From the NCBI GenBank assembly GCA_903844735.1, contig CAIMUX010000047.1, positions 107,862 to 171,861 on the forward strand: a DNA stretch of 64,000 nt, written 5' to 3'. Positions within the stretch are counted from its first letter, which is position 1. Every line of letters begins with the position of its first letter. Of this stretch, positions 1 through 64,000 are shown in pieces. The position numbers and the translations under genes are program-made. The stretch is from Candidatus Eiseniibacteriota bacterium. GTDB lineage: Bacteria; Eisenbacteria; RBG-16-71-46; CAIMUX01. The notes under the pieces were generated by a model, which ran no database searches, had not been told where the DNA came from, and worked only from the letters and a program-made list of their open reading frames with translations.

Positions 1-1
1 C

Positions 2-484
2 TCCGGCAACTTCTATGTGACCGAGCGCTGGCTTGGCGGGATGCTGACGAATTTCCAGACCATCAAGATGAGCATCAGGCGGCTGCGGAGCGTCGAGCGC
101 ATGAGTGAAGACGGCACCTTCGAAAAGCTCAACAAGAAGGAAGTCGCGCGGCTGGAGAAGGAACGAGGTCAACTGGAGAAGATCTTCAGCGGCATCCGTG
201 ACATGAACCGCCTGCCCGGACTTATGTTCGTCGTCGACACCAAGATGGAGACCATCGCCGTGGCGGAAGCCCGCCGGCTGAGCATCCCCGTCATGGGTAT
301 CGTGGACACCAACTGCGATCCCGAGCAGGTGGACTATCCGATCCCCGGCAACGACGACGCCATTCGGAGCATCCGGCTCTTCTCGCAGTTTGTGGCCGAC
401 ACGGTGCTCGAGACCCGCGCGTCCGCGGCGATGCCCGATACGCTACCCGAGGCTGCAACCGCGGGACGTTCCGCGGACGCCTGA
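2..484 (+). CDS. rpsB: 30S ribosomal protein S2, C-terminal part (5' end lies upstream of the window)
   Basis: The frame is open from the window edge. Translation ..[55 protein letters not shown].. matches the conserved S2 core. It is followed by tsf, as in the universal rpsB-tsf operon. Confidence 0.93.
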
Positions 485-726
485 GGGCTGCCGACGCCTG
501 AGGTCGGCGAAAGGCCGAGGCCTGAAGCCTGATGCCTGAAGCCCGAATCGCGCGGGATGCGTAATCCTGCGGAGTACCGAACGAGCATAGATCGAGTATA
601 CGAATCGGATTTCGGGTGGTAGCCGGCTTGTGTCGCGCCGCCGCTCGGTCACCCGGGTTTTGGAAACGACCAGCGAGTGGACTGCCGGACGGCGGTCCCC
701 ACGGCCCGCACGACGGGCGAGGAGTG

Positions 727-1338
727 ATGACGATGACGATTTCAGCCGACCAGGTGAAGCGGCTTCGCGAGCAGACCGGGACGGGCGTTATGCAGTGCAA
801 GAAGGCGCTGGAGGAGACCGGCGGTGACATCGAGAAGGCCGTCGAGGTTCTGCGCAAGAGAGGCGAGGCGGCGGCTGAGAAGAAGGTCGGGCGCGCCACC
901 GGCGAGGGGGTGATCGAGTCTTATATTCACCCTGGCTCCAGGGTCGGCGTCCTCGTCGAGATCAATTGCGAGACGGACTTCGTGGCCCGCACCGAGGACT
1001 ACAAGCAGTTCGTCCACGATATCTGCCTGCACATCGCGGCGGCGCTTCCCATCGCGGTCGGCCGCGAGGAGGTCGCGCCCGAGGTGGTGGCGAGCGAAAA
1101 GGCGATCTACGAGGACCAGGCGAAGACGTCCGGCAAGCCCGAGCAGTTCTGGCCTAAAATCATCGAGGGACGTCTGGAAAAGTTCTACGAGGAGTTCGTT
1201 CTCCTCGAGCAACCGTTCGTCAAAGACCCGGACAAGAAAGTTCGCGAAGTGTTGACCGCGGTCATCGCTAAGCTAGGCGAAAACATCATCATCCGCCGCT
1301 TCGTCCGCTATCAGCTCGGCGAGGAGCTGAAGAAATAG
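727..1338 (+). CDS. tsf: Translation elongation factor Ts (short form, about 200 aa)
   Basis: N-terminus ISADQVKRLREQTGTGVMQCKKALEETGGDIEKAVEVLRKRG, and GVLVEINCETDFVART. The ORF-track start at 616 is a GTG extension; the ATG at 727 is preferred. Confidence 0.92.
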   Translation: MTMTISADQVKRLREQTGTGVMQCKKALEETGGDIEKAVEVLRKRGEAAAEKKVGRATGEGVIESYIHPGSRVGVLVEINCETDFVARTEDYKQFVHDICLHIAAALPIAVGREEVAPEVVASEKAIYEDQAKTSGKPEQFWPKIIEGRLEKFYEEFVLLEQPFVKDPDKKVREVLTAVIAKLGENIIIRRFVRYQLGEELKK

Positions 1339-1355
1339 CCCCCGAGGGCACGGCC

Positions 1356-2108
1356 ATGGAAGGGACCGGCCGGTCGTCGACGGAGTCGCCCCGCTGGAAG
1401 CGGGTTCTCCTCAAGCTCAGCGGAGAGATCCTTTCCGGCGATCGCCGACTGGGTCTTGACCCGGAGACCGTCGACTCTATCTGTCGGCAGGTTCTGGAGG
1501 CGCGACGCACCGGCGTCGAACTTGCTGTTGTGGTCGGTGGAGGCAATTTCCTGCGCGGGACCGAGCTCACCGCCCGAGGTATGGAGCGCTCCACCGCGGA
1601 TCACATCGGGATGCTGGCCACGGTCATGAATGCGCTTGCCCTGCAGGACCGGCTGGAAGGGATGGGCGTGCATACTCGGGTTCTGTCCGCGTTGAAGATG
1701 GATCAAGTGGCTGAACCGTACATCCGGCGGCGCGCCATGCATCACCTGGAGAAGGGGCGCATCGTCATTCTCGCCGGCGGGACCGGCAACCCGTACTTCA
1801 GTACCGACACGGCGGCGGTTCTGCGCGCAGTAGAGACAGGCTGCGAGGTGCTGCTCAAGGCGACCAAGGTCGATGGTGTCTACACGTCCGACCCGGCGCT
1901 GGATGAGTCGGCGAAGCTTCTGCCGCGGCTCAGTCACGCCGCCGTGATCAAGCAAGATCTTCGGGTGATGGACCTCACGGCCATCACGTTGGCGAAGGAG
2001 AACCGGCTGCCGATCGCAGTGTTCAATCTGCGCACCGTCGGCAACCTGGCGCGCGTGCTGCGCGGGGAACCGGTGGGGAGCCTGGTGGAGGAGGATCCGA
2101 TCCCATGA
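1356..2108 (+). CDS. pyrH: Uridylate (UMP) kinase
   Basis: KRVLLKLSGE, VVGGGNFLRG, ILAGGTGNPYFSTDTAAVLRA, ATKVDGVYTSDP; position between tsf and frr. Confidence 0.93.
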   Translation: MEGTGRSSTESPRWKRVLLKLSGEILSGDRRLGLDPETVDSICRQVLEARRTGVELAVVVGGGNFLRGTELTARGMERSTADHIGMLATVMNALALQDRLEGMGVHTRVLSALKMDQVAEPYIRRRAMHHLEKGRIVILAGGTGNPYFSTDTAAVLRAVETGCEVLLKATKVDGVYTSDPALDESAKLLPRLSHAAVIKQDLRVMDLTAITLAKENRLPIAVFNLRTVGNLARVLRGEPVGSLVEEDPIP

Positions 2109-2662
2109 ACCACGAGATCGTCCAGCGTGCGGAAGACCGCATGAAGAAGAGCCTGGAGTCGCTGAAGACGGATCTGCTGACGATTCGCACCGGCAAGGCC
2201 ACCCCGGCCTTGCTGGATTCGGTGCGGGTCGAGGCCTACGGCTCGGTCATGCCGCTGAGCCAGGTCGCCTCGATCACCGCGCCGCAGCCGCGCCTCTTGG
2301 TGGTCCAACCCTGGGACAAGAAGGTCATGTCGGCCATCGTCAAGGCGATCCAGAAGGCCGATCTCGGCGTGAACCCGGCGGAAGACGGCGAGTTGATCCG
2401 GCTGCCCATTCCGGCCCTCACCGAGGAACGACGCCATGATCTGGTGAAGCGGGCCAAGAAGGCCGGCGAGGAGGCGCGCGTCACCATTCGCGGCATCCGG
2501 CGCGAGGCCAACGACGAGCTCAAGAAGGCTGAGAAGGATCACGCCGTTTCCGAGGACGAGGCCGAACGCCTACGCACCGACGTGCAGAAGGTCACTGACA
2601 AGCACGGCGTCTTCGTTGATGAGATCCTTGCCCGTAAGGAAAAGGAAATCCTCGAGGTCTAG
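2105..2662 (+). CDS. frr: Ribosome recycling factor
   Basis: ATGA start/stop overlap with pyrH. LDSVRVEAYGSVMPLSQVASI and IRLPIPALTEERRHDLVK are typical RRF sequences. Confidence 0.93.
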   Translation: MNHEIVQRAEDRMKKSLESLKTDLLTIRTGKATPALLDSVRVEAYGSVMPLSQVASITAPQPRLLVVQPWDKKVMSAIVKAIQKADLGVNPAEDGELIRLPIPALTEERRHDLVKRAKKAGEEARVTIRGIRREANDELKKAEKDHAVSEDEAERLRTDVQKVTDKHGVFVDEILARKEKEILEV

Positions 2663-2711
2663 CGGGTTCTTCAGATCAGAACGGTCGCGCTCCGACGCGA
2701 TCGGCCTCCCG

Positions 2712-3506
2712 ATGAGGCGGGGAGAACGCTTCGTGCCACGCGGTCAGTCCAGGCCCGACCTCGACAAGGAAGCGATCCTCGTGCAGGGCAACCTGCCGCG
2801 GCACGTCGCCGTCATCATGGACGGCAACGGCCGTTGGGCCACCCGCCGAGGATTGCCCCGCATTGCCGGCCACCATGCCAGCCGGCGGGGTGTGCGCGAG
2901 GCGGTCGAGGGGGCCTCCGAACTGGGGATTGAGGTACTCACCCTCTACACGTTTTCCGTCGAGAACTGGCAACGCCCCGCCGGGGAGGTGGCCGGCCTCA
3001 TGAGCTTTCTCCGGCAGGTGCTGAAGGAAGAGCGTGACGCCCTCCACAGGAATCAGGTTCGGCTTCAGGTGATCGGTCGCACGGCGGACCTCCCCGGCGA
3101 GGTGCGCGAAGAGGTCGACCGCACCGTCCGCCACCTTTCGGGGAACACCGGCCTGTGTCTCGTCCTTGCCCTCTCCTACGGCGGGCGGACGGAGTTGGTC
3201 GATTGCGTGCGCAAGCTGCTTGCCGACGTCGGTGATGGGCGATTGCGCGAGGAGGATATCGACGAGGCTGCTGTGGAAGCGCGGCTCTATACCGCCGGCC
3301 TGCCTCAGCCTGACCTTCTGATCCGCACCAGTGGAGAGATGCGTCTCTCCAACTTCCTGCTCTGGCAACTGGCCTACGCGGAGATCTACGTCACGGACAC
3401 CCTCTGGCCCGACTTCCGTAAGCGCGACCTCTTCGCGGCGGTGGCGGAGTACCAGAAGCGGGATCGCCGGTTCGGGCGCGTGGCGGCGCCGTCGTCCGGC
3501 GGATGA
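2712..3506 (+). CDS. uppS: Undecaprenyl-diphosphate synthase (cis-prenyltransferase)
   Basis: HVAVIMDGNGRWA, LTLYTFSVENWQRP, LIRTSGEMRLSNFLLWQLAYAE. The ORF-track start at 2616 overlaps frr; the ATG at 2712 is chosen, so the start is uncertain. Confidence 0.9.
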   Translation: MRRGERFVPRGQSRPDLDKEAILVQGNLPRHVAVIMDGNGRWATRRGLPRIAGHHASRRGVREAVEGASELGIEVLTLYTFSVENWQRPAGEVAGLMSFLRQVLKEERDALHRNQVRLQVIGRTADLPGEVREEVDRTVRHLSGNTGLCLVLALSYGGRTELVDCVRKLLADVGDGRLREEDIDEAAVEARLYTAGLPQPDLLIRTSGEMRLSNFLLWQLAYAEIYVTDTLWPDFRKRDLFAAVAEYQKRDRRFGRVAAPSSGG

Positions 3507-4339
3507 ACCGCTCGCTGCGCCGAAGGCTGGGTTCTGCGGCGATCTACCTCCCGATCGTTCTCGCCCTTGTCTGGCTCCACCCGATCGCGTATGCCGGACT
3601 GCTGGCCCTCGGGTCTATTCTGGGTGGGTGGGAGCTGGCCGGCCTCCTGGGCGCCATGGGCTGGCGCGCTCCACGCTTCCTGCCGGCCATCGCGCCGCTG
3701 GTTCTTGGGGCGGCACTCTGGGGCTGGCTCGGGCCTGTCAGGATTCCGCTGACCGCCGCGATCTGGCTGGTCGGGTTGGCCTGGCTGTTCTTTCCGAGGA
3801 AGCCGCGCTGGCCCGGTTCCGGGCTCGGCGCGTGGGCGATTCATCTGCTGGGCGCGCTGTATCTAGGTCTGCTGCTGGCCTGCCTCGGCGGCCTGGAAGG
3901 GAGGCCGGATCCCGGTGCCGCGTCCGGCGGGGCGGCTGCGCTCAAGGCTCTTTTCGCTCTGGCCGTGGTGTTTGCGTGCGACACCGGTGCCTATGCCGTC
4001 GGTTCCCTGTTCGGACGCCACCGTCTCTGGCCCGCCGTCAGCCCGAAGAAGACCTGGGAGGGGCTTACCGGCGGACTCATGGCTTCCGTAGTCACGGCCG
4101 GCCTGCTTGCAGGGCCATTCGTGCCGGGACTCGGTCTTCTCCGCGGCGCGTTCCTCGGTCTCGCTGCGGGCGTGGCCGCGCAACTGGGGGACTTGGTGGA
4201 GTCGCGGCTCAAACGAGAAGCGGACGTCAAGGACGCCGGCGGCATCATTCCGGGGCACGGTGGGATTCTTGATCGGCTGGACAGTCTGATCTTCGCGGCG
4301 CCGATCTTCGCTCTCGGCCTTAAGCTGCTCCTGCGCTGA
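3503..4339 (+). CDS. cdsA: Phosphatidate cytidylyltransferase (CDP-diglyceride synthase)
   Basis: ATGA overlap with uppS. Polytopic hydrophobic protein with SPKKTWEG and GDLVESRLKREADVKDAGGIIPGHGGILDRLDS. Confidence 0.9.
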   Translation: MNRSLRRRLGSAAIYLPIVLALVWLHPIAYAGLLALGSILGGWELAGLLGAMGWRAPRFLPAIAPLVLGAALWGWLGPVRIPLTAAIWLVGLAWLFFPRKPRWPGSGLGAWAIHLLGALYLGLLLACLGGLEGRPDPGAASGGAAALKALFALAVVFACDTGAYAVGSLFGRHRLWPAVSPKKTWEGLTGGLMASVVTAGLLAGPFVPGLGLLRGAFLGLAAGVAAQLGDLVESRLKREADVKDAGGIIPGHGGILDRLDSLIFAAPIFALGLKLLLR

Positions 4340-4364
4340 CCCGTGGGGTGATAGATTGCCCACG

Positions 4365-5558
4365 ATGAAGGACTCCATCATCAGTCCTCCGGGCCGCCCT
4401 CGACGGGTGACCGTGCTAGGCTCCACCGGTTCTGTCGGGCGGGCGGCCTGTGACGTCATTGCACGTCTGCCCGGCCGACTCGAGGTCTTTGCCCTTGCCG
4501 CAGGGTCGAACGTGGACCTCCTCGCCGAGCAGGTTCGCGCGTTCCGCCCGCGGGTCGTGGCGTTGGGTCGCGCCGACCTCGAGACCGAGCTGCGCTCCCG
4601 GATCGGCGTCGGTTGGTCGGGATCGCTCTTCTTCGGCCCTTCCGGTGTGGAGAGCGTGGCTGCCATGGAGGAAGCCGACGTCGTGCTCAACGGCCTCGTG
4701 GGTGCGGCGGGGTTGCGTCCCACCTGGCGCGCGCTGGCGGCGGGACGCGCGGTTGCCCTCGCCAACAAGGAGTCTTTGGTCATCGCAGGGGAATTCCTCG
4801 CAGCCGAAGCGGAGCGTCGAGGGGCCCGCCTGCTCCCGGTCGACAGTGAGCACAACGCGATCTTCCAGGCACTCAATGGGCAGGGACCGGATGTGGTGCG
4901 CCGGCTCGTCCTCACGGCCTCGGGGGGGCCGCTGCGCGAGCGGGATCCCGCCACCCTGGGCACCGTGACGCCCGCGGATGCGTTGCGCCACCCGACCTGG
5001 ACCATGGGACCGCGCATCACCGTCGACTCGGCCACGCTCTTGAACAAGGGGTTCGAGGTGATCGAGGCCCGCTGGCTCTTTGCTGTCGCGCCGGAACGGA
5101 TCGACGTCTGGATCCATCCGCAGTCGGTGGTGCATGGGATGGTGGAGTGGATCGATGGTTCGACGACGGCGGTCTTCTCTGTGCCCGATATGCGGATCCC
5201 GATCCAAAACGCCCTCTGCTATCCCCTGCGGTTGCCGGGTCCGGTTGCCGGGTGTGACCTCACGAGCTACGGGCGGCTTGACTTCGCGCGTCCCGACCCC
5301 GGGCGCTACCCCTGTCTGGACCTGGCCCGGCGGGCCCTGGCCGAGGGTGGAACGGCTCCCGCGGTTCTGAATGCTGCAGACGAGGTGCTGGTCGCGGCGT
5401 TCCTGGAGGAGCGGATCGGGTTCCTCCGGATCGGTGAGGGGTTGGAGCGGGTGCTGGACCGGCGACCGGGGGGAGGTTGCAGCGACCTCGATGCGATACA
5501 GGAGGCGGACCGGTGGGCGCGCGCGCAGGCGGAAGCGGTCATCGCGGCCTGGGGCTGA
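4365..5558 (+). CDS. dxr: 1-deoxy-D-xylulose-5-phosphate reductoisomerase
   Basis: VTVLGSTGSVG (NADPH site), LANKESLV, DSEHNAIFQ, ALRHPTWTMGPRITVDSATLLNKGFEVIEA. The start is either TTG at 4356 or ATG at 4365. Confidence 0.92.
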   Translation: MKDSIISPPGRPRRVTVLGSTGSVGRAACDVIARLPGRLEVFALAAGSNVDLLAEQVRAFRPRVVALGRADLETELRSRIGVGWSGSLFFGPSGVESVAAMEEADVVLNGLVGAAGLRPTWRALAAGRAVALANKESLVIAGEFLAAEAERRGARLLPVDSEHNAIFQALNGQGPDVVRRLVLTASGGPLRERDPATLGTVTPADALRHPTWTMGPRITVDSATLLNKGFEVIEARWLFAVAPERIDVWIHPQSVVHGMVEWIDGSTTAVFSVPDMRIPIQNALCYPLRLPGPVAGCDLTSYGRLDFARPDPGRYPCLDLARRALAEGGTAPAVLNAADEVLVAAFLEERIGFLRIGEGLERVLDRRPGGGCSDLDAIQEADRWARAQAEAVIAAWG

Positions 5559-7453
5559 TCCTCCTCGCTGTCGGGCGCGTGCTGCTGCTCCTCGTTCTGG
5601 CGGGAGTGGCACGGGCCGGCGGCGAAGAGGGGGAAGCACCGCGGCTGGCCGCCATCCGGTTCAGCGGGAACTCGCATCTTTCCGGCGGCGAGTTGCGTTC
5701 GGTGATGCGCCTGCGCCAGTCGGCTTGGTGGCGGCCGTTTCGAACACCCCGCTATGCCGGGGCCGATTTTCTCGCGGTCGACCTGCACGCGGTGGAGGAA
5801 CGTTATCGCGCCGAGGGCTTCCCCTTCGCCCGCGTCCTCGACGCTGAGGTGCGCTACAACGAGGGCGGAGACCGGGTGCGGATCACCCTGACGGTGGACG
5901 AGGGGCCGCTCATCAGCCTGGCGGGGGTGAAGCGGCGTGGGCTACGGGATGCCTGGGAGAAGGATCTTGCGGCTGGCTGTCGTCTCCAGCGCGGGGCGCC
6001 GCTTTCGTGGCCGGCCGTTCTTGCCGAGCGAGATCGCGTGAGCGCCTACTGCTCCGACCGGGGGTTCGCTCTCGGTCGGACCGAGCTCTCCGTGCGCTAC
6101 GAAGCCGACATGGCGGAAGTGGTGATCGACGTGGACCCGGGCCAGCGAGTGCTCGTCGATTCGATCCAGATCCGTGGGCTCACTCGCACGCGGGACTTGG
6201 CAGTGCGCCGGGAGATCCAGCTCCGGCCGGGTGACCCCTTGACCGCCCGCCGGATCCTGGACAGCCGCCAGCGTCTTCTCGATACCGGCCTCTTCACGCG
6301 GGCTCGGCTCGTCCCGCAGTTCCCCGACAGCACCAAGCCGGCGGCCAATATCGAGGTCGACCTCGAGGAGCGCAAGCCCGCCTGGTACGGCGTGGGAGCC
6401 GGTTACTCTTCTTCGGACCAGGTGCGCCTTCTCAGCGAGTGGGGGATGCGTAACCTCAACGGTCGGGGGCTCCGCCTGGCACTCACCGGGAAGCTCTATT
6501 ATTCGCTGAACCCAGGGTTTCGCGGGGGCGGCATCAACCTGCGCGAAGGGCTCATGCAGGCCGATCTCCTCGAACCTTGGTTTCTCGGGATGCGCCTGCA
6601 GGGGATCGCCTCGCCCTACCTGCGCTGGCTGCGCGAGGAGGGTTTCGAACAGCAATTCATCGGTTACGACCTGGCCTTGCGGCGGGAGATGAGCCGCTGG
6701 ACCCGCGTCTCAATCGGCCTCCAGTCGAAGCACGTCCGCACTACCCAGAAGGATGTCCGGCCGCGTTACACGACCCGATTCGTGAACCTCGACCTTGCCG
6801 ATGATCGGCGAGACAACATCTTTGACCCCACGCGGGGGCACTACGCCCAGTCGCTGGCTGAGTACGCGGGCGGACTCCTCGGCGGCAGCAATCAGTTCGG
6901 TCGCCTGACGCTCAACTGGCAGAGTTATCACAGCCCGGAACCGGGTTGGGTCTTGGCGGCCCGCGTCAGGGTGGGTTGGATCGATCCACTCGGTGGCGGG
7001 CCGGTGGCCGGCACTGCGGCGGACACGCTGCGTCTGTCTCGCATTCCGTGGGAGGAGCGCTTCCGGCTCGGTGGGGGGACGACCATCCGTGGGTACGGCG
7101 AGGGGATGGTGGGGCGTCGCGATACCCAGAACCGAGCTATCGGCGGTTTGGCGATGGCTCTGATGAGCGCTGAAATCCGGTTCCCGCTCGTCTCGATCGT
7201 GCAGGGTGCGCTCTTCGTTGACGCAGGGAATGTCTGGGCCGACCCAAAGAGTTTCACCTTCGCCCGCTTCACGAGCGGATTCCGCGACCAGGACTACAAC
7301 GCGCTGAATGCCGCCTGGGGAATCGGTGTGGGGCTGCGCGTGAAGACGCCGGTCGGTCCGTTCCGGTTTGACTACGGCTTCAAGGTGGGGACAGGGAGGG
7401 GTCCGGGTGACGGTCCCGGGAATCTCCATGTCGCCCTCGGGCAGGCGTTCTGA
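5477..7453 (+). CDS. Omp85-family outer-membrane protein (TamA/BamA-like)
   Basis: Hydrophobic signal-like N-terminus (GLGLILLAVGRVLLLLVLAGVARAG). POTRA-like segments (IRFSGNSHLSGGELRSVM; IQIRGLTRTRDLAVRREIQLRPGDPL). Barrel-type C-terminus with RFRLGGGTTIRGY, ending ..LHVALGQAF. TGATG stop/start overlap with the following TamB-like gene. The start is uncertain: the ATG at 5477 overlaps dxr by 82 nt, and an in-frame GTG lies at 5513. Confidence 0.8.
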   Translation: MQRPRCDTGGGPVGARAGGSGHRGLGLILLAVGRVLLLLVLAGVARAGGEEGEAPRLAAIRFSGNSHLSGGELRSVMRLRQSAWWRPFRTPRYAGADFLAVDLHAVEERYRAEGFPFARVLDAEVRYNEGGDRVRITLTVDEGPLISLAGVKRRGLRDAWEKDLAAGCRLQRGAPLSWPAVLAERDRVSAYCSDRGFALGRTELSVRYEADMAEVVIDVDPGQRVLVDSIQIRGLTRTRDLAVRREIQLRPGDPLTARRILDSRQRLLDTGLFTRARLVPQFPDSTKPAANIEVDLEERKPAWYGVGAGYSSSDQVRLLSEWGMRNLNGRGLRLALTGKLYYSLNPGFRGGGINLREGLMQADLLEPWFLGMRLQGIASPYLRWLREEGFEQQFIGYDLALRREMSRWTRVSIGLQSKHVRTTQKDVRPRYTTRFVNLDLADDRRDNIFDPTRGHYAQSLAEYAGGLLGGSNQFGRLTLNWQSYHSPEPGWVLAARVRVGWIDPLGGGPVAGTAADTLRLSRIPWEERFRLGGGTTIRGYGEGMVGRRDTQNRAIGGLAMALMSAEIRFPLVSIVQGALFVDAGNVWADPKSFTFARFTSGFRDQDYNALNAAWGIGVGLRVKTPVGPFRFDYGFKVGTGRGPGDGPGNLHVALGQAF

Positions 7454-10400
7454 TGCGTCGCCGTTGGCCCTGGATTCTCGGCGTCATGGGGGGTGGGATC
7501 CTGTTCTTGGCGCTTCTCGCAGTATCGCCGTTCTGGGTGGCCCGGTGGCCGGCCGGGCTCAACCGGGCCCTGGACGCCAGCGGCCTGGCCCGGGCTCTCG
7601 GGGGGACCGGGGGAACCCAACGGGTGCGAGTCGACCGGGTTGCACATTTCGGGCCGTGGGGCATGGAGATCGAGGGATTTCGCGTGGAGAGCCTCACTTC
7701 CGCGGGCTGGGAGTCTTGGGCCCGTGCCGGGACGATCACGCTGGCGTGGCGACCGCAATCGTTCCTGGGGCGCCGCGTCTTTCTATCGCGGGTGGCTGTC
7801 GACTCGGTGCGAATTGATTTGCGAAAGCGTCCCGAGTCTGCAGATACCGCAAGCGTGAGCCCGACCGTGGGGACGAAGCGGAACTCTCCGCGGCCGGTCG
7901 AGGAGCGGCTGATGCCGATCCGTATTCCCAATCTACAGGTAAGCAAGATCGTGGTGATTGATCGACGGGGGAGGCCGCGCGAGGCGTCGCTCGATTTGGC
8001 CGGGATTTCCCACGACCGTGGGCGGATTCGGGCGACCCTGCGGCGCGCCTATCTGAAGGCGGTACCGGAGTCGCTCTGGATCACCCTGGCTGATGGGCTC
8101 GTGGACGCCCAGCTCCCAGGTACCGTCGGCATCACCGCTCTGGCCATCGAGGGACCGGGGTTGCGGGCGCGCCTCGACGCGAGTTGGGCTGCGTCTACGG
8201 CTCCTCCATCAGCCACGGAGGGACCCGCCCCCGGGCCGGGCCATATCACCGCCCAGTTGGAGGTGCGCGAACTTCGTCCCACGCAGATACCGCCCGCTCG
8301 GGCCCTGCCGCTCCCGTGGCACCCCACCGACGCGCTCTCGGGGCGTATCGACGCTGACGGCACGGTGGGAGGCGGCATTCCCCCGAGGGTGGAGTGTGAT
8401 GTCGAGCTGGCCGGTTCAGTGTTCGGTACGAACCTCGACACGCTACTCGCGGCCGGCATGGCGACGCCCGACACCGCCGACCTGCGCGAGATCCGTCTGA
8501 GGCTCGGCACCATCGGGGTGCGGGGAAGCACGCGTTGGGTGCGCACCGGAACGTCGCGGGCCGATCTCCGTTTCCGCGGCGTCGACCTCGGTTCCCCGCC
8601 GATCTCGCTCTTCGCGGGCGGAATGCCGGTCTCGGACTTTGCGGGGACCGTGCGAGCGGAGGCCGATTCGCTCGGACCCCGGTTGCGGTTGTTCGTCGAG
8701 CTGGCGCTGGAGCCCGGAGACCTCCTGAACCGCCCGATCAGCGGACTCACGATCCGCGCCCGGCTCGATCCGCGGGTCTTCGCCGTCGAGGAGCTGCGCA
8801 CGAGGGAGGAACCTCCCGCCCTGTCTTTGGCGGGTACGCTTCGGCGCGAGGAACGCACCCTCTCGGTGGCGGGGATGCTGCGCGGATTCGTGCTGGAGGA
8901 TTGGGTGGCCCCTTGGATTCGCGTCCCGCTCGAGGGGACGGTCGACGGGCCGTTCCGTGCCGAGGGGCCGCTGTCGGCGCCGGTGGTAGAGGCCGAGCTG
9001 TCTGCTGACAGCGTGAGGGCGGCGGAAGTTTATCTCCGCGCGGCCCGGGTGGAATCGATCACCGGGACCCTCGTCCCGTGGCGGCTCCGCGCGGAGTTCC
9101 GCGCGGCCGGTCTGGATGTGTACAAGGTGCCGTTTGACTCCGCGGCAGGTTCCGTCCTGCTGGCCGACACGATTACCAGCCGATTCACCGCATGGCGCGA
9201 CACCACGCGAGCCCGTCTGGCGGTCCGAGTGATTCCCCAGGACCGCGGGTCGGTTCTCTTCGACTCGGTCACGATCCATGCCGGGCGACTCCCTCCCGTT
9301 GAGCTGGAAGGGAAGTCCCGACTCGACTGGACACCCGACCTTGTGAGCATCGACTCGCTCCGGTTCCGGCTGGACGCGGGGCGGGCCGGCGGGAGCGGGT
9401 GGCTCAAACCGCGACCGGGGTACCCTGGCACCGAACCGTTCGCCTTCGCCGCCGAGGCGGCCGATATCGATCTCGGTCTCCTGGCCACCTACTTCGGTCG
9501 CTCACCCGACGACTGGAGCGGCCTCGCCACGGGTCGTTTCGAAGGTGAGGGGACGCTACGGTCCCCGGTCTATCGCTTCCATGCTGAGGCAACCGGGGTG
9601 GAGACGATCGACTGGACCTGGGACCGCCTGGCTGTGACCGGTAGGGCGGGCGAAGGAGTCGGGCTGTGCATCGACTCGCTGCGAGCGACATCGAACGGGT
9701 TCAGGGGACCGCTGCCGGGACCGGAACCGGTGGGGCCGCAGCCGCCGGGACCGGCCGTTCTTCTGCGGGCCGATTCACTCCTCGTGCGGTTTGCGGTACC
9801 GTGGGCCGACGCCATGAACGCGCTCGCCGATTCGTCGCGGCGGCAGTCGATCCTGGCGACGGCCCGACTCGGTGGCGTCGCGGCGATGCAGCGGGTGCCG
9901 GCGGCGCCGTTTCTTATCCCGGTGCTCGGCGCGCACGCATGGGAGGAACGGGGGACCGGGCTGGCGGGTCTGACCGACCCGATGCTCGACCTGATTCGTG
10001 TGGTGCGACCTGCGGCAGAGCAAAATGGCACCGCGCGCGCGAACGCTCTCGGCGGAAACCTCGATCTCTCGGCGAGGATCGGCGGCACCGGGCGGTCCCC
10101 CGAGGTGAGCGTGGATCTGCTGGCGCGCGATCTGCGCGTGCTCCAGGCCTGGGCTGACTCGGTGCGGGTTCGCGGCAGCTACGCTGATTCCCTGATCACC
10201 CTTGATAGCCTGGAGTGGCATATGGGGACGAGTCTTCTCCGCATCCAGGCGAAACTCCCCCGCGACATCGATCTTTCCATCCCCGCCGTGCGTTCGTTGG
10301 ATCGGCCGGGACAGGCGCGGGCAGACCTGAAGGATGCCGACCTTTCGCTCCTCTCGCTGGTGCCCGCGGTGGGTCGCGTACTGCAGGACCCAAGCGGCAC

Positions 10401-11643
10401 ATTGAACGGTTGGGTCATGGTGGGCACTGAGACCGTTCCCGGGAGGCTCGCCCCGGCTATCCGGGCGCGCGGACGCCTGGAGGTCGAGGACGGCGCGTTT
10501 CGCATCGCAAATCGAGAGGAGCGGCTGCGCCGCGTCCACGTCATAGCCCGGCTCGACTCCGCCGGGGCGCACATCGAAGAGGCGACCGGGAGTTTGGGCG
10601 GCCAGGGCAAGGTCACGGGCACCGGCCTGTTTCGCGCTCTGGATGACTTCGACCTCACCGCGACGATCCGCGACGGCCTTGTCTACGACACCGGCAACTA
10701 CCGCTTCGTCGCCGAGGGCGAATTCCGGGCACGCCCGGTGGCCGAGGCGGATACGGTGCGACCGCTGTTGTCCGGCAACGTGCGCGTCCTGGAGGGGCTC
10801 ATCACGCAGGACCTGGCCAAGCCGCCTCCCGCCGGGGCTGTGCCGGCGAGGACGCCGTGGCTGATCGATCTCGAGGTCATCGCCCCCGGGAACTTCCGGG
10901 TCAACCAGCCGCAGGCGACCGTCGACCTGGGCGAGGGGGAGCTGCACATCTCGTTTCGCTGGCCGTACTGGAACCTCGGCGGGTCGATCCAGGTGCTCAG
11001 CGGCCGCTACCGGATCTTCAACCGAAGTCTGAACATCACCTCCGGCACGGTGGAGTTCCAAGACACCGGGCAGGGGCCCAACCCGTTCCTCGACATCCAG
11101 GCGGAGACCGAGATGGCCGGGCAGGGCGACGAGCCGCCGATTCCGGTGGTGGTCGCGGTGAAGGGATACCCGGCCAAGCAGGAATTGACCGTGACCCTGA
11201 GCAGTCCGGATCACCCCGAGTACAGCGAGGCGCAGCTCATCGAGCTGTTGAGCGTGGGCCAGTTTGCGTCCGGGAGTTTCGGCAGCCCCGGGAGCTTCGG
11301 CAGCTTCACCCGCGACGACCCGACGCGACAGGCGCTGAGCTCGGCGCTGATGTCACAGGTGGAGCGGCAACTGGTGGGGCAGCTTCCCTGGATCGATCGA
11401 GTGCAACTGGACGGGCAGCTTGGAGGGACTTCGCCGATGCGGATCAACATCCGCCCGATCGTGCAACCGCAGTGGAGCGTCAACTACTCGCAGGACTTGG
11501 CCACTTCCCCCGACCGCGAGGTCGCTGTCCGCTACCGGCTGAGCAATCTCTTCTTCCTGAACGCCGCGGCCGACCGGCGGAGTAACGAGCAGGGTCTGAC
11601 GAATACCTACTCGCTCGACCTCAAACTCCGCCTCGAGTACTAG
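7453..11643 (+). CDS. tamB: TamB-like translocation and assembly module protein (DUF490-type C-terminus)
   Basis: 1396 aa. N-terminal membrane anchor WILGVMGGGILFLALLAVSPFWV and a long beta-rich body. The C-terminal region LSGRYRIFNRSLNITSGTVEFQD..PVVVAVKGYPAKQELTVTLSSPDHPEYSEAQLIELLSVGQ resembles the TamB/DUF490 end. Coupled to an Omp85 gene. Confidence 0.75.
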   Translation: MRRRWPWILGVMGGGILFLALLAVSPFWVARWPAGLNRALDASGLARALGGTGGTQRVRVDRVAHFGPWGMEIEGFRVESLTSAGWESWARAGTITLAWRPQSFLGRRVFLSRVAVDSVRIDLRKRPESADTASVSPTVGTKRNSPRPVEERLMPIRIPNLQVSKIVVIDRRGRPREASLDLAGISHDRGRIRATLRRAYLKAVPESLWITLADGLVDAQLPGTVGITALAIEGPGLRARLDASWAASTAPPSATEGPAPGPGHITAQLEVRELRPTQIPPARALPLPWHPTDALSGRIDADGTVGGGIPPRVECDVELAGSVFGTNLDTLLAAGMATPDTADLREIRLRLGTIGVRGSTRWVRTGTSRADLRFRGVDLGSPPISLFAGGMPVSDFAGTVRAEADSLGPRLRLFVELALEPGDLLNRPISGLTIRARLDPRVFAVEELRTREEPPALSLAGTLRREERTLSVAGMLRGFVLEDWVAPWIRVPLEGTVDGPFRAEGPLSAPVVEAELSADSVRAAEVYLRAARVESITGTLVPWRLRAEFRAAGLDVYKVPFDSAAGSVLLADTITSRFTAWRDTTRARLAVRVIPQDRGSVLFDSVTIHAGRLPPVELEGKSRLDWTPDLVSIDSLRFRLDAGRAGGSGWLKPRPGYPGTEPFAFAAEAADIDLGLLATYFGRSPDDWSGLATGRFEGEGTLRSPVYRFHAEATGVETIDWTWDRLAVTGRAGEGVGLCIDSLRATSNGFRGPLPGPEPVGPQPPGPAVLLRADSLLVRFAVPWADAMNALADSSRRQSILATARLGGVAAMQRVPAAPFLIPVLGAHAWEERGTGLAGLTDPMLDLIRVVRPAAEQNGTARANALGGNLDLSARIGGTGRSPEVSVDLLARDLRVLQAWADSVRVRGSYADSLITLDSLEWHMGTSLLRIQAKLPRDIDLSIPAVRSLDRPGQARADLKDADLSLLSLVPAVGRVLQDPSGTLNGWVMVGTETVPGRLAPAIRARGRLEVEDGAFRIANREERLRRVHVIARLDSAGAHIEEATGSLGGQGKVTGTGLFRALDDFDLTATIRDGLVYDTGNYRFVAEGEFRARPVAEADTVRPLLSGNVRVLEGLITQDLAKPPPAGAVPARTPWLIDLEVIAPGNFRVNQPQATVDLGEGELHISFRWPYWNLGGSIQVLSGRYRIFNRSLNITSGTVEFQDTGQGPNPFLDIQAETEMAGQGDEPPIPVVVAVKGYPAKQELTVTLSSPDHPEYSEAQLIELLSVGQFASGSFGSPGSFGSFTRDDPTRQALSSALMSQVERQLVGQLPWIDRVQLDGQLGGTSPMRINIRPIVQPQWSVNYSQDLATSPDREVAVRYRLSNLFFLNAAADRRSNEQGLTNTYSLDLKLRLEY

Positions 11644-12301
11644 GCGGATCGAGCGCGGCGAAGCAGGGCGCGGTCAGTCGTGCGTCGCCGGCCGTGCGCC
11701 GCGCGGCACCGATCCGGCGGCTCGCGATGCCGATTCTGCGGCTGACGACGGCGACGGTCATGTTCAACAGACGATCACGAAATCATTCGGCACGACTTTG
11801 CCGTGGCCACGGCGGATCTGGCACGCGAATCGCTTAGTTCCGGGCGTAGGCGCTTCACCGACGTCCCGGGGAGCCGGGCGAGCAACAGGAGCGGAGGATC
11901 CCGGGAACGCACAGCGGAGGACGTGTCTCTTGCCCATAGCTACGTAGGTAGCCCGTTGTCTTAGTTTCGGCGCGCTGCCGGTCTGAATTCTGACTACCTG
12001 GATCCTGTCTACCTTTGTCGTAACGATCAGAGATGATACCATCGCCACGGAGATACTCGGTTCTGTTGCCCGAAGCGTGCAGATTCTGCATTCCACTTGG
12101 CAGCGGTGGGGAATTCTGGAAAGAAGCCCGAGATCGCGGCTTTCACTGAATGGAGTTCGGACCCGGGACGAGGTAGCCCGACGGCCTGATGCGGAAGGGA
12201 GACCGCAGCAGGGGCCCTCGACGGTGTGCCCATGTAACGCGCCATTTATCAACGGATTCCTGGAGCAGTGGTGTCAGGATCACCCAAGGATTGGGAGGTG
12301 A

Positions 12302-12550
12302 ATGATGGCCCCTTCATCCGTGTCTGCGTGCGCAAATCCTATCGCCCCGGCCATCGCGTACCCCACCTGCGAGGGGAGTCCCGCCTCACGACCGGTGGCA
12401 GGCTGTCGGCCTGATTCGGTGGCCCATGGCGAAATCCCCGGCGCCTATGTTTCCCATGCGGACTTTTGGTCGGGCGTCAGCGTTACGCTGCTTGCGTCCG
12501 GAATCCTGTGGGTGGCGATCGGTCTTGTGGTTTGGGCTGTGAAGCCTTGA
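12302..12550 (+). CDS. Small hypothetical membrane protein (82 aa, C-terminal TM helix)
   Basis: A good Shine-Dalgarno (GGGAGGTGA) lies immediately upstream of the ATGATG start. C-terminal hydrophobic helix FWSGVSVTLLASGILWVAIGLVVWAV. No recognisable family. Confidence 0.35.
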   Translation: MMAPSSVSACANPIAPAIAYPTCEGSPASRPVAGCRPDSVAHGEIPGAYVSHADFWSGVSVTLLASGILWVAIGLVVWAVKP

Positions 12551-12818
12551 GTCGCGTCGTCGTCGGCATCTGCCGCTGCGTCACGGCTGGTGGGCGTCGC
12601 GTGTCAACTTCTCTTGGGCGTTTCTCTTGAGTTCCACCAGAAGCACCTTTCCGACCCTCTCGGCGAGGTGTTCGAGGTCCTCCGGCTCAGAGTGAAGGAA
12701 CTCCAGTACCTGATTCAGGTCCATATCCCCGTCGACGTGAACGAGGCCGCACGGTGATGTCGCTTCCTCGTCTCCCGGACTGCGTGCAGCGGGAGGCCGG
12801 ACAGGGTACGATTCGGCC

Positions 12819-15323
12819 ATGTCCATACCATCTGCCGCCGGCGGCTCGGGTGAGGGATGCGTCCCCGACGACCCGGTTGTCGCGGCGCTGAATCCCGAAC
12901 AAGGCAAAGCGGTCCTTCATGGCGAAGGACCGCTGCTCGTGTTGGCCGGCGCCGGGAGCGGGAAGACCCGCGTCCTCACGCACCGTCTGGCATACCTCGT
13001 GCGTCGCCGAGGCGTTCCGCCGGACCGGATCTTTGCCGTCACCTTCACCAACAAGGCGGCGGCGGAGATGAAACAGCGCGCGGAGCGGCTCCTCGGAGGG
13101 AGCGCGGCCGGGCTGTGGATCGGTACCTTTCACTCGATCTGCCTGCGACTGCTGCGACGGCACGCAGAGCGGGTCGGCTTCCCGCGCGGCATCGGCGTCT
13201 CCGATCAGGACGACTCGGTGGCGCTTCTGGCCGAGGTGCTGAAGCGGCGCGGTGCCGGCGACGACAAGCGGAGCGCGCGCGCCATGCACGCGGTGATCTC
13301 CGCGGCGAAGAATCGCGCCTGGACGCCGGACGACCTGCGTAAGCAGTCGCGGAACCCGGAGCGGGAGCGGCAAGCCGCAGCGTGGGAGGAGTACCAGTCG
13401 GCGCTGCGCGAGCAGGGAAAGGCCGATTTCGACGACCTGCTCCTCCTCGCGGCGCGGCTTCTGGAACAACCGGAGATCGGACCGCGCTACGCCGACCACT
13501 TCCTGCATCTCCTGGTCGACGAGTTCCAGGACACCAACCGGATCCAGCTCCAGCTTGTGCGGACGCTGGCGGTCGGGCCGGGCGGGCACGGCAACATCAT
13601 GGCTGTGGGCGACGATGACCAGTCGATCTACCGCTGGCGCGGGGCCGAGGTCGCCAACATCCTGCGTTTCGAGGATCACTTTCCGGGAACCCGCATCGTC
13701 ACCCTGGCGCAGAACTACCGTTCGACCGGAGCCATCCTCGAACTGGCGAATGCGGTGATCCGCCACAACCGCGGACGCCATCCCAAGGAGCTATGGACCA
13801 GCAATGACGAGGGCGAGCGGCCGGCCTTTCACCTCGGGGCCGACGAGGAGGACGAGGCGCGCTGGGTGGCCGCACGCATCGCGGCCCAACGACGGGCGGA
13901 GGTGGAGACCGCCTGGTCCGACTTCGCCATTCTCTACCGCGTGCACGCCGCTTCGCGTCCGTTGGAGGAGGCGCTGTTCGAGCGCGCCATCCCCTACGTG
14001 GTAGTCGGCGGCACCGCCTTCTACCAGAGGATGGAAGTGAAGGACCTTCTCGCCTACCTGCGGTTGGCGCTGAATCCGCGCGACTCGGTGAGCTTCCGCC
14101 GCGCGCTCCGGGCTCCGAGCCGCGGGATCGGTGACACCGGAATGGAGCGAATCACCGCGCACATGGCGACGACCGGGGGGGACTTCGTCGCGATCTGTTG
14201 TGTCCACGCCGAGGAGCTCGGGATCCGCGGGGAGGCGCGCAAGCGGCTGCGCGAGTTCGGGGATCTCCTGGCCGAGATTGCCCGGCGGGCGGACGAGGAG
14301 CCCGAGCCGCTGCTCCGTCTCGTGTTGGAGCGGACGAAGTATTTCGAGTGGCTGCGAGGCGAGGACAAAGCGGGCGCCGATCCGACGGGTGAGCGTGCCG
14401 AGGAGTTCGAGGAGCGTCGGGCCAATGTCATGGAGTTGCTGAGCGGCGCGGCGCGATTCAGTGCCGTGACAACCGAGAAAGGCCTCGCTGCCTACTTGGA
14501 CCAAGTGGCGCTCTACATGAATCTCGACACGAGCGCGCTCGGTGACGATCGGGTGCGTCTTATGACGGTCCACAACGCCAAGGGGCTCGAGTTCCCGCAT
14601 GTCCTGTTGGCTGGGCTGGAGGAGGGGCTCTTTCCGCACGCCTCGTCGATGGAAGACGATGAGGCGCTGGAGGAGGAACGACGGCTCTTCTATGTCGGGG
14701 TAACGCGGGCCATGCGCACCCTCTCATTGTCGGCGTCGGACCTGCGGCGGCGGATGAACACCGCTTCGGTGGGCGGGCCGTCGCGCTTTCTCGCGGAAGC
14801 GGCTTCGGTGTTGCCTGAGGCTGGTCTGGGGCGCAGCTTCGCCACTTCCTCGACGTGGGGAATGGGGCGGGGTGACGGCGGATGGCGCGGCGGGAGGTCC
14901 GGGGGAAGCGCGGGTCGTCCGGGCGGTGCGGGAGGATGGTCGGGAGGAAGAGGGCGCACGGGCCGGTCTTCAGGGCAAGGCACGGCGCGCGATGCCGAGG
15001 ACGGGGATGCTGCCTGGCTGGAGGATCTGAACGGCAGCGAGCCCTCGGCGTCCGATGCCGACCATGGCGCGTACCGGCGACCGGGTGCGGGCGAGACTGG
15101 ACGGACGGTTTCGGGCGAGACTCGACGACCGGGCGCGGCTGAGCCCAGCAGGACCCGGCCCCCGAAGAAACGCCTGATCGGCCGCATCGTTACGCACCGG
15201 ATCTTTGGCGAGGGGACGGTGGAGTTGCAGGACGGCGATGGCGACGAGGCGCGGCTGACGGTCTTTTTCCCGGGGCAAGGGCGGAAGAAGATCCTGGCCC
15301 GGTTCCTCGAGTTGCCCGACTGA
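12819..15323 (+). CDS. UvrD/PcrA/Rep-family ATP-dependent DNA helicase with a low-complexity RGG-rich linker and a C-terminal Tudor-like domain
   Basis: AGAGSGKTRVLTHRLAYL (motif I), LLVDEFQDTN (II), LAQNYRST (III), VHNAKGLEFPHVLLAG, RRLFYVGVTRA (VI). C-terminal IGRIVTHRIFGEGTVELQD..LTVFFPGQGRKKILARFLEL resembles the UvrD/PcrA C-terminal domain. Confidence 0.9.
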   Translation: MSIPSAAGGSGEGCVPDDPVVAALNPEQGKAVLHGEGPLLVLAGAGSGKTRVLTHRLAYLVRRRGVPPDRIFAVTFTNKAAAEMKQRAERLLGGSAAGLWIGTFHSICLRLLRRHAERVGFPRGIGVSDQDDSVALLAEVLKRRGAGDDKRSARAMHAVISAAKNRAWTPDDLRKQSRNPERERQAAAWEEYQSALREQGKADFDDLLLLAARLLEQPEIGPRYADHFLHLLVDEFQDTNRIQLQLVRTLAVGPGGHGNIMAVGDDDQSIYRWRGAEVANILRFEDHFPGTRIVTLAQNYRSTGAILELANAVIRHNRGRHPKELWTSNDEGERPAFHLGADEEDEARWVAARIAAQRRAEVETAWSDFAILYRVHAASRPLEEALFERAIPYVVVGGTAFYQRMEVKDLLAYLRLALNPRDSVSFRRALRAPSRGIGDTGMERITAHMATTGGDFVAICCVHAEELGIRGEARKRLREFGDLLAEIARRADEEPEPLLRLVLERTKYFEWLRGEDKAGADPTGERAEEFEERRANVMELLSGAARFSAVTTEKGLAAYLDQVALYMNLDTSALGDDRVRLMTVHNAKGLEFPHVLLAGLEEGLFPHASSMEDDEALEEERRLFYVGVTRAMRTLSLSASDLRRRMNTASVGGPSRFLAEAASVLPEAGLGRSFATSSTWGMGRGDGGWRGGRSGGSAGRPGGAGGWSGGRGRTGRSSGQGTARDAEDGDAAWLEDLNGSEPSASDADHGAYRRPGAGETGRTVSGETRRPGAAEPSRTRPPKKRLIGRIVTHRIFGEGTVELQDGDGDEARLTVFFPGQGRKKILARFLELPD

Positions 15324-15371
15324 GCGCCATCGGCCGGCGGCTGCGAAGGCCGCTGCCGGCGTGGAGGCACA

Positions 15372-16871
15372 GTGTCGATCTGGCTGAGATACGGAACGCG
15401 CGGCCATCGTTGGGATGGGATCCAGATGTTCGGCCGCCCTCCGGTGTTGGCCCCGCCGGCGTGGGCGTTGGCCGAGCGGGTCTGGGAAGGGACGGGCCTT
15501 TGCCCCGGCGCGGGGGCGAAGCACGGCGACGTTGTTGATGCGGTCGATGCCGAGCCGAGGGGAGCCTCGGCGGATCCCACACAGAATCAGGTTCAGGATC
15601 AGCTTCAGATCCAGCTCGCCGCCGAAGTGGACCGACTCGTCGCGTCGGTTCCCGTCGGCGTGCAGCGGATTGTGCTCGTCGTGCCCGACGGGACGCGTGT
15701 GGGTCCTTGGCGTGATCTGCTGCCGCGTGTGCTCACGGCCCTCGCCGCCGCGGTCCCCCACGGCCAGCGAACGCTGCTCGTGGCCGGCGGTATCCATACC
15801 GTCCTTTCTGCGGAGGCGATCGGTCGGCACCTCTTACCTGTCGATCCCAAGCCTTCGAAAACACTCGAAGCCTGGACTGTAATCCAGAACGGGGACAACC
15901 AGTTTCAGGATCACGTATCCGTGGGGCAGACTCCGGAGGGGACGCCGGTCCGGCTGCACCCGGCCTACGTGGAAGCCGACTGGCGGATCCTTCTCGTCGA
16001 GATCTCCTGGCACTATTTCGCTGGGTTCGGCGGCGGGAGAAAGCTCGTCTTTCCGGGCCTGGGCGATCCGGTCGGGATCGCTCAGAACCATCGGCGGGCC
16101 ATCATCCTGCCCGGCTACGCGGACGCGGGTCTCGACGCGTGCCCCGAGGCCGTGGAGATCGGGCGTGTCCGTTGGCAGGAGCGCTGCGCTCCGGGCCGAC
16201 TCGCCGGCAATCCGGTCCATGAGGATCTGGAGGCGGCCGTCACGCTAGCACCGCCGCACTGGGTTCTCACAGCCGTTGACGACCCGCCGCCGGATCCCGA
16301 CCCGGCGCGGCCGGGGTGTTTCGGTTATCGCGTGCATCAGGGGCCGTACCCGGCGGCATTTGCCGAGGCGGCAGAGGCGTTTGAGCTTGCGCATCGCGTG
16401 GGTTTCACGGCGGCGCCGCGTGTCCTGCTGACTGATGCCGGGGGGCAACCGCGCGATGCCACGTTTCTGCAGGCGCACAAGTCGCTGCAGCATGGTGCGC
16501 GCTTCGTTCCACGAGGAGGTCGCATGCTGCTGGTTGCAGAGTGCGCAGACGGACTCGGTTCGGCGACACTCGCGCGTTTCGTGGCCGATCCTGAGCGGTT
16601 CCGCCCGCTTGTCGGGAAGCGGGAGGACCCGCTCTCGGTGATCCACCTGCAGACCCTAACGGCGCTGCTGACAGTGGTGCAGGCGGTTTCGGTGGGGTTC
16701 TGGTCGGCCTTGCCCGCCGACGTGGTGCGGGCCCTTCGCATGACGCCGCTGGCGAGCGAGGAGGCGGCACGGGCCTGGGCCGTGGCGGGCGGGGCGATCT
16801 CGTGGGGCTGGCTGCCGCGGGCGGAGCGGTTTCTGCCGCCGACTGGGTTCAAGGGGGGCGCGCTGCGGTGA
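15372..16871 (+). CDS. LarA-like (DUF2088) nickel-pincer-cofactor-dependent racemase/epimerase family protein
   Basis: IVLVVPDGTR, AGGIHTV, and SWHYFAGFGGGRKLVFPGLGDPVGIAQNH. The His-(10)-Lys-(16)-His spacing is that of the LarA catalytic His, the cofactor-tethering Lys and the Ni-binding His. The start is uncertain (GTG at 15372 or ATG at 15426). Confidence 0.65.
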   Translation: MSIWLRYGTRGHRWDGIQMFGRPPVLAPPAWALAERVWEGTGLCPGAGAKHGDVVDAVDAEPRGASADPTQNQVQDQLQIQLAAEVDRLVASVPVGVQRIVLVVPDGTRVGPWRDLLPRVLTALAAAVPHGQRTLLVAGGIHTVLSAEAIGRHLLPVDPKPSKTLEAWTVIQNGDNQFQDHVSVGQTPEGTPVRLHPAYVEADWRILLVEISWHYFAGFGGGRKLVFPGLGDPVGIAQNHRRAIILPGYADAGLDACPEAVEIGRVRWQERCAPGRLAGNPVHEDLEAAVTLAPPHWVLTAVDDPPPDPDPARPGCFGYRVHQGPYPAAFAEAAEAFELAHRVGFTAAPRVLLTDAGGQPRDATFLQAHKSLQHGARFVPRGGRMLLVAECADGLGSATLARFVADPERFRPLVGKREDPLSVIHLQTLTALLTVVQAVSVGFWSALPADVVRALRMTPLASEEAARAWAVAGGAISWGWLPRAERFLPPTGFKGGALR

Positions 16872-16918
16872 TGTGCGGCCGGCATGGCGGTGCGGTTCAT
16901 CGGGCGGGATGACGGCGA

Positions 16919-17629
16919 GTGCGAGTGCCCGTCATCGATCCACGTGGAGACGACACCTGTTCGCTCTGCGGCGCGCGCGACCTGCGCGACCGGGGGCGCG
17001 TGTTCGCTCGGCGCTTCCGCGAGTGTCTCCGTTGCCGGCTTCTGTCCATGCATCCCGGGGATCACCCGTCGACCGAAGAGGAGGAGCTGCGCTACCGCCT
17101 TCACCGCAATGACCCCGAAGACCCAGGGTACCGAGCTTTTCTCCGGCTGCTGCTCGATCCCACCATGGAGCATCTCCGGCCCGGAGCCCGCGGGCTTGAC
17201 TACGGCTGCGGCCCCACGCCGGTTCTGGCCTCTATGGCCCGTGCCGGTGGTCTTGCGTGCGACGTCTTCGACCCGATCTTCCACCCGAGCGCGCTGAGTC
17301 CGCCGTACGACTTCGTGCTCGCGAGTGAGGTGTTCGAACACTTTCGCGACCCCGCGCGGGAGATCCCGCGGGTCGTGTCGTTGCTCGATGCCGGGGGGGT
17401 GGGGTGCCAAGGTGGGCTGCTTGCGGTGATGACCCTGCACTGGCCCGACGGGGAGGACTTGGCGCGGTGGCACTACCTCTCCGACCCGACGCACGTCTCG
17501 GTCTATCGCGCGGAGACCTTCGGCTGGATGGCGGTGCGTTACGACCTCCGCGTGGAGTGGTCCGACGGCGAGCGGATGGTGCTGCTGCGGAGGAAGGGGG
17601 ATCCCTCGCCGAGACCTCGTATGCACTGA
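16919..17629 (+). CDS. Class I SAM-dependent methyltransferase with an N-terminal Cys4 zinc-ribbon
   Basis: CSLCG..(16)..CLRC at the N-terminus. GLDYGCGPTP (SAM motif I) and YDFVLASEVFEHFRDP (motif II/III region). Confidence 0.7.
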   Translation: MRVPVIDPRGDDTCSLCGARDLRDRGRVFARRFRECLRCRLLSMHPGDHPSTEEEELRYRLHRNDPEDPGYRAFLRLLLDPTMEHLRPGARGLDYGCGPTPVLASMARAGGLACDVFDPIFHPSALSPPYDFVLASEVFEHFRDPAREIPRVVSLLDAGGVGCQGGLLAVMTLHWPDGEDLARWHYLSDPTHVSVYRAETFGWMAVRYDLRVEWSDGERMVLLRRKGDPSPRPRMH

Positions 17630-17724
17630 TCCGTTCTTGGGAACGACGGCCCGGCCGTGCTCGTCGGGCTCGACACCCTGCGTGGACGCGGCCGTCCGAT
17701 GTTTTCAGTCTCGCAGTCGGGAGT

Positions 17725-18405
17725 TCAGTGCCTAGGCAGGCCCCCGCGCACCCCACGCCACACCGCCAAGAACTCCGCAAGGACGATCGCGGTGGCACCC
17801 CAGACCTCCTCGGTCCCGTCGGGGCCGGGTACGAGGAACGCCGGCACCCCGAGGACGCGTCCGTCATGCAACCGCCTCGGCACGCGTCGTGGAGGATCCG
17901 CGGCCAACCGATCGGGATCGGCATGAAGCACGCTCACCACCTCCGCCCGCTCGATGGTCCAGTCGCTCTCACAGCGCGCCGACAGTGCCGGATCAGTCAC
18001 CCAGCCCACAAACGGGCTGATCTGATACCGGCTCACCGGTACCGGCACCGGGCTGAGGCTGCCGAGGATCTGCACCGCGTCCCGAGAGAGACCGATCTCC
18101 TCCTGCGCTTCGCGCAGCGCACAATCCGGCGGTGTCTCGCCGGCATGGCACCCGCCGCCGGGGAGCGACACCTGCCCCGCGTGTGTGCGAGCGCCGGGCG
18201 GCCGGCGGATCAGCGGAAAGAAGACGGTGCCATCGGATCGTTCGATCAGCGCGAGAAGGACCGCCGCCGGCTCAAAGGCATCTGCCTTTGCGGCTGCTTC
18301 CTCGAGTCGCGACGGAAGGTCGTCGGGCCAGGCGACCCGTTGCGCCGCGCGGCCGGGGAGCGGGGTGCGCAGGGCGTCCCCTAGGGCGTCACGCAGGCGA
18401 CTCAC
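17725..18405 (-). CDS. NUDIX hydrolase, CoA-pyrophosphatase-like
   Basis: Nudix box [24 protein letters not shown], preceded by [38 protein letters not shown], which resembles the CoAse-family upstream motif. Its 5' end overlaps the 3' end of the upstream (DHS-like) gene by 17 nt. Confidence 0.8.
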
Positions 18406-19897
18406 GCTCCGGAGGCCCCTCCTTCTTCGGACCGTCGATCTTCTTCGGCTCCTCGGCCTTCTTGGGAGTCTTGACCTGGGGCGTCAGCAGCCTCTGCACG
18501 GTGTCGCTCAACTGCGTCTGCAGGCGGTTGATCTCTCCCTGCAACTGCCCCTGCATGTCGTGAACCTTCTCCTCGATCTTCGTCTGCGTGTCGCGCACCC
18601 TCTCCTCGACCCGGGCCTGCGTGTCACGCATCCTCTCCTCGACCTTGGCTTGGCCCTCGCGCAGGCGCTCTTCGACCTCCATGCGGGTCTGCAGCAGGCG
18701 GGCCTGCGTCTCCTGCACCTTGTGCGTGAGGATCGCCTGCTGCCGGTCGACCTGCGCCCGCAGGTGAGCTTCGCGCAGCTCCTCCAGCATCTCCTCGCGC
18801 CGGTCGTAGAGCCGTCGCCACGGTCGCGGCGGCGCTGTTTCGAGGATGTACGCCGTGAGGATCGGCAGGGCGATCGTGGAATCGAGGTAGCAGACCACGG
18901 CGTGGGGGAGCATGTCCGGGTCGATCTTGCCCCAGCTCACCGCCTCGGCCGGAGTGGCGCCGGAAAGGCCGCCGGTATCGGGGCGCGCGTCGGTTACCTG
19001 CAGGAAGTAGACGTGCCCAACTCCGTCGATCCCGAGGACATCCTGAATCAGCGGTTCGGTCTGCAGGACGAAGTTCTTGGGCGAGCCGCCGCCGAGGATC
19101 CACACACCGCTCTTCCCGTGCCTCTTGGCGTCGTAGACGATGGCCGCCGTCTCGTTGACGTCGCGGTTCGGGTCGAGAATGAGCCGGTTCCCGGTGAGCG
19201 CGGCCGCGGCGATGTTCATCCCGATGGAGGAATCACCGGGGGAACTGGTGTAGACCGGCACGCCGCACTCCCAGGCCGTGGAGAGAAAGCAGGGCTGCGC
19301 AAGCCCAAGGATCCGCTCCCGCTCACGGATGAACTTTCCGGCCAGGTGGTGAAACTCGGCGGTGGAGAGGATCTTCTGGAACGGCGGCGTGACGATCATC
19401 TCTCGGTAAAAGGCATCGGTGGAGAGAAGCACGCGGTAGTCAAAGAGGACGTCGTAGATCCTCACCACCCCTTCGCGGCGCAGCGCGCGGTCGTCCATCG
19501 CGGGTGAGCCCTGATGCAACGCCAGGTCGAGGCCGAAATGGGTATCGTGATACAGGTTGGCACCGGTGGAGACGACCCAGTCGACATAGCCGCCCCGCAG
19601 CAGCGGCGAGAGAGCTGAGAGCCCGAGTCCGGCCGGTGTGAGGGCGCCGGACACGGCGAGGCCGACGGTCACGTCGGGCTTCAGCATCCGCTCCGACAGC
19701 AGACGGCAGGCCTCCCGCAGCCGGGCCGCGTTGTAGGCGAGGAAGGTCTCGCGGACCAGTTCGCTGATCGGCATGCCCGCGCGGATCGGGCGGGGTAGAA
19801 TCCGGTGGCCGGTGAGGTAAGGGTTGGCTGCGGGCGCGCCTCCGCCTTGCTCGGAGGACGGACCTGTCTCGGGGCTGGTGTCGGGGGCCTCGTTCAT
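18389..19897 (-). CDS. Deoxyhypusine synthase-like protein with a C-terminal 11-residue-repeat coiled-coil tail
   Basis: The N-terminal ~350 aa carry DHS-family features ([52 protein letters not shown]). The last ~150 aa are charged heptad/11-mer repeats ([33 protein letters not shown]) plus a Lys/Pro-rich end. Confidence 0.75.
18569..18700 (-). repeat. Four tandem 33-bp units encoding the 11-aa repeats of the DHS-like tail
   Basis: The four units read on the + strand are ctcctcgatcttcgtctgcgtgtcgcgcaccct, ctcctcgacccgggcctgcgtgtcacgcatcct, ctcctcgaccttggcttggccctcgcgcaggcg and ctcttcgacctccatgcgggtctgcagcaggcg. Confidence 0.8.
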
Positions 19898-20016
19898 GGG
19901 ATTCTTTCCTCCTCGGGGTCGACCGATTCTGAGGGTACGGTTTCGACTGCGGATGGCGCAAGCGGGAGCGGGCGGGGGCGCGAGAAGGATCCCCGGCGGC
20001 CCCGCAGGGAGGCTGG

Positions 20017-20679
20017 ATGCATGAGCCGATGAGTCCGGGATTTGCGGCGCGCAGGGTTTCGTTGGGTCCTGATCAAGGGGACTTCCTTGCGCGTGCTCTT
20101 CCGGAGCTGCGGCGCGGGGGCGTCGTTCTCTTACCCACCGACACGATCTACGGGCTATCGTGCCGATGGGACAGCGAGCGCGCTCGCGAACGGATTCAGG
20201 CGATCAAAGGACCGGGGCGCTTGGCGCTCTTCGTCGCTCTCGTGGCGAATGCCGAGATGGCGTTTCGTTTCGCCTACCCGCCCGGGCCGGAAGGGCAGCG
20301 CATCCTCGACGAGCAGTGGCCCGGACCGCTGACCGCGGTCCTGCGCGCTCGGCCCGAGGTGGTACCGATGTTTTCGCAAGGCCCCGAGGAGACGATCGCC
20401 TTCCGTTGGCCTCGGGATGCGTTCCTGCAGGATCTGGTGCGCGACCTTGGTGTGCCGCTGGTCTCCACCAGCGCTAACCGCACGGGCGCGCCGAACGTCG
20501 CCGATGCGCGCGAAGCATGGGAGCAGTTCGGAGCAGGCATCGATCTTTACGTCGACGGCGGGCACCGTCCCGGGCTTCCCTCCACTCTAGTCGACCTCAC
20601 GGTGGAAAAGCCACGATTGCTCAGGCTCGGAATCTTCGTGCCGTCCGGCGTGGATGTGGGGGCGGGCGGACCCGGATGA
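20017..20679 (+). CDS. tsaC: L-threonylcarbamoyladenylate synthase (YrdC/Sua5/TsaC family)
   Basis: [38 protein letters not shown]. About 220 aa, so single-domain YrdC-like. Confidence 0.85.
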
Positions 20680-21179
20680 TCCGCGCGGATGCTGTGGGTT
20701 CCGCTGTGTCCTCTACCATGCGCCGTCTTCCTCTCCTCTTCGCGGTGCTACTTCCGCTCGCCTGCGGACCGCGCCTCGACGCCCGGGAACTGGACGGGGT
20801 GGAAGGCGAGATTTCGAAGCGGATCGGCAGCGCTTCCGTGGCGCTGGAGCGGCTCGACGGGGATGCGATGCGGGCCGAGCGCGAAGGGATCGTACGGCTG
20901 CGATTGCGTGCGGAGAAGATTCGTTTGCCGGCTGCGGCATGGGCTGTGCGGGCGGGTCTCCTCGCCGCGTTGGACGCCACCGCTGACGGTCTCGGCGCGG
21001 CGGCGGCGGCGGTCGACCTGCAGCGCGAAGCCCAGGCCCCCGGGTTCGACCCGGTTCGCGGTAAGGAGATTGTGGATCGTTCCGCGCTTTCCATGGAATT
21101 GTGTCGTCGGCGCCTGGAGGATGCGCTCGCGGCGCTCGGCTGCGTCCACGAGGAGCGGGCAAAGCTGGAGGCGCGTTGA
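20676..21179 (+). CDS. Hypothetical secreted protein, possibly a lipoprotein
   Basis: ATGA overlap with tsaC. Signal-like MRRLPLLFAVLLPLACG (imperfect lipobox), then an Ala/Arg/Glu-rich helical sequence. No family recognised. Confidence 0.4.
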   Translation: MIRADAVGSAVSSTMRRLPLLFAVLLPLACGPRLDARELDGVEGEISKRIGSASVALERLDGDAMRAEREGIVRLRLRAEKIRLPAAAWAVRAGLLAALDATADGLGAAAAAVDLQREAQAPGFDPVRGKEIVDRSALSMELCRRRLEDALAALGCVHEERAKLEAR

Positions 21180-21301
21180 ACGGTCCAGACCGTCCCGGCC
21201 ATCACGGCTGTTCCGGTCGTCCCGGTCGTCGCGGGCCCGACGGGGTGAGCGAGCCTCCGTCCATTGCCCCGGTTCCGTGGCTCGGCCGCTCGCCACGCCG
21301 G

Positions 21302-22999
21302 ATGTTTCTTCTCCTGTGGTTTCTCGCCTTTTCGCACCGGCTCTTCCTGCAACTCGGCACCGTGGATCGATCATGGCCCTTCCCGGTCTTCTACGAGGGG
21401 GATGCCGAGACCTTCCACCGCTTCGCCCTTTCGATCCTGGCCGGGCAGACGTACGACGGGGGGATTCCGTTCCATCCGCCGCTCTACCCGCTCTTCCTGG
21501 CCGCTTGTCACGCCTTGCTGGGCAACCCAGCGTCGGGTCTGGTGCTCCGGATGGCGCACGGCGCCGTCTATGCACTCTCGGTGCCGCTTCTCTGGCTCTG
21601 GTTGCGACGCCACCTCACGCCGGGGGCCGCGCTCGCCGGGGCACTGCTCGCCGGATGGTCGTTCGGGCTCGCGCTCATCTCTACCGCCGCTGTGAGCGAG
21701 GGGCTCTATCTGCTGATTCTGCTCGGCGGCCTCCTGGCATTTGACCGACTGCGCGATGTGGAGAGAGGCCAGGGCGTTCCCCGTCGCTCCATCGGGGAGG
21801 CAGTGGTTCCATCTGCTGCGGCACATGCGCGCACGGTCGCTGGTGGGTTCGGGGGTTTCGCGCTACGCCGTGCGATTCTGTTCGGCATGCTGGGCGGACT
21901 CCTCGCGTTGACCCGCGCGGAAGGGCTCGGCTGGGCACTCCTTCTTGTCGCGGGCGGCGCCGCGGCCGCGTGGCGGCATGCGCGGCAATCGTCGAAGGGA
22001 GCGGCCACGACACCGGCCGGGATCGTGCCGGGCACGACCGGCGAGACGGCGGTCGTCGCGGCGGCGGATGCTGCGCTCGCGATCCGTCGGGCCGTCCTCC
22101 CGTGGGCCGTGGCCCTTGCCGTGCTATGCCTTACCCTGGCGCCGTGGACGATTCGCAACGCTGTGGTCCTCGCACGGGTGAATCATCTCGGGACCGCCGG
22201 CGGACTGTCGCCGCTGCCGACCTTCGTCGTCACCACAGCGTACGGGCCGCTCAATTTCGCCCTAGGGAACTACGCCGGAGCGCCCGGATATTTCACGCGC
22301 GGTGCCCTTACCAGCGGCCTCCATCGCGATCTTCTTGACCTCACCGATCCGCAACATCGTGACCTCTTCCTGCACGGGTATCGTCGGGGATGGGATTGGA
22401 TGCACGGCCACCCGCAGGACTATCTCGCGCTGGCCGGACGCAAGCTCGCGCTTCTCTCTCGCGTCCTTCGGCTTGGGTGGACGCAGTGGAACCTTCCTGG
22501 CGGACTGAAAGGAACGCGTTTCCCGGTTGACATGCTGACGCCGGATGCCTCTCTCGCCATCTTGGTGCATCTGACTCTGCTGCTGCCGGGCGTATGGCTT
22601 CTCTTCGCAGGCAAAGTGGGACAGAGTCGCGCCCGCGGGTGCCCGCTGCTGATCGTCGCGGGCGGTTATATCCTCTTTTCCGCTGCGGTGACGCTGGCGT
22701 TTTTCGGCTATGCGCGGCAGGGGGTTCCCGCGCTGGCGTTGCTCTGCGGTGTTGAGGGGACGGCCCTGGCTGCGGGATGCGGGTGGCTGCGGCGGCGCGT
22801 GGGGGGGCGCCTGCGGGGGGGCGTGGAAGGCCGTGTGACCGGGCCGCGTCTCGTCGCCGGCGTCATCGTGCTCCTGTGGGCGGTCGAGTTCGTAGGAGCG
22901 TTTTCTGCACGCGATTTTCTCGCCACGGGCGAGACCCGGGCTGGTTCGAGGATGCTGAACCGCGACAGCATCATGTACCTATCGCCGAAATCGCGATGA
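21302..22999 (+). CDS. Polytopic membrane glycosyltransferase, GT39/GT83 (PMT/ArnT)-like
   Basis: About 12 predicted hydrophobic helices. The first loop is YEGDAETFHRFALSILAG..GGIPFHPPLYPLFLA, as in the PMT_2/ArnT-type fold. The start is uncertain: ATG at 21302, GTG at 21245, or the longer ORF-track start at 21101. Confidence 0.55.
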   Translation: MFLLLWFLAFSHRLFLQLGTVDRSWPFPVFYEGDAETFHRFALSILAGQTYDGGIPFHPPLYPLFLAACHALLGNPASGLVLRMAHGAVYALSVPLLWLWLRRHLTPGAALAGALLAGWSFGLALISTAAVSEGLYLLILLGGLLAFDRLRDVERGQGVPRRSIGEAVVPSAAAHARTVAGGFGGFALRRAILFGMLGGLLALTRAEGLGWALLLVAGGAAAAWRHARQSSKGAATTPAGIVPGTTGETAVVAAADAALAIRRAVLPWAVALAVLCLTLAPWTIRNAVVLARVNHLGTAGGLSPLPTFVVTTAYGPLNFALGNYAGAPGYFTRGALTSGLHRDLLDLTDPQHRDLFLHGYRRGWDWMHGHPQDYLALAGRKLALLSRVLRLGWTQWNLPGGLKGTRFPVDMLTPDASLAILVHLTLLLPGVWLLFAGKVGQSRARGCPLLIVAGGYILFSAAVTLAFFGYARQGVPALALLCGVEGTALAAGCGWLRRRVGGRLRGGVEGRVTGPRLVAGVIVLLWAVEFVGAFSARDFLATGETRAGSRMLNRDSIMYLSPKSR

Positions 23000-23172
23000 C
23001 CGTGTGGCACGCCGTGCCAGATGTGCCGCAGCGGAAATGCCGCGCGAGATACTTGCCAACCGAGGTGGCTGTGGCTAGCATCTCGGCACCCGCGGGGGGC
23101 GGTACGAACTCCCCGGGAGCGCTGCCGGCGCCGGGGCCGAACCGAGGAGTATCCCCCGAGGAGTCACACACC

Positions 23173-23808
23173 ATGGTCACGCCGAGAACGCCGCGAGAGG
23201 GAACCGCTACCGGCACGGGCGAGAGCGGGGATGCCCGCCGCCGTGTCCCGGTGGAAGCGAAGAAAATCGTCGGTCCTGGCACTGTTCACAGTCTCCGCAT
23301 CCTGCTGAGCGAAAGCGATCCGCCGATCTGGCGTGGGATCGAGGTTCCCTCCGACATTCGCCTCGACCGCCTGCACCGCATCATCCAAGCGGCGATGGGT
23401 TGGTGCGACGGTCATGCACACCAATTTCTCGTGGAGGATGAGTGTATCGCCGATCCCGAGGTCGGGGGGGACGTTCGCGATGAGCGAGCCGTGCGCCTGC
23501 AGCAGATCGCGCCTGAGAAGGGGTCGACCTTTCTCTACGTCTACGACTTCGGTGACGACTGGCAGCACGAGATCACCGTGGAGGCGGTGGGGCTGCCTGC
23601 CGCGGCCCACGTCCGTTGTACCGGCGGCGCGCGCGCCTGCCCGCCTGAGGATTGCGGCGGGATCCCGGGGTACGAGGACCTGCTCGGCGTGCTGCGCGAC
23701 CCTTCGGATGACGAGCACGCAGCCATGTGCGAGCTGGTGGGCGGACGTTTCGACCCCGAAGCGTTCGACCTCGCTGCGGCAAATCGCCGGATCAAGCAGG
23801 TTCGCTGA
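23173..23808 (+). CDS. Plasmid pRiA4b ORF-3-like family protein (PF07929-type)
   Basis: LRILLSESDPPIWRGIEVPSDIRLDRLHRIIQAAMGWCDGHAHQF, YVYDFGDDWQHEITVE, CPPEDCGGIPGYEDLL, FDPEAFDL are all hallmark segments of this family. GAGGAG sits 8 nt before the ATG at 23173; the ORF-track start at 22777 overlaps the GT gene. Confidence 0.8.
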   Translation: MVTPRTPREGTATGTGESGDARRRVPVEAKKIVGPGTVHSLRILLSESDPPIWRGIEVPSDIRLDRLHRIIQAAMGWCDGHAHQFLVEDECIADPEVGGDVRDERAVRLQQIAPEKGSTFLYVYDFGDDWQHEITVEAVGLPAAAHVRCTGGARACPPEDCGGIPGYEDLLGVLRDPSDDEHAAMCELVGGRFDPEAFDLAAANRRIKQVR

Positions 23809-23879
23809 GAGCATTCGGATCGTGCTCACCTCGGCTCGGGACTCGGATGCACGCGGGTGACACCTCTCAGGTCGGGAAG

Positions 23880-24824
23880 ATGCGCGTGAGCCGGGAAGCC
23901 AGGGAAGCGGTCCGAGGCGCCGGAATCGATCTTGGCTTCTCGCTCGTCGGCTTCGCACCGGCCCGGGAGCCCGCGGGAAGCCGCCGCCTGCTCGATTGGC
24001 TTCAGCTCGGCTACGAGGGTCCGATGGCGTGGATGGCCCGTGATCCGCACGCGCGAATCGATCCGGAGCGGTTCCTGCCGGGCGTGCGAACGGTTGTGGT
24101 CGTAGCGCTCCGCTACAAGCACCGTGCGCCGCCGCCAGCGCCTGACGCGCCCCGCATCTCCTGTTACGCGTGGGGCGACGACTACCACGCCGTGATGAGC
24201 CGACGATTGCACGACTTCGACTATCGGATACGCGCCATTCTCGGCGAACCCGTGCGGACGCGCCTCGCCTGCGACACGTCGCCGGTGATGGACAAGGCCT
24301 GGGCCGCAGCCGGCGGGATCGGCTGGCTGGGAAAAAACGCCTGCCTGATCCACCCACGTGAGGGCTCCTGGCTCTTTCTCGGCGAGATCTTTCTCGATCG
24401 AGAGCTGCCGCCCGACGCGCCGTTGCCCGACCGCTGCGGCACCTGCCGCCGCTGCCTCGATGCCTGCCCCACCGGTGCCCTTGCAGGGCCGTATCTTCTT
24501 GATGCAGCCCGGTGCATCTCCGCCCTTACAATCGAACACCGCGGGGACTTCACGGCCTGGGAGGAGGCTGCGGTAGGCGATTGGCTCGCGGGGTGCGACA
24601 TCTGCCAGGATGTTTGCCCATGGAACCGGCGCGCGCCCGTGTCCGCCGAAAACGAGTTCGCGCCCCGCCCCGCGCTGGTGAACCGTTTGACCGCAGAGTG
24701 GGCGGGGTTGAACGACGCCTCCTGCCGGGACGCCGTGCAGGGAACGGCGCTGACACGGATCAAGCCGGCGATGATGCGGAGAAATGCCCAATCGCTGCTT
24801 CAGAATCGTCCTCCAAAGGAGTAG
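23880..24824 (+). CDS. queG: tRNA epoxyqueuosine(34) reductase
   Basis: AWAAAGGIGWLGKNACLI, CGTCRRCLDACPTGAL, ALTIEHRG, CDICQDVCPWNRRA (two 4Fe-4S motifs and the QueG core). Confidence 0.88.
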   Translation: MRVSREAREAVRGAGIDLGFSLVGFAPAREPAGSRRLLDWLQLGYEGPMAWMARDPHARIDPERFLPGVRTVVVVALRYKHRAPPPAPDAPRISCYAWGDDYHAVMSRRLHDFDYRIRAILGEPVRTRLACDTSPVMDKAWAAAGGIGWLGKNACLIHPREGSWLFLGEIFLDRELPPDAPLPDRCGTCRRCLDACPTGALAGPYLLDAARCISALTIEHRGDFTAWEEAAVGDWLAGCDICQDVCPWNRRAPVSAENEFAPRPALVNRLTAEWAGLNDASCRDAVQGTALTRIKPAMMRRNAQSLLQNRPPKE

Positions 24825-25028
24825 GATCCGCTGTGGTGCGATAGGGATCGCGCCCGCGCGCATCGCAGTCCTTGCCACCCGGCTGGCCGGCGGCGGCAGT
24901 CGGTCGTGGATGCGAGGCGCGAGCAGCCCCGGCGACACAGGCGTACGTTTCGTACGTCGAGGAGCCGGGTCAAGCGCAACGAAGCAGACGCGGCCGAACG
25001 CCGTCGCCGGCCCGGGAGGTTTAGGAAG

Positions 25029-25256
25029 ATGATGACGAAGGAGAACGTCGAGGCGACGCTCGACGAGCGGATTCGTCCGGCCATCATGATGGACGGGGGA
25101 GACATAGAGGTCGTCGAGGTCAAGGAAAACAAGGTCTTCGTGCGCCTCATGGGCGCCTGCGGAACCTGCCCCAGCTCGCAGATCACGCTGCGGATGGGCG
25201 TGGAGCGAGTGCTCCGGGAGAAGTTTCCGGAGATGGACGCTTTGATCAGCCTCTGA
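25029..25256 (+). CDS. NifU C-terminal-domain (Nfu-type) Fe-S cluster scaffold/carrier protein
   Basis: IRPAIMMDGGDIEVVEV..VFVRLMGACGTCPSSQITL (CxxC). SD-like GGAGG upstream of the ATGATG start. Confidence 0.8.
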   Translation: MMTKENVEATLDERIRPAIMMDGGDIEVVEVKENKVFVRLMGACGTCPSSQITLRMGVERVLREKFPEMDALISL

Positions 25257-26115
25257 CTTTTCCTTGCGTGCCGGCCGGCTTTCTCACCGGCGGCGTCTCC
25301 GAGGGGAAAGGGCAATCGACCAGCACCGGACAACGGGCGCACTCCGGTTTCCGCGCCCCGCAGCACTCACGGCCGTGACGGATCAGCAGGTGCGAGGCAC
25401 GCGTCCAATCCTTTCCCGGGATGAGCGGCATCAACGCGAACTCGACTTTCACCGGGTCGGTCTCGGCTGTGAGTCCCAGGCGGCGCGCCAACCGCCCGAC
25501 GTGGGTGTCGACGGTGATGCCGGGAATGCCGAATGCTTCGCCGAGGATGACATTTGCCGTCTTGCGACCCACGCCGGGCAGGCGCAGCAGTTCGTCCATG
25601 GTCCCGGGCATCTCGCCGGCGAACTCTTCGACCAGACGTCGGCAGCCGCCGAGGATGCTTTTCGCTTTGTTCCGGAAAAAGCCGGTGGATCGGATCATTT
25701 CCTCGAGACGCGCGGCTCCCAAGGCGAGGTAGTCCTCGGGGCGGAGACAGGCGGCAAAGAGGGCAGGGGTGACCTGGTTCACCCGCTGGTCGGTGCACTG
25801 GGCCGAGAGCACGGTGGCGACATACAGCTCGAGGGCGCCGCGATGGTCGAGAGCGCAGCGGGCGTCGGGGTACGTGCGCGCCAGCGCCGTCAGAATCCGT
25901 CGCGCGCGGGCGCGTAGGGCCGGATCGGCGGCGGGGGATGTCTCCGATCGAGCCCGTCGGGCCGGACCCTGGGCTGCGACGGATGCCTCCGATAGAGGCG
26001 ACCCCTTGGATCTCGCTTTGACCGCGGAACCCGCCGAGATTCTCGATTTCCGCCTGCCGTCGCTCGCAGCCCGCACCATGCCCTTCTTCCTCCCGGTGGC
26101 CGGGATCCGCTTCAT
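25246..26115 (-). CDS. nth: Endonuclease III (HhH-GPD DNA glycosylase/AP lyase) with a basic N-terminal extension
   Basis: LYVATVLSAQCTDQRVN, LLRLPGVGRKTANVILGEAFG, TVDTHVGR, and the Fe-S loop CGARKPECARCPVLVDC. The start is uncertain (Met codons at 26235, 26115, 26079). Confidence 0.88.
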   Translation of the reverse strand: MKRIPATGRKKGMVRAASDGRRKSRISAGSAVKARSKGSPLSEASVAAQGPARRARSETSPAADPALRARARRILTALARTYPDARCALDHRGALELYVATVLSAQCTDQRVNQVTPALFAACLRPEDYLALGAARLEEMIRSTGFFRNKAKSILGGCRRLVEEFAGEMPGTMDELLRLPGVGRKTANVILGEAFGIPGITVDTHVGRLARRLGLTAETDPVKVEFALMPLIPGKDWTRASHLLIRHGRECCGARKPECARCPVLVDCPFPSETPPVRKPAGTQGKVRG

Positions 26116-26421
26116 CTGGGGCGCGACTGTCTTTGGGGTCCAAGGTTCGGCCAACCAGCCGGAACCGCCTTGATCCGCCAAGTGGAAGGATGTTGGCTTT
26201 GAATCCTGACCCACGCCTGTGGCACCCAACGACAACTATACATTCACCCTCGCTCTTGCCAACGCGCGAGTCCGAGCCCTCGATCCGTCACCCGGAACGT
26301 GGCGACCACATTCCTCCCTTGTCGCGGCCCTCTTTCTCCGGTATCAAGGAGGGCGACCCGCGCCGGTCGGCGGCCGTCCGGACGGCTCGACACCCTGCGC
26401 CGGGGCGCACATGGAGGAATC

Positions 26422-27333
26422 ATGCCCGAGGCTCTCGTTATCCGCGGCGTCTCCAAGTCGTTCGGAGACCTGCAGGCGGTGCAGTCGCTCGACCTCACGG
26501 TGGAGGCCGGCTCGGTGTGCGGCCTCCTCGGTCCCAACGGGGCGGGGAAGAGCACGACCATCCGCATGATCATGGACATCATCAAGCCGGATACCGGCAC
26601 CGTCAGTCTGCTCGGCGAGACCGACCCGGATCGGCGCCGCGACCGCATCGGCTACCTGCCGGAAGAGCGCGGACTCTACCGAAAGATGAAGGTCCGCGAG
26701 CTGCTCACGTATTTCGCAGCCCTCCACGGGATGGAGCCTCGTCACGCCCGCCAACGCGCGATGCACTGGCTGGAGCGAATGGAGCTTGGCGCCTGGGCTG
26801 AGGCCAAGGTGGAGGCGCTCTCCAAAGGGATGCAGCAGAAGGTGCAGGTGATCGCCACGATTCTACACGAGCCGGAGGTGGTCATTCTCGACGAGCCGTT
26901 TGCCGGCCTCGACCCGGTGAATGTCGACTTGGTGAAGCAGATCCTGCTCGACCTGCGCAACCAAGGGGTGACGTTGCTCCTCTCCACGCACCAGATGGAG
27001 ATTGTGGAGAAACTCTGCGATTCCATCTGCCTCATCCACCGGGGGAGGAAGGTTCTTGATGGGCCTCTCTCCAAGGTGAAAGCCGACCGTGGTGTTCGCG
27101 CCATCCAGTTGGAGTACGACGGCCGGCCGACGTTCCACCACGATCCCGCCCTCGTGGCGCGGGCCGAGGACTCTGGGCGCTTCATCGAGATCCTCCCCGC
27201 CGACGGGATCGACCCCCAGAGGATCCTCGATGCGGCGATGAAGGAAGTCCGCATCACCCGGTTCGAGGTGATGGAGCCGTCGCTCCACCAGATCTTTGTC
27301 GAGACGGTGCGCGCCCGCGGCGAGGAGGCCTAG
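26422..27333 (+). CDS. ABC transporter ATP-binding protein (ABC-2/NatA-like)
   Basis: Walker A GPNGAGKST, signature LSKGMQQKV, Walker B VVILDEPFAGLD. GGAGG lies upstream of the ATG at 26422. Confidence 0.9.
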   Translation: MPEALVIRGVSKSFGDLQAVQSLDLTVEAGSVCGLLGPNGAGKSTTIRMIMDIIKPDTGTVSLLGETDPDRRRDRIGYLPEERGLYRKMKVRELLTYFAALHGMEPRHARQRAMHWLERMELGAWAEAKVEALSKGMQQKVQVIATILHEPEVVILDEPFAGLDPVNVDLVKQILLDLRNQGVTLLLSTHQMEIVEKLCDSICLIHRGRKVLDGPLSKVKADRGVRAIQLEYDGRPTFHHDPALVARAEDSGRFIEILPADGIDPQRILDAAMKEVRITRFEVMEPSLHQIFVETVRARGEEA

Positions 27334-27335
27334 CC

Positions 27336-28610
27336 ATGGGTCGGGTCTGGGTAGTGGTCCGCCAGGAATACCTGAACAAGGTGCGGACCAAGGCATTTCT
27401 CTTCGGGACCTTCGTGGTGCCGCTCCTCTTCGCCGCCATGGGCGTGCTCCCGGCCTACTTCATGAACAAGAGCGTGGAGCAGTCGGGGACCTACGCGGTG
27501 GTCGACGAGACCGGCCTCCTCTTCGGGCCGCTGGGGAAGGCCCTCGACGACAGCTCGAAGACCGGCGAACGCCTCTTCAGTCTGGTGCCGGAACCGGCGA
27601 GCGGACGCAGTCGGGAGGATCTCAAGCGCGATCTGGGTAGCCTCGTGGCCAGAGGCGATCTGGCCGGGTTCTTCCTCGTGCCGGCCGATGCCGTCGAGGG
27701 GGGCGAGGTCGCCTTCGGCGCCACCAGCGTCTCCGACTTCCAGCGTAACGAGTCGATCCACGCTTCGCTCAACGAGGCTGTGCGTGAGGTGCGCATTTCG
27801 CGCACGAAGCTCGACCCGGCCGAGGTGAAGGCGGTGCTTAAGCCGATTCCCCTCTCCACCTTCAAGGTCGGCGAGAAGGGCGAGGTGAAGAAGGATTCCG
27901 GCACCACCTTCATGGTCGCCTACGCCGTAGGCTTTGCCCTCTACCTGATCCTCGCCATTTACGGCGGGATGATGCTGCGCGCCGCCCTCGAGGAGAAGAC
28001 CTCGCGCTCGTCCGAGGTAATGGTAGCCACGATCCGCGCTTCGACGCTGATGGCGGGTAAGATCATGGGGATCGGTCTGGTGGGCTTGACGCAAGTGGCA
28101 ATCTGGGCGGTCCTGATCGTCCTGTTCTCGTCCAGCTCGGCCGCCTTCATGCCGGCGGGTTCGCAGGAGATCCTGGCCGAGATCGGAATCACGCCGGTAA
28201 TGGGGCTCTTCTTCGTGGTTTATTTCCTACTCGGTTTCCTCTTCTATGCCGCCCTTTTCGGCGCGGTCGGCGCCATGGTGAGCAGCGAAACGGAAGCCCA
28301 GCAGGCGCAATGGCCGGTAACGATCCCGCTCTTGGTCGCTTTCATTTTCATGACCATGGCCCTGCGGGATCCGAACGCGCCCCTGGTGCGGATCTTTTCG
28401 GTGATTCCGTTCTTCTCGCCGATTCTGATGACGGTGCGGATCTGCATTGTGACCCCGCCCTGGTGGGAGATCGCGATTTCGTTGATCCTTCTGCTGGTCT
28501 TCATCTGGGGCGCGATGTGGATTGCGGGGCGGATCTTCCGGGTCGGTCTGCTCATGTACGGCAAGCGGCCGACGCTTCCGGAACTGGTGAAATGGATCCG
28601 CTTCGGTTGA
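27336..28610 (+). CDS. ABC-2-type transporter permease (NatB-like)
   Basis: Starts 3 nt after the ATPase stop. N-terminal TM helix, a large soluble loop, then five or more C-terminal TM helices, as in ABC-2 permeases. Confidence 0.8.
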   Translation: MGRVWVVVRQEYLNKVRTKAFLFGTFVVPLLFAAMGVLPAYFMNKSVEQSGTYAVVDETGLLFGPLGKALDDSSKTGERLFSLVPEPASGRSREDLKRDLGSLVARGDLAGFFLVPADAVEGGEVAFGATSVSDFQRNESIHASLNEAVREVRISRTKLDPAEVKAVLKPIPLSTFKVGEKGEVKKDSGTTFMVAYAVGFALYLILAIYGGMMLRAALEEKTSRSSEVMVATIRASTLMAGKIMGIGLVGLTQVAIWAVLIVLFSSSSAAFMPAGSQEILAEIGITPVMGLFFVVYFLLGFLFYAALFGAVGAMVSSETEAQQAQWPVTIPLLVAFIFMTMALRDPNAPLVRIFSVIPFFSPILMTVRICIVTPPWWEIAISLILLLVFIWGAMWIAGRIFRVGLLMYGKRPTLPELVKWIRFG

Positions 28611-31600
28611 ACGGGGTGGCCCGCCCCACGCGGTGCGCTCTTCTCGCATCCTTAGTCCTCCTGACGGTGTGGACTTCGCTCCTGCTTGTCTCGTGCCGGG
28701 AGGAGCCGGGACGGTCTACGCCAGGAAAGGAGACCGGCTCCCGACTGCGCAAGACCGGTCGGACCTTCTACACGGACGAACGCATCGCTGTAGGGCGCAA
28801 GAACATTGCACGAGCGGGCTGGGGAGACGACTTGCGCCGTCGCATCTTCGAGACCGGGGACTCGATCGGCGGGTACATCGGGCCCGAGTACACCGCGGCG
28901 GACCTCTACGCCGCGCAGACGGACGGCTCCCTGTGGCTGCTTCAGCCACCGACGACGATCCCCCGCGTCATCGATCCCCGGGCATCCGTCGCCCGCTGTC
29001 CCCAACACGGCGAGACAGTCCGGTCCGTCGATCCGAACTGTCCCTGGCGCATCGATCCGATCGCTCACCCGTACCGGATCCAGTGTCCGATCGGCGGGGA
29101 ATGGTATCCCAGCAATCGCTACGATCAGGGGAACCTGACCTCCGGGGCGTTTCCCGACGACGGGAACGGTTTTGTCGTGGACGGGATTCGCTACTTTCCC
29201 CTTCGCGAGTACTGCCACATGGTCTACGGCACGGTGGTCATTCCAACTCTCCGGAGTCTGTCGCAGGCCTATCTCCTGACCGGTGATCGGCGCTACGCGC
29301 ACAAGGGATGCGTCCTGCTCGCCCGCCTGGCCACGGTCTACCCGAACTACGGGTGGGAGGGGGACGATCCGACTCTGGAGAACCGCTTCGACCGCACCTA
29401 TCTCGGTCCCTGGAACAACCAGCATCCCTACTATGCGTGGAAACGCGGAGGGTTGATCACGGATTGCATCTGGGAATGTCTTTCCCTGGACGCGTTGGCC
29501 TACGTCTACGATGCCTTCTACGACTATCTGGATGACGATCCGGATCTGATTCGCTTTGTCCGAGACAGGGGCCTGATGGTGAAGGACGGAAAGGAGCTGC
29601 GCGGCTACATCGAGACCTACATCCTCCGGTCGGGGATGCGCGCGATCAAGGCGAAGTGGGTCACGGGGAACGAGGGTCACCATCAGTCGGCGGCCCTGGC
29701 GCTGGCGCTGGTTCTCGATGACCATTCCTCCCGGCATCCCAACAGCGCGGACCTGGTCGACTATGCCTATTTCGATCAAGGGCAGGCGGCCTATATTCTG
29801 GTGAACGGCCTGACCAGGGATGGTGGCGGCTACGAGAGCCCCTCCTATAACCTGTACAATCTCCGCTTCATCGCCGTGGCCCGCTGCATGGAGGAGTTGC
29901 GACGACGGCATCCAGCCCTCTATCCCGTCCAGCGGTACCCGGATATCTTCGCCGGGCCCAAGGCCAGAGCGCTCTTTGACTACTACATCGACATGGTCCA
30001 ACAAGATCACCGCTTGCCGTCGATCGGCGACGAGGGTGGGATCACGCCCCCCACCCGCCGGACCGGCTACGCGCCTTCGGTTCTCACGCACGAGAACGTG
30101 TTCGCGGCGACGCGGTATCGCGACCCACGATTTGCCGTGGCCTGCACGGATGAGAACGGTGGCGCGGTTCCGGGCGAACTGTGGGAGCCGTATCCGGAAA
30201 AGGAAATCAGGGCTATCCGGGAGCAGCACGGCGATACCATCCGGCGGGAGAGCCGGTTTCTGGACGGCTATGGCGTCATGATTCTGGAGTCGAGCGGCAG
30301 CCGTGCGAAGACGACGCTAGCGCTGAATTACACGTCTCTGCGAAACCACGGCCAGGCCGATCGGCTCGCCATCGGGCTGATCAAGGACGGAGTCGACCTT
30401 CTTCCCGATCTGGGCTATCCCGTGACCTGGGACTACCGCAAGCAGTGGGATGGGAACAGTCTCGCCCACAACACCGTGACCGTGGACGAGACCCAGCCCG
30501 ACTACTGGAGCATTCGGGGGCGGGGCCGTCTCTTCGCGTCGTCGGCCGGAGTTCACTTGGCTGTGGCCACCCACGATCCGTATCCGGGAGGGCTGCGGGC
30601 CGGGGCGCGACCGGTGCGTACGTTCGAGCGCGGCGTGCTCCTCGTGGAAACGGAGGGCGGAGATCCCTACGTCGTCGACCTCTTCTTGGTCGACGGCGGC
30701 GAGCAGCACGATCAGAGCTGGCACGGCATGTTGACCCGAGTCCAGGACCCCGATCTCGCCTGGGTCCCGCAGGCGCGAGGAACACTGGCCGGCCCCGGCG
30801 TCGTGGAGTTCGCCGGCTACACAGACCGGTGGGGACGTGAGCATCCGGCCGGGGATTTCCCGAGCTACCTGACGCATGTCCGGCGCGCCACGTTGGAGCG
30901 GCCGGCGCGGTGGCGTTGGTCGTCGGGGCTGGCCGAGGGCGACTTTCTGGATCTGTACCTCCTGCCCTTGGACGGTCCGGCCGAGGTCATTCAGGCGACG
31001 GGCCGATCTCCGGTGTGGCAGGACCGGGATCTGGACTACGTCATCCTGCGCCGTCGTGCCCGTGGCGGTTCGTTGTCGCGGTTTCTCACCGTACTCGCGC
31101 CGGGTCAGGGCCGGTCGACCGCACTACAGGTCGAGCTTCTCTCTCAGAATCCCCTTCGGCTCGAGGTGAAGCACGGGGACACGCAGGACCGCATCGAGTT
31201 CACCCTGGGTCGCGCCGACCCCGGTGTCCCCGCTGCTCTTGTCGGCGTCAGGGTCGAGAGAACGGCGGTGGGAGGCCGCAAACAGGAGATACGCATCGGC
31301 GAGCGCGAAGCCGGACGGGGGGATGGCTATGTTCGGTCTCAGATCGTCGCCGTCGATCGCGACCATAACGCGATCGTATGTCGCTGGGATGGTGCAGATA
31401 CCGGTTCAGGTGCCGGTGCCACCGCGTTTGTCTCCAATGCCGTGGTCCGGTTGTACAACGAGCAGCGCTCCAGCCTCTGGCGAATCGAGAAGGCCAGCCG
31501 GGATGGATCGCAGGTCCGTCTCCAGCTCGACCGGACGTCTCTAGCCGCCTTCGGGCCGGTGAGCCGGATGGAGGATGGAATCGTCTATCTGGCCGCGGGA

Positions 31601-31861
31601 CTTCCCCTGGCGACCAGCGCCATCGATAGCCAGGGACTCAGCATTCGCCAGGACGCGTACGCGGGCATGGTGTTGGAGGGCGGGAGCGACGCCGTCCGCA
31701 TCGATGCGGCCACCCAGCCCGGCGTTGTCGTTCTCGCCGAACCGGTGCCGGTCAGTCGACTCCGCGCATGCATGCCGGATGGAATCGCCCGGATCTACGA
31801 GTACGGGGTCGGGGACTCGATCGAGCTGGCGCGGGTGGAGGTGCGGACGACCGGTTGGTAA
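28592..31861 (+). CDS. Heparinase II/III-like (polysaccharide-lyase-fold) lipoprotein, about 1089 aa
   Basis: Lipoprotein signal ..LLTVWTSLLLVSC. The N-terminal alpha/alpha-toroid-like region has a Cys cluster (CPQHG..CPWRIDP..CPIGGEWYP). HQSAALALALVLDD and DRLAIGLIKDGVDLLPDLGYP..SLAHNTVTVDE resemble the Hepar_II_III core. It overlaps the permease gene by 19 nt; the ORF-track start at 28310 is rejected. Confidence 0.65.
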   Translation: MDPLRLNGVARPTRCALLASLVLLTVWTSLLLVSCREEPGRSTPGKETGSRLRKTGRTFYTDERIAVGRKNIARAGWGDDLRRRIFETGDSIGGYIGPEYTAADLYAAQTDGSLWLLQPPTTIPRVIDPRASVARCPQHGETVRSVDPNCPWRIDPIAHPYRIQCPIGGEWYPSNRYDQGNLTSGAFPDDGNGFVVDGIRYFPLREYCHMVYGTVVIPTLRSLSQAYLLTGDRRYAHKGCVLLARLATVYPNYGWEGDDPTLENRFDRTYLGPWNNQHPYYAWKRGGLITDCIWECLSLDALAYVYDAFYDYLDDDPDLIRFVRDRGLMVKDGKELRGYIETYILRSGMRAIKAKWVTGNEGHHQSAALALALVLDDHSSRHPNSADLVDYAYFDQGQAAYILVNGLTRDGGGYESPSYNLYNLRFIAVARCMEELRRRHPALYPVQRYPDIFAGPKARALFDYYIDMVQQDHRLPSIGDEGGITPPTRRTGYAPSVLTHENVFAATRYRDPRFAVACTDENGGAVPGELWEPYPEKEIRAIREQHGDTIRRESRFLDGYGVMILESSGSRAKTTLALNYTSLRNHGQADRLAIGLIKDGVDLLPDLGYPVTWDYRKQWDGNSLAHNTVTVDETQPDYWSIRGRGRLFASSAGVHLAVATHDPYPGGLRAGARPVRTFERGVLLVETEGGDPYVVDLFLVDGGEQHDQSWHGMLTRVQDPDLAWVPQARGTLAGPGVVEFAGYTDRWGREHPAGDFPSYLTHVRRATLERPARWRWSSGLAEGDFLDLYLLPLDGPAEVIQATGRSPVWQDRDLDYVILRRRARGGSLSRFLTVLAPGQGRSTALQVELLSQNPLRLEVKHGDTQDRIEFTLGRADPGVPAALVGVRVERTAVGGRKQEIRIGEREAGRGDGYVRSQIVAVDRDHNAIVCRWDGADTGSGAGATAFVSNAVVRLYNEQRSSLWRIEKASRDGSQVRLQLDRTSLAAFGPVSRMEDGIVYLAAGLPLATSAIDSQGLSIRQDAYAGMVLEGGSDAVRIDAATQPGVVVLAEPVPVSRLRACMPDGIARIYEYGVGDSIELARVEVRTTGW

Positions 31862-31953
31862 TCGGAAGACAGGAGTCAGAATGAAGATGCTCCTTCCACT
31901 CCGAAGGAGAACTGAGCGGCGCCCTCGGCTGTCGCAGCAGGATTTCGTGACGA

Positions 31954-32856
31954 ATGCGGGCTAACGTAGCACTGGACCAGGTCGCCCACGACGTGACCGC
32001 CTGCCAGGTCTGCCCCCGCCTCCGCGCCCACTGCCAGGAAGTCGCCCGCGTCAAGCGCGCCGCCTACCGCCACGAAAACTACTGGGGCCGGCCTGTCCCC
32101 GGCTTCGGTGATCCTCGCGCGCGCCTGCTCATCGTCGGCTTGGCCCCCGGAGCGCACGGCGCAAACCGCACTGGACGGCTCTTCACCGGCGACCGTTCCG
32201 CCGACTTTCTCTTCGCGTCTCTGCATCGGACCGGTTGGGCCAACCAGCCGAACTCCACCCATGTCGACGATGGCCTACGATTGACGGGCGCCTTCATCTC
32301 CGCCGTCGGTCGATGCGCGCCGCCGGACAACCGGCCGACGCCGGAGGAGATCCGCCGGTGCCTGCCGTTTCTCGTGCGCGAGATCACGTACCTGCGGCAC
32401 CTGTGCGTGGTCGTGGTGCTGGGGCAAATCGCGTTTGCAGGGATCTGGGCCGCGTTCGAACTCCTCGGACATCCTCCGCGGCGGCCTCGGCCGGTCTTCG
32501 GCCACTGCGCGGTGATCGAGGCGGTGGGCGCGGATCCCATCGTCATCGCCTCCTATCATCCCAGCCAGCAGAACACGCAGACCGGCCGTTTGACACCGGC
32601 GATGCTGGATCAGGTCTTCGTTCGTGCGCGGGAACTCGCGGATCGTGCCGGGCCTAGGATCTCCGTGTCGAGGGTGCGCAGATCGATTACCGCCCCGAGA
32701 CGAACGGATTCCCTCGGACACAAAACCGGAGGTGTCTGCGGGCCCATCGCCCCGCGTACTGGACCCCGATCCGGGGGCCGCGAGCGACGACGGGCCGGGC
32801 GTCTTCGTCCCGAACCGCAATGTAGAGTCCGCCGCTCACGAGATCGTAACCGTTGA
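31954..32856 (+). CDS. Uracil-DNA glycosylase superfamily protein (family 4/5-like, Fe-S type)
   Basis: CQVCPRLRAHC, GLAPGAHGANRTGRLFTGD, SYHPSQQNTQTGRL. The catalytic domain appears to end near 32630. The remaining ~75 codons are an Arg-rich read-through antisense to the mpg 3' end. Confidence 0.8.
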   Translation: MRANVALDQVAHDVTACQVCPRLRAHCQEVARVKRAAYRHENYWGRPVPGFGDPRARLLIVGLAPGAHGANRTGRLFTGDRSADFLFASLHRTGWANQPNSTHVDDGLRLTGAFISAVGRCAPPDNRPTPEEIRRCLPFLVREITYLRHLCVVVVLGQIAFAGIWAAFELLGHPPRRPRPVFGHCAVIEAVGADPIVIASYHPSQQNTQTGRLTPAMLDQVFVRARELADRAGPRISVSRVRRSITAPRRTDSLGHKTGGVCGPIAPRTGPRSGGRERRRAGRLRPEPQCRVRRSRDRNR

Positions 32857-33238
32857 GGCATCGATCGATCCCCAGCGCCCGGCAGAGCAGGGCCGGGCCC
32901 TGCGTGCGACTCTCGATTCCGCGGACCGGCTCCAGCGCCCGCAGCAGGACGGCCGAACCGTGGCCCTCACCCTCCGTGACGACGTTCAGGCAGAAGTGCA
33001 TCCCATAAATCATGTACACATAGGCGTGACCCGGGGGACCGAACATGACCCGGTTGCGCTCGGTCATCCCCTTCGAGGAGTGCGAGGCCAGATCATGCGG
33101 ACCCAGGTACGCCTCGGTTTCCACAATCCGACCGATCCGCTTCTTCCCGTCGGAGACGGAGACGAGGTAGGTGCCGAGCAGATCCCTGGCCACCAGAGCG
33201 GTCTCTCGATCGTAAAAGGATCTCGGAAGTCGTTTCAT
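32687..33238 (-). CDS. mpg: DNA-3-methyladenine glycosylase (Mpg/AAG family)
   Basis: RIVETEAYLGPHDLASHSSKGMTERNRVMFGPPGHAYVYMIYGMHFCLNVV and LLRALEP are typical AAG/Mpg motifs. The Met at 33238 (MKRLPRSFYDR) is preferred over 33322. Confidence 0.88.
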   Translation of the reverse strand: MKRLPRSFYDRETALVARDLLGTYLVSVSDGKKRIGRIVETEAYLGPHDLASHSSKGMTERNRVMFGPPGHAYVYMIYGMHFCLNVVTEGEGHGSAVLLRALEPVRGIESRTQGPALLCRALGIDRCLNGYDLVSGGLYIAVRDEDARPVVARGPRIGVQYAGRWARRHLRFCVRGNPFVSGR

Positions 33239-33272
33239 GTTGCAGCGCTGACGATAAGCGATGATTCGCTCC

Positions 33273-34379
33273 CTACATCTCCACCTCGATCTCCCAGATC
33301 GAATACCCCCACTGCGTGCCACGTTCCTTCATCATCAGCTTCAAGAACCGCGGCTCGAGTCCGTCGGGAATCTCGATCACGTCAACCCCGCCGTCTCCGG
33401 CGGTTTCCGTGGCCAAGGTGGTCCAGTCTCCTTCACCCGTCTTCGAGGTTAGCAGGTCGTAGACCTTGCCATGCGCCGTCTCCCAGTAGATCACCATCCG
33501 CCGCACCGCCTTCAAAGCGCCGAGGTTGATCAGCAGCCACTGTGGGTCGGTCCACTCCGATTCCCAACGCGTGGCGAGATCGCCGTCGAAAGCCCGTGCA
33601 GCATCGCCGCTCGATGCGGTGAGTACGGCGTCCTGCGGTTTCATCAGGCTGGACTCCATCCTTTCGTGTTGCAGGAGCCATGTGTAGAACTCGGGGTTCG
33701 CGTAGGTGGCCGACCAGGAGTCGTGGCCGACGTCGGGATAGACGGTGGTTCGCATGTCGCCATGAGCCCGGGCCAATGCGTCGGCCATGGTCTGCATGTC
33801 GGAGAGGGGAACGACGTCGTCCCGGGCGCCGTGGAAGGCCCATATGGGGATGCGCCGCAGACGAAAGGCTTGGTCGGGATCGCCACGGCCGCACACCGGC
33901 GCGATGGCGGCGAAACGCTCGGGATGGGCCGCGGCGAGGGCCCAGACGCCGAAACCGCCCAGACTGAGGCCGGTGACGTACACGCGGCGCGGGTCGACGC
34001 GGTAGCGAGCGAGGGCGTCGTCTAGGAGCGCGTTGAGGCCGGCCACCATCCACTCGCTGTCCCAGCTCATGCCGGCCGGGCACTGAGGTGAGAGCACGAT
34101 GGCCGGCACCTCGCGGCCGGCGGCCAGTTCCTTCGGCAGTCCGTTGACCTTCACGCGGTCCAGTTCGTTTCCGCGTTCGCCCGAGCCGTGCAGAAAGAGG
34201 ATCAGGGGCCAGCGAGCGGCGGGATCATCGTCGTATCCTTCGGGCAAGTAGAGAAGTTGGCGCAACGTTATCTCCTGGCAGACGGTCTTGCTGAACGTGG
34301 TGGGCTGTTGGCGATCGGCGTCCGCGGCCTGTGAGAGCAAGCCCGCGAAGCACAGACAGGCACAAACCAGGCGGCTCAT
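33273..34379 (-). CDS. Secreted alpha/beta-hydrolase (carboxylesterase/PHB-depolymerase-like) fused to a C-terminal F5/8 type C (discoidin) domain
   Basis: Signal MSRLVCACLCFAGLLSQA. LILFLHGSGERG, nucleophile elbow GLSLGG, HGARDDVVP, GHDSW. C-terminal AFDGDLATRWESEWTDPQWLLINLG..YSIWEIEV is discoidin-like. Confidence 0.75.
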   Translation of the reverse strand: MSRLVCACLCFAGLLSQAADADRQQPTTFSKTVCQEITLRQLLYLPEGYDDDPAARWPLILFLHGSGERGNELDRVKVNGLPKELAAGREVPAIVLSPQCPAGMSWDSEWMVAGLNALLDDALARYRVDPRRVYVTGLSLGGFGVWALAAAHPERFAAIAPVCGRGDPDQAFRLRRIPIWAFHGARDDVVPLSDMQTMADALARAHGDMRTTVYPDVGHDSWSATYANPEFYTWLLQHERMESSLMKPQDAVLTASSGDAARAFDGDLATRWESEWTDPQWLLINLGALKAVRRMVIYWETAHGKVYDLLTSKTGEGDWTTLATETAGDGGVDVIEIPDGLEPRFLKLMMKERGTQWGYSIWEIEVEM

Positions 34380-34475
34380 ATCGACCTCGCTCGTGATAGG
34401 TGAGGGGGCAGCGTAACACACGCGGATGAAGCGAGATGCTGGGTCAGTTCAAGGATCGTTCGGGTCCCGAGGCCG

Positions 34476-35723
34476 TCATGGGGACGATACCGACCACGAT
34501 GCCGGGTTCGCCCGCACGGCATCCACGGCGGCGCGTAATGCTGTCACATTCTCGTGGGCACGTCGAGCCCGAGCGGCCACCAACGCCACCGTCAGCGTCA
34601 ATGTCCGTCCCGGCTGCGCGACAAAGGGCCCCGTGGACATCAGAAGCCGGCGGTCCATCGGGTAGGTCTCGTACCAACCGGTGCCCGACACAGGATCGCC
34701 GCTGACCGCAAGCACAGTGACTTCCTGCGTCGTCGGGTCGACAAACCCGGCGCCGAGCTTGTCCAGTCCGTGAAGCAGATTGTACGCCTCGGGTGCGGTG
34801 TTTGGTTCGCCCCACCCTTTCAGCAGTTGAGGAAACGCGGTCATTCCGGCATCTTCCGGCGTTTCCAGGAAGGTGAACCCGACCGCGGGCTGCCAGGCCC
34901 CCCAGATAGTCTCCGGCGCCGCCGCGGTGTACGTATAGCCGAGCTGTCGCGCAGGGTCCGACCCGACAAGGTCGTTCGCGGCCATCCCGACATCGGCGTC
35001 ACACCAGATGCCGAGGCGCAGGTCTTCCCATGTTGCGGACGACACGTTCGTCACCTGGAAGCGGACAAAGAGTACTGAGTCGAGCGCGGTCTCGGCCCAG
35101 ACCGTTTCGCGCACTTCCGCCTGAAGCGGGTCCGAATGGAGCACGGTGTGGCTGGACGGGTCGCTGTCGTCCAGTGCGATCCATCCGGTCGCCGTGCCGA
35201 TCCGGCGGGGATTCCGTTCGTCGTCCGACGGGGCCCCGGCTTCAACCGGCCAGGCGTCGTAGTCGGCTTCGCCCGGTCCGTCACCGGGTACGAGGATGTA
35301 GGCCAGAGCCACCGAGTCCGGCCCCCGCGGCAGGGGCCGGAACTCAGGCGCGTTGTACGAGGTTGCAGACACCCGAACACGTCCGTTCACGCGCGCTCCC
35401 ACCCAGAGCCCGAAGTCAAAGACGATGGGCCCGTCATCGAACGACACGACCGCGTTGGCCATGCCGCGGGATCCATCGTTGCGCAGCAGTAGTTCCATTC
35501 GGTTCGGGGCGAAGAGCCGCTCGGGTGTAGGCGGGCCGTTGTCCGGGGGCGGTGTCGGGGGCGGGAGACAATTTGGCCCGGTCTTCCCCGGGTGCCACTC
35601 GTCAGCACAAGCGGCGGACAGGAGCAGCACGGCGATCACGACAAAGCGCCCGATCGCGAACGGTCCGATACCGGGGCCGGGACAGGCGCGGCCCGGATCG
35701 ACGAACGTCCTGATTCCGGTCAT
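34476..35723 (-). CDS. Hypothetical secreted protein or lipoprotein (415 aa)
   Basis: Signal/anchor FVVIAVLLLSAAC followed by a Pro-rich linker, then a beta-rich body with normal coding composition. No family recognised by eye. Confidence 0.55.
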   Translation of the reverse strand: MTGIRTFVDPGRACPGPGIGPFAIGRFVVIAVLLLSAACADEWHPGKTGPNCLPPPTPPPDNGPPTPERLFAPNRMELLLRNDGSRGMANAVVSFDDGPIVFDFGLWVGARVNGRVRVSATSYNAPEFRPLPRGPDSVALAYILVPGDGPGEADYDAWPVEAGAPSDDERNPRRIGTATGWIALDDSDPSSHTVLHSDPLQAEVRETVWAETALDSVLFVRFQVTNVSSATWEDLRLGIWCDADVGMAANDLVGSDPARQLGYTYTAAAPETIWGAWQPAVGFTFLETPEDAGMTAFPQLLKGWGEPNTAPEAYNLLHGLDKLGAGFVDPTTQEVTVLAVSGDPVSGTGWYETYPMDRRLLMSTGPFVAQPGRTLTLTVALVAARARRAHENVTALRAAVDAVRANPASWSVSSP

Positions 35724-35785
35724 GGAGCCTCCGAATCTGGGTTGCCCGGTGGTTGCGGATTTCGCGATGCGTCCGACGAAGAACC

Positions 35786-35974
35786 TCAGGTCGAGCGCCG
35801 CCGCCGGGTTGGGAGGCGGGCTTGCGAGCCCGACGGATCCAGCAAGACCAGATTCGTGTCTTCCGCGTAGGCGACAGCGTACTTTTCGCGGACACCACCT
35901 TGAAAGTCGTACTCCGCAAGCGGCCCCTCATCGCGAACGACCCCTGGCCGCGGGTCGGGCGGGAACCTTCTTCA
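35786..35974 (-). pseudogene. Frameshifted remnant of a small type II antitoxin-like gene
   Basis: GGAGGGAAT then ATG gives MKKVPARPAARGRSR followed by a stop. The next frame continues ..DEGPLAEYDFQGGVREKYAVAYAEDTNLVLLDP.., which resembles the EYDFS.GVRGKYA..Y.EGTN.V.LDP C-terminal motif common in small antitoxins. That frame has no start codon, and the sequence after LDP is degenerate. Confidence 0.35.
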
Positions 35975-36012
35975 TATTCCCTCCGTTCTCGGAACGTGGC
36001 ATCGCGTGCGCT

Positions 36013-36029
36013 GATCGGTCGAACCGATC
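36013..36029. promoter_or_regulatory. Perfect 7-3-7 inverted repeat (GATCGGT cga ACCGATC), candidate operator upstream of the antitoxin remnant
   Basis: Read directly. The palindrome lies about 40 nt upstream of the remnant ATG (minus strand), the usual place for an autoregulatory TA operator. Confidence 0.3.
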
Positions 36030-36561
36030 CTCTCCGCTAACTATGGACCGCCACAACGACAAGGCCAACATCGGACGTTCCCAGCAGGACGAGCCCCTCC
36101 TCACCCGTTGAGTGCCGCGGATTCAGGGGGAGCCGCTGAACCGAGTGCTCTTTCCCGCGCGGTAACCATCTGGTGACGGTCAAGACCACGGTCGTCGATG
36201 GGTTTCTGCACCACAATCCGGTCGTCGGGGTGCCATCGGGGATTCCTTTCGAGGTGCGGGGGGCGGACCCGATGGGGGCGTGGCTGTATGGGCCTGGGTA
36301 CGGGATGGAGCCGGAGGGGTTTGGGCCGCTGCGGATTTCTTGGGAGCAGGATTGGGGGGCGGATACCGGGGAGGTCTTTGATGAGGAGGACGAGGCGTGA
36401 GATGCCGGAAACCCGGGAGCGTTCGCTCTACACGCTGCGAGCGCAGGACGAAAGGTGGGCGGCCAGTCCGGACATCCTCGCGGTGGCGGTTTGGACATGG
36501 CTGGTTGACATCGGTTGGATGCAAAGCCGATATCTCATTAGGAGGTAGATAGTGTCTGACC

Positions 36562-39438
36562 CTACCTCATCTTCTCCACCTCGCCCAGCGACACCGTCAC
36601 CTCTCTCTGCAACAAGGACGCCAGTTTGCCGACCTCGGCCTCGAAACCATGGACCTCAGGAGAAACGGGAAACTGACGACCCCGGCGCCAGTCTCCGAGA
36701 ATCCAGTAACGCAGCCTGGCGTTCTGCACTTGGCATCGCACCCGTCGCTCCTCCTTGAGGTCCACGAGTTCACCGACCGGGGTTGCCGGGAGCACCACCG
36801 CCATGCCGATGTCGCCGATCTTGTCCTCCTGCCAACCCCAAGTACCGAAATAGCCGGCCTGAAGGTCACTGAATGCGGTCTCCCGCGACAGCTTGACCAG
36901 CCCCGGCGCCAGCATGGTCTCGCCCGCCTTCGCGCCGTCAACGCGAGCCCGGATCTCGCTCTCCTGTCGGCCCGCATAGATAATGCAAACGAGCCTGACC
37001 GTTATGTTCGGCCTATCGGGCACAATGTTGCGCGCGATGATCTCGATCGCGGCTCGCACCGGCCCCTTGACCCGTTGGCGCTTGGAGAACTCCACCTGAC
37101 CGTCGCCCCCCGGGTTCTGTACCAGAAACTCCTTGCCGCCCGCGTACATCGTCAGTCCGCCCAGGCCCGACGTCTTGCCCACATCCAGTGCGTCGATGCC
37201 CCACTCGGCCTCCGCGTGGTAACTCCCATCGCCGATGTTGTCGTAGACGAGCTGATCGGTCTTTTTGCCGAAGAAATCGAATTGCCCCCAGTACGCCCGA
37301 TACGCACCGTGTTGAGACTCCCAGCCGATGTTCGGCGGCACCCAGTCCTGGGCCGTCCCCGTCCGGCGGGGAAACACGGCGTCGCGCTTCCCCGCGGGCG
37401 AATAGTAGAGGTAATATGTGGTAGATTCCGCCGCCGGCAGGTCCGCGATAAAGGTCAGCTCGGCGCCGACGCTCGCGTCCGCGCTGTCGACTTGATGCGG
37501 GATCTCACGCCAGTGGACGTAGCGCTCGCCGGCGACGACGGCGCAGTCGTCCGGGTTGAAGTCCGCCGCCGTCTTGCGAATGTGAGCAACCGGCAAAGCG
37601 ATGGGCCAATCCGGCCGAGCCGGCGAAGCGGCATTGTTCAACCGTAAGGCCACGCGCCGAGTGAAGGCGCCGAAGGGCCTCGTGTCGGCCACCGGAGCAC
37701 CGCCGGCCAACGTCTCAAGCAGGAGATCGGCCGCGATGGCGTAGTCGCCCGCGGCATAGCGGGCTTCCGTCGCGGCCCACGCCGCCCGGCTGCCGTACTT
37801 GCCCTTCAGCGCGGCAAACGCACGATCGCGAATCAAGTCCAAGTAGAACCGAGCCCCTCCGGGCGACGAGCGCATGTACGCACCGAGCTGGGTCTGTGGC
37901 ATCCAGCCGGCCAGAGTGTCGACGAAATACTTCGCCACGGGATCGGAGGCCAACGCCGGCAACACGGTACGGGCCGCGTCGATGAACGCCCGACTGTCCT
38001 GAATGACGCTGGACAGGCTGGTCTTGTAAAACGGCATGAGTTGTCGCCACTCTGACTCGACATACTGTACCTGCTTGGGATTCATCGGCCATATAAACTC
38101 CATCTTGCCGTCGCCGTCGATGTCGATGGCTCGCTGGTCAAACAACCCGTCCTGATCGTCGTCAGCATATTGATAGCTCGCATCCACAATACCATCGAAG
38201 TTGTAATCGACATCCAGCCACCCTTCGCCGGCTCCGTACAAGTGTAACCGTCGGTCCGTCGGATCGTAGTACAATTGCATACGGGTTGGCCATCCGTCAG
38301 AACGACGCCCGAGCGGCGACATGGCAAGTTCATTCCGTTTGTTCAGCGGGCTGCAGGACGGGCCGCCGACCTGCGGAAAGCCCTCCGAGTCGTGGGCGAT
38401 CACTCCCTCCCAGCGTTCGTGCGGGTCGCGCTGGACGTTCTCTTCGGTATTGGCGTTCATTTCATCCCAGGTGAGTAACGCCTTGGCCCACGGCGCCTGC
38501 CGCGCAAACTCCATGGCACGGTCCCGGCTCAGCCAGCCCTGGGTGGGAAGTCCGCGAAGCGTCGTGCTGGTAAGCAGGCCGGGAGGGACCGTGATGGGCT
38601 TACCGTCTTCCGCTACCGCCGTCACGGAAAAGTCGTAGTCGTGCGTTCGCTTGCCGTAGGCGTCGTCATCGGCGTCGAAGCTCCAGCGGACCGACTTCAC
38701 CTGATCGGCCCGGCCCTCCACCCGCAACGCCACCTCGCTGCACAAATCCTCATCGGGATCCCAGAACAGGAACGGATTCTCGTACGCACTACTCCACTCC
38801 TTACCGCTTTCGCGCAGGCCGAACGCGACGAACGTTTCGTCTCCGCTGAAGTGGCTGCGATACTGGCATAGCTCTTGATAGTAGTTGTAGTTGACGTCGT
38901 ACCAAAGAAGGTGATCGCCGCCATCATCCCGGCCCCACCACACGCGCAGCACATCCTTGCCGAAGAACGGGTGGTTCTTCAGATAGAAGTAGATACCCAT
39001 CTCGTGCAGGGCCTGGTCGCCCAGCTTGTCGGCGTAGTCGATGATCGCATCCACCGTTCCGTCGGCGTTATAGTCAGCAATATAGAGATCGTTGTCCTGA
39101 TCCGGTCCCTGGTACAGTTCCAGATCCCCGTCCTCATCAACCACCTTCACCAGGACGGGGCGCGCGGCCTGGGTGTGCCGCGGGCTTGTATCGATGAACC
39201 ACACTTCATCATTCGTGCCGTCGCCATCGCGATCAACGTAGAACTGCCGGCCCGGCGGGCCCGCCTTGACCTGCGCGACCATGGCCGGGTCGAGGGCGGC
39301 CGCATTGCCGAAGACCTTCCGGAACAAGGCCTGGCTGTTATCCGCCGCCTGAACAGCCGTGGCGAGGAGCGTGGCAAGGAAAGCACTGAGACCCAGAAAG
39401 ATCGAAAAGCGCAGTCTTCGCGGTTCAAGCCCGTTCAT
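36562..39438 (-). CDS. Large secreted protein (958 aa) with several Ca-binding DxDxDG-type loops and a DUF4861-like C-terminal domain
   Basis: Signal FSIFLGLSAFLATLLATAVQA. Loops YVDRDGDGTNDE, DYNADGTVDA, DYNFDGIVDA, DIDGDGKMEF. The C-terminal ~320 aa (..YYLYYSP..NIGWESQHGAYRAYWGQFDFFGKK..GLGGLTMY..) resemble DUF4861, a family seen next to uronate/pectin-utilisation genes. Confidence 0.6.
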   Translation of the reverse strand: MNGLEPRRLRFSIFLGLSAFLATLLATAVQAADNSQALFRKVFGNAAALDPAMVAQVKAGPPGRQFYVDRDGDGTNDEVWFIDTSPRHTQAARPVLVKVVDEDGDLELYQGPDQDNDLYIADYNADGTVDAIIDYADKLGDQALHEMGIYFYLKNHPFFGKDVLRVWWGRDDGGDHLLWYDVNYNYYQELCQYRSHFSGDETFVAFGLRESGKEWSSAYENPFLFWDPDEDLCSEVALRVEGRADQVKSVRWSFDADDDAYGKRTHDYDFSVTAVAEDGKPITVPPGLLTSTTLRGLPTQGWLSRDRAMEFARQAPWAKALLTWDEMNANTEENVQRDPHERWEGVIAHDSEGFPQVGGPSCSPLNKRNELAMSPLGRRSDGWPTRMQLYYDPTDRRLHLYGAGEGWLDVDYNFDGIVDASYQYADDDQDGLFDQRAIDIDGDGKMEFIWPMNPKQVQYVESEWRQLMPFYKTSLSSVIQDSRAFIDAARTVLPALASDPVAKYFVDTLAGWMPQTQLGAYMRSSPGGARFYLDLIRDRAFAALKGKYGSRAAWAATEARYAAGDYAIAADLLLETLAGGAPVADTRPFGAFTRRVALRLNNAASPARPDWPIALPVAHIRKTAADFNPDDCAVVAGERYVHWREIPHQVDSADASVGAELTFIADLPAAESTTYYLYYSPAGKRDAVFPRRTGTAQDWVPPNIGWESQHGAYRAYWGQFDFFGKKTDQLVYDNIGDGSYHAEAEWGIDALDVGKTSGLGGLTMYAGGKEFLVQNPGGDGQVEFSKRQRVKGPVRAAIEIIARNIVPDRPNITVRLVCIIYAGRQESEIRARVDGAKAGETMLAPGLVKLSRETAFSDLQAGYFGTWGWQEDKIGDIGMAVVLPATPVGELVDLKEERRVRCQVQNARLRYWILGDWRRGRQFPVSPEVHGFEAEVGKLASLLQREVTVSLGEVEKMR

Positions 39439-39749
39439 ACGACGGCTTCCTTTCTTCGGTCCTTCGGGATGCGCGGTTGCAGCATCAGGAATGTGAAGAT
39501 CGACTCCTGTTTCAGATCAGCATCCCGCATCACTCTTCTCCTCCGGGACGGTGGTGTGAGCTTTCAAGAAGGATCCTACCGCTTGATAGTACATCCATCG
39601 TGCTACGGGGAGCGTTTCCGTGCCCCGCCGGCCTTCGGATGAGGCGCGGGAGGCATGAGATCCGGAGTTGAACCCGCTGCGGCACGGGAGGGATACTTGC
39701 AGGCGCGGCTTCTTTCGGTCTGTGAGGGCCATCGCCCGAGGGAGGAAAC

Positions 39750-40334
39750 ATGTTTCGTGATCTCGTGCTCCGCAACCGGAGCTACCGGCGCTTCCGCGAG
39801 GAGCGTCGGGTCAGGATCGCCGTCCTGCGCGAGCTGACCGACCTGGCAAGAATCTGCCCATCGGGGGCGAATCTGCAACCGCTTCGCTATGTCCTCGTCG
39901 CTGATCGCGAAGTGAACGCCCGCGTGTTCCCGTGCCTCTCGTGGGCGGGGTACCTTGCTGATTGGCCGGGACCGGAGGAAGGCGAGCGCCCGGCAGCCTA
40001 CATCGCCATCCTCCACGACCGGTCAGTGAAGGAGAGCGGTCCCGGACACGATGCCGGTATCGCGGCCCAGACGATTCTCCTCGGGGCCGCTGACCGCGGC
40101 CTGGGTGGCTGCATGATCGGTTCCATCGACCGGGAGAGGCTGCGCGGGGTGCTCGACCTCGACCCTGGCCTCGATGTCGTTCTCGTGCTGGCCCTGGGCG
40201 AGCCGGTGGAGCAAGTTGTCCTGGAGGATCTGGACGGGGACGGAGATATCCGCTACTGGCGGGACGAGTCCGGCCTGCACCACGTTCCCAAGCGATTACT
40301 CAGCAGGCTGGTGGCGCGGGAGTTCGGGGACTGA
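39750..40334 (+). CDS. Nitroreductase-family protein
   Basis: RNRSYRRFREE..LTDLARICPSGANLQPLRYVLV and GIAAQTILLGAADRGLGGCMIG are typical of the nitroreductase fold. Confidence 0.8.
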   Translation: MFRDLVLRNRSYRRFREERRVRIAVLRELTDLARICPSGANLQPLRYVLVADREVNARVFPCLSWAGYLADWPGPEEGERPAAYIAILHDRSVKESGPGHDAGIAAQTILLGAADRGLGGCMIGSIDRERLRGVLDLDPGLDVVLVLALGEPVEQVVLEDLDGDGDIRYWRDESGLHHVPKRLLSRLVAREFGD

Positions 40335-41444
40335 CCCCGGCTTCGCCATCGTGCCGACCCGGCGGTACTCCTCGAACAGGCGTCCCCATGTCGTTTCTCG
40401 CTTCCAGCGCTCGAAGACCCGCCGGTCCTTCAGCGGCCAGCGGAAGTAGTCGTGGTAGCTCTCCGACCCGAGAATGAAGACATTGACCAGCGGGGTGCGG
40501 AAGAAGAAGTTCTGCAGCGCCTTCAAGGGACTGAACCAGAGGAGGTCGCCCACCCGCGAGGCGAAGTTGTCGCCGACCTTGAACCCCCACGACTCGCCCG
40601 AGATGTCATCGCCGACGATCTCGATGTCGCGCGGGTCGCCCACGCCGAGGCGGTCCTCGTGCGCCTTGGCGATATACTCGATGGAAAGCGGGTCAAAGCC
40701 CATCATCTTCGCGGCGATGGCGTCGATGGCCACCTGGTCGGCCGAGGCCAACATATAGTTCTTGATCACCGGGAACATGGTGCGCGGTCCCGGGCCGTTC
40801 CCGGCCGTCGTCCCGTCCATGATGGCGAAGACGCCCGAGTGGATCTCCTTCTGGATCGCCAGGAGGTCCACGAGGGTCTCGTGGATCCACGAGTGGGTAT
40901 AGTGTCGCTTGGTGTTGAGGAGGCCCCCGAACGCGTTTTTCATCGCCCCGGTGGTGGTGGTGTAGATGTGACACTTCACCGTGGGGAGGTGGATGATCCC
41001 TTTCCCCATGAAGTAGTCCGGCACCGTGATCCCCTCGGGGTAGATCTTGTCCAGGACCCGCATCCGGGCCTTAGGCTTGTACACCACCCACTTCATGTCC
41101 TTGTCCTTGAAGTTGTAGAGGACAGGAGTGTCGTAGGTCTTGAAAATGGGGAGGTAGCCGTTCAGGTCCTCCCCCTTGAAGGCGTTCGTCACCACGGTCT
41201 TGTTCTGGACGCAGGTGATATCGGCGTAGCCCGCGCGTCGCAGCGCCCGCACCGTCCCCTCCAGTTGCCAGGGCGTGGTGTTCGCCCCGGGGAAGGGGAA
41301 ATGCCAGGAAATGTTGTCCTTGAGGATGACCGTCGACTTCGGGTCGAGGGCGGTCCGGAGACCGGCCAGCTCCGCGAGTCTTTCGATATCGTCGAGAACC
41401 GTCTCCGGACGGACAGTCAAGACCGCGACGCGTGATTTCGGCAT
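40296..41444 (-). CDS. DUF362 domain-containing protein
   Basis: VILKDNISW..ANTTPWQLEGTVRALRRAGY, LPTVKCHIYTTTTGAMKNAFGGL, AIMDGTTAGNGPGP, LASADQVAIDAIAAKMMGFDP follow the DUF362 pattern. Convergent 39-nt overlap with the nitroreductase gene. Confidence 0.75.
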   Translation of the reverse strand: MPKSRVAVLTVRPETVLDDIERLAELAGLRTALDPKSTVILKDNISWHFPFPGANTTPWQLEGTVRALRRAGYADITCVQNKTVVTNAFKGEDLNGYLPIFKTYDTPVLYNFKDKDMKWVVYKPKARMRVLDKIYPEGITVPDYFMGKGIIHLPTVKCHIYTTTTGAMKNAFGGLLNTKRHYTHSWIHETLVDLLAIQKEIHSGVFAIMDGTTAGNGPGPRTMFPVIKNYMLASADQVAIDAIAAKMMGFDPLSIEYIAKAHEDRLGVGDPRDIEIVGDDISGESWGFKVGDNFASRVGDLLWFSPLKALQNFFFRTPLVNVFILGSESYHDYFRWPLKDRRVFERWKRETTWGRLFEEYRRVGTMAKPGSVPELPRHQPAE

Positions 41445-41465
41445 GCGGGGAGCAACTCCTTTCGC

Positions 41466-42494
41466 CTAGCGGCCCAAGCGGTGGTAGCGGCGCGCCATCT
41501 CTTCGAGGGAGACCTTCGGCACCTTCGGGGCGAACCCGGCCTGCCCAAAGGCGATCATCCGCGCTTCACAGACCGCCTGCATCGCCTCGCGGGCCGGCTT
41601 CATGTAGCTGCGCGGGTCGAACTCTTCCGGCTTCTCGAAGAAGACTTTGCGGATGGCGCCGGTGATGGCCAGGCGGTTGTCGGTATCCACGTTGATCTTC
41701 CGCACGCCATTGCGGATCCCTTCCTGGATCTCCTCCACCGGCACGCCGAAGGTGGCCGGCATCTTTCCGCCGTAGGCGTTGATGATGTCGATCAACTCCT
41801 TGGGCACCGAGGAGGAACCGTGCATGACGAGGTGGGTCTCGGGCAGGCGACGGTGGATTTCGGCGATGATGCTCATCTTGAGGACCTCGCCCGTCGGCTT
41901 CTTCTTGAATTTGTAGGCTCCGTGGCTGGTGCCGATGGCGACCGCTACCGCGTCGACGCCGGTTTCGGCGGCGAACTGCTCGGCCTGGGCCGGATCGGTG
42001 AGGTGCGCCATCGGGTCGCCGCCGGCGCCGTGTCCATCCTCGACCCCACCGAGGCAGCCGATCTCTCCCTCTACCGTCACGCCTGCGGCGTGGGCGCGCT
42101 CCACGACCTCCTTGGTGACCTTCACGTTGTGCTCGAAGGAGGACGGGGTCTTACCGTCTTCCTGCAGCGAGCCGTCCATCATCACGCTGGTGAACCCCTG
42201 CTCGATGGCGGAGAAGCAGGTGGCGGGCGAGTTGCCGTGATCCAGGTGCATCGCCAAGGGGATCTGCGGATGGAGCTCCGCGGCCGCCAGCATCAGGTGG
42301 CGGAGGTAGTTGTCCTGCGAATAACTCCGGGCCCCCCGGGAGGCCTGGATGATCACGGGGGACTCTGTCTTGACCGCCGCCGCCATGATCGCCTGGATCT
42401 GTTCCATGTTGTTGACGTTGAAGGCGGCCACGCCGTAGCCGTTCTCGGCCGCGTGATCGAGCAGAGCGCGCATCGGAACGAGGGGCATCGTCAT
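41466..42494 (-). CDS. fba: Class II fructose-1,6-bisphosphate aldolase
   Basis: [63 protein letters not shown]. Confidence 0.92.
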
Positions 42495-42849
42495 TTCCTC
42501 CTGGAAGGGGCCGTGGGTCCGTTCGCGGGGCCGGTCCTCCCCGAACCCTGGTTCTTAGAACCATTCCGAACCGGTCCGACAGGTACCAAACTTCCACCAT
42601 CGGCTGGGAAGCGGTCAATCGCCAGTTTCTTGACTTCGGCAGTTCCCTGACCCCGGGGATCGGGTAGAGTCTCTTCCCACGGCCGCCCCGACCGTTGCAA
42701 CCCCCAGCGGAACCGCCGCGTACAGTTCTCAGGGTGCGAGGGTACGCGGGATGGTAGCCGCAGGCCGGACGGAAGCAGCAGCTCGAACGGAAGCAGCAGG
42801 CCGGACGGAAGCAGGCAGCCCCGGCTGGTTATGAAGCGGAGGTGCAGCC

Positions 42850-44778
42850 ATGGTCATGAGCATAAAGATCGCAACAGCACGGGCCATCGCATCCGCTCTT
42901 ACAGCCTGCCTGGCCGCCTCGGCCGTAGCCGCCCTTCTCACCCTCCTCGCTCCACTCGCTTCCGCCGCCAACCACGGAGCCCAGATTGCCGCCATCGATC
43001 GGATCGCCAGTCAGGGTCTGCGCCGCGAGGTGTTCGTTCTCGACGGTCCCACCGAGGTGCGGATTCGCGCCGAAGGACTGGCCGACCGGCAGGGGACGAA
43101 TTTCCTTGCCTATGGCTGGATTCTCGACCTGACGTCCCGCCATCCCGCCTGGGTCATGGACGCGACCAACGCTGCGTGGGACCGCAAGACCCAGAACTGG
43201 AAGGTCGACGAACGGATGACGCTGCCCGCCGGCATCTACGCTCTGTACTACGCTTCCTATGGCGGCTCTTTCCCGCTGGACAAGGAGATCCGGGTGCTCG
43301 GGATGATCCTGGGACGCTTTGAGTCTTCGGTTGGTCCCAGCGTGAAGTGGAATGAGCACGGCGACGATTCGCTCTGGGGGATCCGTGTCGACGGCATGGG
43401 CGCCGGGTTCCGGCCCGCCAAGGCACCCGTGGAGGCGCCCAGCCCCGATCCCGGCGCTCTCATCCGCTTCTTCGAGCTGCCGAATAACGCGCTCGAGCGG
43501 GAGCGGATCGACCTCTCCCGGCCGGTCGACTTTCGCGTCCGCTTCACCGGTGAGTACGACCGCGGCGTGCGCGCCTTCGCCGACGGCGCCTGGATCACCG
43601 ACCTCTCCACCTACGAGAAGGTCTGGTCCCCGAACTTCGACGATACCGAGCCGGCCGGGGGCGACGCCAAGAACCGGATGTTTCAGGGGACGATTCCGCT
43701 CCGTGCGGGAAGCTATGAATTCACGGTCACCACGGATGGGAGCCACGCGGTCGGAAGCTGGAACGCTTCGCCGCCGTACGACCCGGAGGCTTGGGGCATA
43801 TCCCTCACCCCGGTGCGCGATTCGGATCGGGTTTTTGTGAGCGTGACCGGGGCGGCCGGGCTGCCCGAGCCGGTACTGGCCATTCGCGAGGTCGGTGACG
43901 ACGAGTTGCGACGCGAGCCGTTCGTGGTTCTCCGGCCGGTGCGCCTTTTCGTCACCGCGCTTGGTGAGCGTTCCGGCAAGGGCGAGATGGCCGACTTTGC
44001 GTGGATCGAGCGGACGGGCGACCTCCAGCCGATCTGGGAGATGCGCGAGGAGGACACCGAACCCGCCGGAGGCTCCGCCAAGAACCGCGTCGTCGAGTCG
44101 GTGATCGAGTTGCCGCCCGGGGCCTACGCGCTCTGCTACGCCAGCGACGACTCTCATTCGTACCCGGACTGGAATTCCGAGGCTCCGCGCAATCCCGAGG
44201 CGTGGGGTGTGAGTCTTGCTCCGATCGGGCGGGCCGATCCGAACAGCCCACGCCTGACCGCTCCTTCGGAGGAGCCCGAGATCCCGCAGGTTCCCCGGGT
44301 CCCGTCGAAGCCCGGCAAGCCCGGGACACCGACCCTGCCCCCCGCGCCTTCTTTCCTTCCTCTGTCCCCCGCGGCCGTCGCCGCCCTCATCCGTCCGGGC
44401 GAGCCGCCGGATCCACCCGTGGTCATCGGGCTTACGCGCGTCGGCAGCGATGCCGATCTTTCGCGACGCTTCCGCGTCAGCGCCACGACCAAGTTTCACC
44501 TCGTCGCTCTCGGCGAGGGGACCGAAGAACCGCTTTCCGACCATGGGTGGATCGAGGATGTGCGCTCGGGGAAGGTGATCTGGAAGATGCGCTACCGTGA
44601 TACCCAGCATGCGGGTGGCGCGCGCAAGAACCGGGTTGAGCGGGCTGAAATCACGCTGCCTCAGGGGGAGTATCTTCTCCGGTATGAGACGGATGACTCC
44701 CACGCCTTCGGGGACTGGAATGGAACCCTGCCATCCCAGCCGCATCTTTGGGGCATAAGCCTTGTCGAGGTGAAGTAG
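42850..44778 (+). CDS. Secreted protein built from four copies of an uncharacterised ~130-aa repeat, with a Pro-rich linker before the last copy
   Basis: Signal ..ALLTLLAPLASA. The repeat cores are TEPAGGDAKNRMFQGTIPLRAGSYEFTVTTDGSHAVGSWNASPPYDPEAWGISL; TEPAGGSAKNRVVESVIELPPGAYALCYASDDSHSYPDWNSEAPRNPEAWGVSL; TQHAGGARKNRVERAEITLPQGEYLLRYETDDSHAFGDWNGTLPSQPHLWGISL; and a divergent first copy (..MTLPAGIYALYYASYGG..). Confidence 0.8.
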   Translation: MVMSIKIATARAIASALTACLAASAVAALLTLLAPLASAANHGAQIAAIDRIASQGLRREVFVLDGPTEVRIRAEGLADRQGTNFLAYGWILDLTSRHPAWVMDATNAAWDRKTQNWKVDERMTLPAGIYALYYASYGGSFPLDKEIRVLGMILGRFESSVGPSVKWNEHGDDSLWGIRVDGMGAGFRPAKAPVEAPSPDPGALIRFFELPNNALERERIDLSRPVDFRVRFTGEYDRGVRAFADGAWITDLSTYEKVWSPNFDDTEPAGGDAKNRMFQGTIPLRAGSYEFTVTTDGSHAVGSWNASPPYDPEAWGISLTPVRDSDRVFVSVTGAAGLPEPVLAIREVGDDELRREPFVVLRPVRLFVTALGERSGKGEMADFAWIERTGDLQPIWEMREEDTEPAGGSAKNRVVESVIELPPGAYALCYASDDSHSYPDWNSEAPRNPEAWGVSLAPIGRADPNSPRLTAPSEEPEIPQVPRVPSKPGKPGTPTLPPAPSFLPLSPAAVAALIRPGEPPDPPVVIGLTRVGSDADLSRRFRVSATTKFHLVALGEGTEEPLSDHGWIEDVRSGKVIWKMRYRDTQHAGGARKNRVERAEITLPQGEYLLRYETDDSHAFGDWNGTLPSQPHLWGISLVEVK

Positions 44779-44788
44779 ACCGAGGCTC

Positions 44789-44805
44789 CCGGCCGACGCG
44801 GCCGG
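44789..44805. terminator. GC-rich hairpin between convergent genes (CCGGCCG acg CGGCCGG)
   Basis: A 7-bp perfect stem with a 3-nt loop, 11 nt after the stop at 44778 and facing the dacB-like gene. No U-tract, so function as a terminator is an inference. Confidence 0.35.
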
Positions 44806-44887
44806 CATCACGGACTCACGGCAGCGAATCAGGTAGCCGGAAGTCAGAATTCAGAAGTCAGAATGACGACGCTCCTCGACGGGGCTT

Positions 44888-46570
44888 CTACCGGAGGAAC
44901 TCCCGCACCCACATCTCTTGCCGCGTCTTCATTCGCGCCAGATCCCACCCACTGTCCGCAGGCGCGTTCATCAGGATGGCGAAGGCCACGACCGCGCCGT
45001 GGCTGGTCTCGAGACATCCGGCGATGCCGCTGGCCATCGGTTCCGACATTGTGCCGGTCTTGGCGCGCAGGACCGGGAGCGGGCCGTCTTTGAACCGGCC
45101 ACGCAGGGTGCCGTCCTGGCCGGGCACGGCAAGCGAGGCCGCGAAGTCAGGACCGATCCGCAGGTCGTTCCAAGTACGAGCGAGGAGTCGGGCCAGAGTC
45201 TCTGCGGTGAGACGGCTACCTGGATGGAGGCCGCTGCCATCGAACTGTCGCAGGCTCGTCGGCGCATCGCAGGTCTCGCGGAGGCGCGACGTGATCCAAA
45301 GACCAGCCCTCGTAAGACTGGCTGCCCGCGAGGACGAGCCGAGCGCAACGGTGTCGGGGAGCGTGCTCCATCTGGCAGCAGGGTCGGCCATCGCGGAATG
45401 GGCTGCGGAGTCGGCCGTTGCCGTGTTCACCCGTCTCGACAGTGCCAGTGCCACTTGGTCGGCCATGAAGTTGTTGCTGTACCGGTTGGCCTTGGCTACC
45501 AGTTCGCGCAGCGGAAGCGAGGGAAACTCCGCCAGCAGACGGGACCCGGGGTGCGCGATCTCGAACACGGTCGGTCCGGCAATAACGATCCCCTCCCGTG
45601 CAAGGAAAGCGCGCACCATCGAGGCCGAAAAGGCCAGTGGATCGGAGACGCTGCGGTATTCCACCCGTGCCGGGGCGCCGGCGGGAAGCGTCCCCTCGAG
45701 TCTCGCGACTTCGCCGCCGTTTCCATCGGTCTCGATCTTGATGGCCAGTTGCTCCGCCGATTCAGCGGTCCCGGTGACGAGCCGGTTGTCGATCCGCAGG
45801 TAGGTGCACGGGAGCGGGTCGGCGTCCACTGTCACCGGGTCTCCCGCCCGGCGGCCAGGCTGGATCCTGATTGCCCCGGCATTGAAGTTCACCGCCAGCG
45901 CCGAGAGTTTCGCGGCGTAGGGGCGATCCGAGATTTCTCTCTCTCGCGCCCGCACCGGGTCCGCGACATCAGGGGTCAACCACGAGCCGTCAACGATCAG
46001 CCGCCCCGTCACGGCCGTCAGACCGGTCGCGCGTACGTCGCGTGCGAGGAGCCACAGTCGCTCGGAGACGAGAAAAGGGTCGCCGCCGCCCACGACCACG
46101 AGATCACCGTGAAGCGTGTCCCCGCGTTGCTCGCCTGCTGCGAGAATCCGGGTGGTGAACATGAAATCGGTCCCGAGCTCATCGAGGGCGAAAGCGGTGG
46201 TGGGCAGTTTGGCCAGGCTGGCGGGCACGAGCGGAAGGTCGCCGTGCGACCGGACGGTGTCGCCCGACGCGGGGACGCCGTCAAGGTTCAGCGGTCGGGG
46301 GGCGCCGGATTCGGTCACCGGGATGAAGACGACGCCGTAGCGCAGGCCGGACGACTCGGCTCCCTCCCCGAACGATGCGAGAGTGCGCCGGAGCGATGCG
46401 GGGGAAGCAAAGGCCGCCGTGGCGCCGATGGCGGCACCGGTGAGGAAGATAGCCGTCGCGTATGCGAGCAGGACGGCGTGGGTGCCGGTGCGGGCGCTGG
46501 TGCTGGTGCCAGCGACGGCATGTGGCGTCAACGGCGTTCCGACTGACCGACGCGGGGCCCGAGTCTTCAT
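44888..46570 (-). CDS. dacB: D-alanyl-D-alanine carboxypeptidase/endopeptidase, PBP4 (peptidase S13) family
   Basis: Active-site motifs SLAK (PASLAKLPTT), SNN (RYSNNFMADQ) and KTG (RAKTGTMS). Size is as expected for the family. Confidence 0.85.
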   Translation of the reverse strand: MKTRAPRRSVGTPLTPHAVAGTSTSARTGTHAVLLAYATAIFLTGAAIGATAAFASPASLRRTLASFGEGAESSGLRYGVVFIPVTESGAPRPLNLDGVPASGDTVRSHGDLPLVPASLAKLPTTAFALDELGTDFMFTTRILAAGEQRGDTLHGDLVVVGGGDPFLVSERLWLLARDVRATGLTAVTGRLIVDGSWLTPDVADPVRAREREISDRPYAAKLSALAVNFNAGAIRIQPGRRAGDPVTVDADPLPCTYLRIDNRLVTGTAESAEQLAIKIETDGNGGEVARLEGTLPAGAPARVEYRSVSDPLAFSASMVRAFLAREGIVIAGPTVFEIAHPGSRLLAEFPSLPLRELVAKANRYSNNFMADQVALALSRRVNTATADSAAHSAMADPAARWSTLPDTVALGSSSRAASLTRAGLWITSRLRETCDAPTSLRQFDGSGLHPGSRLTAETLARLLARTWNDLRIGPDFAASLAVPGQDGTLRGRFKDGPLPVLRAKTGTMSEPMASGIAGCLETSHGAVVAFAILMNAPADSGWDLARMKTRQEMWVREFLR

Positions 46571-47403
46571 CGACCCTGCGGGACGCTGCTTCGTGGCCTC
46601 GGCCGTCCCTGGAGATCAAGTCCCGGAATCTGAACCCAGGCGCTGTCGGCCCAGGCGTAGTTCATCCACTCCCGAGCCTTGAACGGCTCGGGAGAGTTGC
46701 AGGGGGTTTCGGCGGCCACGGTCCAGGGGACGCTGCGGATCCAGGAGAAGATCGCATCCTTGAGCCCCAAAGGAGGCTGATCACCGCCGCTGACCTCGAC
46801 GCGGGTGATGCGGCCCCAGAGGTCGGTGGCATAGCTCACCTGCATCCGGCACGTGTCGGGCTCGCCAGGCTCAGGTCCCTGAACGCGCAGCAAGCCCGGA
46901 CGCGGATGAGACGGAGGGGCGGTCGGCACTTGCGTGTACCCGATCTGCGCCCGGGGCATGACGGTAATCAGTCCGAGGTCGAGGGTGATGACGTCCTGGA
47001 CCACGGGGGGGTGCTCGCGGAGGACTATGCTCTTGCACCATTCGCTGCCGTCGCGGGCGCGCTCTTCGGGGATCAGCGTGATCCAGCCCTCACGTCCACT
47101 CCAGGCGACGAGGAAGTCGCCGTCGACGTCCGTGAAGGTGACCGTCGACTCGGGCACGACGGTGATGCGCACGCGCGGCACAGGCTTGTTGTCATGGGGT
47201 GTGACGGTCGTGCCGGCGATGGTTAGGCGCGGCACCTCGTTCTCGCCCAAGGGGGTTCCGTCTGCTGTGCCCACCGAAAATGCGAGAAAGCCGACGGTGA
47301 GGGCGGCGGCGATGGCGAGCGCTGCCGGTGTGGTCCGTGCTGCGGGCGTGACGGGTGCTCCCGGCGGGCGATAGGACCTGGTGGCGGTACGTGCGTGGAA
47401 CAT
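46567..47403 (-). CDS. Hypothetical exported protein (CarboxypepD_reg-like N-domain; TonB-C-like C-domain?)
   Basis: ATGA overlap with the dacB-like gene. TM/signal AALAIAAALTVGFLAF. VRITVVPESTVTFTDVDGDFLV resembles a carboxypeptidase-regulatory-like fold. The C-terminal assignment is a guess. Confidence 0.45.
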   Translation of the reverse strand: MFHARTATRSYRPPGAPVTPAARTTPAALAIAAALTVGFLAFSVGTADGTPLGENEVPRLTIAGTTVTPHDNKPVPRVRITVVPESTVTFTDVDGDFLVAWSGREGWITLIPEERARDGSEWCKSIVLREHPPVVQDVITLDLGLITVMPRAQIGYTQVPTAPPSHPRPGLLRVQGPEPGEPDTCRMQVSYATDLWGRITRVEVSGGDQPPLGLKDAIFSWIRSVPWTVAAETPCNSPEPFKAREWMNYAWADSAWVQIPGLDLQGRPRPRSSVPQGR

Positions 47404-47505
47404 GACGGGTGCGAACCTCCCTCCCGGCAGGGTGTTGGAGAACCGGTCGCGTGCGCCCGGCCCAGCCTGCGGGTCTGGGACGCACGGTTATGGTACCATG
47501 ACCCG

Positions 47506-47850
47506 ATGCGGGCCAGGGATCAAGGACTCACGCGCGCGGACTTAGAGCTGCTGCACCGCGCGCTCTCGTACCGGGTGAAGCGGGTGCACGACCAGGCAGC
47601 CCTCGTGCGGTTGTGTGGGCTTCTCGGGCGAGTGGAGACGCTCATCATCGACGAAGCCGTCCAGTCCTCCCTGCGTCTGTCGCCGCCGGAGCAGGAACTG
47701 CTGGCGCGCGAGTTGCCGCTATACGCCGCCGAAATGACCCAACGAGGTGGATCCGAGCAGGGCGCGATCGAAGCTCGGCGTCTTGCGGAAATCAATGGCA
47801 TCCTGACGGGTCGTCGCGGCCCCGGGTGGCGGCGGCTGCCCGGGCGCTGA
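47506..47850 (+). CDS. Hypothetical small helical protein (114 aa)
   Basis: Protein-like composition with no family recognised. Start chosen at the ATG at 47506, because the ORF-track start at 47395 overlaps the upstream divergent gene. Confidence 0.35.
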   Translation: MRARDQGLTRADLELLHRALSYRVKRVHDQAALVRLCGLLGRVETLIIDEAVQSSLRLSPPEQELLARELPLYAAEMTQRGGSEQGAIEARRLAEINGILTGRRGPGWRRLPGR

Positions 47851-47874
47851 GCCCGGGGTCGGGAATGAAGGAGA

Positions 47875-48297
47875 ATGAGCATGGTGGAGAACCGCAAGTA
47901 CTCGGTCGCGGCTGTGATCAAGGGCGATTTCGCTCTGATTCGCGAACGGGTCATCGACGCGCTGTCAAAGGAAGGATTCGGCATCCTGACCGAGATCGAC
48001 GTGGCGGCGACCCTGAAGAAGAAGCTCGGCGTCGAAGTCCGGCCCTACGTCATCCTCGGAGCTTGCAACCCGCCACTGGCCCATCGGGCGCTGACAGAGG
48101 AGCCGGATCTCGGTGTTCTACTTCCCTGCAACGTCATCGTCTATGCCCATGGCGACGGGGTTTGCACCGTCGCCGCTCTCGACCCGGTTCGCCAGTTTTC
48201 GCTGGTGGAGAACCCGAAGGTGGAGCCGGTGGCGGAAGAGGTGCGGGCGGGGATGGTGCGGGTCATCGAGGCTGTCCGTGACACCTTTCCGGTCTGA
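47875..48297 (+). CDS. DUF302 domain-containing protein
   Basis: GFGILTEIDVAATLKKKLGVEVRPYVILGACNPPLAHRAL and LLPCNVIVY are the characteristic DUF302 segments. GAAGGAG SD upstream. Confidence 0.8.
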   Translation: MSMVENRKYSVAAVIKGDFALIRERVIDALSKEGFGILTEIDVAATLKKKLGVEVRPYVILGACNPPLAHRALTEEPDLGVLLPCNVIVYAHGDGVCTVAALDPVRQFSLVENPKVEPVAEEVRAGMVRVIEAVRDTFPV

Positions 48298-49444
48298 GCC
48301 GGCGGACTTCGCTGAGTCGGCGCAAGTCTGTATCCCGCGGTTCGGCCGATCCGCCCCGGGTCCTCTCGACCCGATCCTGGCCATCGAAACGTCCTGCGAC
48401 GACACCTGCGCCGCCGTGCTGACCGGCGAGGGCCGGGTGTGCAGCGGCGTCGTCTCGTCGCAAGGGATCCACGCGGCGTTTCTAGGCGTCGTACCCGAGC
48501 TGGCTTCCCGTGAGCATCTGATGCTGATTCTCCCCGCCATCCGGCAGGCGCTGGAAGAGGCGGGCGTGACCCTGCAGCAGCTCCGCGGCATTGCCGTGAC
48601 GCGAGGCCCCGGGCTCATTGGTTGTCTGCTCGTCGGTCTGGCCACCGCCAAAGGGCTGGCCTTGTCGCTGGATCTTCCGTTCGTCGGGGTGAATCACCTT
48701 GACGGACATCTCCATGCCATCCGGGCCACGCGCTCCTACGACCCGCCGTTCGTGGCGCTGGTCGCGTCGGGCGGTCACACCGAGTTGCTGCTGGTCGAGG
48801 CGTGGGGCCGGTATCGACTCCTCGGAGCAACACGCGACGACGCGGCCGGCGAAGCCTTCGACAAGGTGGCCAAGGTCCTGGGTCTGGGCTTCCCCGGGGG
48901 GGCGGCGATCGATCGTTTGGCGCGCGAGGGAGATCCGAAGGCGTTCACGTTTCCGCGTCCCTGGCTCGAACTGGAGCGCGGTGGTCTCGAGTTTTCGTTC
49001 AGCGGACTCAAGACCGCGGTGAAGAACCATGTAGAGCGATCCGCGCCGCCTGCCGTGCCCCCCGGTGGAGCCGGGATGCCGGAGTGGGATCGGTTCGTCC
49101 GCGACACGGCTGCTTCGTTTCAGGCCGCCATCACCGATGTCTTGGTGGCCAAGCTTGCGGAGGCGGCCCGGCAGACCGGGGTGCGGCGGTTCCTCCTTTG
49201 CGGTGGGGTGGCCTGCAACTCGGCCCTGCGCGAGCGCACGGCTCACTTGGCGGGCCGATTGGGCGGCGAAGCGGCTTGGCCTGCGCCCGCTCTCTGCTCC
49301 GACAACGCGGCCATGATTGGCCTCGCGGGGGTCGAACGCCTTCGCCGTGGGGAGTGTGATCCGCTCAGCCTGGCGGCCGTGGCCGGGCTGGAGGATCTTG
49401 ACTGGGGGACGCCGGACGAGTCGGCCCCGGCCGGATTTCCTTGA
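48278..49444 (+). CDS. tsaD: tRNA N6-adenosine threonylcarbamoyltransferase (Kae1/TsaD)
   Basis: ILAIETSCDDTCAAV, GVNHLDGHLHA (metal His pair), VASGGHTEL, GGVACNSALR. No ATG lies near the expected N-terminus. The in-frame GTG at 48278 is chosen; the start is uncertain. Confidence 0.88.
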   Translation: MTPFRSEPADFAESAQVCIPRFGRSAPGPLDPILAIETSCDDTCAAVLTGEGRVCSGVVSSQGIHAAFLGVVPELASREHLMLILPAIRQALEEAGVTLQQLRGIAVTRGPGLIGCLLVGLATAKGLALSLDLPFVGVNHLDGHLHAIRATRSYDPPFVALVASGGHTELLLVEAWGRYRLLGATRDDAAGEAFDKVAKVLGLGFPGGAAIDRLAREGDPKAFTFPRPWLELERGGLEFSFSGLKTAVKNHVERSAPPAVPPGGAGMPEWDRFVRDTAASFQAAITDVLVAKLAEAARQTGVRRFLLCGGVACNSALRERTAHLAGRLGGEAAWPAPALCSDNAAMIGLAGVERLRRGECDPLSLAAVAGLEDLDWGTPDESAPAGFP

Positions 49445-49581
49445 GACCCTCCTGAGATTCGGCGTACCACCGGTTTCCCTCAACTCAGGATGGTTGAGAT
49501 GGTTCGTTTGTTGGGATATCTTGGTCGCTGTGTGATCGGTGGCGGGCCGTTTGTCCGCCGGACAGGTTGTGGTCAGTCTGA

Positions 49582-49601
49582 GAGACACCGGTGGGTGTCT
49601 C
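49582..49601 (+). promoter_or_regulatory. Perfect 8-bp stem / 4-nt loop hairpin (GAGACACC ggtg GGTGTCTC) in the leader of the cohesin gene
   Basis: Read directly. Flanked by direct copies of CCGGACAGG at 49556 and 49610. It sits 27 nt upstream of the ATG at 49628, in a locally lower-GC intergenic stretch. Confidence 0.3.
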
Positions 49602-49627
49602 CGAACCGCCCGGACAGGCGAGGGCCC

Positions 49628-51904
49628 ATGAATACGTTCTTTTCGTTCAGGCTGAGGTTCTCGCGGCGGGGCCTCCTGGAGATCCTCCGCGCCCTGCTTT
49701 CCCTGCCCGCGGCGGCGCTGTTTCTGGCGCTTCCCGTGTCTGTGGCGCGCGGGGCGCCCCTGGGGCAGAACGTCCTTTCCCTGGGCACGGCGAGCGGGGC
49801 GTCCGGCACCGAGGTCACTGTGGCGCTCAACCTGGCCAACCAGGACGCCGTGGGGGGGATTCAGCTCGATGTCCGATTCGATCCGACGGTGGTGAGTTTC
49901 ACCGGCGCGGTGATCACCTCGCGGACGGCCGGGATGTCGATCGGGAGCTCCACTCCGGCGGCGGGGCGGCTGCGTATCGTGATGTATTTCGGGGGCGGGG
50001 GCAACGTTGCGGCCGGCACGGGAGCCGTGGCTGATCTCACCTTTCTCTTGGTCGGGACAGGTGGCAGTGCCCTCACGCCTGAGGCGATGGAACTGTCCGA
50101 CCCCACGGGTCAGACGCTTTCTGTGACCGCCACCGGGGGGGAGATCACCGTCATCGGCGGGGCCGAGGCGCTTTCGATAGGGACCGGCAGCGGCGCCAGC
50201 GGTGCCGAAGTGACGGTGCCGCTCGGTTTGCAGAATGCCCAGGCGATCGGCGCGCTACAGCTCGACATCCTCTTCGACCCGGCCGTGGTGAGCTTCACGA
50301 GTGCCGCGATCACCTCGCGTGCAACCGGTATGTCGATTCCGACCTCCACCACGTCCCCGGGACGGCTGCGCGTGGTGATGTACTTCGGTGGCGGAGGCAG
50401 CATTCCGGCGGGCGATGGCGCGGTGGCCAACCTTACGTTTCAAACCATTGGTGCCGCGGGGACCGGATGTGACCTCACCCCGGACGCGGCGGCTCTGTCC
50501 GACCCGAACGCGCAGGCGTTGCCGGTGACAGCCACCGCAGGCCATATCACCGTGACCGGCGGAGGCGACCCGACCGGGGCCTGCTGCGCGTCGGCGGGTA
50601 CCTGCACCCTGGTGACGCAGCCGGGCTGCGCGGCCGGGATCTGGCAGGGCCTGAACACGGCTTGCACTCCGAACCCCTGTCCGCCCGCCCCAGCGGCCGA
50701 CACGCTCTCGGTCGGATCTGGAAGCGGCGCTAGCGGCACCGAAGTGACCGTGCCGCTCGGCCTGGGGAACACCCAGCCGGCCAAGGGGCTTCAGCTCGAC
50801 ATCCGCTTCACCGCATCAGTGGTGAGCTGGGTCCGAGGAACCGCCGCTCCGCGGGTGGGCGGGATGACATTCTCGGCTCAACCCCAGGGAACTGACGGCG
50901 TCCGAATCGTGATGTACTACGCCGATGCCACGACCGTGGCGCCGGGGACCGGGGCCATCGCCAACTTAGTGTTCCGGCTGAATGGCGTCGGCGGCAGCTC
51001 GAGCTCGCTCGCCCTGAGCGGAGTCGTGGTGGCGAACCCGGACGGTCAGCCGATCGTCGTGACCAACCGAGAGGGGCGCCTCGACGTCACGGGAGGACCT
51101 GGCGATCCGACCGGCGCGTGCTGTGCGCCGAGCGGGGCCTGCACGCTGGTGACCCAGGTGGCCTGCACCGCCGGTACCTGGCGCGGTGCGAACACAGCCT
51201 GCGTGCCGAATCCATGCCCGGCTCCGTCGCCGGCCGATACGCTTGCGGTCGGAGGCGGGAGCGGACCCTCCGGCGGGCAGATCACCATTCCCATCGGCCT
51301 GGCGAACCATGTTGCGGTGCGCGGGATCCAGGCGGATATCCGTATCGACCCGGCGGTACTCCGCTTCGAGAGCGGCGCCGCCGCCCCACGCGTCGGGAGC
51401 ATGGTTTTTGCGGCCTCGTCGCCGACCCAGGATCGGGTTCGGATCCTTCTGTACTACGACAACACGAGCACCCTCGCGCCCGGCCGTGGCGCGGTGGCAA
51501 ACCTGGTCTTCAGGATCACCGGGGCGGGCGGGAGCCGGTCGTCTCTGATGGCGGCCGACATCCACATCGCCGACGTGAACAACCAAGAGATCCCGACGGT
51601 AGGGAGTGCCGGGGAGGTTTCGGTGATTGGGGGGGGCGCGCCGCCCGATCTGCAGCTCGCGGTGCTCAAGAATCCGGGGCGGATGCGTACGTTGCAGATC
51701 TTCCTCAGCTCCGATGTGGGACTGGACGCGATGCCCACAGTGGGCCTGTCCGGCGGCGTTGCTGTGCCGTTGACCCAGCTTCCCGGCGTGAACATCTTCC
51801 AGGGGAGTGTCTCCGTGGACGACGGGACGGCGAGTGTGACGGTGCAGGCGACCGGCAGTCACGACGGGGCCACGGGTACGGTCCAGTCCACGGTGACCTT
51901 CTGA
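49628..51904 (+). CDS. Secreted scaffoldin-like protein with four cohesin-like modules and two Cys-rich GACC..PNPCP linker modules
   Basis: Signal ..LLSLPAAALFLALPVSVARG. There are four ~130-aa modules with a cohesin-like pattern, e.g. LSLGTASGASGTEVTVALNLANQDAVGGIQLDVRFDPTVVSF..GRLRIVMYFGG..GAVADLTFLLVG..GEITV. The approximate module spans are 49766-50155, 50156-50560, 50690-51095 and 51225-51625. Linkers are at 50567-50686 and 51104-51220. The ORF-track start at 49490 is rejected. Confidence 0.75.
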   Translation: MNTFFSFRLRFSRRGLLEILRALLSLPAAALFLALPVSVARGAPLGQNVLSLGTASGASGTEVTVALNLANQDAVGGIQLDVRFDPTVVSFTGAVITSRTAGMSIGSSTPAAGRLRIVMYFGGGGNVAAGTGAVADLTFLLVGTGGSALTPEAMELSDPTGQTLSVTATGGEITVIGGAEALSIGTGSGASGAEVTVPLGLQNAQAIGALQLDILFDPAVVSFTSAAITSRATGMSIPTSTTSPGRLRVVMYFGGGGSIPAGDGAVANLTFQTIGAAGTGCDLTPDAAALSDPNAQALPVTATAGHITVTGGGDPTGACCASAGTCTLVTQPGCAAGIWQGLNTACTPNPCPPAPAADTLSVGSGSGASGTEVTVPLGLGNTQPAKGLQLDIRFTASVVSWVRGTAAPRVGGMTFSAQPQGTDGVRIVMYYADATTVAPGTGAIANLVFRLNGVGGSSSSLALSGVVVANPDGQPIVVTNREGRLDVTGGPGDPTGACCAPSGACTLVTQVACTAGTWRGANTACVPNPCPAPSPADTLAVGGGSGPSGGQITIPIGLANHVAVRGIQADIRIDPAVLRFESGAAAPRVGSMVFAASSPTQDRVRILLYYDNTSTLAPGRGAVANLVFRITGAGGSRSSLMAADIHIADVNNQEIPTVGSAGEVSVIGGGAPPDLQLAVLKNPGRMRTLQIFLSSDVGLDAMPTVGLSGGVAVPLTQLPGVNIFQGSVSVDDGTASVTVQATGSHDGATGTVQSTVTF

Positions 51905-51914
51905 GGAGGGCGGG

Positions 51915-53252
51915 ATGAAAATGCAAGCAAGACGAGCCCGTAAGTCCCGGTGCCTCTCGGCCATAGGGTTGGCCCTCGCTCTTCTTGGGGTGGCTTTGGC
52001 CGGAGTGATCACCGGATGCGGCGGGAAGGAGGTCATCCAACCGCCGCCGCCGGCCCAGGCGCCGGTCGTGCAGGTCCTCACGCCGAACGGTGGCGAGAGT
52101 TTCCGGGCCGGAGCGCAAACTGAGATCACCTGGACCGCAACCGATGGAGACACGCCGATGTTGCTGATCTCCGTCGAGTTCAGCCCGGATGGCGGCGCTG
52201 TTTGGCTGCCGGTGGCGGTCGACGACCCGAACGACGGCACTTTCACCTGGGCGGTCCCGGGGATGGCTACCGGGCAGGCGCTCATCCGCGTGACGGCGAC
52301 AGATGGCGTCCATCGGGGCAGCGATGTTTCCGACAACCCCTTCAGCATCAGCAGCATGCCGCCGCCGCCGCCCCAGACGCCGGTCGTGCATGTGCTCACG
52401 CCGAATGGTGGCGAGAGTTTCTTGGCAGGATCGCAGACCGGGATCACCTGGACCGCCACCGACGGAGACACGCAGGTGTTGCTGATCACCATCGAGCTCA
52501 GCCCGGACGGCGGCGCTGTTTGGCTGCCGGTGGCGGTCGACGAGCCGAACGACGGCACCTTCACCTGGGCGGTCCCGGGGACCGCTACCGGGCAGGCGCT
52601 CATTCGCGTGACGGCGACAGATGGCGTCCATCTGGGCAGCGATGTCTCCGACAACCCCTTCAGCATCACCGCAACTCCGCCGCCTGATACGCCGGAGACG
52701 CTCACCGCGAAGGGGTGGACGGCGTTCGAGGCGGGCGATTTTGCTCAGGCGCTCCAGAGATTCGGGGCCGCCATCGCTCTCGACGCGCAGTACGGTCCGG
52801 CCTACACCGGCCGCGGCTGGGTGGAACTGACCCGGGCCACCACGACGGACGCGTTCCGGGCCGCCGTGACGACCTTCGATGCGGCCGTGGCGCGCGGGCA
52901 GACCAGCGCGGATGCGCGCGGCGGGCGCGCGGCGGCGAAGTTGGCTTTGGGTGGCTCCGATCTCGCCGGGGCGGTTCAGGAAGCACAGGCGGCGGTCGCC
53001 GCCTCCCCGACCTTCGTGTTCCCGCACCGGACCAGCTTTGACTACCGGGATCTGCACCTCATCGCGGCCTTTGCCGAGGCGGGGCGCGGCGGCCGCTTCT
53101 CTGCCGCTCGGGACGAGGCCGACCAGGTACAGGCCAGCGGCATCCGTCTTGGCGATCCGCAGACCTGGATCGTGGATGACCTGCGCTACCCGACCTTCGA
53201 GGCCGCGGTGCTGGCCTGGCTTCACAAGATGTCCGCTGCCTTCGCCGGCTGA
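51915..53252 (+). CDS. Lipoprotein with two tandem Ig-like (Kre9/KNH-like) domains and a TPR-like C-terminal half
   Basis: Lipobox ..LAGVITGC; GAGGAGG SD. Two ~105-aa copies of VLTPNGGESF.AG.QT.ITWTATDGDT..LLI..E.SPDGGAVWLPVAVD.PNDGTFTWAVPG.ATGQALIRVTATDGVH.GSDVSDNPFSI. Then AKGWTAFEAGDFAQALQRFGAAIALDAQYGPAYTGRGW, which is TPR-like. Confidence 0.75.
   Translation: MKMQARRARKSRCLSAIGLALALLGVALAGVITGCGGKEVIQPPPPAQAPVVQVLTPNGGESFRAGAQTEITWTATDGDTPMLLISVEFSPDGGAVWLPVAVDDPNDGTFTWAVPGMATGQALIRVTATDGVHRGSDVSDNPFSISSMPPPPPQTPVVHVLTPNGGESFLAGSQTGITWTATDGDTQVLLITIELSPDGGAVWLPVAVDEPNDGTFTWAVPGTATGQALIRVTATDGVHLGSDVSDNPFSITATPPPDTPETLTAKGWTAFEAGDFAQALQRFGAAIALDAQYGPAYTGRGWVELTRATTTDAFRAAVTTFDAAVARGQTSADARGGRAAAKLALGGSDLAGAVQEAQAAVAASPTFVFPHRTSFDYRDLHLIAAFAEAGRGGRFSAARDEADQVQASGIRLGDPQTWIVDDLRYPTFEAAVLAWLHKMSAAFAG
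52041..52669 (+). repeat. Tandem duplication (two units of about 315-320 bp) inside the lipoprotein gene
   Basis: Unit 1 is about 52041-52352 and unit 2 about 52358-52669. My hand alignment of the encoded copies shows 16 mismatches in ~105 residues. Confidence 0.85.
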
Positions 53253-53259
53253 TTCCACG

Positions 53260-56200
53260 ATGGAGGAGACGATGATGCGTGCGTTCTTTTGGATCCGGAC
53301 GGCTCGGATCGCCGCGGCCTCGGCCCTCGTGCTGACCTGCTTGTTCTGCGTTACGGAGTCGCCGGCGCTGGGCGTGACGCCGGGGGGCGAATCGATGCGC
53401 GTGCCCTTGGCGGCCGGTGCGGGAAAGGTCGATCCTTGGCTCCGGCTGGCCCTCGCGACGCCCGGCCACAGCGTCGCGCGCCTGATGCCGGTGGCGCGCA
53501 ACATCGAGATCGCGGGCTCCTCGCTCGACGATCTGCGCTACCCGGTCCTTCTCCGTACCACTCTGGACGACGCGGAACTCGTCGCGCGGGGCGTGGTGCC
53601 TGACTCGCGGGCCGGTGACATCGTGACCGCGACTCTCACGCCGGGCCAGTTGGGCATGCTTGCCGCCGACCCCGCTGTCTCATTGATCGAGGCGTCCCGC
53701 TGGCTCCCGAGCGCTCTGGATGTCTCGGTTCCGGAGACCCGGGCCGACCTGGTGAATAACGTCGGCGATCCACCCGCCGGCTACACCGGGCGTGGCGTCA
53801 TCGTGGGACTGATCGACAGCGGGATCGACCATACCCACGCGGACTTCCAGAAGCCCGATGGGACAAGCCGCATCCTTTACATCTGGGATCACCAGCGGGA
53901 GGGTGCCGCCCCCGCGGGCTACGGCTATGGCTACGAATATACCAAGGCGATGATCGATGGCGGCCAGGCGAACCAGCATGTCGACCAGGTGGCCCACGGC
54001 ACGCACTGCGCCGGTATCGCGGCGGGCGACGGCAGCTCGCTGGCCAACCACCCCTACCGCGGCGTGGCCTGGGAGGCCGACATCATTGCCGTGCGCAACG
54101 GCGGAAGCTGCGACGTGTTCTGCTACGGAGGCGGCGTGCCGCCCTGGGACACCGGCGGCTACCTGTATGGTCAAAACGGTGGCACCAAGGGTAGCATCGA
54201 CGGCCTCAACTACATGATCGCGAAGGCAAAGGCTCTGGGCAAGCCTCTGGTCGTGAACCAGAGCCAGGGCGTGGGCAAGGGGCCGCACGACGGCACCACC
54301 CTCTTCGAGCAGGCGTACGATCAGCTCGTTACCGATCCGCAAAAGAACCTCATCATCTGCATTGCCGCCGGGAACGAGCAACAGATGGCCTCCCACGGAC
54401 AGGTCGCTGTGCCCGCGGGCGGGAGCGCGAGCTTCACGCTCAGCAAGACGTGGAGCTCGACGCAGGGAGACGTCTCCAATTTTTATATGGATTTCGAGTG
54501 CTGGTACCCGGCGGGAAGGCAGTTCCGCTGGGAAGTGCGGGCACCCGGCGGGACCACCCTCCAGATCCCGGCCTCGGTTCCGGCTAGCCAGTATCCGTAC
54601 CAATGGACCGCGCGCCCGGACACGGTGGTCTACTGGACCGCGACGCAGCATCCGGCGAACAACCAGGGCTATGCGAACTTCGTCATTCAGAACTGGCGTT
54701 CCGGGATCGAGACCGGCACCTGGACCGTGCGCGCCATCGACGAGGGGGGAACCGGCGGCACGGTCGATCTGTACGTCGAGCGCAACCAGTACACGGCGAA
54801 GGTGGTGCAGGGGCTCAGCCTCGACAACATCGTGAGCATGCCCGGGACCGCCGACCAGGTGATCACGGTGGCGTCCTACAACTCGAAACTCTCCTGGATC
54901 GCCAATGACGGTCAGCCCTACCAAGCGACGAACGAAAACCCGGTGGGCGACATCAGCACGTTCAGCGGATGGGGCCCGCGTCGGGATGGCGCGGCCAAGC
55001 CGGATCTGGCGGCACCGGGTGCCTGGGTCATGTCGGTCCTTGCGACCGGCAGCCAGCCCGACCCGCGTCAGGTCGGCCCCGGAGGCAAGCACAAGATCAT
55101 CTCCGGCACGTCCATGGCGGCCCCGCATGTCACCGGGACCGTTGCCCTGATGCTGCAGAAGAAGCCCGACCTGCTCGCCGCCGAGGTGAAGTCGATTCTC
55201 CAGCAGACGGCGCGGCAGGACGGCTTCACCGGCGCGGTGCCGAACGCGAAGTGGGGCAGCGGGAAGCTCGACGCCAAGGCCGCGGTCGACGCGGTACGTC
55301 TTGGCGGGAGCTGTGCTACAACCCCGGGCGACGCCAACCAGGATCACGTGGTCAATATCCTCGATGTCGTGGTTACGGTGAACGACATTCTGGGGGTGAC
55401 ACCGCTGGACGAGTCGGGGCGCGGCTGCGCGGACGTCGACGGCAGCAACTCCGTCAGCATCCCCGATGTCGTGTTGATCGTGAACCTGATACTGCAACCG
55501 AGCGCCCCCGCGCCCCAGGTGGAAGACGGTGCGAAGGCCGCCCCGCTCGCGTGGGAACGCGAGCTCACCCGCGATGCGTTGCGCTTCCGGGTGGACGGCG
55601 CCCGGGTGGGCGGGCTGGAGATGTCGGTGATCCTCGCACGCGGGTGGCGCCTGGGCTCACAAGCGCCTGCGGATGGAGCTGTCGCTGCCGGTGTGGCCGC
55701 TCCGGGTGCAGGCGCCGCCGGCGCCGGCATGGCCGCCGCCGATGTCCGGATCATCGGAGCGGCCTTTGGTGTCTCGGTCCAGGCCCACGAGGAAAACGGC
55801 GTTTGCCGGCTAGTGGCCTACGCCCCTTCGGGCGGAGCTCTCGGATCCGGTCCCGTGACGCTGGAGATTCCGCTGGTACAGATCTTCGACGGAGGCGTCG
55901 GTCCCGAGGGGATCGAGGTGGCGAGGGTCATCGCCGCCGACCCGGTGGGGCGGCCGCTGGTGCTCGCTTCGACGCCGAGTCTCGACGGCGACGACGGCGA
56001 TGCCGGGGACGCGCGCGTGCTCCTGCCCGCCACCGCCGTGCCGAACCCTACCTACGGGGTTTCGCGCGTGCGTTACCGGCTCTGGGACGATGGGCCGGTG
56101 ACGATTACCGTCTTCGATGCGGCCGGTCGCTCCGTACGTGATCTTTGGGATGGGATGCAGACGGGCGGCAGCCACGAACTCGCCTGGGACGGTCGCGATG

Positions 56201-56292
56201 ACCGTGGTGTGCGCGTTTCGGCGGGCGCTTATTTTGTCCGCGTGCGGACGGCCTCCTCCGAGGTCAGCCGGAAACTACTGGTGGTTCGGTGA
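53260..56292 (+). CDS. Secreted subtilisin-like serine protease (S8) with a dockerin-like module and a FlgD-Ig/T9SS-type C-terminal domain
   Basis: Signal ..AAASALVLTCLFCV. Catalytic triad contexts VGLIDSGIDHTH (Asp), HGTHCAGIAAG (His), SGTSMAAPHVTG (Ser). Dockerin-like duplicated Ca loops GDANQDHVVNILDVVVTVNDIL..ADVDGSNSVSIPDVVLIVNLIL (about 55327-55497). Tail ..VPNPTYG..VTITVFDAAGRSVRDLW..LAWDGRDDRGVRVSAGAYFVRV (about 56020-56289). The ORF-track start at 52879 is rejected. Confidence 0.85.
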   Translation: MEETMMRAFFWIRTARIAAASALVLTCLFCVTESPALGVTPGGESMRVPLAAGAGKVDPWLRLALATPGHSVARLMPVARNIEIAGSSLDDLRYPVLLRTTLDDAELVARGVVPDSRAGDIVTATLTPGQLGMLAADPAVSLIEASRWLPSALDVSVPETRADLVNNVGDPPAGYTGRGVIVGLIDSGIDHTHADFQKPDGTSRILYIWDHQREGAAPAGYGYGYEYTKAMIDGGQANQHVDQVAHGTHCAGIAAGDGSSLANHPYRGVAWEADIIAVRNGGSCDVFCYGGGVPPWDTGGYLYGQNGGTKGSIDGLNYMIAKAKALGKPLVVNQSQGVGKGPHDGTTLFEQAYDQLVTDPQKNLIICIAAGNEQQMASHGQVAVPAGGSASFTLSKTWSSTQGDVSNFYMDFECWYPAGRQFRWEVRAPGGTTLQIPASVPASQYPYQWTARPDTVVYWTATQHPANNQGYANFVIQNWRSGIETGTWTVRAIDEGGTGGTVDLYVERNQYTAKVVQGLSLDNIVSMPGTADQVITVASYNSKLSWIANDGQPYQATNENPVGDISTFSGWGPRRDGAAKPDLAAPGAWVMSVLATGSQPDPRQVGPGGKHKIISGTSMAAPHVTGTVALMLQKKPDLLAAEVKSILQQTARQDGFTGAVPNAKWGSGKLDAKAAVDAVRLGGSCATTPGDANQDHVVNILDVVVTVNDILGVTPLDESGRGCADVDGSNSVSIPDVVLIVNLILQPSAPAPQVEDGAKAAPLAWERELTRDALRFRVDGARVGGLEMSVILARGWRLGSQAPADGAVAAGVAAPGAGAAGAGMAAADVRIIGAAFGVSVQAHEENGVCRLVAYAPSGGALGSGPVTLEIPLVQIFDGGVGPEGIEVARVIAADPVGRPLVLASTPSLDGDDGDAGDARVLLPATAVPNPTYGVSRVRYRLWDDGPVTITVFDAAGRSVRDLWDGMQTGGSHELAWDGRDDRGVRVSAGAYFVRVRTASSEVSRKLLVVR

Positions 56293-56347
56293 GCCGGCGT
56301 GGCCGGCGCCGCCGACTCTCGATGCTCTGCCTGAAAGGGGAGACACC

Positions 56348-58867
56348 ATGAAGCGCTGGATCCATGTCCTTACACTGGTGCTGGTCTTCGCGGCGGCGCT
56401 TCCCGCCCTGGCGGCGCGACTGCGCGACATTCCGGTGACGCTCCACCAGCCCGACGGCACGGCTGTGCCCTGTTTCATCTCCGGCGATGAGTATTTCCGC
56501 TGGGCTCACGATGCCAGCGGTTTTGTTATCATCGACGATCCGGCCGACGGGCGGCTCGTCTACGCCGCGGCGCACGACGGCCGATGGGTGCCGACCGCAT
56601 GGGCCGTCGGCTCCGTCGACCCGGCCGCGGTCGGGCTCACTCCACGCCTCCCGATTCCGATGGAGGACGTGCGCCGCCGGATCGGGCTGTTCCGCGACCA
56701 CGCGCCAAAGAACCGCCCCCTCGACGACGGCCGCCCGAAGACCGGCCAGTTCAACAACATCGTCATCTTCGTACGTTTCCAGGACCAGACGGAGTTCCCC
56801 GAGCAGGTCAGCCATTACGGCGACATGTTCAACTCCACGGGTGCCGGAGCGAACTCGATGACGAACTACTACCAGGAAGTCTCGTACGGGCAGTTGTCGG
56901 TCACGACCAGTTTCTTCCCGCAGTCGAGCGCCACGGTCCTCTCGTACCGGGACTCCCACCAACGCAGTTATTTCTCGCCGTGGTCGCCCACGAATAGTGC
57001 GGGGTACGACACCACCAACTACGGAATCGAAGGCGCGCAACGCCTGCACACGATGCTGCAGGCCGCGGTCAATGCCATCGCGGCGCAGGTGCCGGCCGGC
57101 CTCAACATCGACCGGGACAACGATGGGTTCGTGGACAACGTCTGCTTCATCGCTCGCGGGACATCCGATACCTGGTACGACTGGCTCTGGCCTCACATGT
57201 GGCAACTCATGGAAGGCTACGAGGCCTCCATCAACGGAAGGCAAGTGAGCACCTACAACTTCCAGTTGGCGGACATTCTGAATCTGTCCGCGGTCGGCAA
57301 TGGGGTTCTCTGCCACGAGATGTTCCACTCGCTCGGCGCGCCGGACCTCTATCGGTACGAGGAAGGAAACGGCACCTTCTTCCCGGTCGGGGCGTGGGAC
57401 CTGATGGAGGACAACCGCAACCCGCCGCAGCACATGTTGACCTACATGAAGTACCGCTACGGTGGTTGGATCTCCTCCCTCCCGGTGATCAGCAGCAGCG
57501 GGACGTACACCCTGCAGCCGGTGACCTCATCCACCGACAACTGCTACCGGATCAACTCGCCCAACACGACCGGCGAGTACTTTGTCGTGGAGTACCGGAG
57601 CCGGGCATCTTCCGACTTCGAGTACCAAGTGCCCGGTTCCGGCCTCATCGTCTACCGGATCAACACCGCCGTGACCGACGGGACCGGCAACATGTTTGGC
57701 CCGCCCGACGAGGTCTATGTGTACTGTCCCAACGGCACCAACACCGAGACCGGTTTGAAGGATAACGCATTTTACAACGCGGCGGTGGGGCGAACTTCCA
57801 TTACCGACCTGACCAGCCCCTCGGCATTCCTCGCCGACGGTCAACCGGGTGGGCTCAATATCACCGCCATCGGCCCGATCGATGACACCATGACCTTCAC
57901 GGTGACGATCAGCGGGGGCTCGGTCTCCTGCGCTACGCGCGCGGGCGATGCTACCGGCGACAGTCAGGTCAACGTCACCGACCTTGTTGCCACCGTGAAC
58001 GACATCCTGCTTACGCACCCGCTGGCACCCGGTGCCCGGGCCTGCGCCGATCTGATGGAGCCCATCGGGACGGTGAACATCCAGGATCTCCTGGCCATCG
58101 TCGACTTGATCCTCCACCCCGGTGCGCCGGGGCTGACGGCGGCATCGGAGCCGGGTGATTCGACCTCTCCGCCGTTGTCGTTGCTCGCTGAGCGGACCGC
58201 GGGAGAGTGGCGTCTGACCTTTGATGGGGGCATCGTGGCGGGAATACAGGTGGCATTGCCCTTTTCGGCGATGCCGTCGTCGGCCCCGCGGCTCGAGGGG
58301 GGTGCGCCCGGCGTGAACGTTGGTTGGGACTTCCAGGGTGGGAAGCTCCGGCTCTTGGCCTATGCGTCCGGCGGCGGCGCGCTCGCGCCCGGGGCATGTA
58401 CGTTGGTGTTGCCGGTGCTCTCGTCCGCGGAAGTCATTCCCGACGGCGTGGTGGATGACGAAGATCGGGTGCTTGACGGGGCGCTGCGACTCTCCTCGGC
58501 TCCCGCCCTGCTCTTCGCTAACGCCGAAGGGCACGCCCTGCCGTTCGTCTTCACGGCGGCCGCCGGTTCATCGACGTCTGCCTCGTCCGCGCAGGTCATC
58601 ACCATCGCGCCAAACCCCACCCGAGGGACGGTGCGGTTGCGGCTCGCCGGCATGCCTCCCGGGGCCGTTATCCGCGTGCGGGCGTGCGACGCCGCAGGCC
58701 GGGTCGTGGCCGGGTTCACGGCTCCCCCCTCCGCCGGCGATGGCTCGGTCGTGGTCGAGTGGGACGGTCGGGACCTCCACGGCACGCCTCTGCCGACCGG
58801 CGTGTACTTCCTGATTCCCGAGGGCGGCGCCCGGGGGAGATGGACGAAGCTCTTGATGGTTCGCTAG
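56348..58867 (+). CDS. Secreted M6-family (immune inhibitor A-like) metalloprotease with a dockerin-like module and a FlgD-Ig/T9SS-type C-terminal domain
   Basis: Signal MKRWIHVLTLVLVFAAALPALA. M6-type N-region (QFNNIVIFVRFQDQ..; NYYQEVSYGQLS) and zinc site LCHEMFHSLGAPDLY (HExxH at 57314-57328). Dockerin-like GDATGDSQVNVTDLVATVNDIL..GTVNIQDLLAIVDLIL (about 57944-58110). Tail ..IAPNPTRGTVRLRL..VEWDGRDLHGTPLPTGVYFL. The ORF-track start at 56117 is rejected. Confidence 0.8.
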   Translation: MKRWIHVLTLVLVFAAALPALAARLRDIPVTLHQPDGTAVPCFISGDEYFRWAHDASGFVIIDDPADGRLVYAAAHDGRWVPTAWAVGSVDPAAVGLTPRLPIPMEDVRRRIGLFRDHAPKNRPLDDGRPKTGQFNNIVIFVRFQDQTEFPEQVSHYGDMFNSTGAGANSMTNYYQEVSYGQLSVTTSFFPQSSATVLSYRDSHQRSYFSPWSPTNSAGYDTTNYGIEGAQRLHTMLQAAVNAIAAQVPAGLNIDRDNDGFVDNVCFIARGTSDTWYDWLWPHMWQLMEGYEASINGRQVSTYNFQLADILNLSAVGNGVLCHEMFHSLGAPDLYRYEEGNGTFFPVGAWDLMEDNRNPPQHMLTYMKYRYGGWISSLPVISSSGTYTLQPVTSSTDNCYRINSPNTTGEYFVVEYRSRASSDFEYQVPGSGLIVYRINTAVTDGTGNMFGPPDEVYVYCPNGTNTETGLKDNAFYNAAVGRTSITDLTSPSAFLADGQPGGLNITAIGPIDDTMTFTVTISGGSVSCATRAGDATGDSQVNVTDLVATVNDILLTHPLAPGARACADLMEPIGTVNIQDLLAIVDLILHPGAPGLTAASEPGDSTSPPLSLLAERTAGEWRLTFDGGIVAGIQVALPFSAMPSSAPRLEGGAPGVNVGWDFQGGKLRLLAYASGGGALAPGACTLVLPVLSSAEVIPDGVVDDEDRVLDGALRLSSAPALLFANAEGHALPFVFTAAAGSSTSASSAQVITIAPNPTRGTVRLRLAGMPPGAVIRVRACDAAGRVVAGFTAPPSAGDGSVVVEWDGRDLHGTPLPTGVYFLIPEGGARGRWTKLLMVR

Positions 58868-59381
58868 CCAGGACCGCGTAACGGGGTTGTTCGCCGACGG
58901 GTTCCGTCACCGATCCGATGGGGCCCATCCTTGCATGATGCACGGTGGACGGGCTTCGCACACGCACCCTGCGAGAGGCTACTTATCAGGCCGAGCCCTT
59001 CCTTCCGACCCCTACGCGCGATCGTGCCCATCGTGTCATTCCGGCCGATTCCGGGTCAATTGCCCCAACTACGACTCGGTCGCTTCCCGGTCAGCACCGG
59101 GCCGCAGACCGAGCCTTCACTCTCACTCTCCCGTGTTCCTTGCCGTGCTTCAGGTTGGGCGTTGCGTAGGACCGCTCGCTCTTGGCCTCGATGAAGCCTG
59201 AACGGCGGCACGCCGGTTGCCCCATCCATCCTTGGGCGGCTTCGATCGAGCCGATTCGGGGCGGTCAAGCTCAACCCCCGGAGCGTCCGGCCCGATACAT
59301 GCAACAACCTTTGCGGGGAAGACGGCCCTGGGTATCCGGGGTGCGGCGACCAGGCCAGGAGACACAGTGTTCACCACCGAG

Positions 59382-60320
59382 ATGACACGATCGCACGGCA
59401 GGATCCTGATTGTGGAGGATGAAGATGTCCTCCAGACGGTCCTGAAGTACCAACTGGAGCAGGCCGGGTACGAGGTCGAGGTCGCCGGCGATGGCCTGGA
59501 AGGGCTGAAGGCGGTGGAAGCGAACCCGCCCGACCTTATCCTGATGGATGTCATGATGCCGGGAGTGGACGGGAACGAGGCCTGCCATCGACTCAAGTCC
59601 TGCCAGCGCACGCGGCAGATCCCGATCATCATGCTCACGGCGATGGCCGGAGCGGACGACAAGATCCGCGGCCTTGATCAAGGTGCTAACGACTACATCA
59701 CAAAGCCCTTCGAGCGGAAGGAACTGCTGGCGCGGGTCGGCAATCTTCTCGAGTGGGGGCGGCTCCAGCGCGACTCCAATCCGCTCACCGGCCTGCCGGG
59801 CAACATCAGCATTGAGGCCGAGCTGAGCCGTCGGATCGAGGAGCAACTGCCGTTCGTCTTCATGTATGCAGATCTCGACAATTTCAAGCCGTTCAACGAC
59901 TTCTACAGCTACCAGAAGGGTGACCAGGCGATCCGTCTGGTGGCTCTTCTTCTGCAGAGAGTGGTGGAGCGGGAAGGAAGCCCAGGCGACTTCGTGGGTC
60001 ACATCGGCGGCGATGACTTCGTGATGATCCTGGACGCCGAGCGCGCCCGCCGCGTCGGGGACGACTTCGTCCGCGAGTTCGATTCTGAGATTCCTGAGTT
60101 GTACAGCAAGACCGATCGGGCTCGGGGCTTCACGCAGGTGTTGAACCGCAAGGGAGAGATCGAGCGGTACCCGATCATGACTGTGACCATTGCCGCGGTC
60201 TCCAACGAGGCAAAGAGCTTCACGCACGTGGCGCAGGTCTCTGACATTGCCGCCGAGTTGAAGCACCTTGGAAAGCAGCACGAGGGGAGCGTCATCGTCT
60301 GGGACCGCCGCGAGTCCTGA
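59382..60320 (+). CDS. Response regulator: receiver domain fused to a GGDEF-family domain with a GGDDF active-site motif
   Basis: REC: ILIVEDEDV..PDLILMDVMMPGVDG..ITKPF. GGDEF-like: PLTGLPGN..FMYADLDNFKPFNDFYSYQKGDQAI..FVGHIGGDDFVMIL. No RxxD I-site in front of GGDDF (the sequence is SPGDFVGHI). An alternative GTG start lies at 59367. Confidence 0.85.
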   Translation: MTRSHGRILIVEDEDVLQTVLKYQLEQAGYEVEVAGDGLEGLKAVEANPPDLILMDVMMPGVDGNEACHRLKSCQRTRQIPIIMLTAMAGADDKIRGLDQGANDYITKPFERKELLARVGNLLEWGRLQRDSNPLTGLPGNISIEAELSRRIEEQLPFVFMYADLDNFKPFNDFYSYQKGDQAIRLVALLLQRVVEREGSPGDFVGHIGGDDFVMILDAERARRVGDDFVREFDSEIPELYSKTDRARGFTQVLNRKGEIERYPIMTVTIAAVSNEAKSFTHVAQVSDIAAELKHLGKQHEGSVIVWDRRES

Positions 60321-60353
60321 ACACGACGCGGAGACCACGCACGGGAGGTTACT

Positions 60354-60752
60354 GTGGATCGCAAGCGAATTCTGGTCGTCGACGATGAGATCTACATCGT
60401 TCACATTCTCGAATTCACCCTCACCATGGAGGGGTACGAGGTTCTGACCGCGGCCGACGGGGAAGAGGCCCTGCGGCGGCTGGAGCAGGACCGCCCCGAT
60501 CTGGTGGTGCTCGACATCATGATGCCGAAGGTGGACGGCTACGAGGTGCTTCGTCGCATCCGGGCCGACGAGGAGTTCCGGCAACTGCCGGTGATTCTCC
60601 TGTCGGCGAAGGGGCGGCCCATCGACCGCGACACCGGCCTGGAGATCGGTGCCGATGACTATATCGTGAAGCCGTTCAGCCCGCGGCGGTTGTTGGAGAA
60701 GATCCAGGATCTCTTGGAGCGGGCAAAGCTGAGCCAAGTCTCTAACTACTAG
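60354..60752 (+). CDS. Stand-alone CheY-like response regulator receiver protein
   Basis: ILVVDDEIYIV..PDLVVLDIMMPKVDGYEVL..LSAKG..ADDYIVKPF. GTG start. Confidence 0.85.
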   Translation: MDRKRILVVDDEIYIVHILEFTLTMEGYEVLTAADGEEALRRLEQDRPDLVVLDIMMPKVDGYEVLRRIRADEEFRQLPVILLSAKGRPIDRDTGLEIGADDYIVKPFSPRRLLEKIQDLLERAKLSQVSNY

Positions 60753-60911
60753 CGGTCGCGTTGCGCCGCTGCGAGTCTCGCGCGGCGGGCTCCGGGTGCG
60801 TTCCCCTCGCCCGGGCCCGCCGCTTCTTCTTCTCCCTCGGGGCTCCGGCGTCCCGTCCCGCAGTTCCCCGCAGGTGCGCGGCGTCGTCCCATCGGCTAGT
60901 CTTGCCCCGCC

Positions 60912-63095
60912 ATGCCTCCCCGCAAACCACTCGCGCAGGTCGCTGTCCCCCTGGGGCTGCGCCGCGTCTTCAGCTACCGGGTGCCGCCCGCGCTCCATGA
61001 CGTGCTCCGGATCGGTCACCGCGTACGCGTCCCGTTCGGACCACGCCGCGCCTACGGCTACGTCGTTGGCTTCACCACCGAGGTGCCCGACGCGAAGCTC
61101 CGCGCCATCACCGCCATCGAACCCCAGGAAGTCGTCTTTACCCCGGAGATCCTCCGCCTGACACGGTGGGTCGCGGACTATTACCTCACGCCGTGGGGAC
61201 AGGCGTTGGAGGCGGCACTCCCGCCATGGGTGCGGCATGGCGGGGCGCTGGTTCCCCGGCGCGCACCGCGGGGGGGCGGTGGCGCCCCAGCAGGGGGCGC
61301 GGCGGTGGGTGGCGACGGCGGGGGCGGGGACGGCAGTGGCGGGGTCGGCGCGTGTGGCGGGTTCGACACCGCTTCGATCGCCTGCGTTGCCGACGGTGGT
61401 CTCGGTGCAGTCTCGATCGCCGGCGGGGCCGGGGCCGAGCTGCCACTGGTTCTCCAGGCCGAGCAGGTGGTTGCCGCGGCCGCGGTGGCGGAGGCGCTCG
61501 CGACCCGCCGTTTCACCTCCCTGCTCCTCCTAGGTGTGACCGGAAGCGGCAAGACCGAGGTCTATCTCGACGCGGCACAGCGGGTGGTGGCCGAGGGCGG
61601 AGGCGTGCTCTTTCTAGTTCCGGAGATCGCCATGGGCACGCAGATCCTCTCGCGGGTGTTGCGCCGGTTTGGCGGGAAGGCCGGGCTCTACCACAGTCAG
61701 ACCGGGGACGCCGAGCGGCGGCGGGTCTGGAACGAGGCGCGCACCGGGCGCCTGCCTGTGGTGGTGGGGACGCGCAGCGCCGTCTTCGTGCCGGTGCCGG
61801 ACCTGCGCCTGGTGGTGGTCGACGAGGAGCACGAATCGGCCTACAAACAGGACGACACCCCGCGCTACCACGGTCGCGATACCGCGGTGATGCGTGCGCG
61901 CATGGAGAATGCGGTGATCGTCCTCGGGTCGGCCACGCCGTCGCTGGAGAGTCTGTACAATGTCGAGGCAGGGAAGTATCGGCTCCTCCGCCTGCGCGAG
62001 CGTATCGACGCCCGGCCGCACGCTCGGGTCACCCTTGTCGACCTGAACGAGGCGCGCGGCGGTGATCCTCCCGAGCGCGGTCGGCCGCGGTCGATGAAAC
62101 TCCCCGCGCCGGTCCTCTCGCCGCCCCTGCTGCGCGCCATTCAAGAACGGATCGATCGGGGCGAGCAGTCGATCCTCTTTCTCAACCGGCGCGGCCACTC
62201 CACCATCGTGCAGTGCTCCGCCTGCGGCGAGGCGCTCAACTGCGAGCAGTGCGATGTGGTGATGACGTTTCACAAGCCGGACGGGGTGATCCGTTGCCAC
62301 TACTGCAGCGCGTCCCGGCACGTCCCGGCGGCGTGCCCCTCGTGCCGGGGGGAGCGGTTCCTCTACAACGGCGTGGGTACCCAGAAGGTGGAGGAGATGC
62401 TGGTCTCGGCGTTCCCCACGGCGCGGCTGGCGCGGCTCGACCTGGACGCGGTGCGCAAACGCGGCGCCCATGGCCGCGTCATCTCCGCCATGGAGCAGGG
62501 CGAGGTGGATATTCTCCTCGGCACACAGATGGTGGCCAAAGGGTTCCATTTCCCGCGGGTCACGCTCGTGGGGGTGCTGCAGGCCGACCGCGAGATGCTC
62601 CAGCCCGATTTCCGCGCCGGCGAGCGCGCCTTCCAGATCCTGACCCAGGTGGCGGGCCGCTCCGGTCGCAGCGAAACGGCGGGCGAGGTCGTTTTCCAGT
62701 CGTTGATGCCGGGGCACCCGGTGATCGCCGCGGCGGTGATCGGTGACTACGCCGGCTTCGCGAGCCGCGAGCTGGAGCTGCGCCGCACGCTCGGCTACCC
62801 GCCGTTTCGCCGGATGACCGACATTCTCGTGGACGGGAAGGACGCTGACCATGTCCGTCGCCGGGCCGAGGCGCTGTGCGATCTGCTTACCCCGCACGAG
62901 GGGGTGGAGATCCTGGGCCCCGCACCCATGCCGCACGCGCGGCTGAAGGGGCGCTACCGTTGGCACCTCACGCTGCGCGGTCGCTCGGTGGCGAAGCTCC
63001 ACGCCGCGGCGCTCGCCGCCCTCGAGGCGCCCGCGCCGGCGGGGCTTTCCGGGACTCGACTCATGGTGGATGTCGATCCGGTGGGGATGTCGTAG
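60912..63095 (+). CDS. priA: Primosomal protein N' (replication restart helicase PriA) with a Gly-rich insertion
   Basis: N-terminal VAVPLGLRRVFSYRVP..RVRVPFGPRRAYGYVVG, Walker A GVTGSGKTEVY, DEEH box, Cys-rich Zn region CSACGEALNCEQCDVVMTFH..CHYC..CPSCRG, and C-terminal ..RYRWHLTLR. Confidence 0.9.
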   Translation: MPPRKPLAQVAVPLGLRRVFSYRVPPALHDVLRIGHRVRVPFGPRRAYGYVVGFTTEVPDAKLRAITAIEPQEVVFTPEILRLTRWVADYYLTPWGQALEAALPPWVRHGGALVPRRAPRGGGGAPAGGAAVGGDGGGGDGSGGVGACGGFDTASIACVADGGLGAVSIAGGAGAELPLVLQAEQVVAAAAVAEALATRRFTSLLLLGVTGSGKTEVYLDAAQRVVAEGGGVLFLVPEIAMGTQILSRVLRRFGGKAGLYHSQTGDAERRRVWNEARTGRLPVVVGTRSAVFVPVPDLRLVVVDEEHESAYKQDDTPRYHGRDTAVMRARMENAVIVLGSATPSLESLYNVEAGKYRLLRLRERIDARPHARVTLVDLNEARGGDPPERGRPRSMKLPAPVLSPPLLRAIQERIDRGEQSILFLNRRGHSTIVQCSACGEALNCEQCDVVMTFHKPDGVIRCHYCSASRHVPAACPSCRGERFLYNGVGTQKVEEMLVSAFPTARLARLDLDAVRKRGAHGRVISAMEQGEVDILLGTQMVAKGFHFPRVTLVGVLQADREMLQPDFRAGERAFQILTQVAGRSGRSETAGEVVFQSLMPGHPVIAAAVIGDYAGFASRELELRRTLGYPPFRRMTDILVDGKDADHVRRRAEALCDLLTPHEGVEILGPAPMPHARLKGRYRWHLTLRGRSVAKLHAAALAALEAPAPAGLSGTRLMVDVDPVGMS

Positions 63096-63139
63096 GCTTC
63101 TTGGGGCACCCCCTGACCCCGCTGTGGTATCCTCACGGC

Positions 63140-63826
63140 ATGCCTGATGCCAGCACCTTGATCGCCGCGGCCTCGCTCATCTGCTTCGACAACGACGGGA
63201 CGCTCTTCGCCTCGCACGAGGTGGCGAACCCTGCCATCCAGCGCTGTTTCGTCTCCTTTTGCCGGGAGCACGGCCTGGACCTGCCGCCGCCCACCGACGA
63301 GGAGATCTGCCGCCTGACCGGCAAGCCGGGGCCTGAGTTCTACTACGAGGTTCTTCCCGAGCCGCTGCAGGGTGAATCGGAGCGCTTCCGTGAGCTTTGC
63401 CTCGAGGAAGAGGTGCGGGAGGTTCTCGCGCGCGGGCGGCTCTTCGACGGGATCGAGCCGATGCTCGTCGCGCTGCGCGCCGCCGGCCGACGGGTGGTCC
63501 TGGTGACCAACGCCGGGGAGCGTTACCTCGGCGCGGTCCATCAGCGGGTCGGGTATCACCGCCTCCTCGACGGGGTCTACCACTTCGGGAAGGACGGCCA
63601 CACCACCAAGGGGGCGATGATTCGCTCCGCGATGCGCGATCATGAACGTCGTGATGCGATCATGGTGGGCGACCGGGACAGTGACCTGCGGGGCGCGCGT
63701 GACGCGGGGGTTCCGTTCCTGGGCTGCCTCTACGGCTACGGAACCCGGGAGGAGCTGGCCGGCGCCGATCTGCTCGTGCCCCACGTGGCGGGGATGGTCC
63801 GCGCGCTCGGACTTCTGACGGCCTGA
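63140..63826 (+). CDS. HAD-superfamily hydrolase (phosphoglycolate-phosphatase-like)
   Basis: Motif I ICFDNDGTLF, motif II VLVTNAG, motif III/IV ..K..MVGDRDSDLRGARDAG. The ORF-track start at 62876 overlaps priA and is rejected. Confidence 0.8.
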   Translation: MPDASTLIAAASLICFDNDGTLFASHEVANPAIQRCFVSFCREHGLDLPPPTDEEICRLTGKPGPEFYYEVLPEPLQGESERFRELCLEEEVREVLARGRLFDGIEPMLVALRAAGRRVVLVTNAGERYLGAVHQRVGYHRLLDGVYHFGKDGHTTKGAMIRSAMRDHERRDAIMVGDRDSDLRGARDAGVPFLGCLYGYGTREELAGADLLVPHVAGMVRALGLLTA

Positions 63827-64000
63827 GGAGCGATCTCATCGCCGGACCCCGTTTCCGCGGACGGAGAGCCGACATCCCTTGAAGACTGTTTCCTGCCCTG
63901 AAGATGTTCTCCTGGTACCTGTGTGGGAGAGATGAAGTGCAGTTCTGCTTGGTGATGCGACCCATAGGCTGGATCCTGGTGCCTTTCCGATCTTTCATGC

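Follow-up and report, generated by a model that had tools for sequence, protein, structure and literature searches.

What might be the purpose of a gene for a multi-cohesin protein that lies directly beside genes for dockerin-bearing peptidases? The question is raised by a locus in an uncultivated diderm bacterium of the Eisenbacteria lineage, the diderm envelope being assigned from the BamA and TamB genes that lie in the same 64-kb window (the whole stretch of DNA that was analysed). An initial annotation of this DNA had recognised four genes on one strand, and these, here called G1 to G4, lie where it placed them (Table 1). Their tight packing, with gaps of 10, 7 and 55 bp for G1-G2, G2-G3 and G3-G4, respectively, suggests an operon, in which we count six cohesin-type modules and two dockerins. 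Horizontal acquisition of the locus was considered and rejected, as its GC content matches the rest of the window and the synteny is ancestral. Below, we argue that the operon is probably a conserved cohesin-dockerin system for the display of proteases; we infer both that the cohesins and dockerins pair and that the resulting assembly lies at the cell surface.

Table 1. Positions of the genes, and of the domains and motifs assigned to their products, within the 64-kb window.
Feature	Position	Strand	Remarks
G1 scaffold	49628..51904	+	758 aa, secreted
G1 cohesin module 1	49763..50161	+	Pfam Cohesin
G1 cohesin module 2	50162..50563	+	Pfam Cohesin
G1 six-Cys linker mini-module, copy 1 (DPTGACC...PNPCP)	50567..50683	+	Read from sequence
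G1 cohesin module 3	50696..51097	+	Pfam Cohesin
G1 six-Cys linker mini-module, copy 2	51104..51220	+	Conserved in orthologues
G1 cohesin module 4	51233..51634	+	Distinct sequence cluster
G1 C-terminal 'KNPGR' domain	51641..51901	+	87 aa, ending ...TVTF; invariant
G2 lipoprotein	51915..53252	+	445 aa
G2 lipobox VITGC	52005-52019	+	Residues 31-35; pattern match
G2 Big_7 Ig domains	52062-52352, 52380-52670	+	Big_7 43.2 bits, two stretches
G2 TPR-like C-terminal domain	52689-53249	+	TPR matches sub-threshold
G3 S8 peptidase	53260..56292	+	1010 aa, secreted; dockerin / cohesin-like / T9SS-CTD tail
G3 dockerin	55327-55497	+	Two Ca-loop + helix repeats; Dockerin_1 (PF00404) 25.3 bits
G3 X module	55543..55980	+	Divergent cohesin-like β-sandwich with low-complexity insert
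G3 T9SS type A sorting domain (FlgD_ig-like)	56020..56289	+	TIGR04183 25.4 bits, cut-off 23
G4 M6 (InhA-like) metallopeptidase	56348..58867	+	839 aa, secreted; tail as in G3
G4 catalytic domain	about 56762-57658	+	M6
G4 HEMFHSLGAPD motif	57314-57346	+	HEXXHXXGXXD type
G4 dockerin	57944-58117	+	Second Ca loop degenerate
G4 X module	58172..58561	+	Cohesin-like; aligned with that of G3
G4 C-terminal sorting domain	58595..58864	+	Homologous to that of G3 by alignment

The G1 protein is predicted to comprise an N-terminal signal peptide (read off the sequence), four cohesins, two Cys-rich linkers among them and a C-terminal domain that is conserved. It scores 134.2 bits over four stretches with the Pfam Cohesin model (PF00963; cut-off 24.1 bits), in agreement with the four cohesin-like modules first annotated, and its orthologues, which have one to five cohesins, score 28.6-92.6 bits. 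Module 4, which falls into its own cluster when the cohesins are grouped by sequence, gave an AF2 model with a pLDDT of 92; in a Foldseek search with this model, type I cohesins ranked first (TM 0.85, rmsd 1.7 Å). The matches include 6kge_A and 2xdh (TM 0.83-0.85, rmsd 1.7-2.4 Å) and, together with the latter, cohesins of C. perfringens. The four modules of G1 are thus genuine cohesins, and the nine-strand jelly-roll β-sandwich is confirmed for module 4, the one that was modelled. It should be noted that an assignment of one cohesin type to each dockerin type was rejected, since one related locus (L003) has both types of cargo and lacks a module-4-type cohesin. The type I cohesins matched by module 4 were crystallised with dockerins. 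The six-Cys linker mini-module is kept in G1 orthologues and has no match in Pfam. The best-conserved region of G1 is the C-terminal KNPGR domain, which is found in all orthologues and is predicted to be a seven-strand β-sandwich. It has no Pfam or NCBIfam match and no similarity by hhalign to the profiles of the cohesins, the X module or the CTD (see below); its identification as a type A CTD or as a cohesin was rejected (hhalign 0.1-0.3%).

The putative partners of these cohesins are found in the C-terminal tails of G3 and G4, which share one three-part arrangement, namely a dockerin, a cohesin-like module (termed X) and a T9SS (type IX secretion system) type A sorting domain (CTD); the whole tail of G4 aligns to that of G3 with E = 7e-31. 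The G3 dockerin exceeds the Dockerin_1 cut-off of 22.9 bits, has two Ca-binding loops of 12 residues (DANQDHVVNILD and DVDGSNSVSIPD), each followed by a helix, and is modelled by AF2 as three helices with a pLDDT of about 95. It aligns to the dockerin of C. thermocellum XynY (2ccl_B; E = 3e-4), and an S8 double dockerin (8x39_A) is among its best matches in the PDB. The G4 dockerin, scanned alone, reaches 19.5 bits, which is below the threshold and covers the first repeat only. It keeps the first Ca loop and has a degenerate second one (ADLMEPIGTVNIQD; DLMEPIGTVNIQD), a variant that M6 orthologues also have. We accept it as a homologue because its tail aligns to that of G3 and because it also matches 2ccl_B (E = 2e-3). 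The duplicated Ca loop that the initial annotation ascribed to each peptidase is thus fully present in G3, whilst in G4 the second copy is degenerate; likewise, of the cohesin and dockerin assignments, those of G1 and G3 lie above the profile cut-offs and that of the G4 dockerin is made by homology only. The dockerin boundaries given at that stage were exact for G3 and right for G4 (57944-58110), where our mapping extends to 58117. The apparent weakness of the G4 dockerin, in score and in loop, has to be counted against display.

The X module, which was absent from the earlier description, is roughly 140 residues long and lies between the dockerin and the CTD. Comparison of its profile with that of the cohesins gave an hhalign value of 96.3% (E = 1.7e-9; controls 7% or less), and an AF2 model of the G3 copy has nine strands; we consider it to be cohesin-like on this basis. 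It may stiffen or support the dockerin, as do the X modules in X-Doc dyads, or it may provide an extra docking site. It has also to be asked whether X, rather than G1, is the true partner of the dockerin, so that G1 would not be alone in serving as scaffold. Acting in cis, X would work as a latch, capping the dockerin or keeping the enzyme latent; acting in trans, it would allow the tails of the proteases to polymerise head-to-tail, with the cohesins of G1 competing with X or lengthening the chain. This would fit with the similarity to cohesins (the X HMM also matches a cohesin fragment in locus L017), the short linker between dockerin and X (~14 residues) and the order Doc-X-CTD, which is constant in every one of the 15 cargo tails that were aligned and also in some 50 representatives from databases. 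An AF2 model of the G3 tail, built on an alignment of database proteins, has a pTM of 0.65 despite two disordered loops, which is at most compatible with a fixed arrangement of dockerin and X; Foldseek returned one cohesin+FN3 match for it beside matches to CTDs, global superpositions of the three-domain model being meaningless (rmsd 15-24 Å). However, X is much more divergent than the cohesins of G1 and fails the Pfam Cohesin model, and a partnership between dockerin and X would leave unexplained the separate multi-cohesin protein that is always encoded alongside. We regard it as rather unlikely.

The terminal domain bears on the route by which the peptidases might leave the cell. It had been annotated as an FlgD-type tail and as a possible anchor. 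The G3 domain does score 39.9 bits with Pfam FlgD_ig, and Foldseek matches the corresponding part of the tail model to FlgD, as well as to the CTDs of PorU and PorZ; its TIGR04183 score, above the cut-off, identifies it as a T9SS type A sorting domain. Such domains are export signals, normally cleaved, and not simple anchors. The G4 domain is below threshold with both models (FlgD_ig 25.2 bits, cut-off 27; TIGR04183 13.5 bits, cut-off 23). Genes for the T9SS machinery (SprA/Sov, PorV, PorU, GldKLMN) were not found within the 64-kb window.

Attachment at the surface, if it occurs, may involve G2, a member of a lipoprotein family that is conserved and has a TPR-like domain. The earlier description as a lipoprotein with duplicated Ig domains and a TPR half is upheld in its first two elements, by the lipobox (equivalents of which are found by pattern match in eight orthologues) and the two Big_7 domains; for the third, every Pfam match to TPR is sub-threshold, although this half of the protein is conserved at every related locus. 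The G2 of this window has no cohesin, which, with the sub-threshold TPR assignment, counts against display. A functional link between G1 and G2 can be argued because in L006 and L008 the cohesin protein has the G2-type Ig domains fused to it, a Rosetta-stone-type relationship, and because a cohesin takes the place of the second Ig domain in the G2 of four other distinct loci (L001/L007, L003/L004, L005 and L014).

G1 itself has a signal peptide, and searches with Pfam, NCBIfam and hhalign gave no recognisable domain for outer-membrane export or for sorting, nor a CTD, lipobox, SLH domain or sortase signal; indeed, no SLH or LPXTG wall anchor was matched in any of the four proteins (Pfam, NCBIfam). 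G1 might therefore be periplasmic beside cargo that is exported, another point against display; the diderm host and the CTD on the cargo are in keeping with this. In that case the complex would form in the periplasm, where G1, transported by Sec only, would capture the dockerins before export, be it to prevent activity of the peptidases and keep them in order for the T9SS or so that G1 itself is co-exported in piggyback fashion, and there would be no stable scaffold on the surface. G2 weakly resembles PilW, BamD and Tgl, TPR lipoproteins that face the periplasm, all of these matches being sub-threshold. Against this, dockerins depend on Ca2+, and the settings from which they are known are extracellular; the invariant C-terminal β-sandwich of G1 also has the appearance of a domain for sorting or anchoring. 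In addition, several G2 orthologues have acidic residues directly after the lipid-modified Cys, which we take to resemble the surface-lipoprotein export signal of the Bacteroidota, a lead only. We consider assembly in the periplasm unlikely.

The identity of the cargo is clearer. G3, first read as a subtilisin with a legible catalytic triad, scores 145.5 bits with Pfam Peptidase_S8, and its Asp/His/Asn/Ser catalytic residues are kept in nine orthologues. G4, first read as an InhA-like M6 enzyme with an HEMFH motif, is below the cut-off of Pfam Peptidase_M6 (PF05547; 18.7-20.2 bits against 22), and the reading is sustained by the NCBIfam M6 domain model TIGR03296 (138.1 bits; cut-off 110.8) and by the invariance of HEMFHSLGAPD in six orthologues. 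Both proteins are thus secreted peptidases that are catalytically intact, as judged from conserved residues. A Pfam scan found no glycoside hydrolase (GH) or CBM domain in the four genes, as the initial annotation had claimed for the former, and the polysaccharide-related ORFs elsewhere in the window are without dockerins.

Co-conservation in relatives, which had been proposed as a check, is borne out. A cohesin protein occurs together with a TPR-like lipoprotein and one or more dockerin-tagged cargo proteins in 14 other loci, from Eisenbacteria, Krumholzibacteriia, Gemmatimonadales and other MAGs, which include several candidate phyla, and the gene set has been inherited together across distant lineages. 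In the Eisenbacteria-type order, TsaD is followed by the cohesin protein, the lipoprotein, S8 and/or M6, RR-GGDEF, RR and PriA. The cargo differs between loci, being S8 only, M6 only, both, or these plus a BNR/Sortilin propeller, and each cargo gene that enters the locus bears the same dockerin tail; the cargo had been described as proteases, which holds for both proteins here and not for the propeller of the relatives. An exhaustive representative search gave 49 proteins with the full tail, 20 of them peptidases (13 S8, four M6 and three trypsin-like), together with one Kazal inhibitor and one protein with CBM9; none of the 49 has a Pfam GH domain. Dockerin_1 is matched at E <= 1e-4 in 44 of the 49 and Por_Secre_tail in 27. 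A word-index search with the G3 tail gave one full-length relative, the other matches being to the CTD only.

It could be argued that the modules do not pair at all, and are generic β-sandwich spacers and Ca-binding linkers whose adjacency reflects shared ancestry of the locus. All of the related loci were found via homology to G1 or to the KNPGR domain, and much of the co-occurrence is inherited synteny. However, unrelated cargo families (S8, M6 and the BNR propeller) are swapped in and out, each with a dockerin; cohesins have undergone duplication inside the scaffold and transfer between G1 and G2; and the dockerin repeats in most relatives retain the canonical Ca-loop residues. We consider an absence of pairing very improbable.

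A different question is what a genuine assembly would be for. The S8 peptidase is a single orthologue that has been conserved, with identities of 33-57% along most of the protein between phyla and of 83% at the closest locus. It is not one of many variable cargo proteins, which counts against display; a dedicated processing role would fit too. The enzymes might process or mature proteins that the cell itself secretes or bears on its surface, or turn over the envelope, rather than provide nutrients. Evidence for this includes the fixed position of the locus between the housekeeping genes TsaD and PriA, the minimal form of the locus, with one cohesin and one protease (L009, L011-L013), and the processing role proposed for cellulosomal S8 peptidases (PMC12484212). 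On the other hand, the present lineage has expanded its cohesins (up to four to five) and gained an unrelated M6 enzyme, and the same tail is also borne by trypsin-like peptidases, a Kazal inhibitor and a propeller protein, which has the look of a general display platform. We think a dedicated processing function distinctly unlikely.

In the display scheme that we favour, Sec would carry the peptidases through the inner membrane and a T9SS-type route, recognising the C-terminal domain, would carry them through the outer membrane. Outside the cell, their dockerins would bind the cohesins of G1 in a Ca2+-dependent manner and, in relatives, also the cohesin on the G2 lipoprotein, G1 being kept at the surface via its invariant KNPGR domain and G2. 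Peptidases of differing mechanism would thereby be concentrated on the cell surface, most likely for the digestion of extracellular protein with the products retained near the cell. A bolder proposal, which we make tentatively and with some doubt, is that the Doc/X/CTD tail, the cohesin-KNPGR protein and the TPR-like lipoprotein constitute an unrecognised route for the surface retention of T9SS cargo outside the Bacteroidota. There, it would be the pairing of cohesins with dockerins, rather than attachment to A-LPS, that captures the peptidases once exported; cargo molecules could be chained to one another through the cohesin-like module that they carry, and the KNPGR domain would act as a signal of a new kind for sorting or anchoring.

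The initial annotation goes too far in saying that no such system has been described. Cellulosome producers are known to have S8 and cysteine peptidases that bear dockerin tags (PMC12484212), and for Ca. Stygibacter of the Cloacimonadota a cellulosome-like system has been proposed that has S8 and C25 peptidases as cargo and includes a T9SS CTD (PMC8542988); the principle is thus known and the present locus is a variation on it. As in the C. thermocellum CipA cellulosome, there is a non-catalytic secreted protein with tandem cohesins, together with enzymes that bear a duplicated Ca-loop dockerin, and the modules themselves are alike, G1 module 4 superposing on type I cohesins and the dockerins aligning to that of XynY. 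In contrast to clostridial cellulosomes, the host is a diderm, the cargo at the locus consists of peptidases only with no GH, the scaffold has no CBM, and the dockerin lies internally, ahead of a cohesin-like module; instead of an SLH or sortase anchor there are a lipoprotein partner and T9SS-type cargo tails. Of the features by which a cellulosome is recognised, a scaffold with several cohesins and dockerin-bearing enzymes were found, and carbohydrate-active cargo or a CBM and SLH/sortase anchoring were not.

The closest precedent for the S8 enzyme is the C. thermocellum protein with the double dockerin dDoc_0689 (PDB 8X39/8X3A). It binds ScaD, a cell-bound scaffoldin, and surface anchoring outside the main enzyme complex has been proposed for it (PMC12484212). 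As would be the case for G3, an S8 peptidase is tethered by a dockerin, and this C. thermocellum dockerin is among the best PDB matches of the G3 dockerin. The C. thermocellum protein is, however, a single accessory part of a Gram-positive CAZyme cellulosome, with tandem dockerins, no cohesin-like module, no T9SS tail and no dedicated scaffold gene adjacent. The Ca. Stygibacter system, like ours known from bioinformatic inference only, belongs to an uncultivated FCB-type diderm and has a multi-cohesin scaffold, with dockerins on S8/S53 and C25 peptidases and a T9SS-type CTD invoked for surface attachment (PMC8542988). In that case the CTD is on a 3,755-aa CBM-bearing scaffold and the cargo includes GH18 and GH57, whereas here the CTD is on the cargo, which consists of peptidases bearing a cohesin-like module, the scaffold is small and without CBMs, and the genes form a compact conserved operon with a lipoprotein.

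Cohesins and dockerins have been reused in other non-cellulolytic settings, amongst them the R. bromii amylosome (PMC4611034), the Limousia mucinolysome (PMC12997984), in whose genomes there are 3-6 dockerin-bearing peptidases, the toxin complexes of C. perfringens and the non-cellulosomal cohesin of A. fulgidus (PDB 2xdh). The first three are systems of Firmicutes with mainly CAZyme or toxin cargo and the last is archaeal; none is protease-centred, linked to a T9SS or encoded in a single conserved operon. With regard to export, the T9SS has been reported for the FCB superphylum (PMC11205867). The gingipains of P. gingivalis, which have their CTD cleaved by PorU and are attached to A-LPS (PMC4804311, PMC8545088), resemble G3 and G4 as secreted peptidases with a terminal type A CTD (above the TIGR04183 cut-off in G3). 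Known T9SS cargo is, however, retained via A-LPS and not by cohesin-dockerin modules, and a literature search found no published description of a dockerin and cohesin-like pair upstream of a CTD.

If the display scheme is correct, the cohesin-dockerin principle would reach from Gram-positive carbohydrate degraders to a protease-centred operon system, would extend to diderm, uncultivated phyla of soil and sediment, and would be tied to T9SS-type export. As the operon is compact, with its four genes and few modules, it lends itself to testing how bacteria of this kind hold extracellular proteolysis near the cell, and it would supply orthogonal cohesin-dockerin pairs for protein engineering. It also brings to light two conserved parts, the TPR-like lipoprotein and the KNPGR C-terminal domain; a database search with the profile of the latter returned two small proteins only, both of them frameshift fragments of this same system.

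The window, which has a GC content of ~67%, contains at 49628-58867 four long plus-strand ORFs packed with gaps of 10, 7 and 55 bp. The first, G1, is a scaffold in which the initial annotation had recognized four cohesin modules, and all four are recovered with Pfam; an AlphaFold2 model of the fourth (pLDDT 92) superimposes on type I cohesins co-crystallised with dockerins (TM 0.85, rmsd 1.7 Å). Two of the linkers between the cohesins are copies of a six-cysteine mini-module (DPTGACCAxxGxCxLxxQxxCxxGxWxGxNTxCxPNPCP) for which no Pfam family was matched; short matches to the motif occur in unrelated secreted proteins (an S8 peptidase, an FGE-sulfatase-type protein, a PKD protein and an M4 peptidase). 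G2 was described as a lipoprotein with Ig-like and TPR parts. A lipobox (VITGC, by pattern match) and the Ig domains are indeed present, but no TPR match rose above the Pfam threshold.

Features of the cohesin-dockerin operon and of the additional cargo in related loci (scores in bits against family cut-offs)
Feature	Position	Strand	Description
G1	49628-51904	+	758 aa; Pfam Cohesin 134.2 (cut-off 24.1), four stretches
Six-cysteine mini-module, two copies	50567-50683, 51104-51220	+	39 residues; linkers between G1 cohesins
KNPGR domain	51641-51901	+	87 residues, C-terminal end of G1; LKNPGR...TVTF
G2	51915-53252	+	Pfam Big_7 43.2 (cut-off 24.1), two stretches
G3	53260-56292	+	Pfam Peptidase_S8 145.5 (cut-off 21.8)
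G3 dockerin	within 53260-56292	+	Pfam Dockerin_1 25.3 (cut-off 22.9)
G3 C-terminal domain	within 53260-56292	+	Pfam FlgD_ig 39.9 (cut-off 27)
G4	56348-58867	+	Pfam Peptidase_M6 18.7-20.2 (below cut-off 22)
G4 M6 domain	within 56348-58867	+	NCBIfam TIGR03296 138.1 (cut-off 110.8)
Third dockerin-tagged cargo	L006:6503-9838, L008:5290-8715		Upstream of cohesin gene; ~1,100-residue BNR/Sortilin-type propeller; Eisenbacteria-type loci

G3 and G4 had been read as a subtilisin and an M6 protease. The first reading is borne out by Pfam and by the S8 Asp/His/Asn/Ser residues, which are kept in nine orthologues; for G4 the assignment is carried by TIGR03296 and by HEMFHSLGAPD, invariant among orthologues, although the Pfam M6 model stays below its cut-off. 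Given the conservation of these catalytic residues, both look like active peptidases. A dockerin with a duplicated Ca loop had been claimed for each. This holds for G3, where remapping returned exactly the same interval (55327-55497); in G4 the interval is right except for its end (57944-58117 on remapping), the score (19.5 bits) is under the Pfam cut-off and the second Ca loop is degenerate. The G4 dockerin is clearly homologous to that of G3, judging from alignment of the whole tails (E = 7e-31) and from the fact that both match the dockerin of Clostridium thermocellum XynY in the PDB. The FlgD-type C-terminal domains (CTDs) noted earlier match FlgD_ig in G3, but they are in fact type A sorting domains of the type 9 secretion system (T9SS): the G3 domain scores 25.4 bits against 23 for TIGR04183, and an AlphaFold2 model of the tail gives matches to the PorU and PorZ CTDs.

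Between dockerin and CTD lies no linker but a module of 130-145 residues, here termed X. A profile of X from 20 tails matched a profile of 29 cohesin modules with 96.3% probability (E = 1.7e-9, 106 columns); in control comparisons with the CTD, Ig domains and the C-terminal domain of G1 the probability stayed at 7% or less. The model of X has nine strands. Each cargo is therefore a dockerin followed by a cohesin-like module and a CTD. The literature searched contains no description of a dockerin and cohesin-like pair upstream of a CTD. It is conceivable that the dockerin engages X, in cis or in trans, but we consider this unlikely and prefer the cohesins of G1 as its partners.

The genes are inherited together. 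Each of 14 further distinct loci encodes three elements: a cohesin protein with the KNPGR domain at its C-terminus, a lipoprotein that shares the TPR-like domain of G2, and one or more cargo proteins bearing the dockerin-X-CTD tail; in L014 the cohesin protein was counted from a tblastn match, being absent from the local ORF scan. The closest named relatives are Candidatus Eisenbacteria MAGs, and the loci extend to Gemmatimonadales (L012), Krumholzibacteriia (L013) and a dolphin-oral MAG (L011). The cohesin protein has between 1 and 5 cohesins, and its copies are often nearly identical to each other, a sign pointing to recent tandem duplication. The G2 orthologue of L001/L007, L003/L004, L005 and L014 bears a cohesin in place of the second Ig domain of the window's G2, and L006 and L008 have a cohesin protein to which the Ig domains are fused. 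The cargo may be an S8 peptidase by itself, an M6 peptidase by itself, the two together, or S8 with a BNR/Sortilin propeller. For the propeller (in L006 and L008), a weak match to the glycosylhydrolase family F510_1955 scores 55 bits, below the cut-off of 175. Unrelated cargo families have thus been gained and lost, with a dockerin tail on every one, and no other observation at hand argues as strongly as this turnover for cohesin and dockerin acting together here; that they do not pair at all is hardly credible. In L016 and L017 the system genes are fragmented, the cohesin and its KNPGR domain being separated in both and the S8 peptidase also broken up in L017; these are probably assembly frameshift errors and not genuine small proteins.

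An exhaustive profile search with dockerin plus X returned 930 representatives at E ≤ 1e-3 and 23 at E ≤ 1e-10. Amongst the 49 that bear the full tail, Dockerin_1 was matched in 44 and Por_Secre_tail in 27; 13 are S8 peptidases, four M6 and three trypsin-like, and one is Sortilin-like. None of the 49 has a Pfam glycoside hydrolase domain. One is a Kazal-type serine protease inhibitor, recalling the dockerin-bearing serpins of cellulosomes.

The operon, with its module identities, intact active sites, tight packing and co-inheritance, is real and well conserved; its mechanism is plausible but unproven. Export of the peptidases would begin with Sec and continue through a T9SS-type route, and their dockerins would bind, in a Ca-dependent fashion, the cohesins of G1 and, in relatives, also that borne by G2. 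The KNPGR domain and the G2 lipoprotein would retain G1, the outcome being proteolysis clustered at the cell surface. The KNPGR domain is the best-conserved region of G1 among orthologues and always lies at the extreme C-terminus, with an aromatic last residue in every orthologue except L013 (Leu). It is predicted by AlphaFold2 to be a seven-strand sandwich; Pfam and NCBIfam scans assigned no family, and profile comparison with cohesin, X and the CTD showed no similarity. It may represent a new domain for sorting or anchoring. The host is a diderm, since the window encodes BamA and TamB, and the complex might instead be held in the periplasm, which seems quite unlikely; that these peptidases serve in dedicated processing, and not in nutrition, is marginally less likely again.

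Dockerin-tagged peptidases are known cellulosome accessories, and a C. thermocellum S8 peptidase with a double dockerin binds the cell-bound ScaD (PMC12484212); that double dockerin is among the best PDB matches to the dockerin of G3. Amylosomes and mucinolysomes apply the cohesin-dockerin principle to other substrates (PMC4611034, PMC12997984). Nearest to the present case is the cellulosome-like system proposed for Ca. Stygibacter, in which peptidases (S8 and C25) and glycoside hydrolases are combined on a scaffold that bears CBMs and a T9SS CTD (PMC8542988). The present system is not a strict cellulosome, because the operon lacks CAZymes, a CBM and an SLH or sortase anchor, but it plausibly works in the manner of one. 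No link of Eisenbacteria to dockerins or T9SS was found in the literature searched.

The operon is flanked by housekeeping genes, with TsaD upstream and PriA downstream. Directly downstream are a response-regulator-GGDEF gene (59217-60320) and a single-domain response regulator (60354-60752), a pair found at the equivalent position in L001 and L003-L006. G3 and G4 carry the only dockerins in the 64 kb. Two large polysaccharide-related ORFs, at 28061-31861 (+) and 36562-39516 (-), one Heparinase II/III-like and one DUF4861, have no dockerin. At 21065-25283, a PRiA4_ORF3-like protein (22756-23808) between two long ORFs without a Pfam match may mark a small foreign or mobile patch amid otherwise housekeeping DNA. 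Finally, an ORF of 647 residues at 42835-44778, whose Pfam matches are all sub-threshold, is kept at the equivalent position in L001 and L003-L005 as a protein of 639-645 aa.
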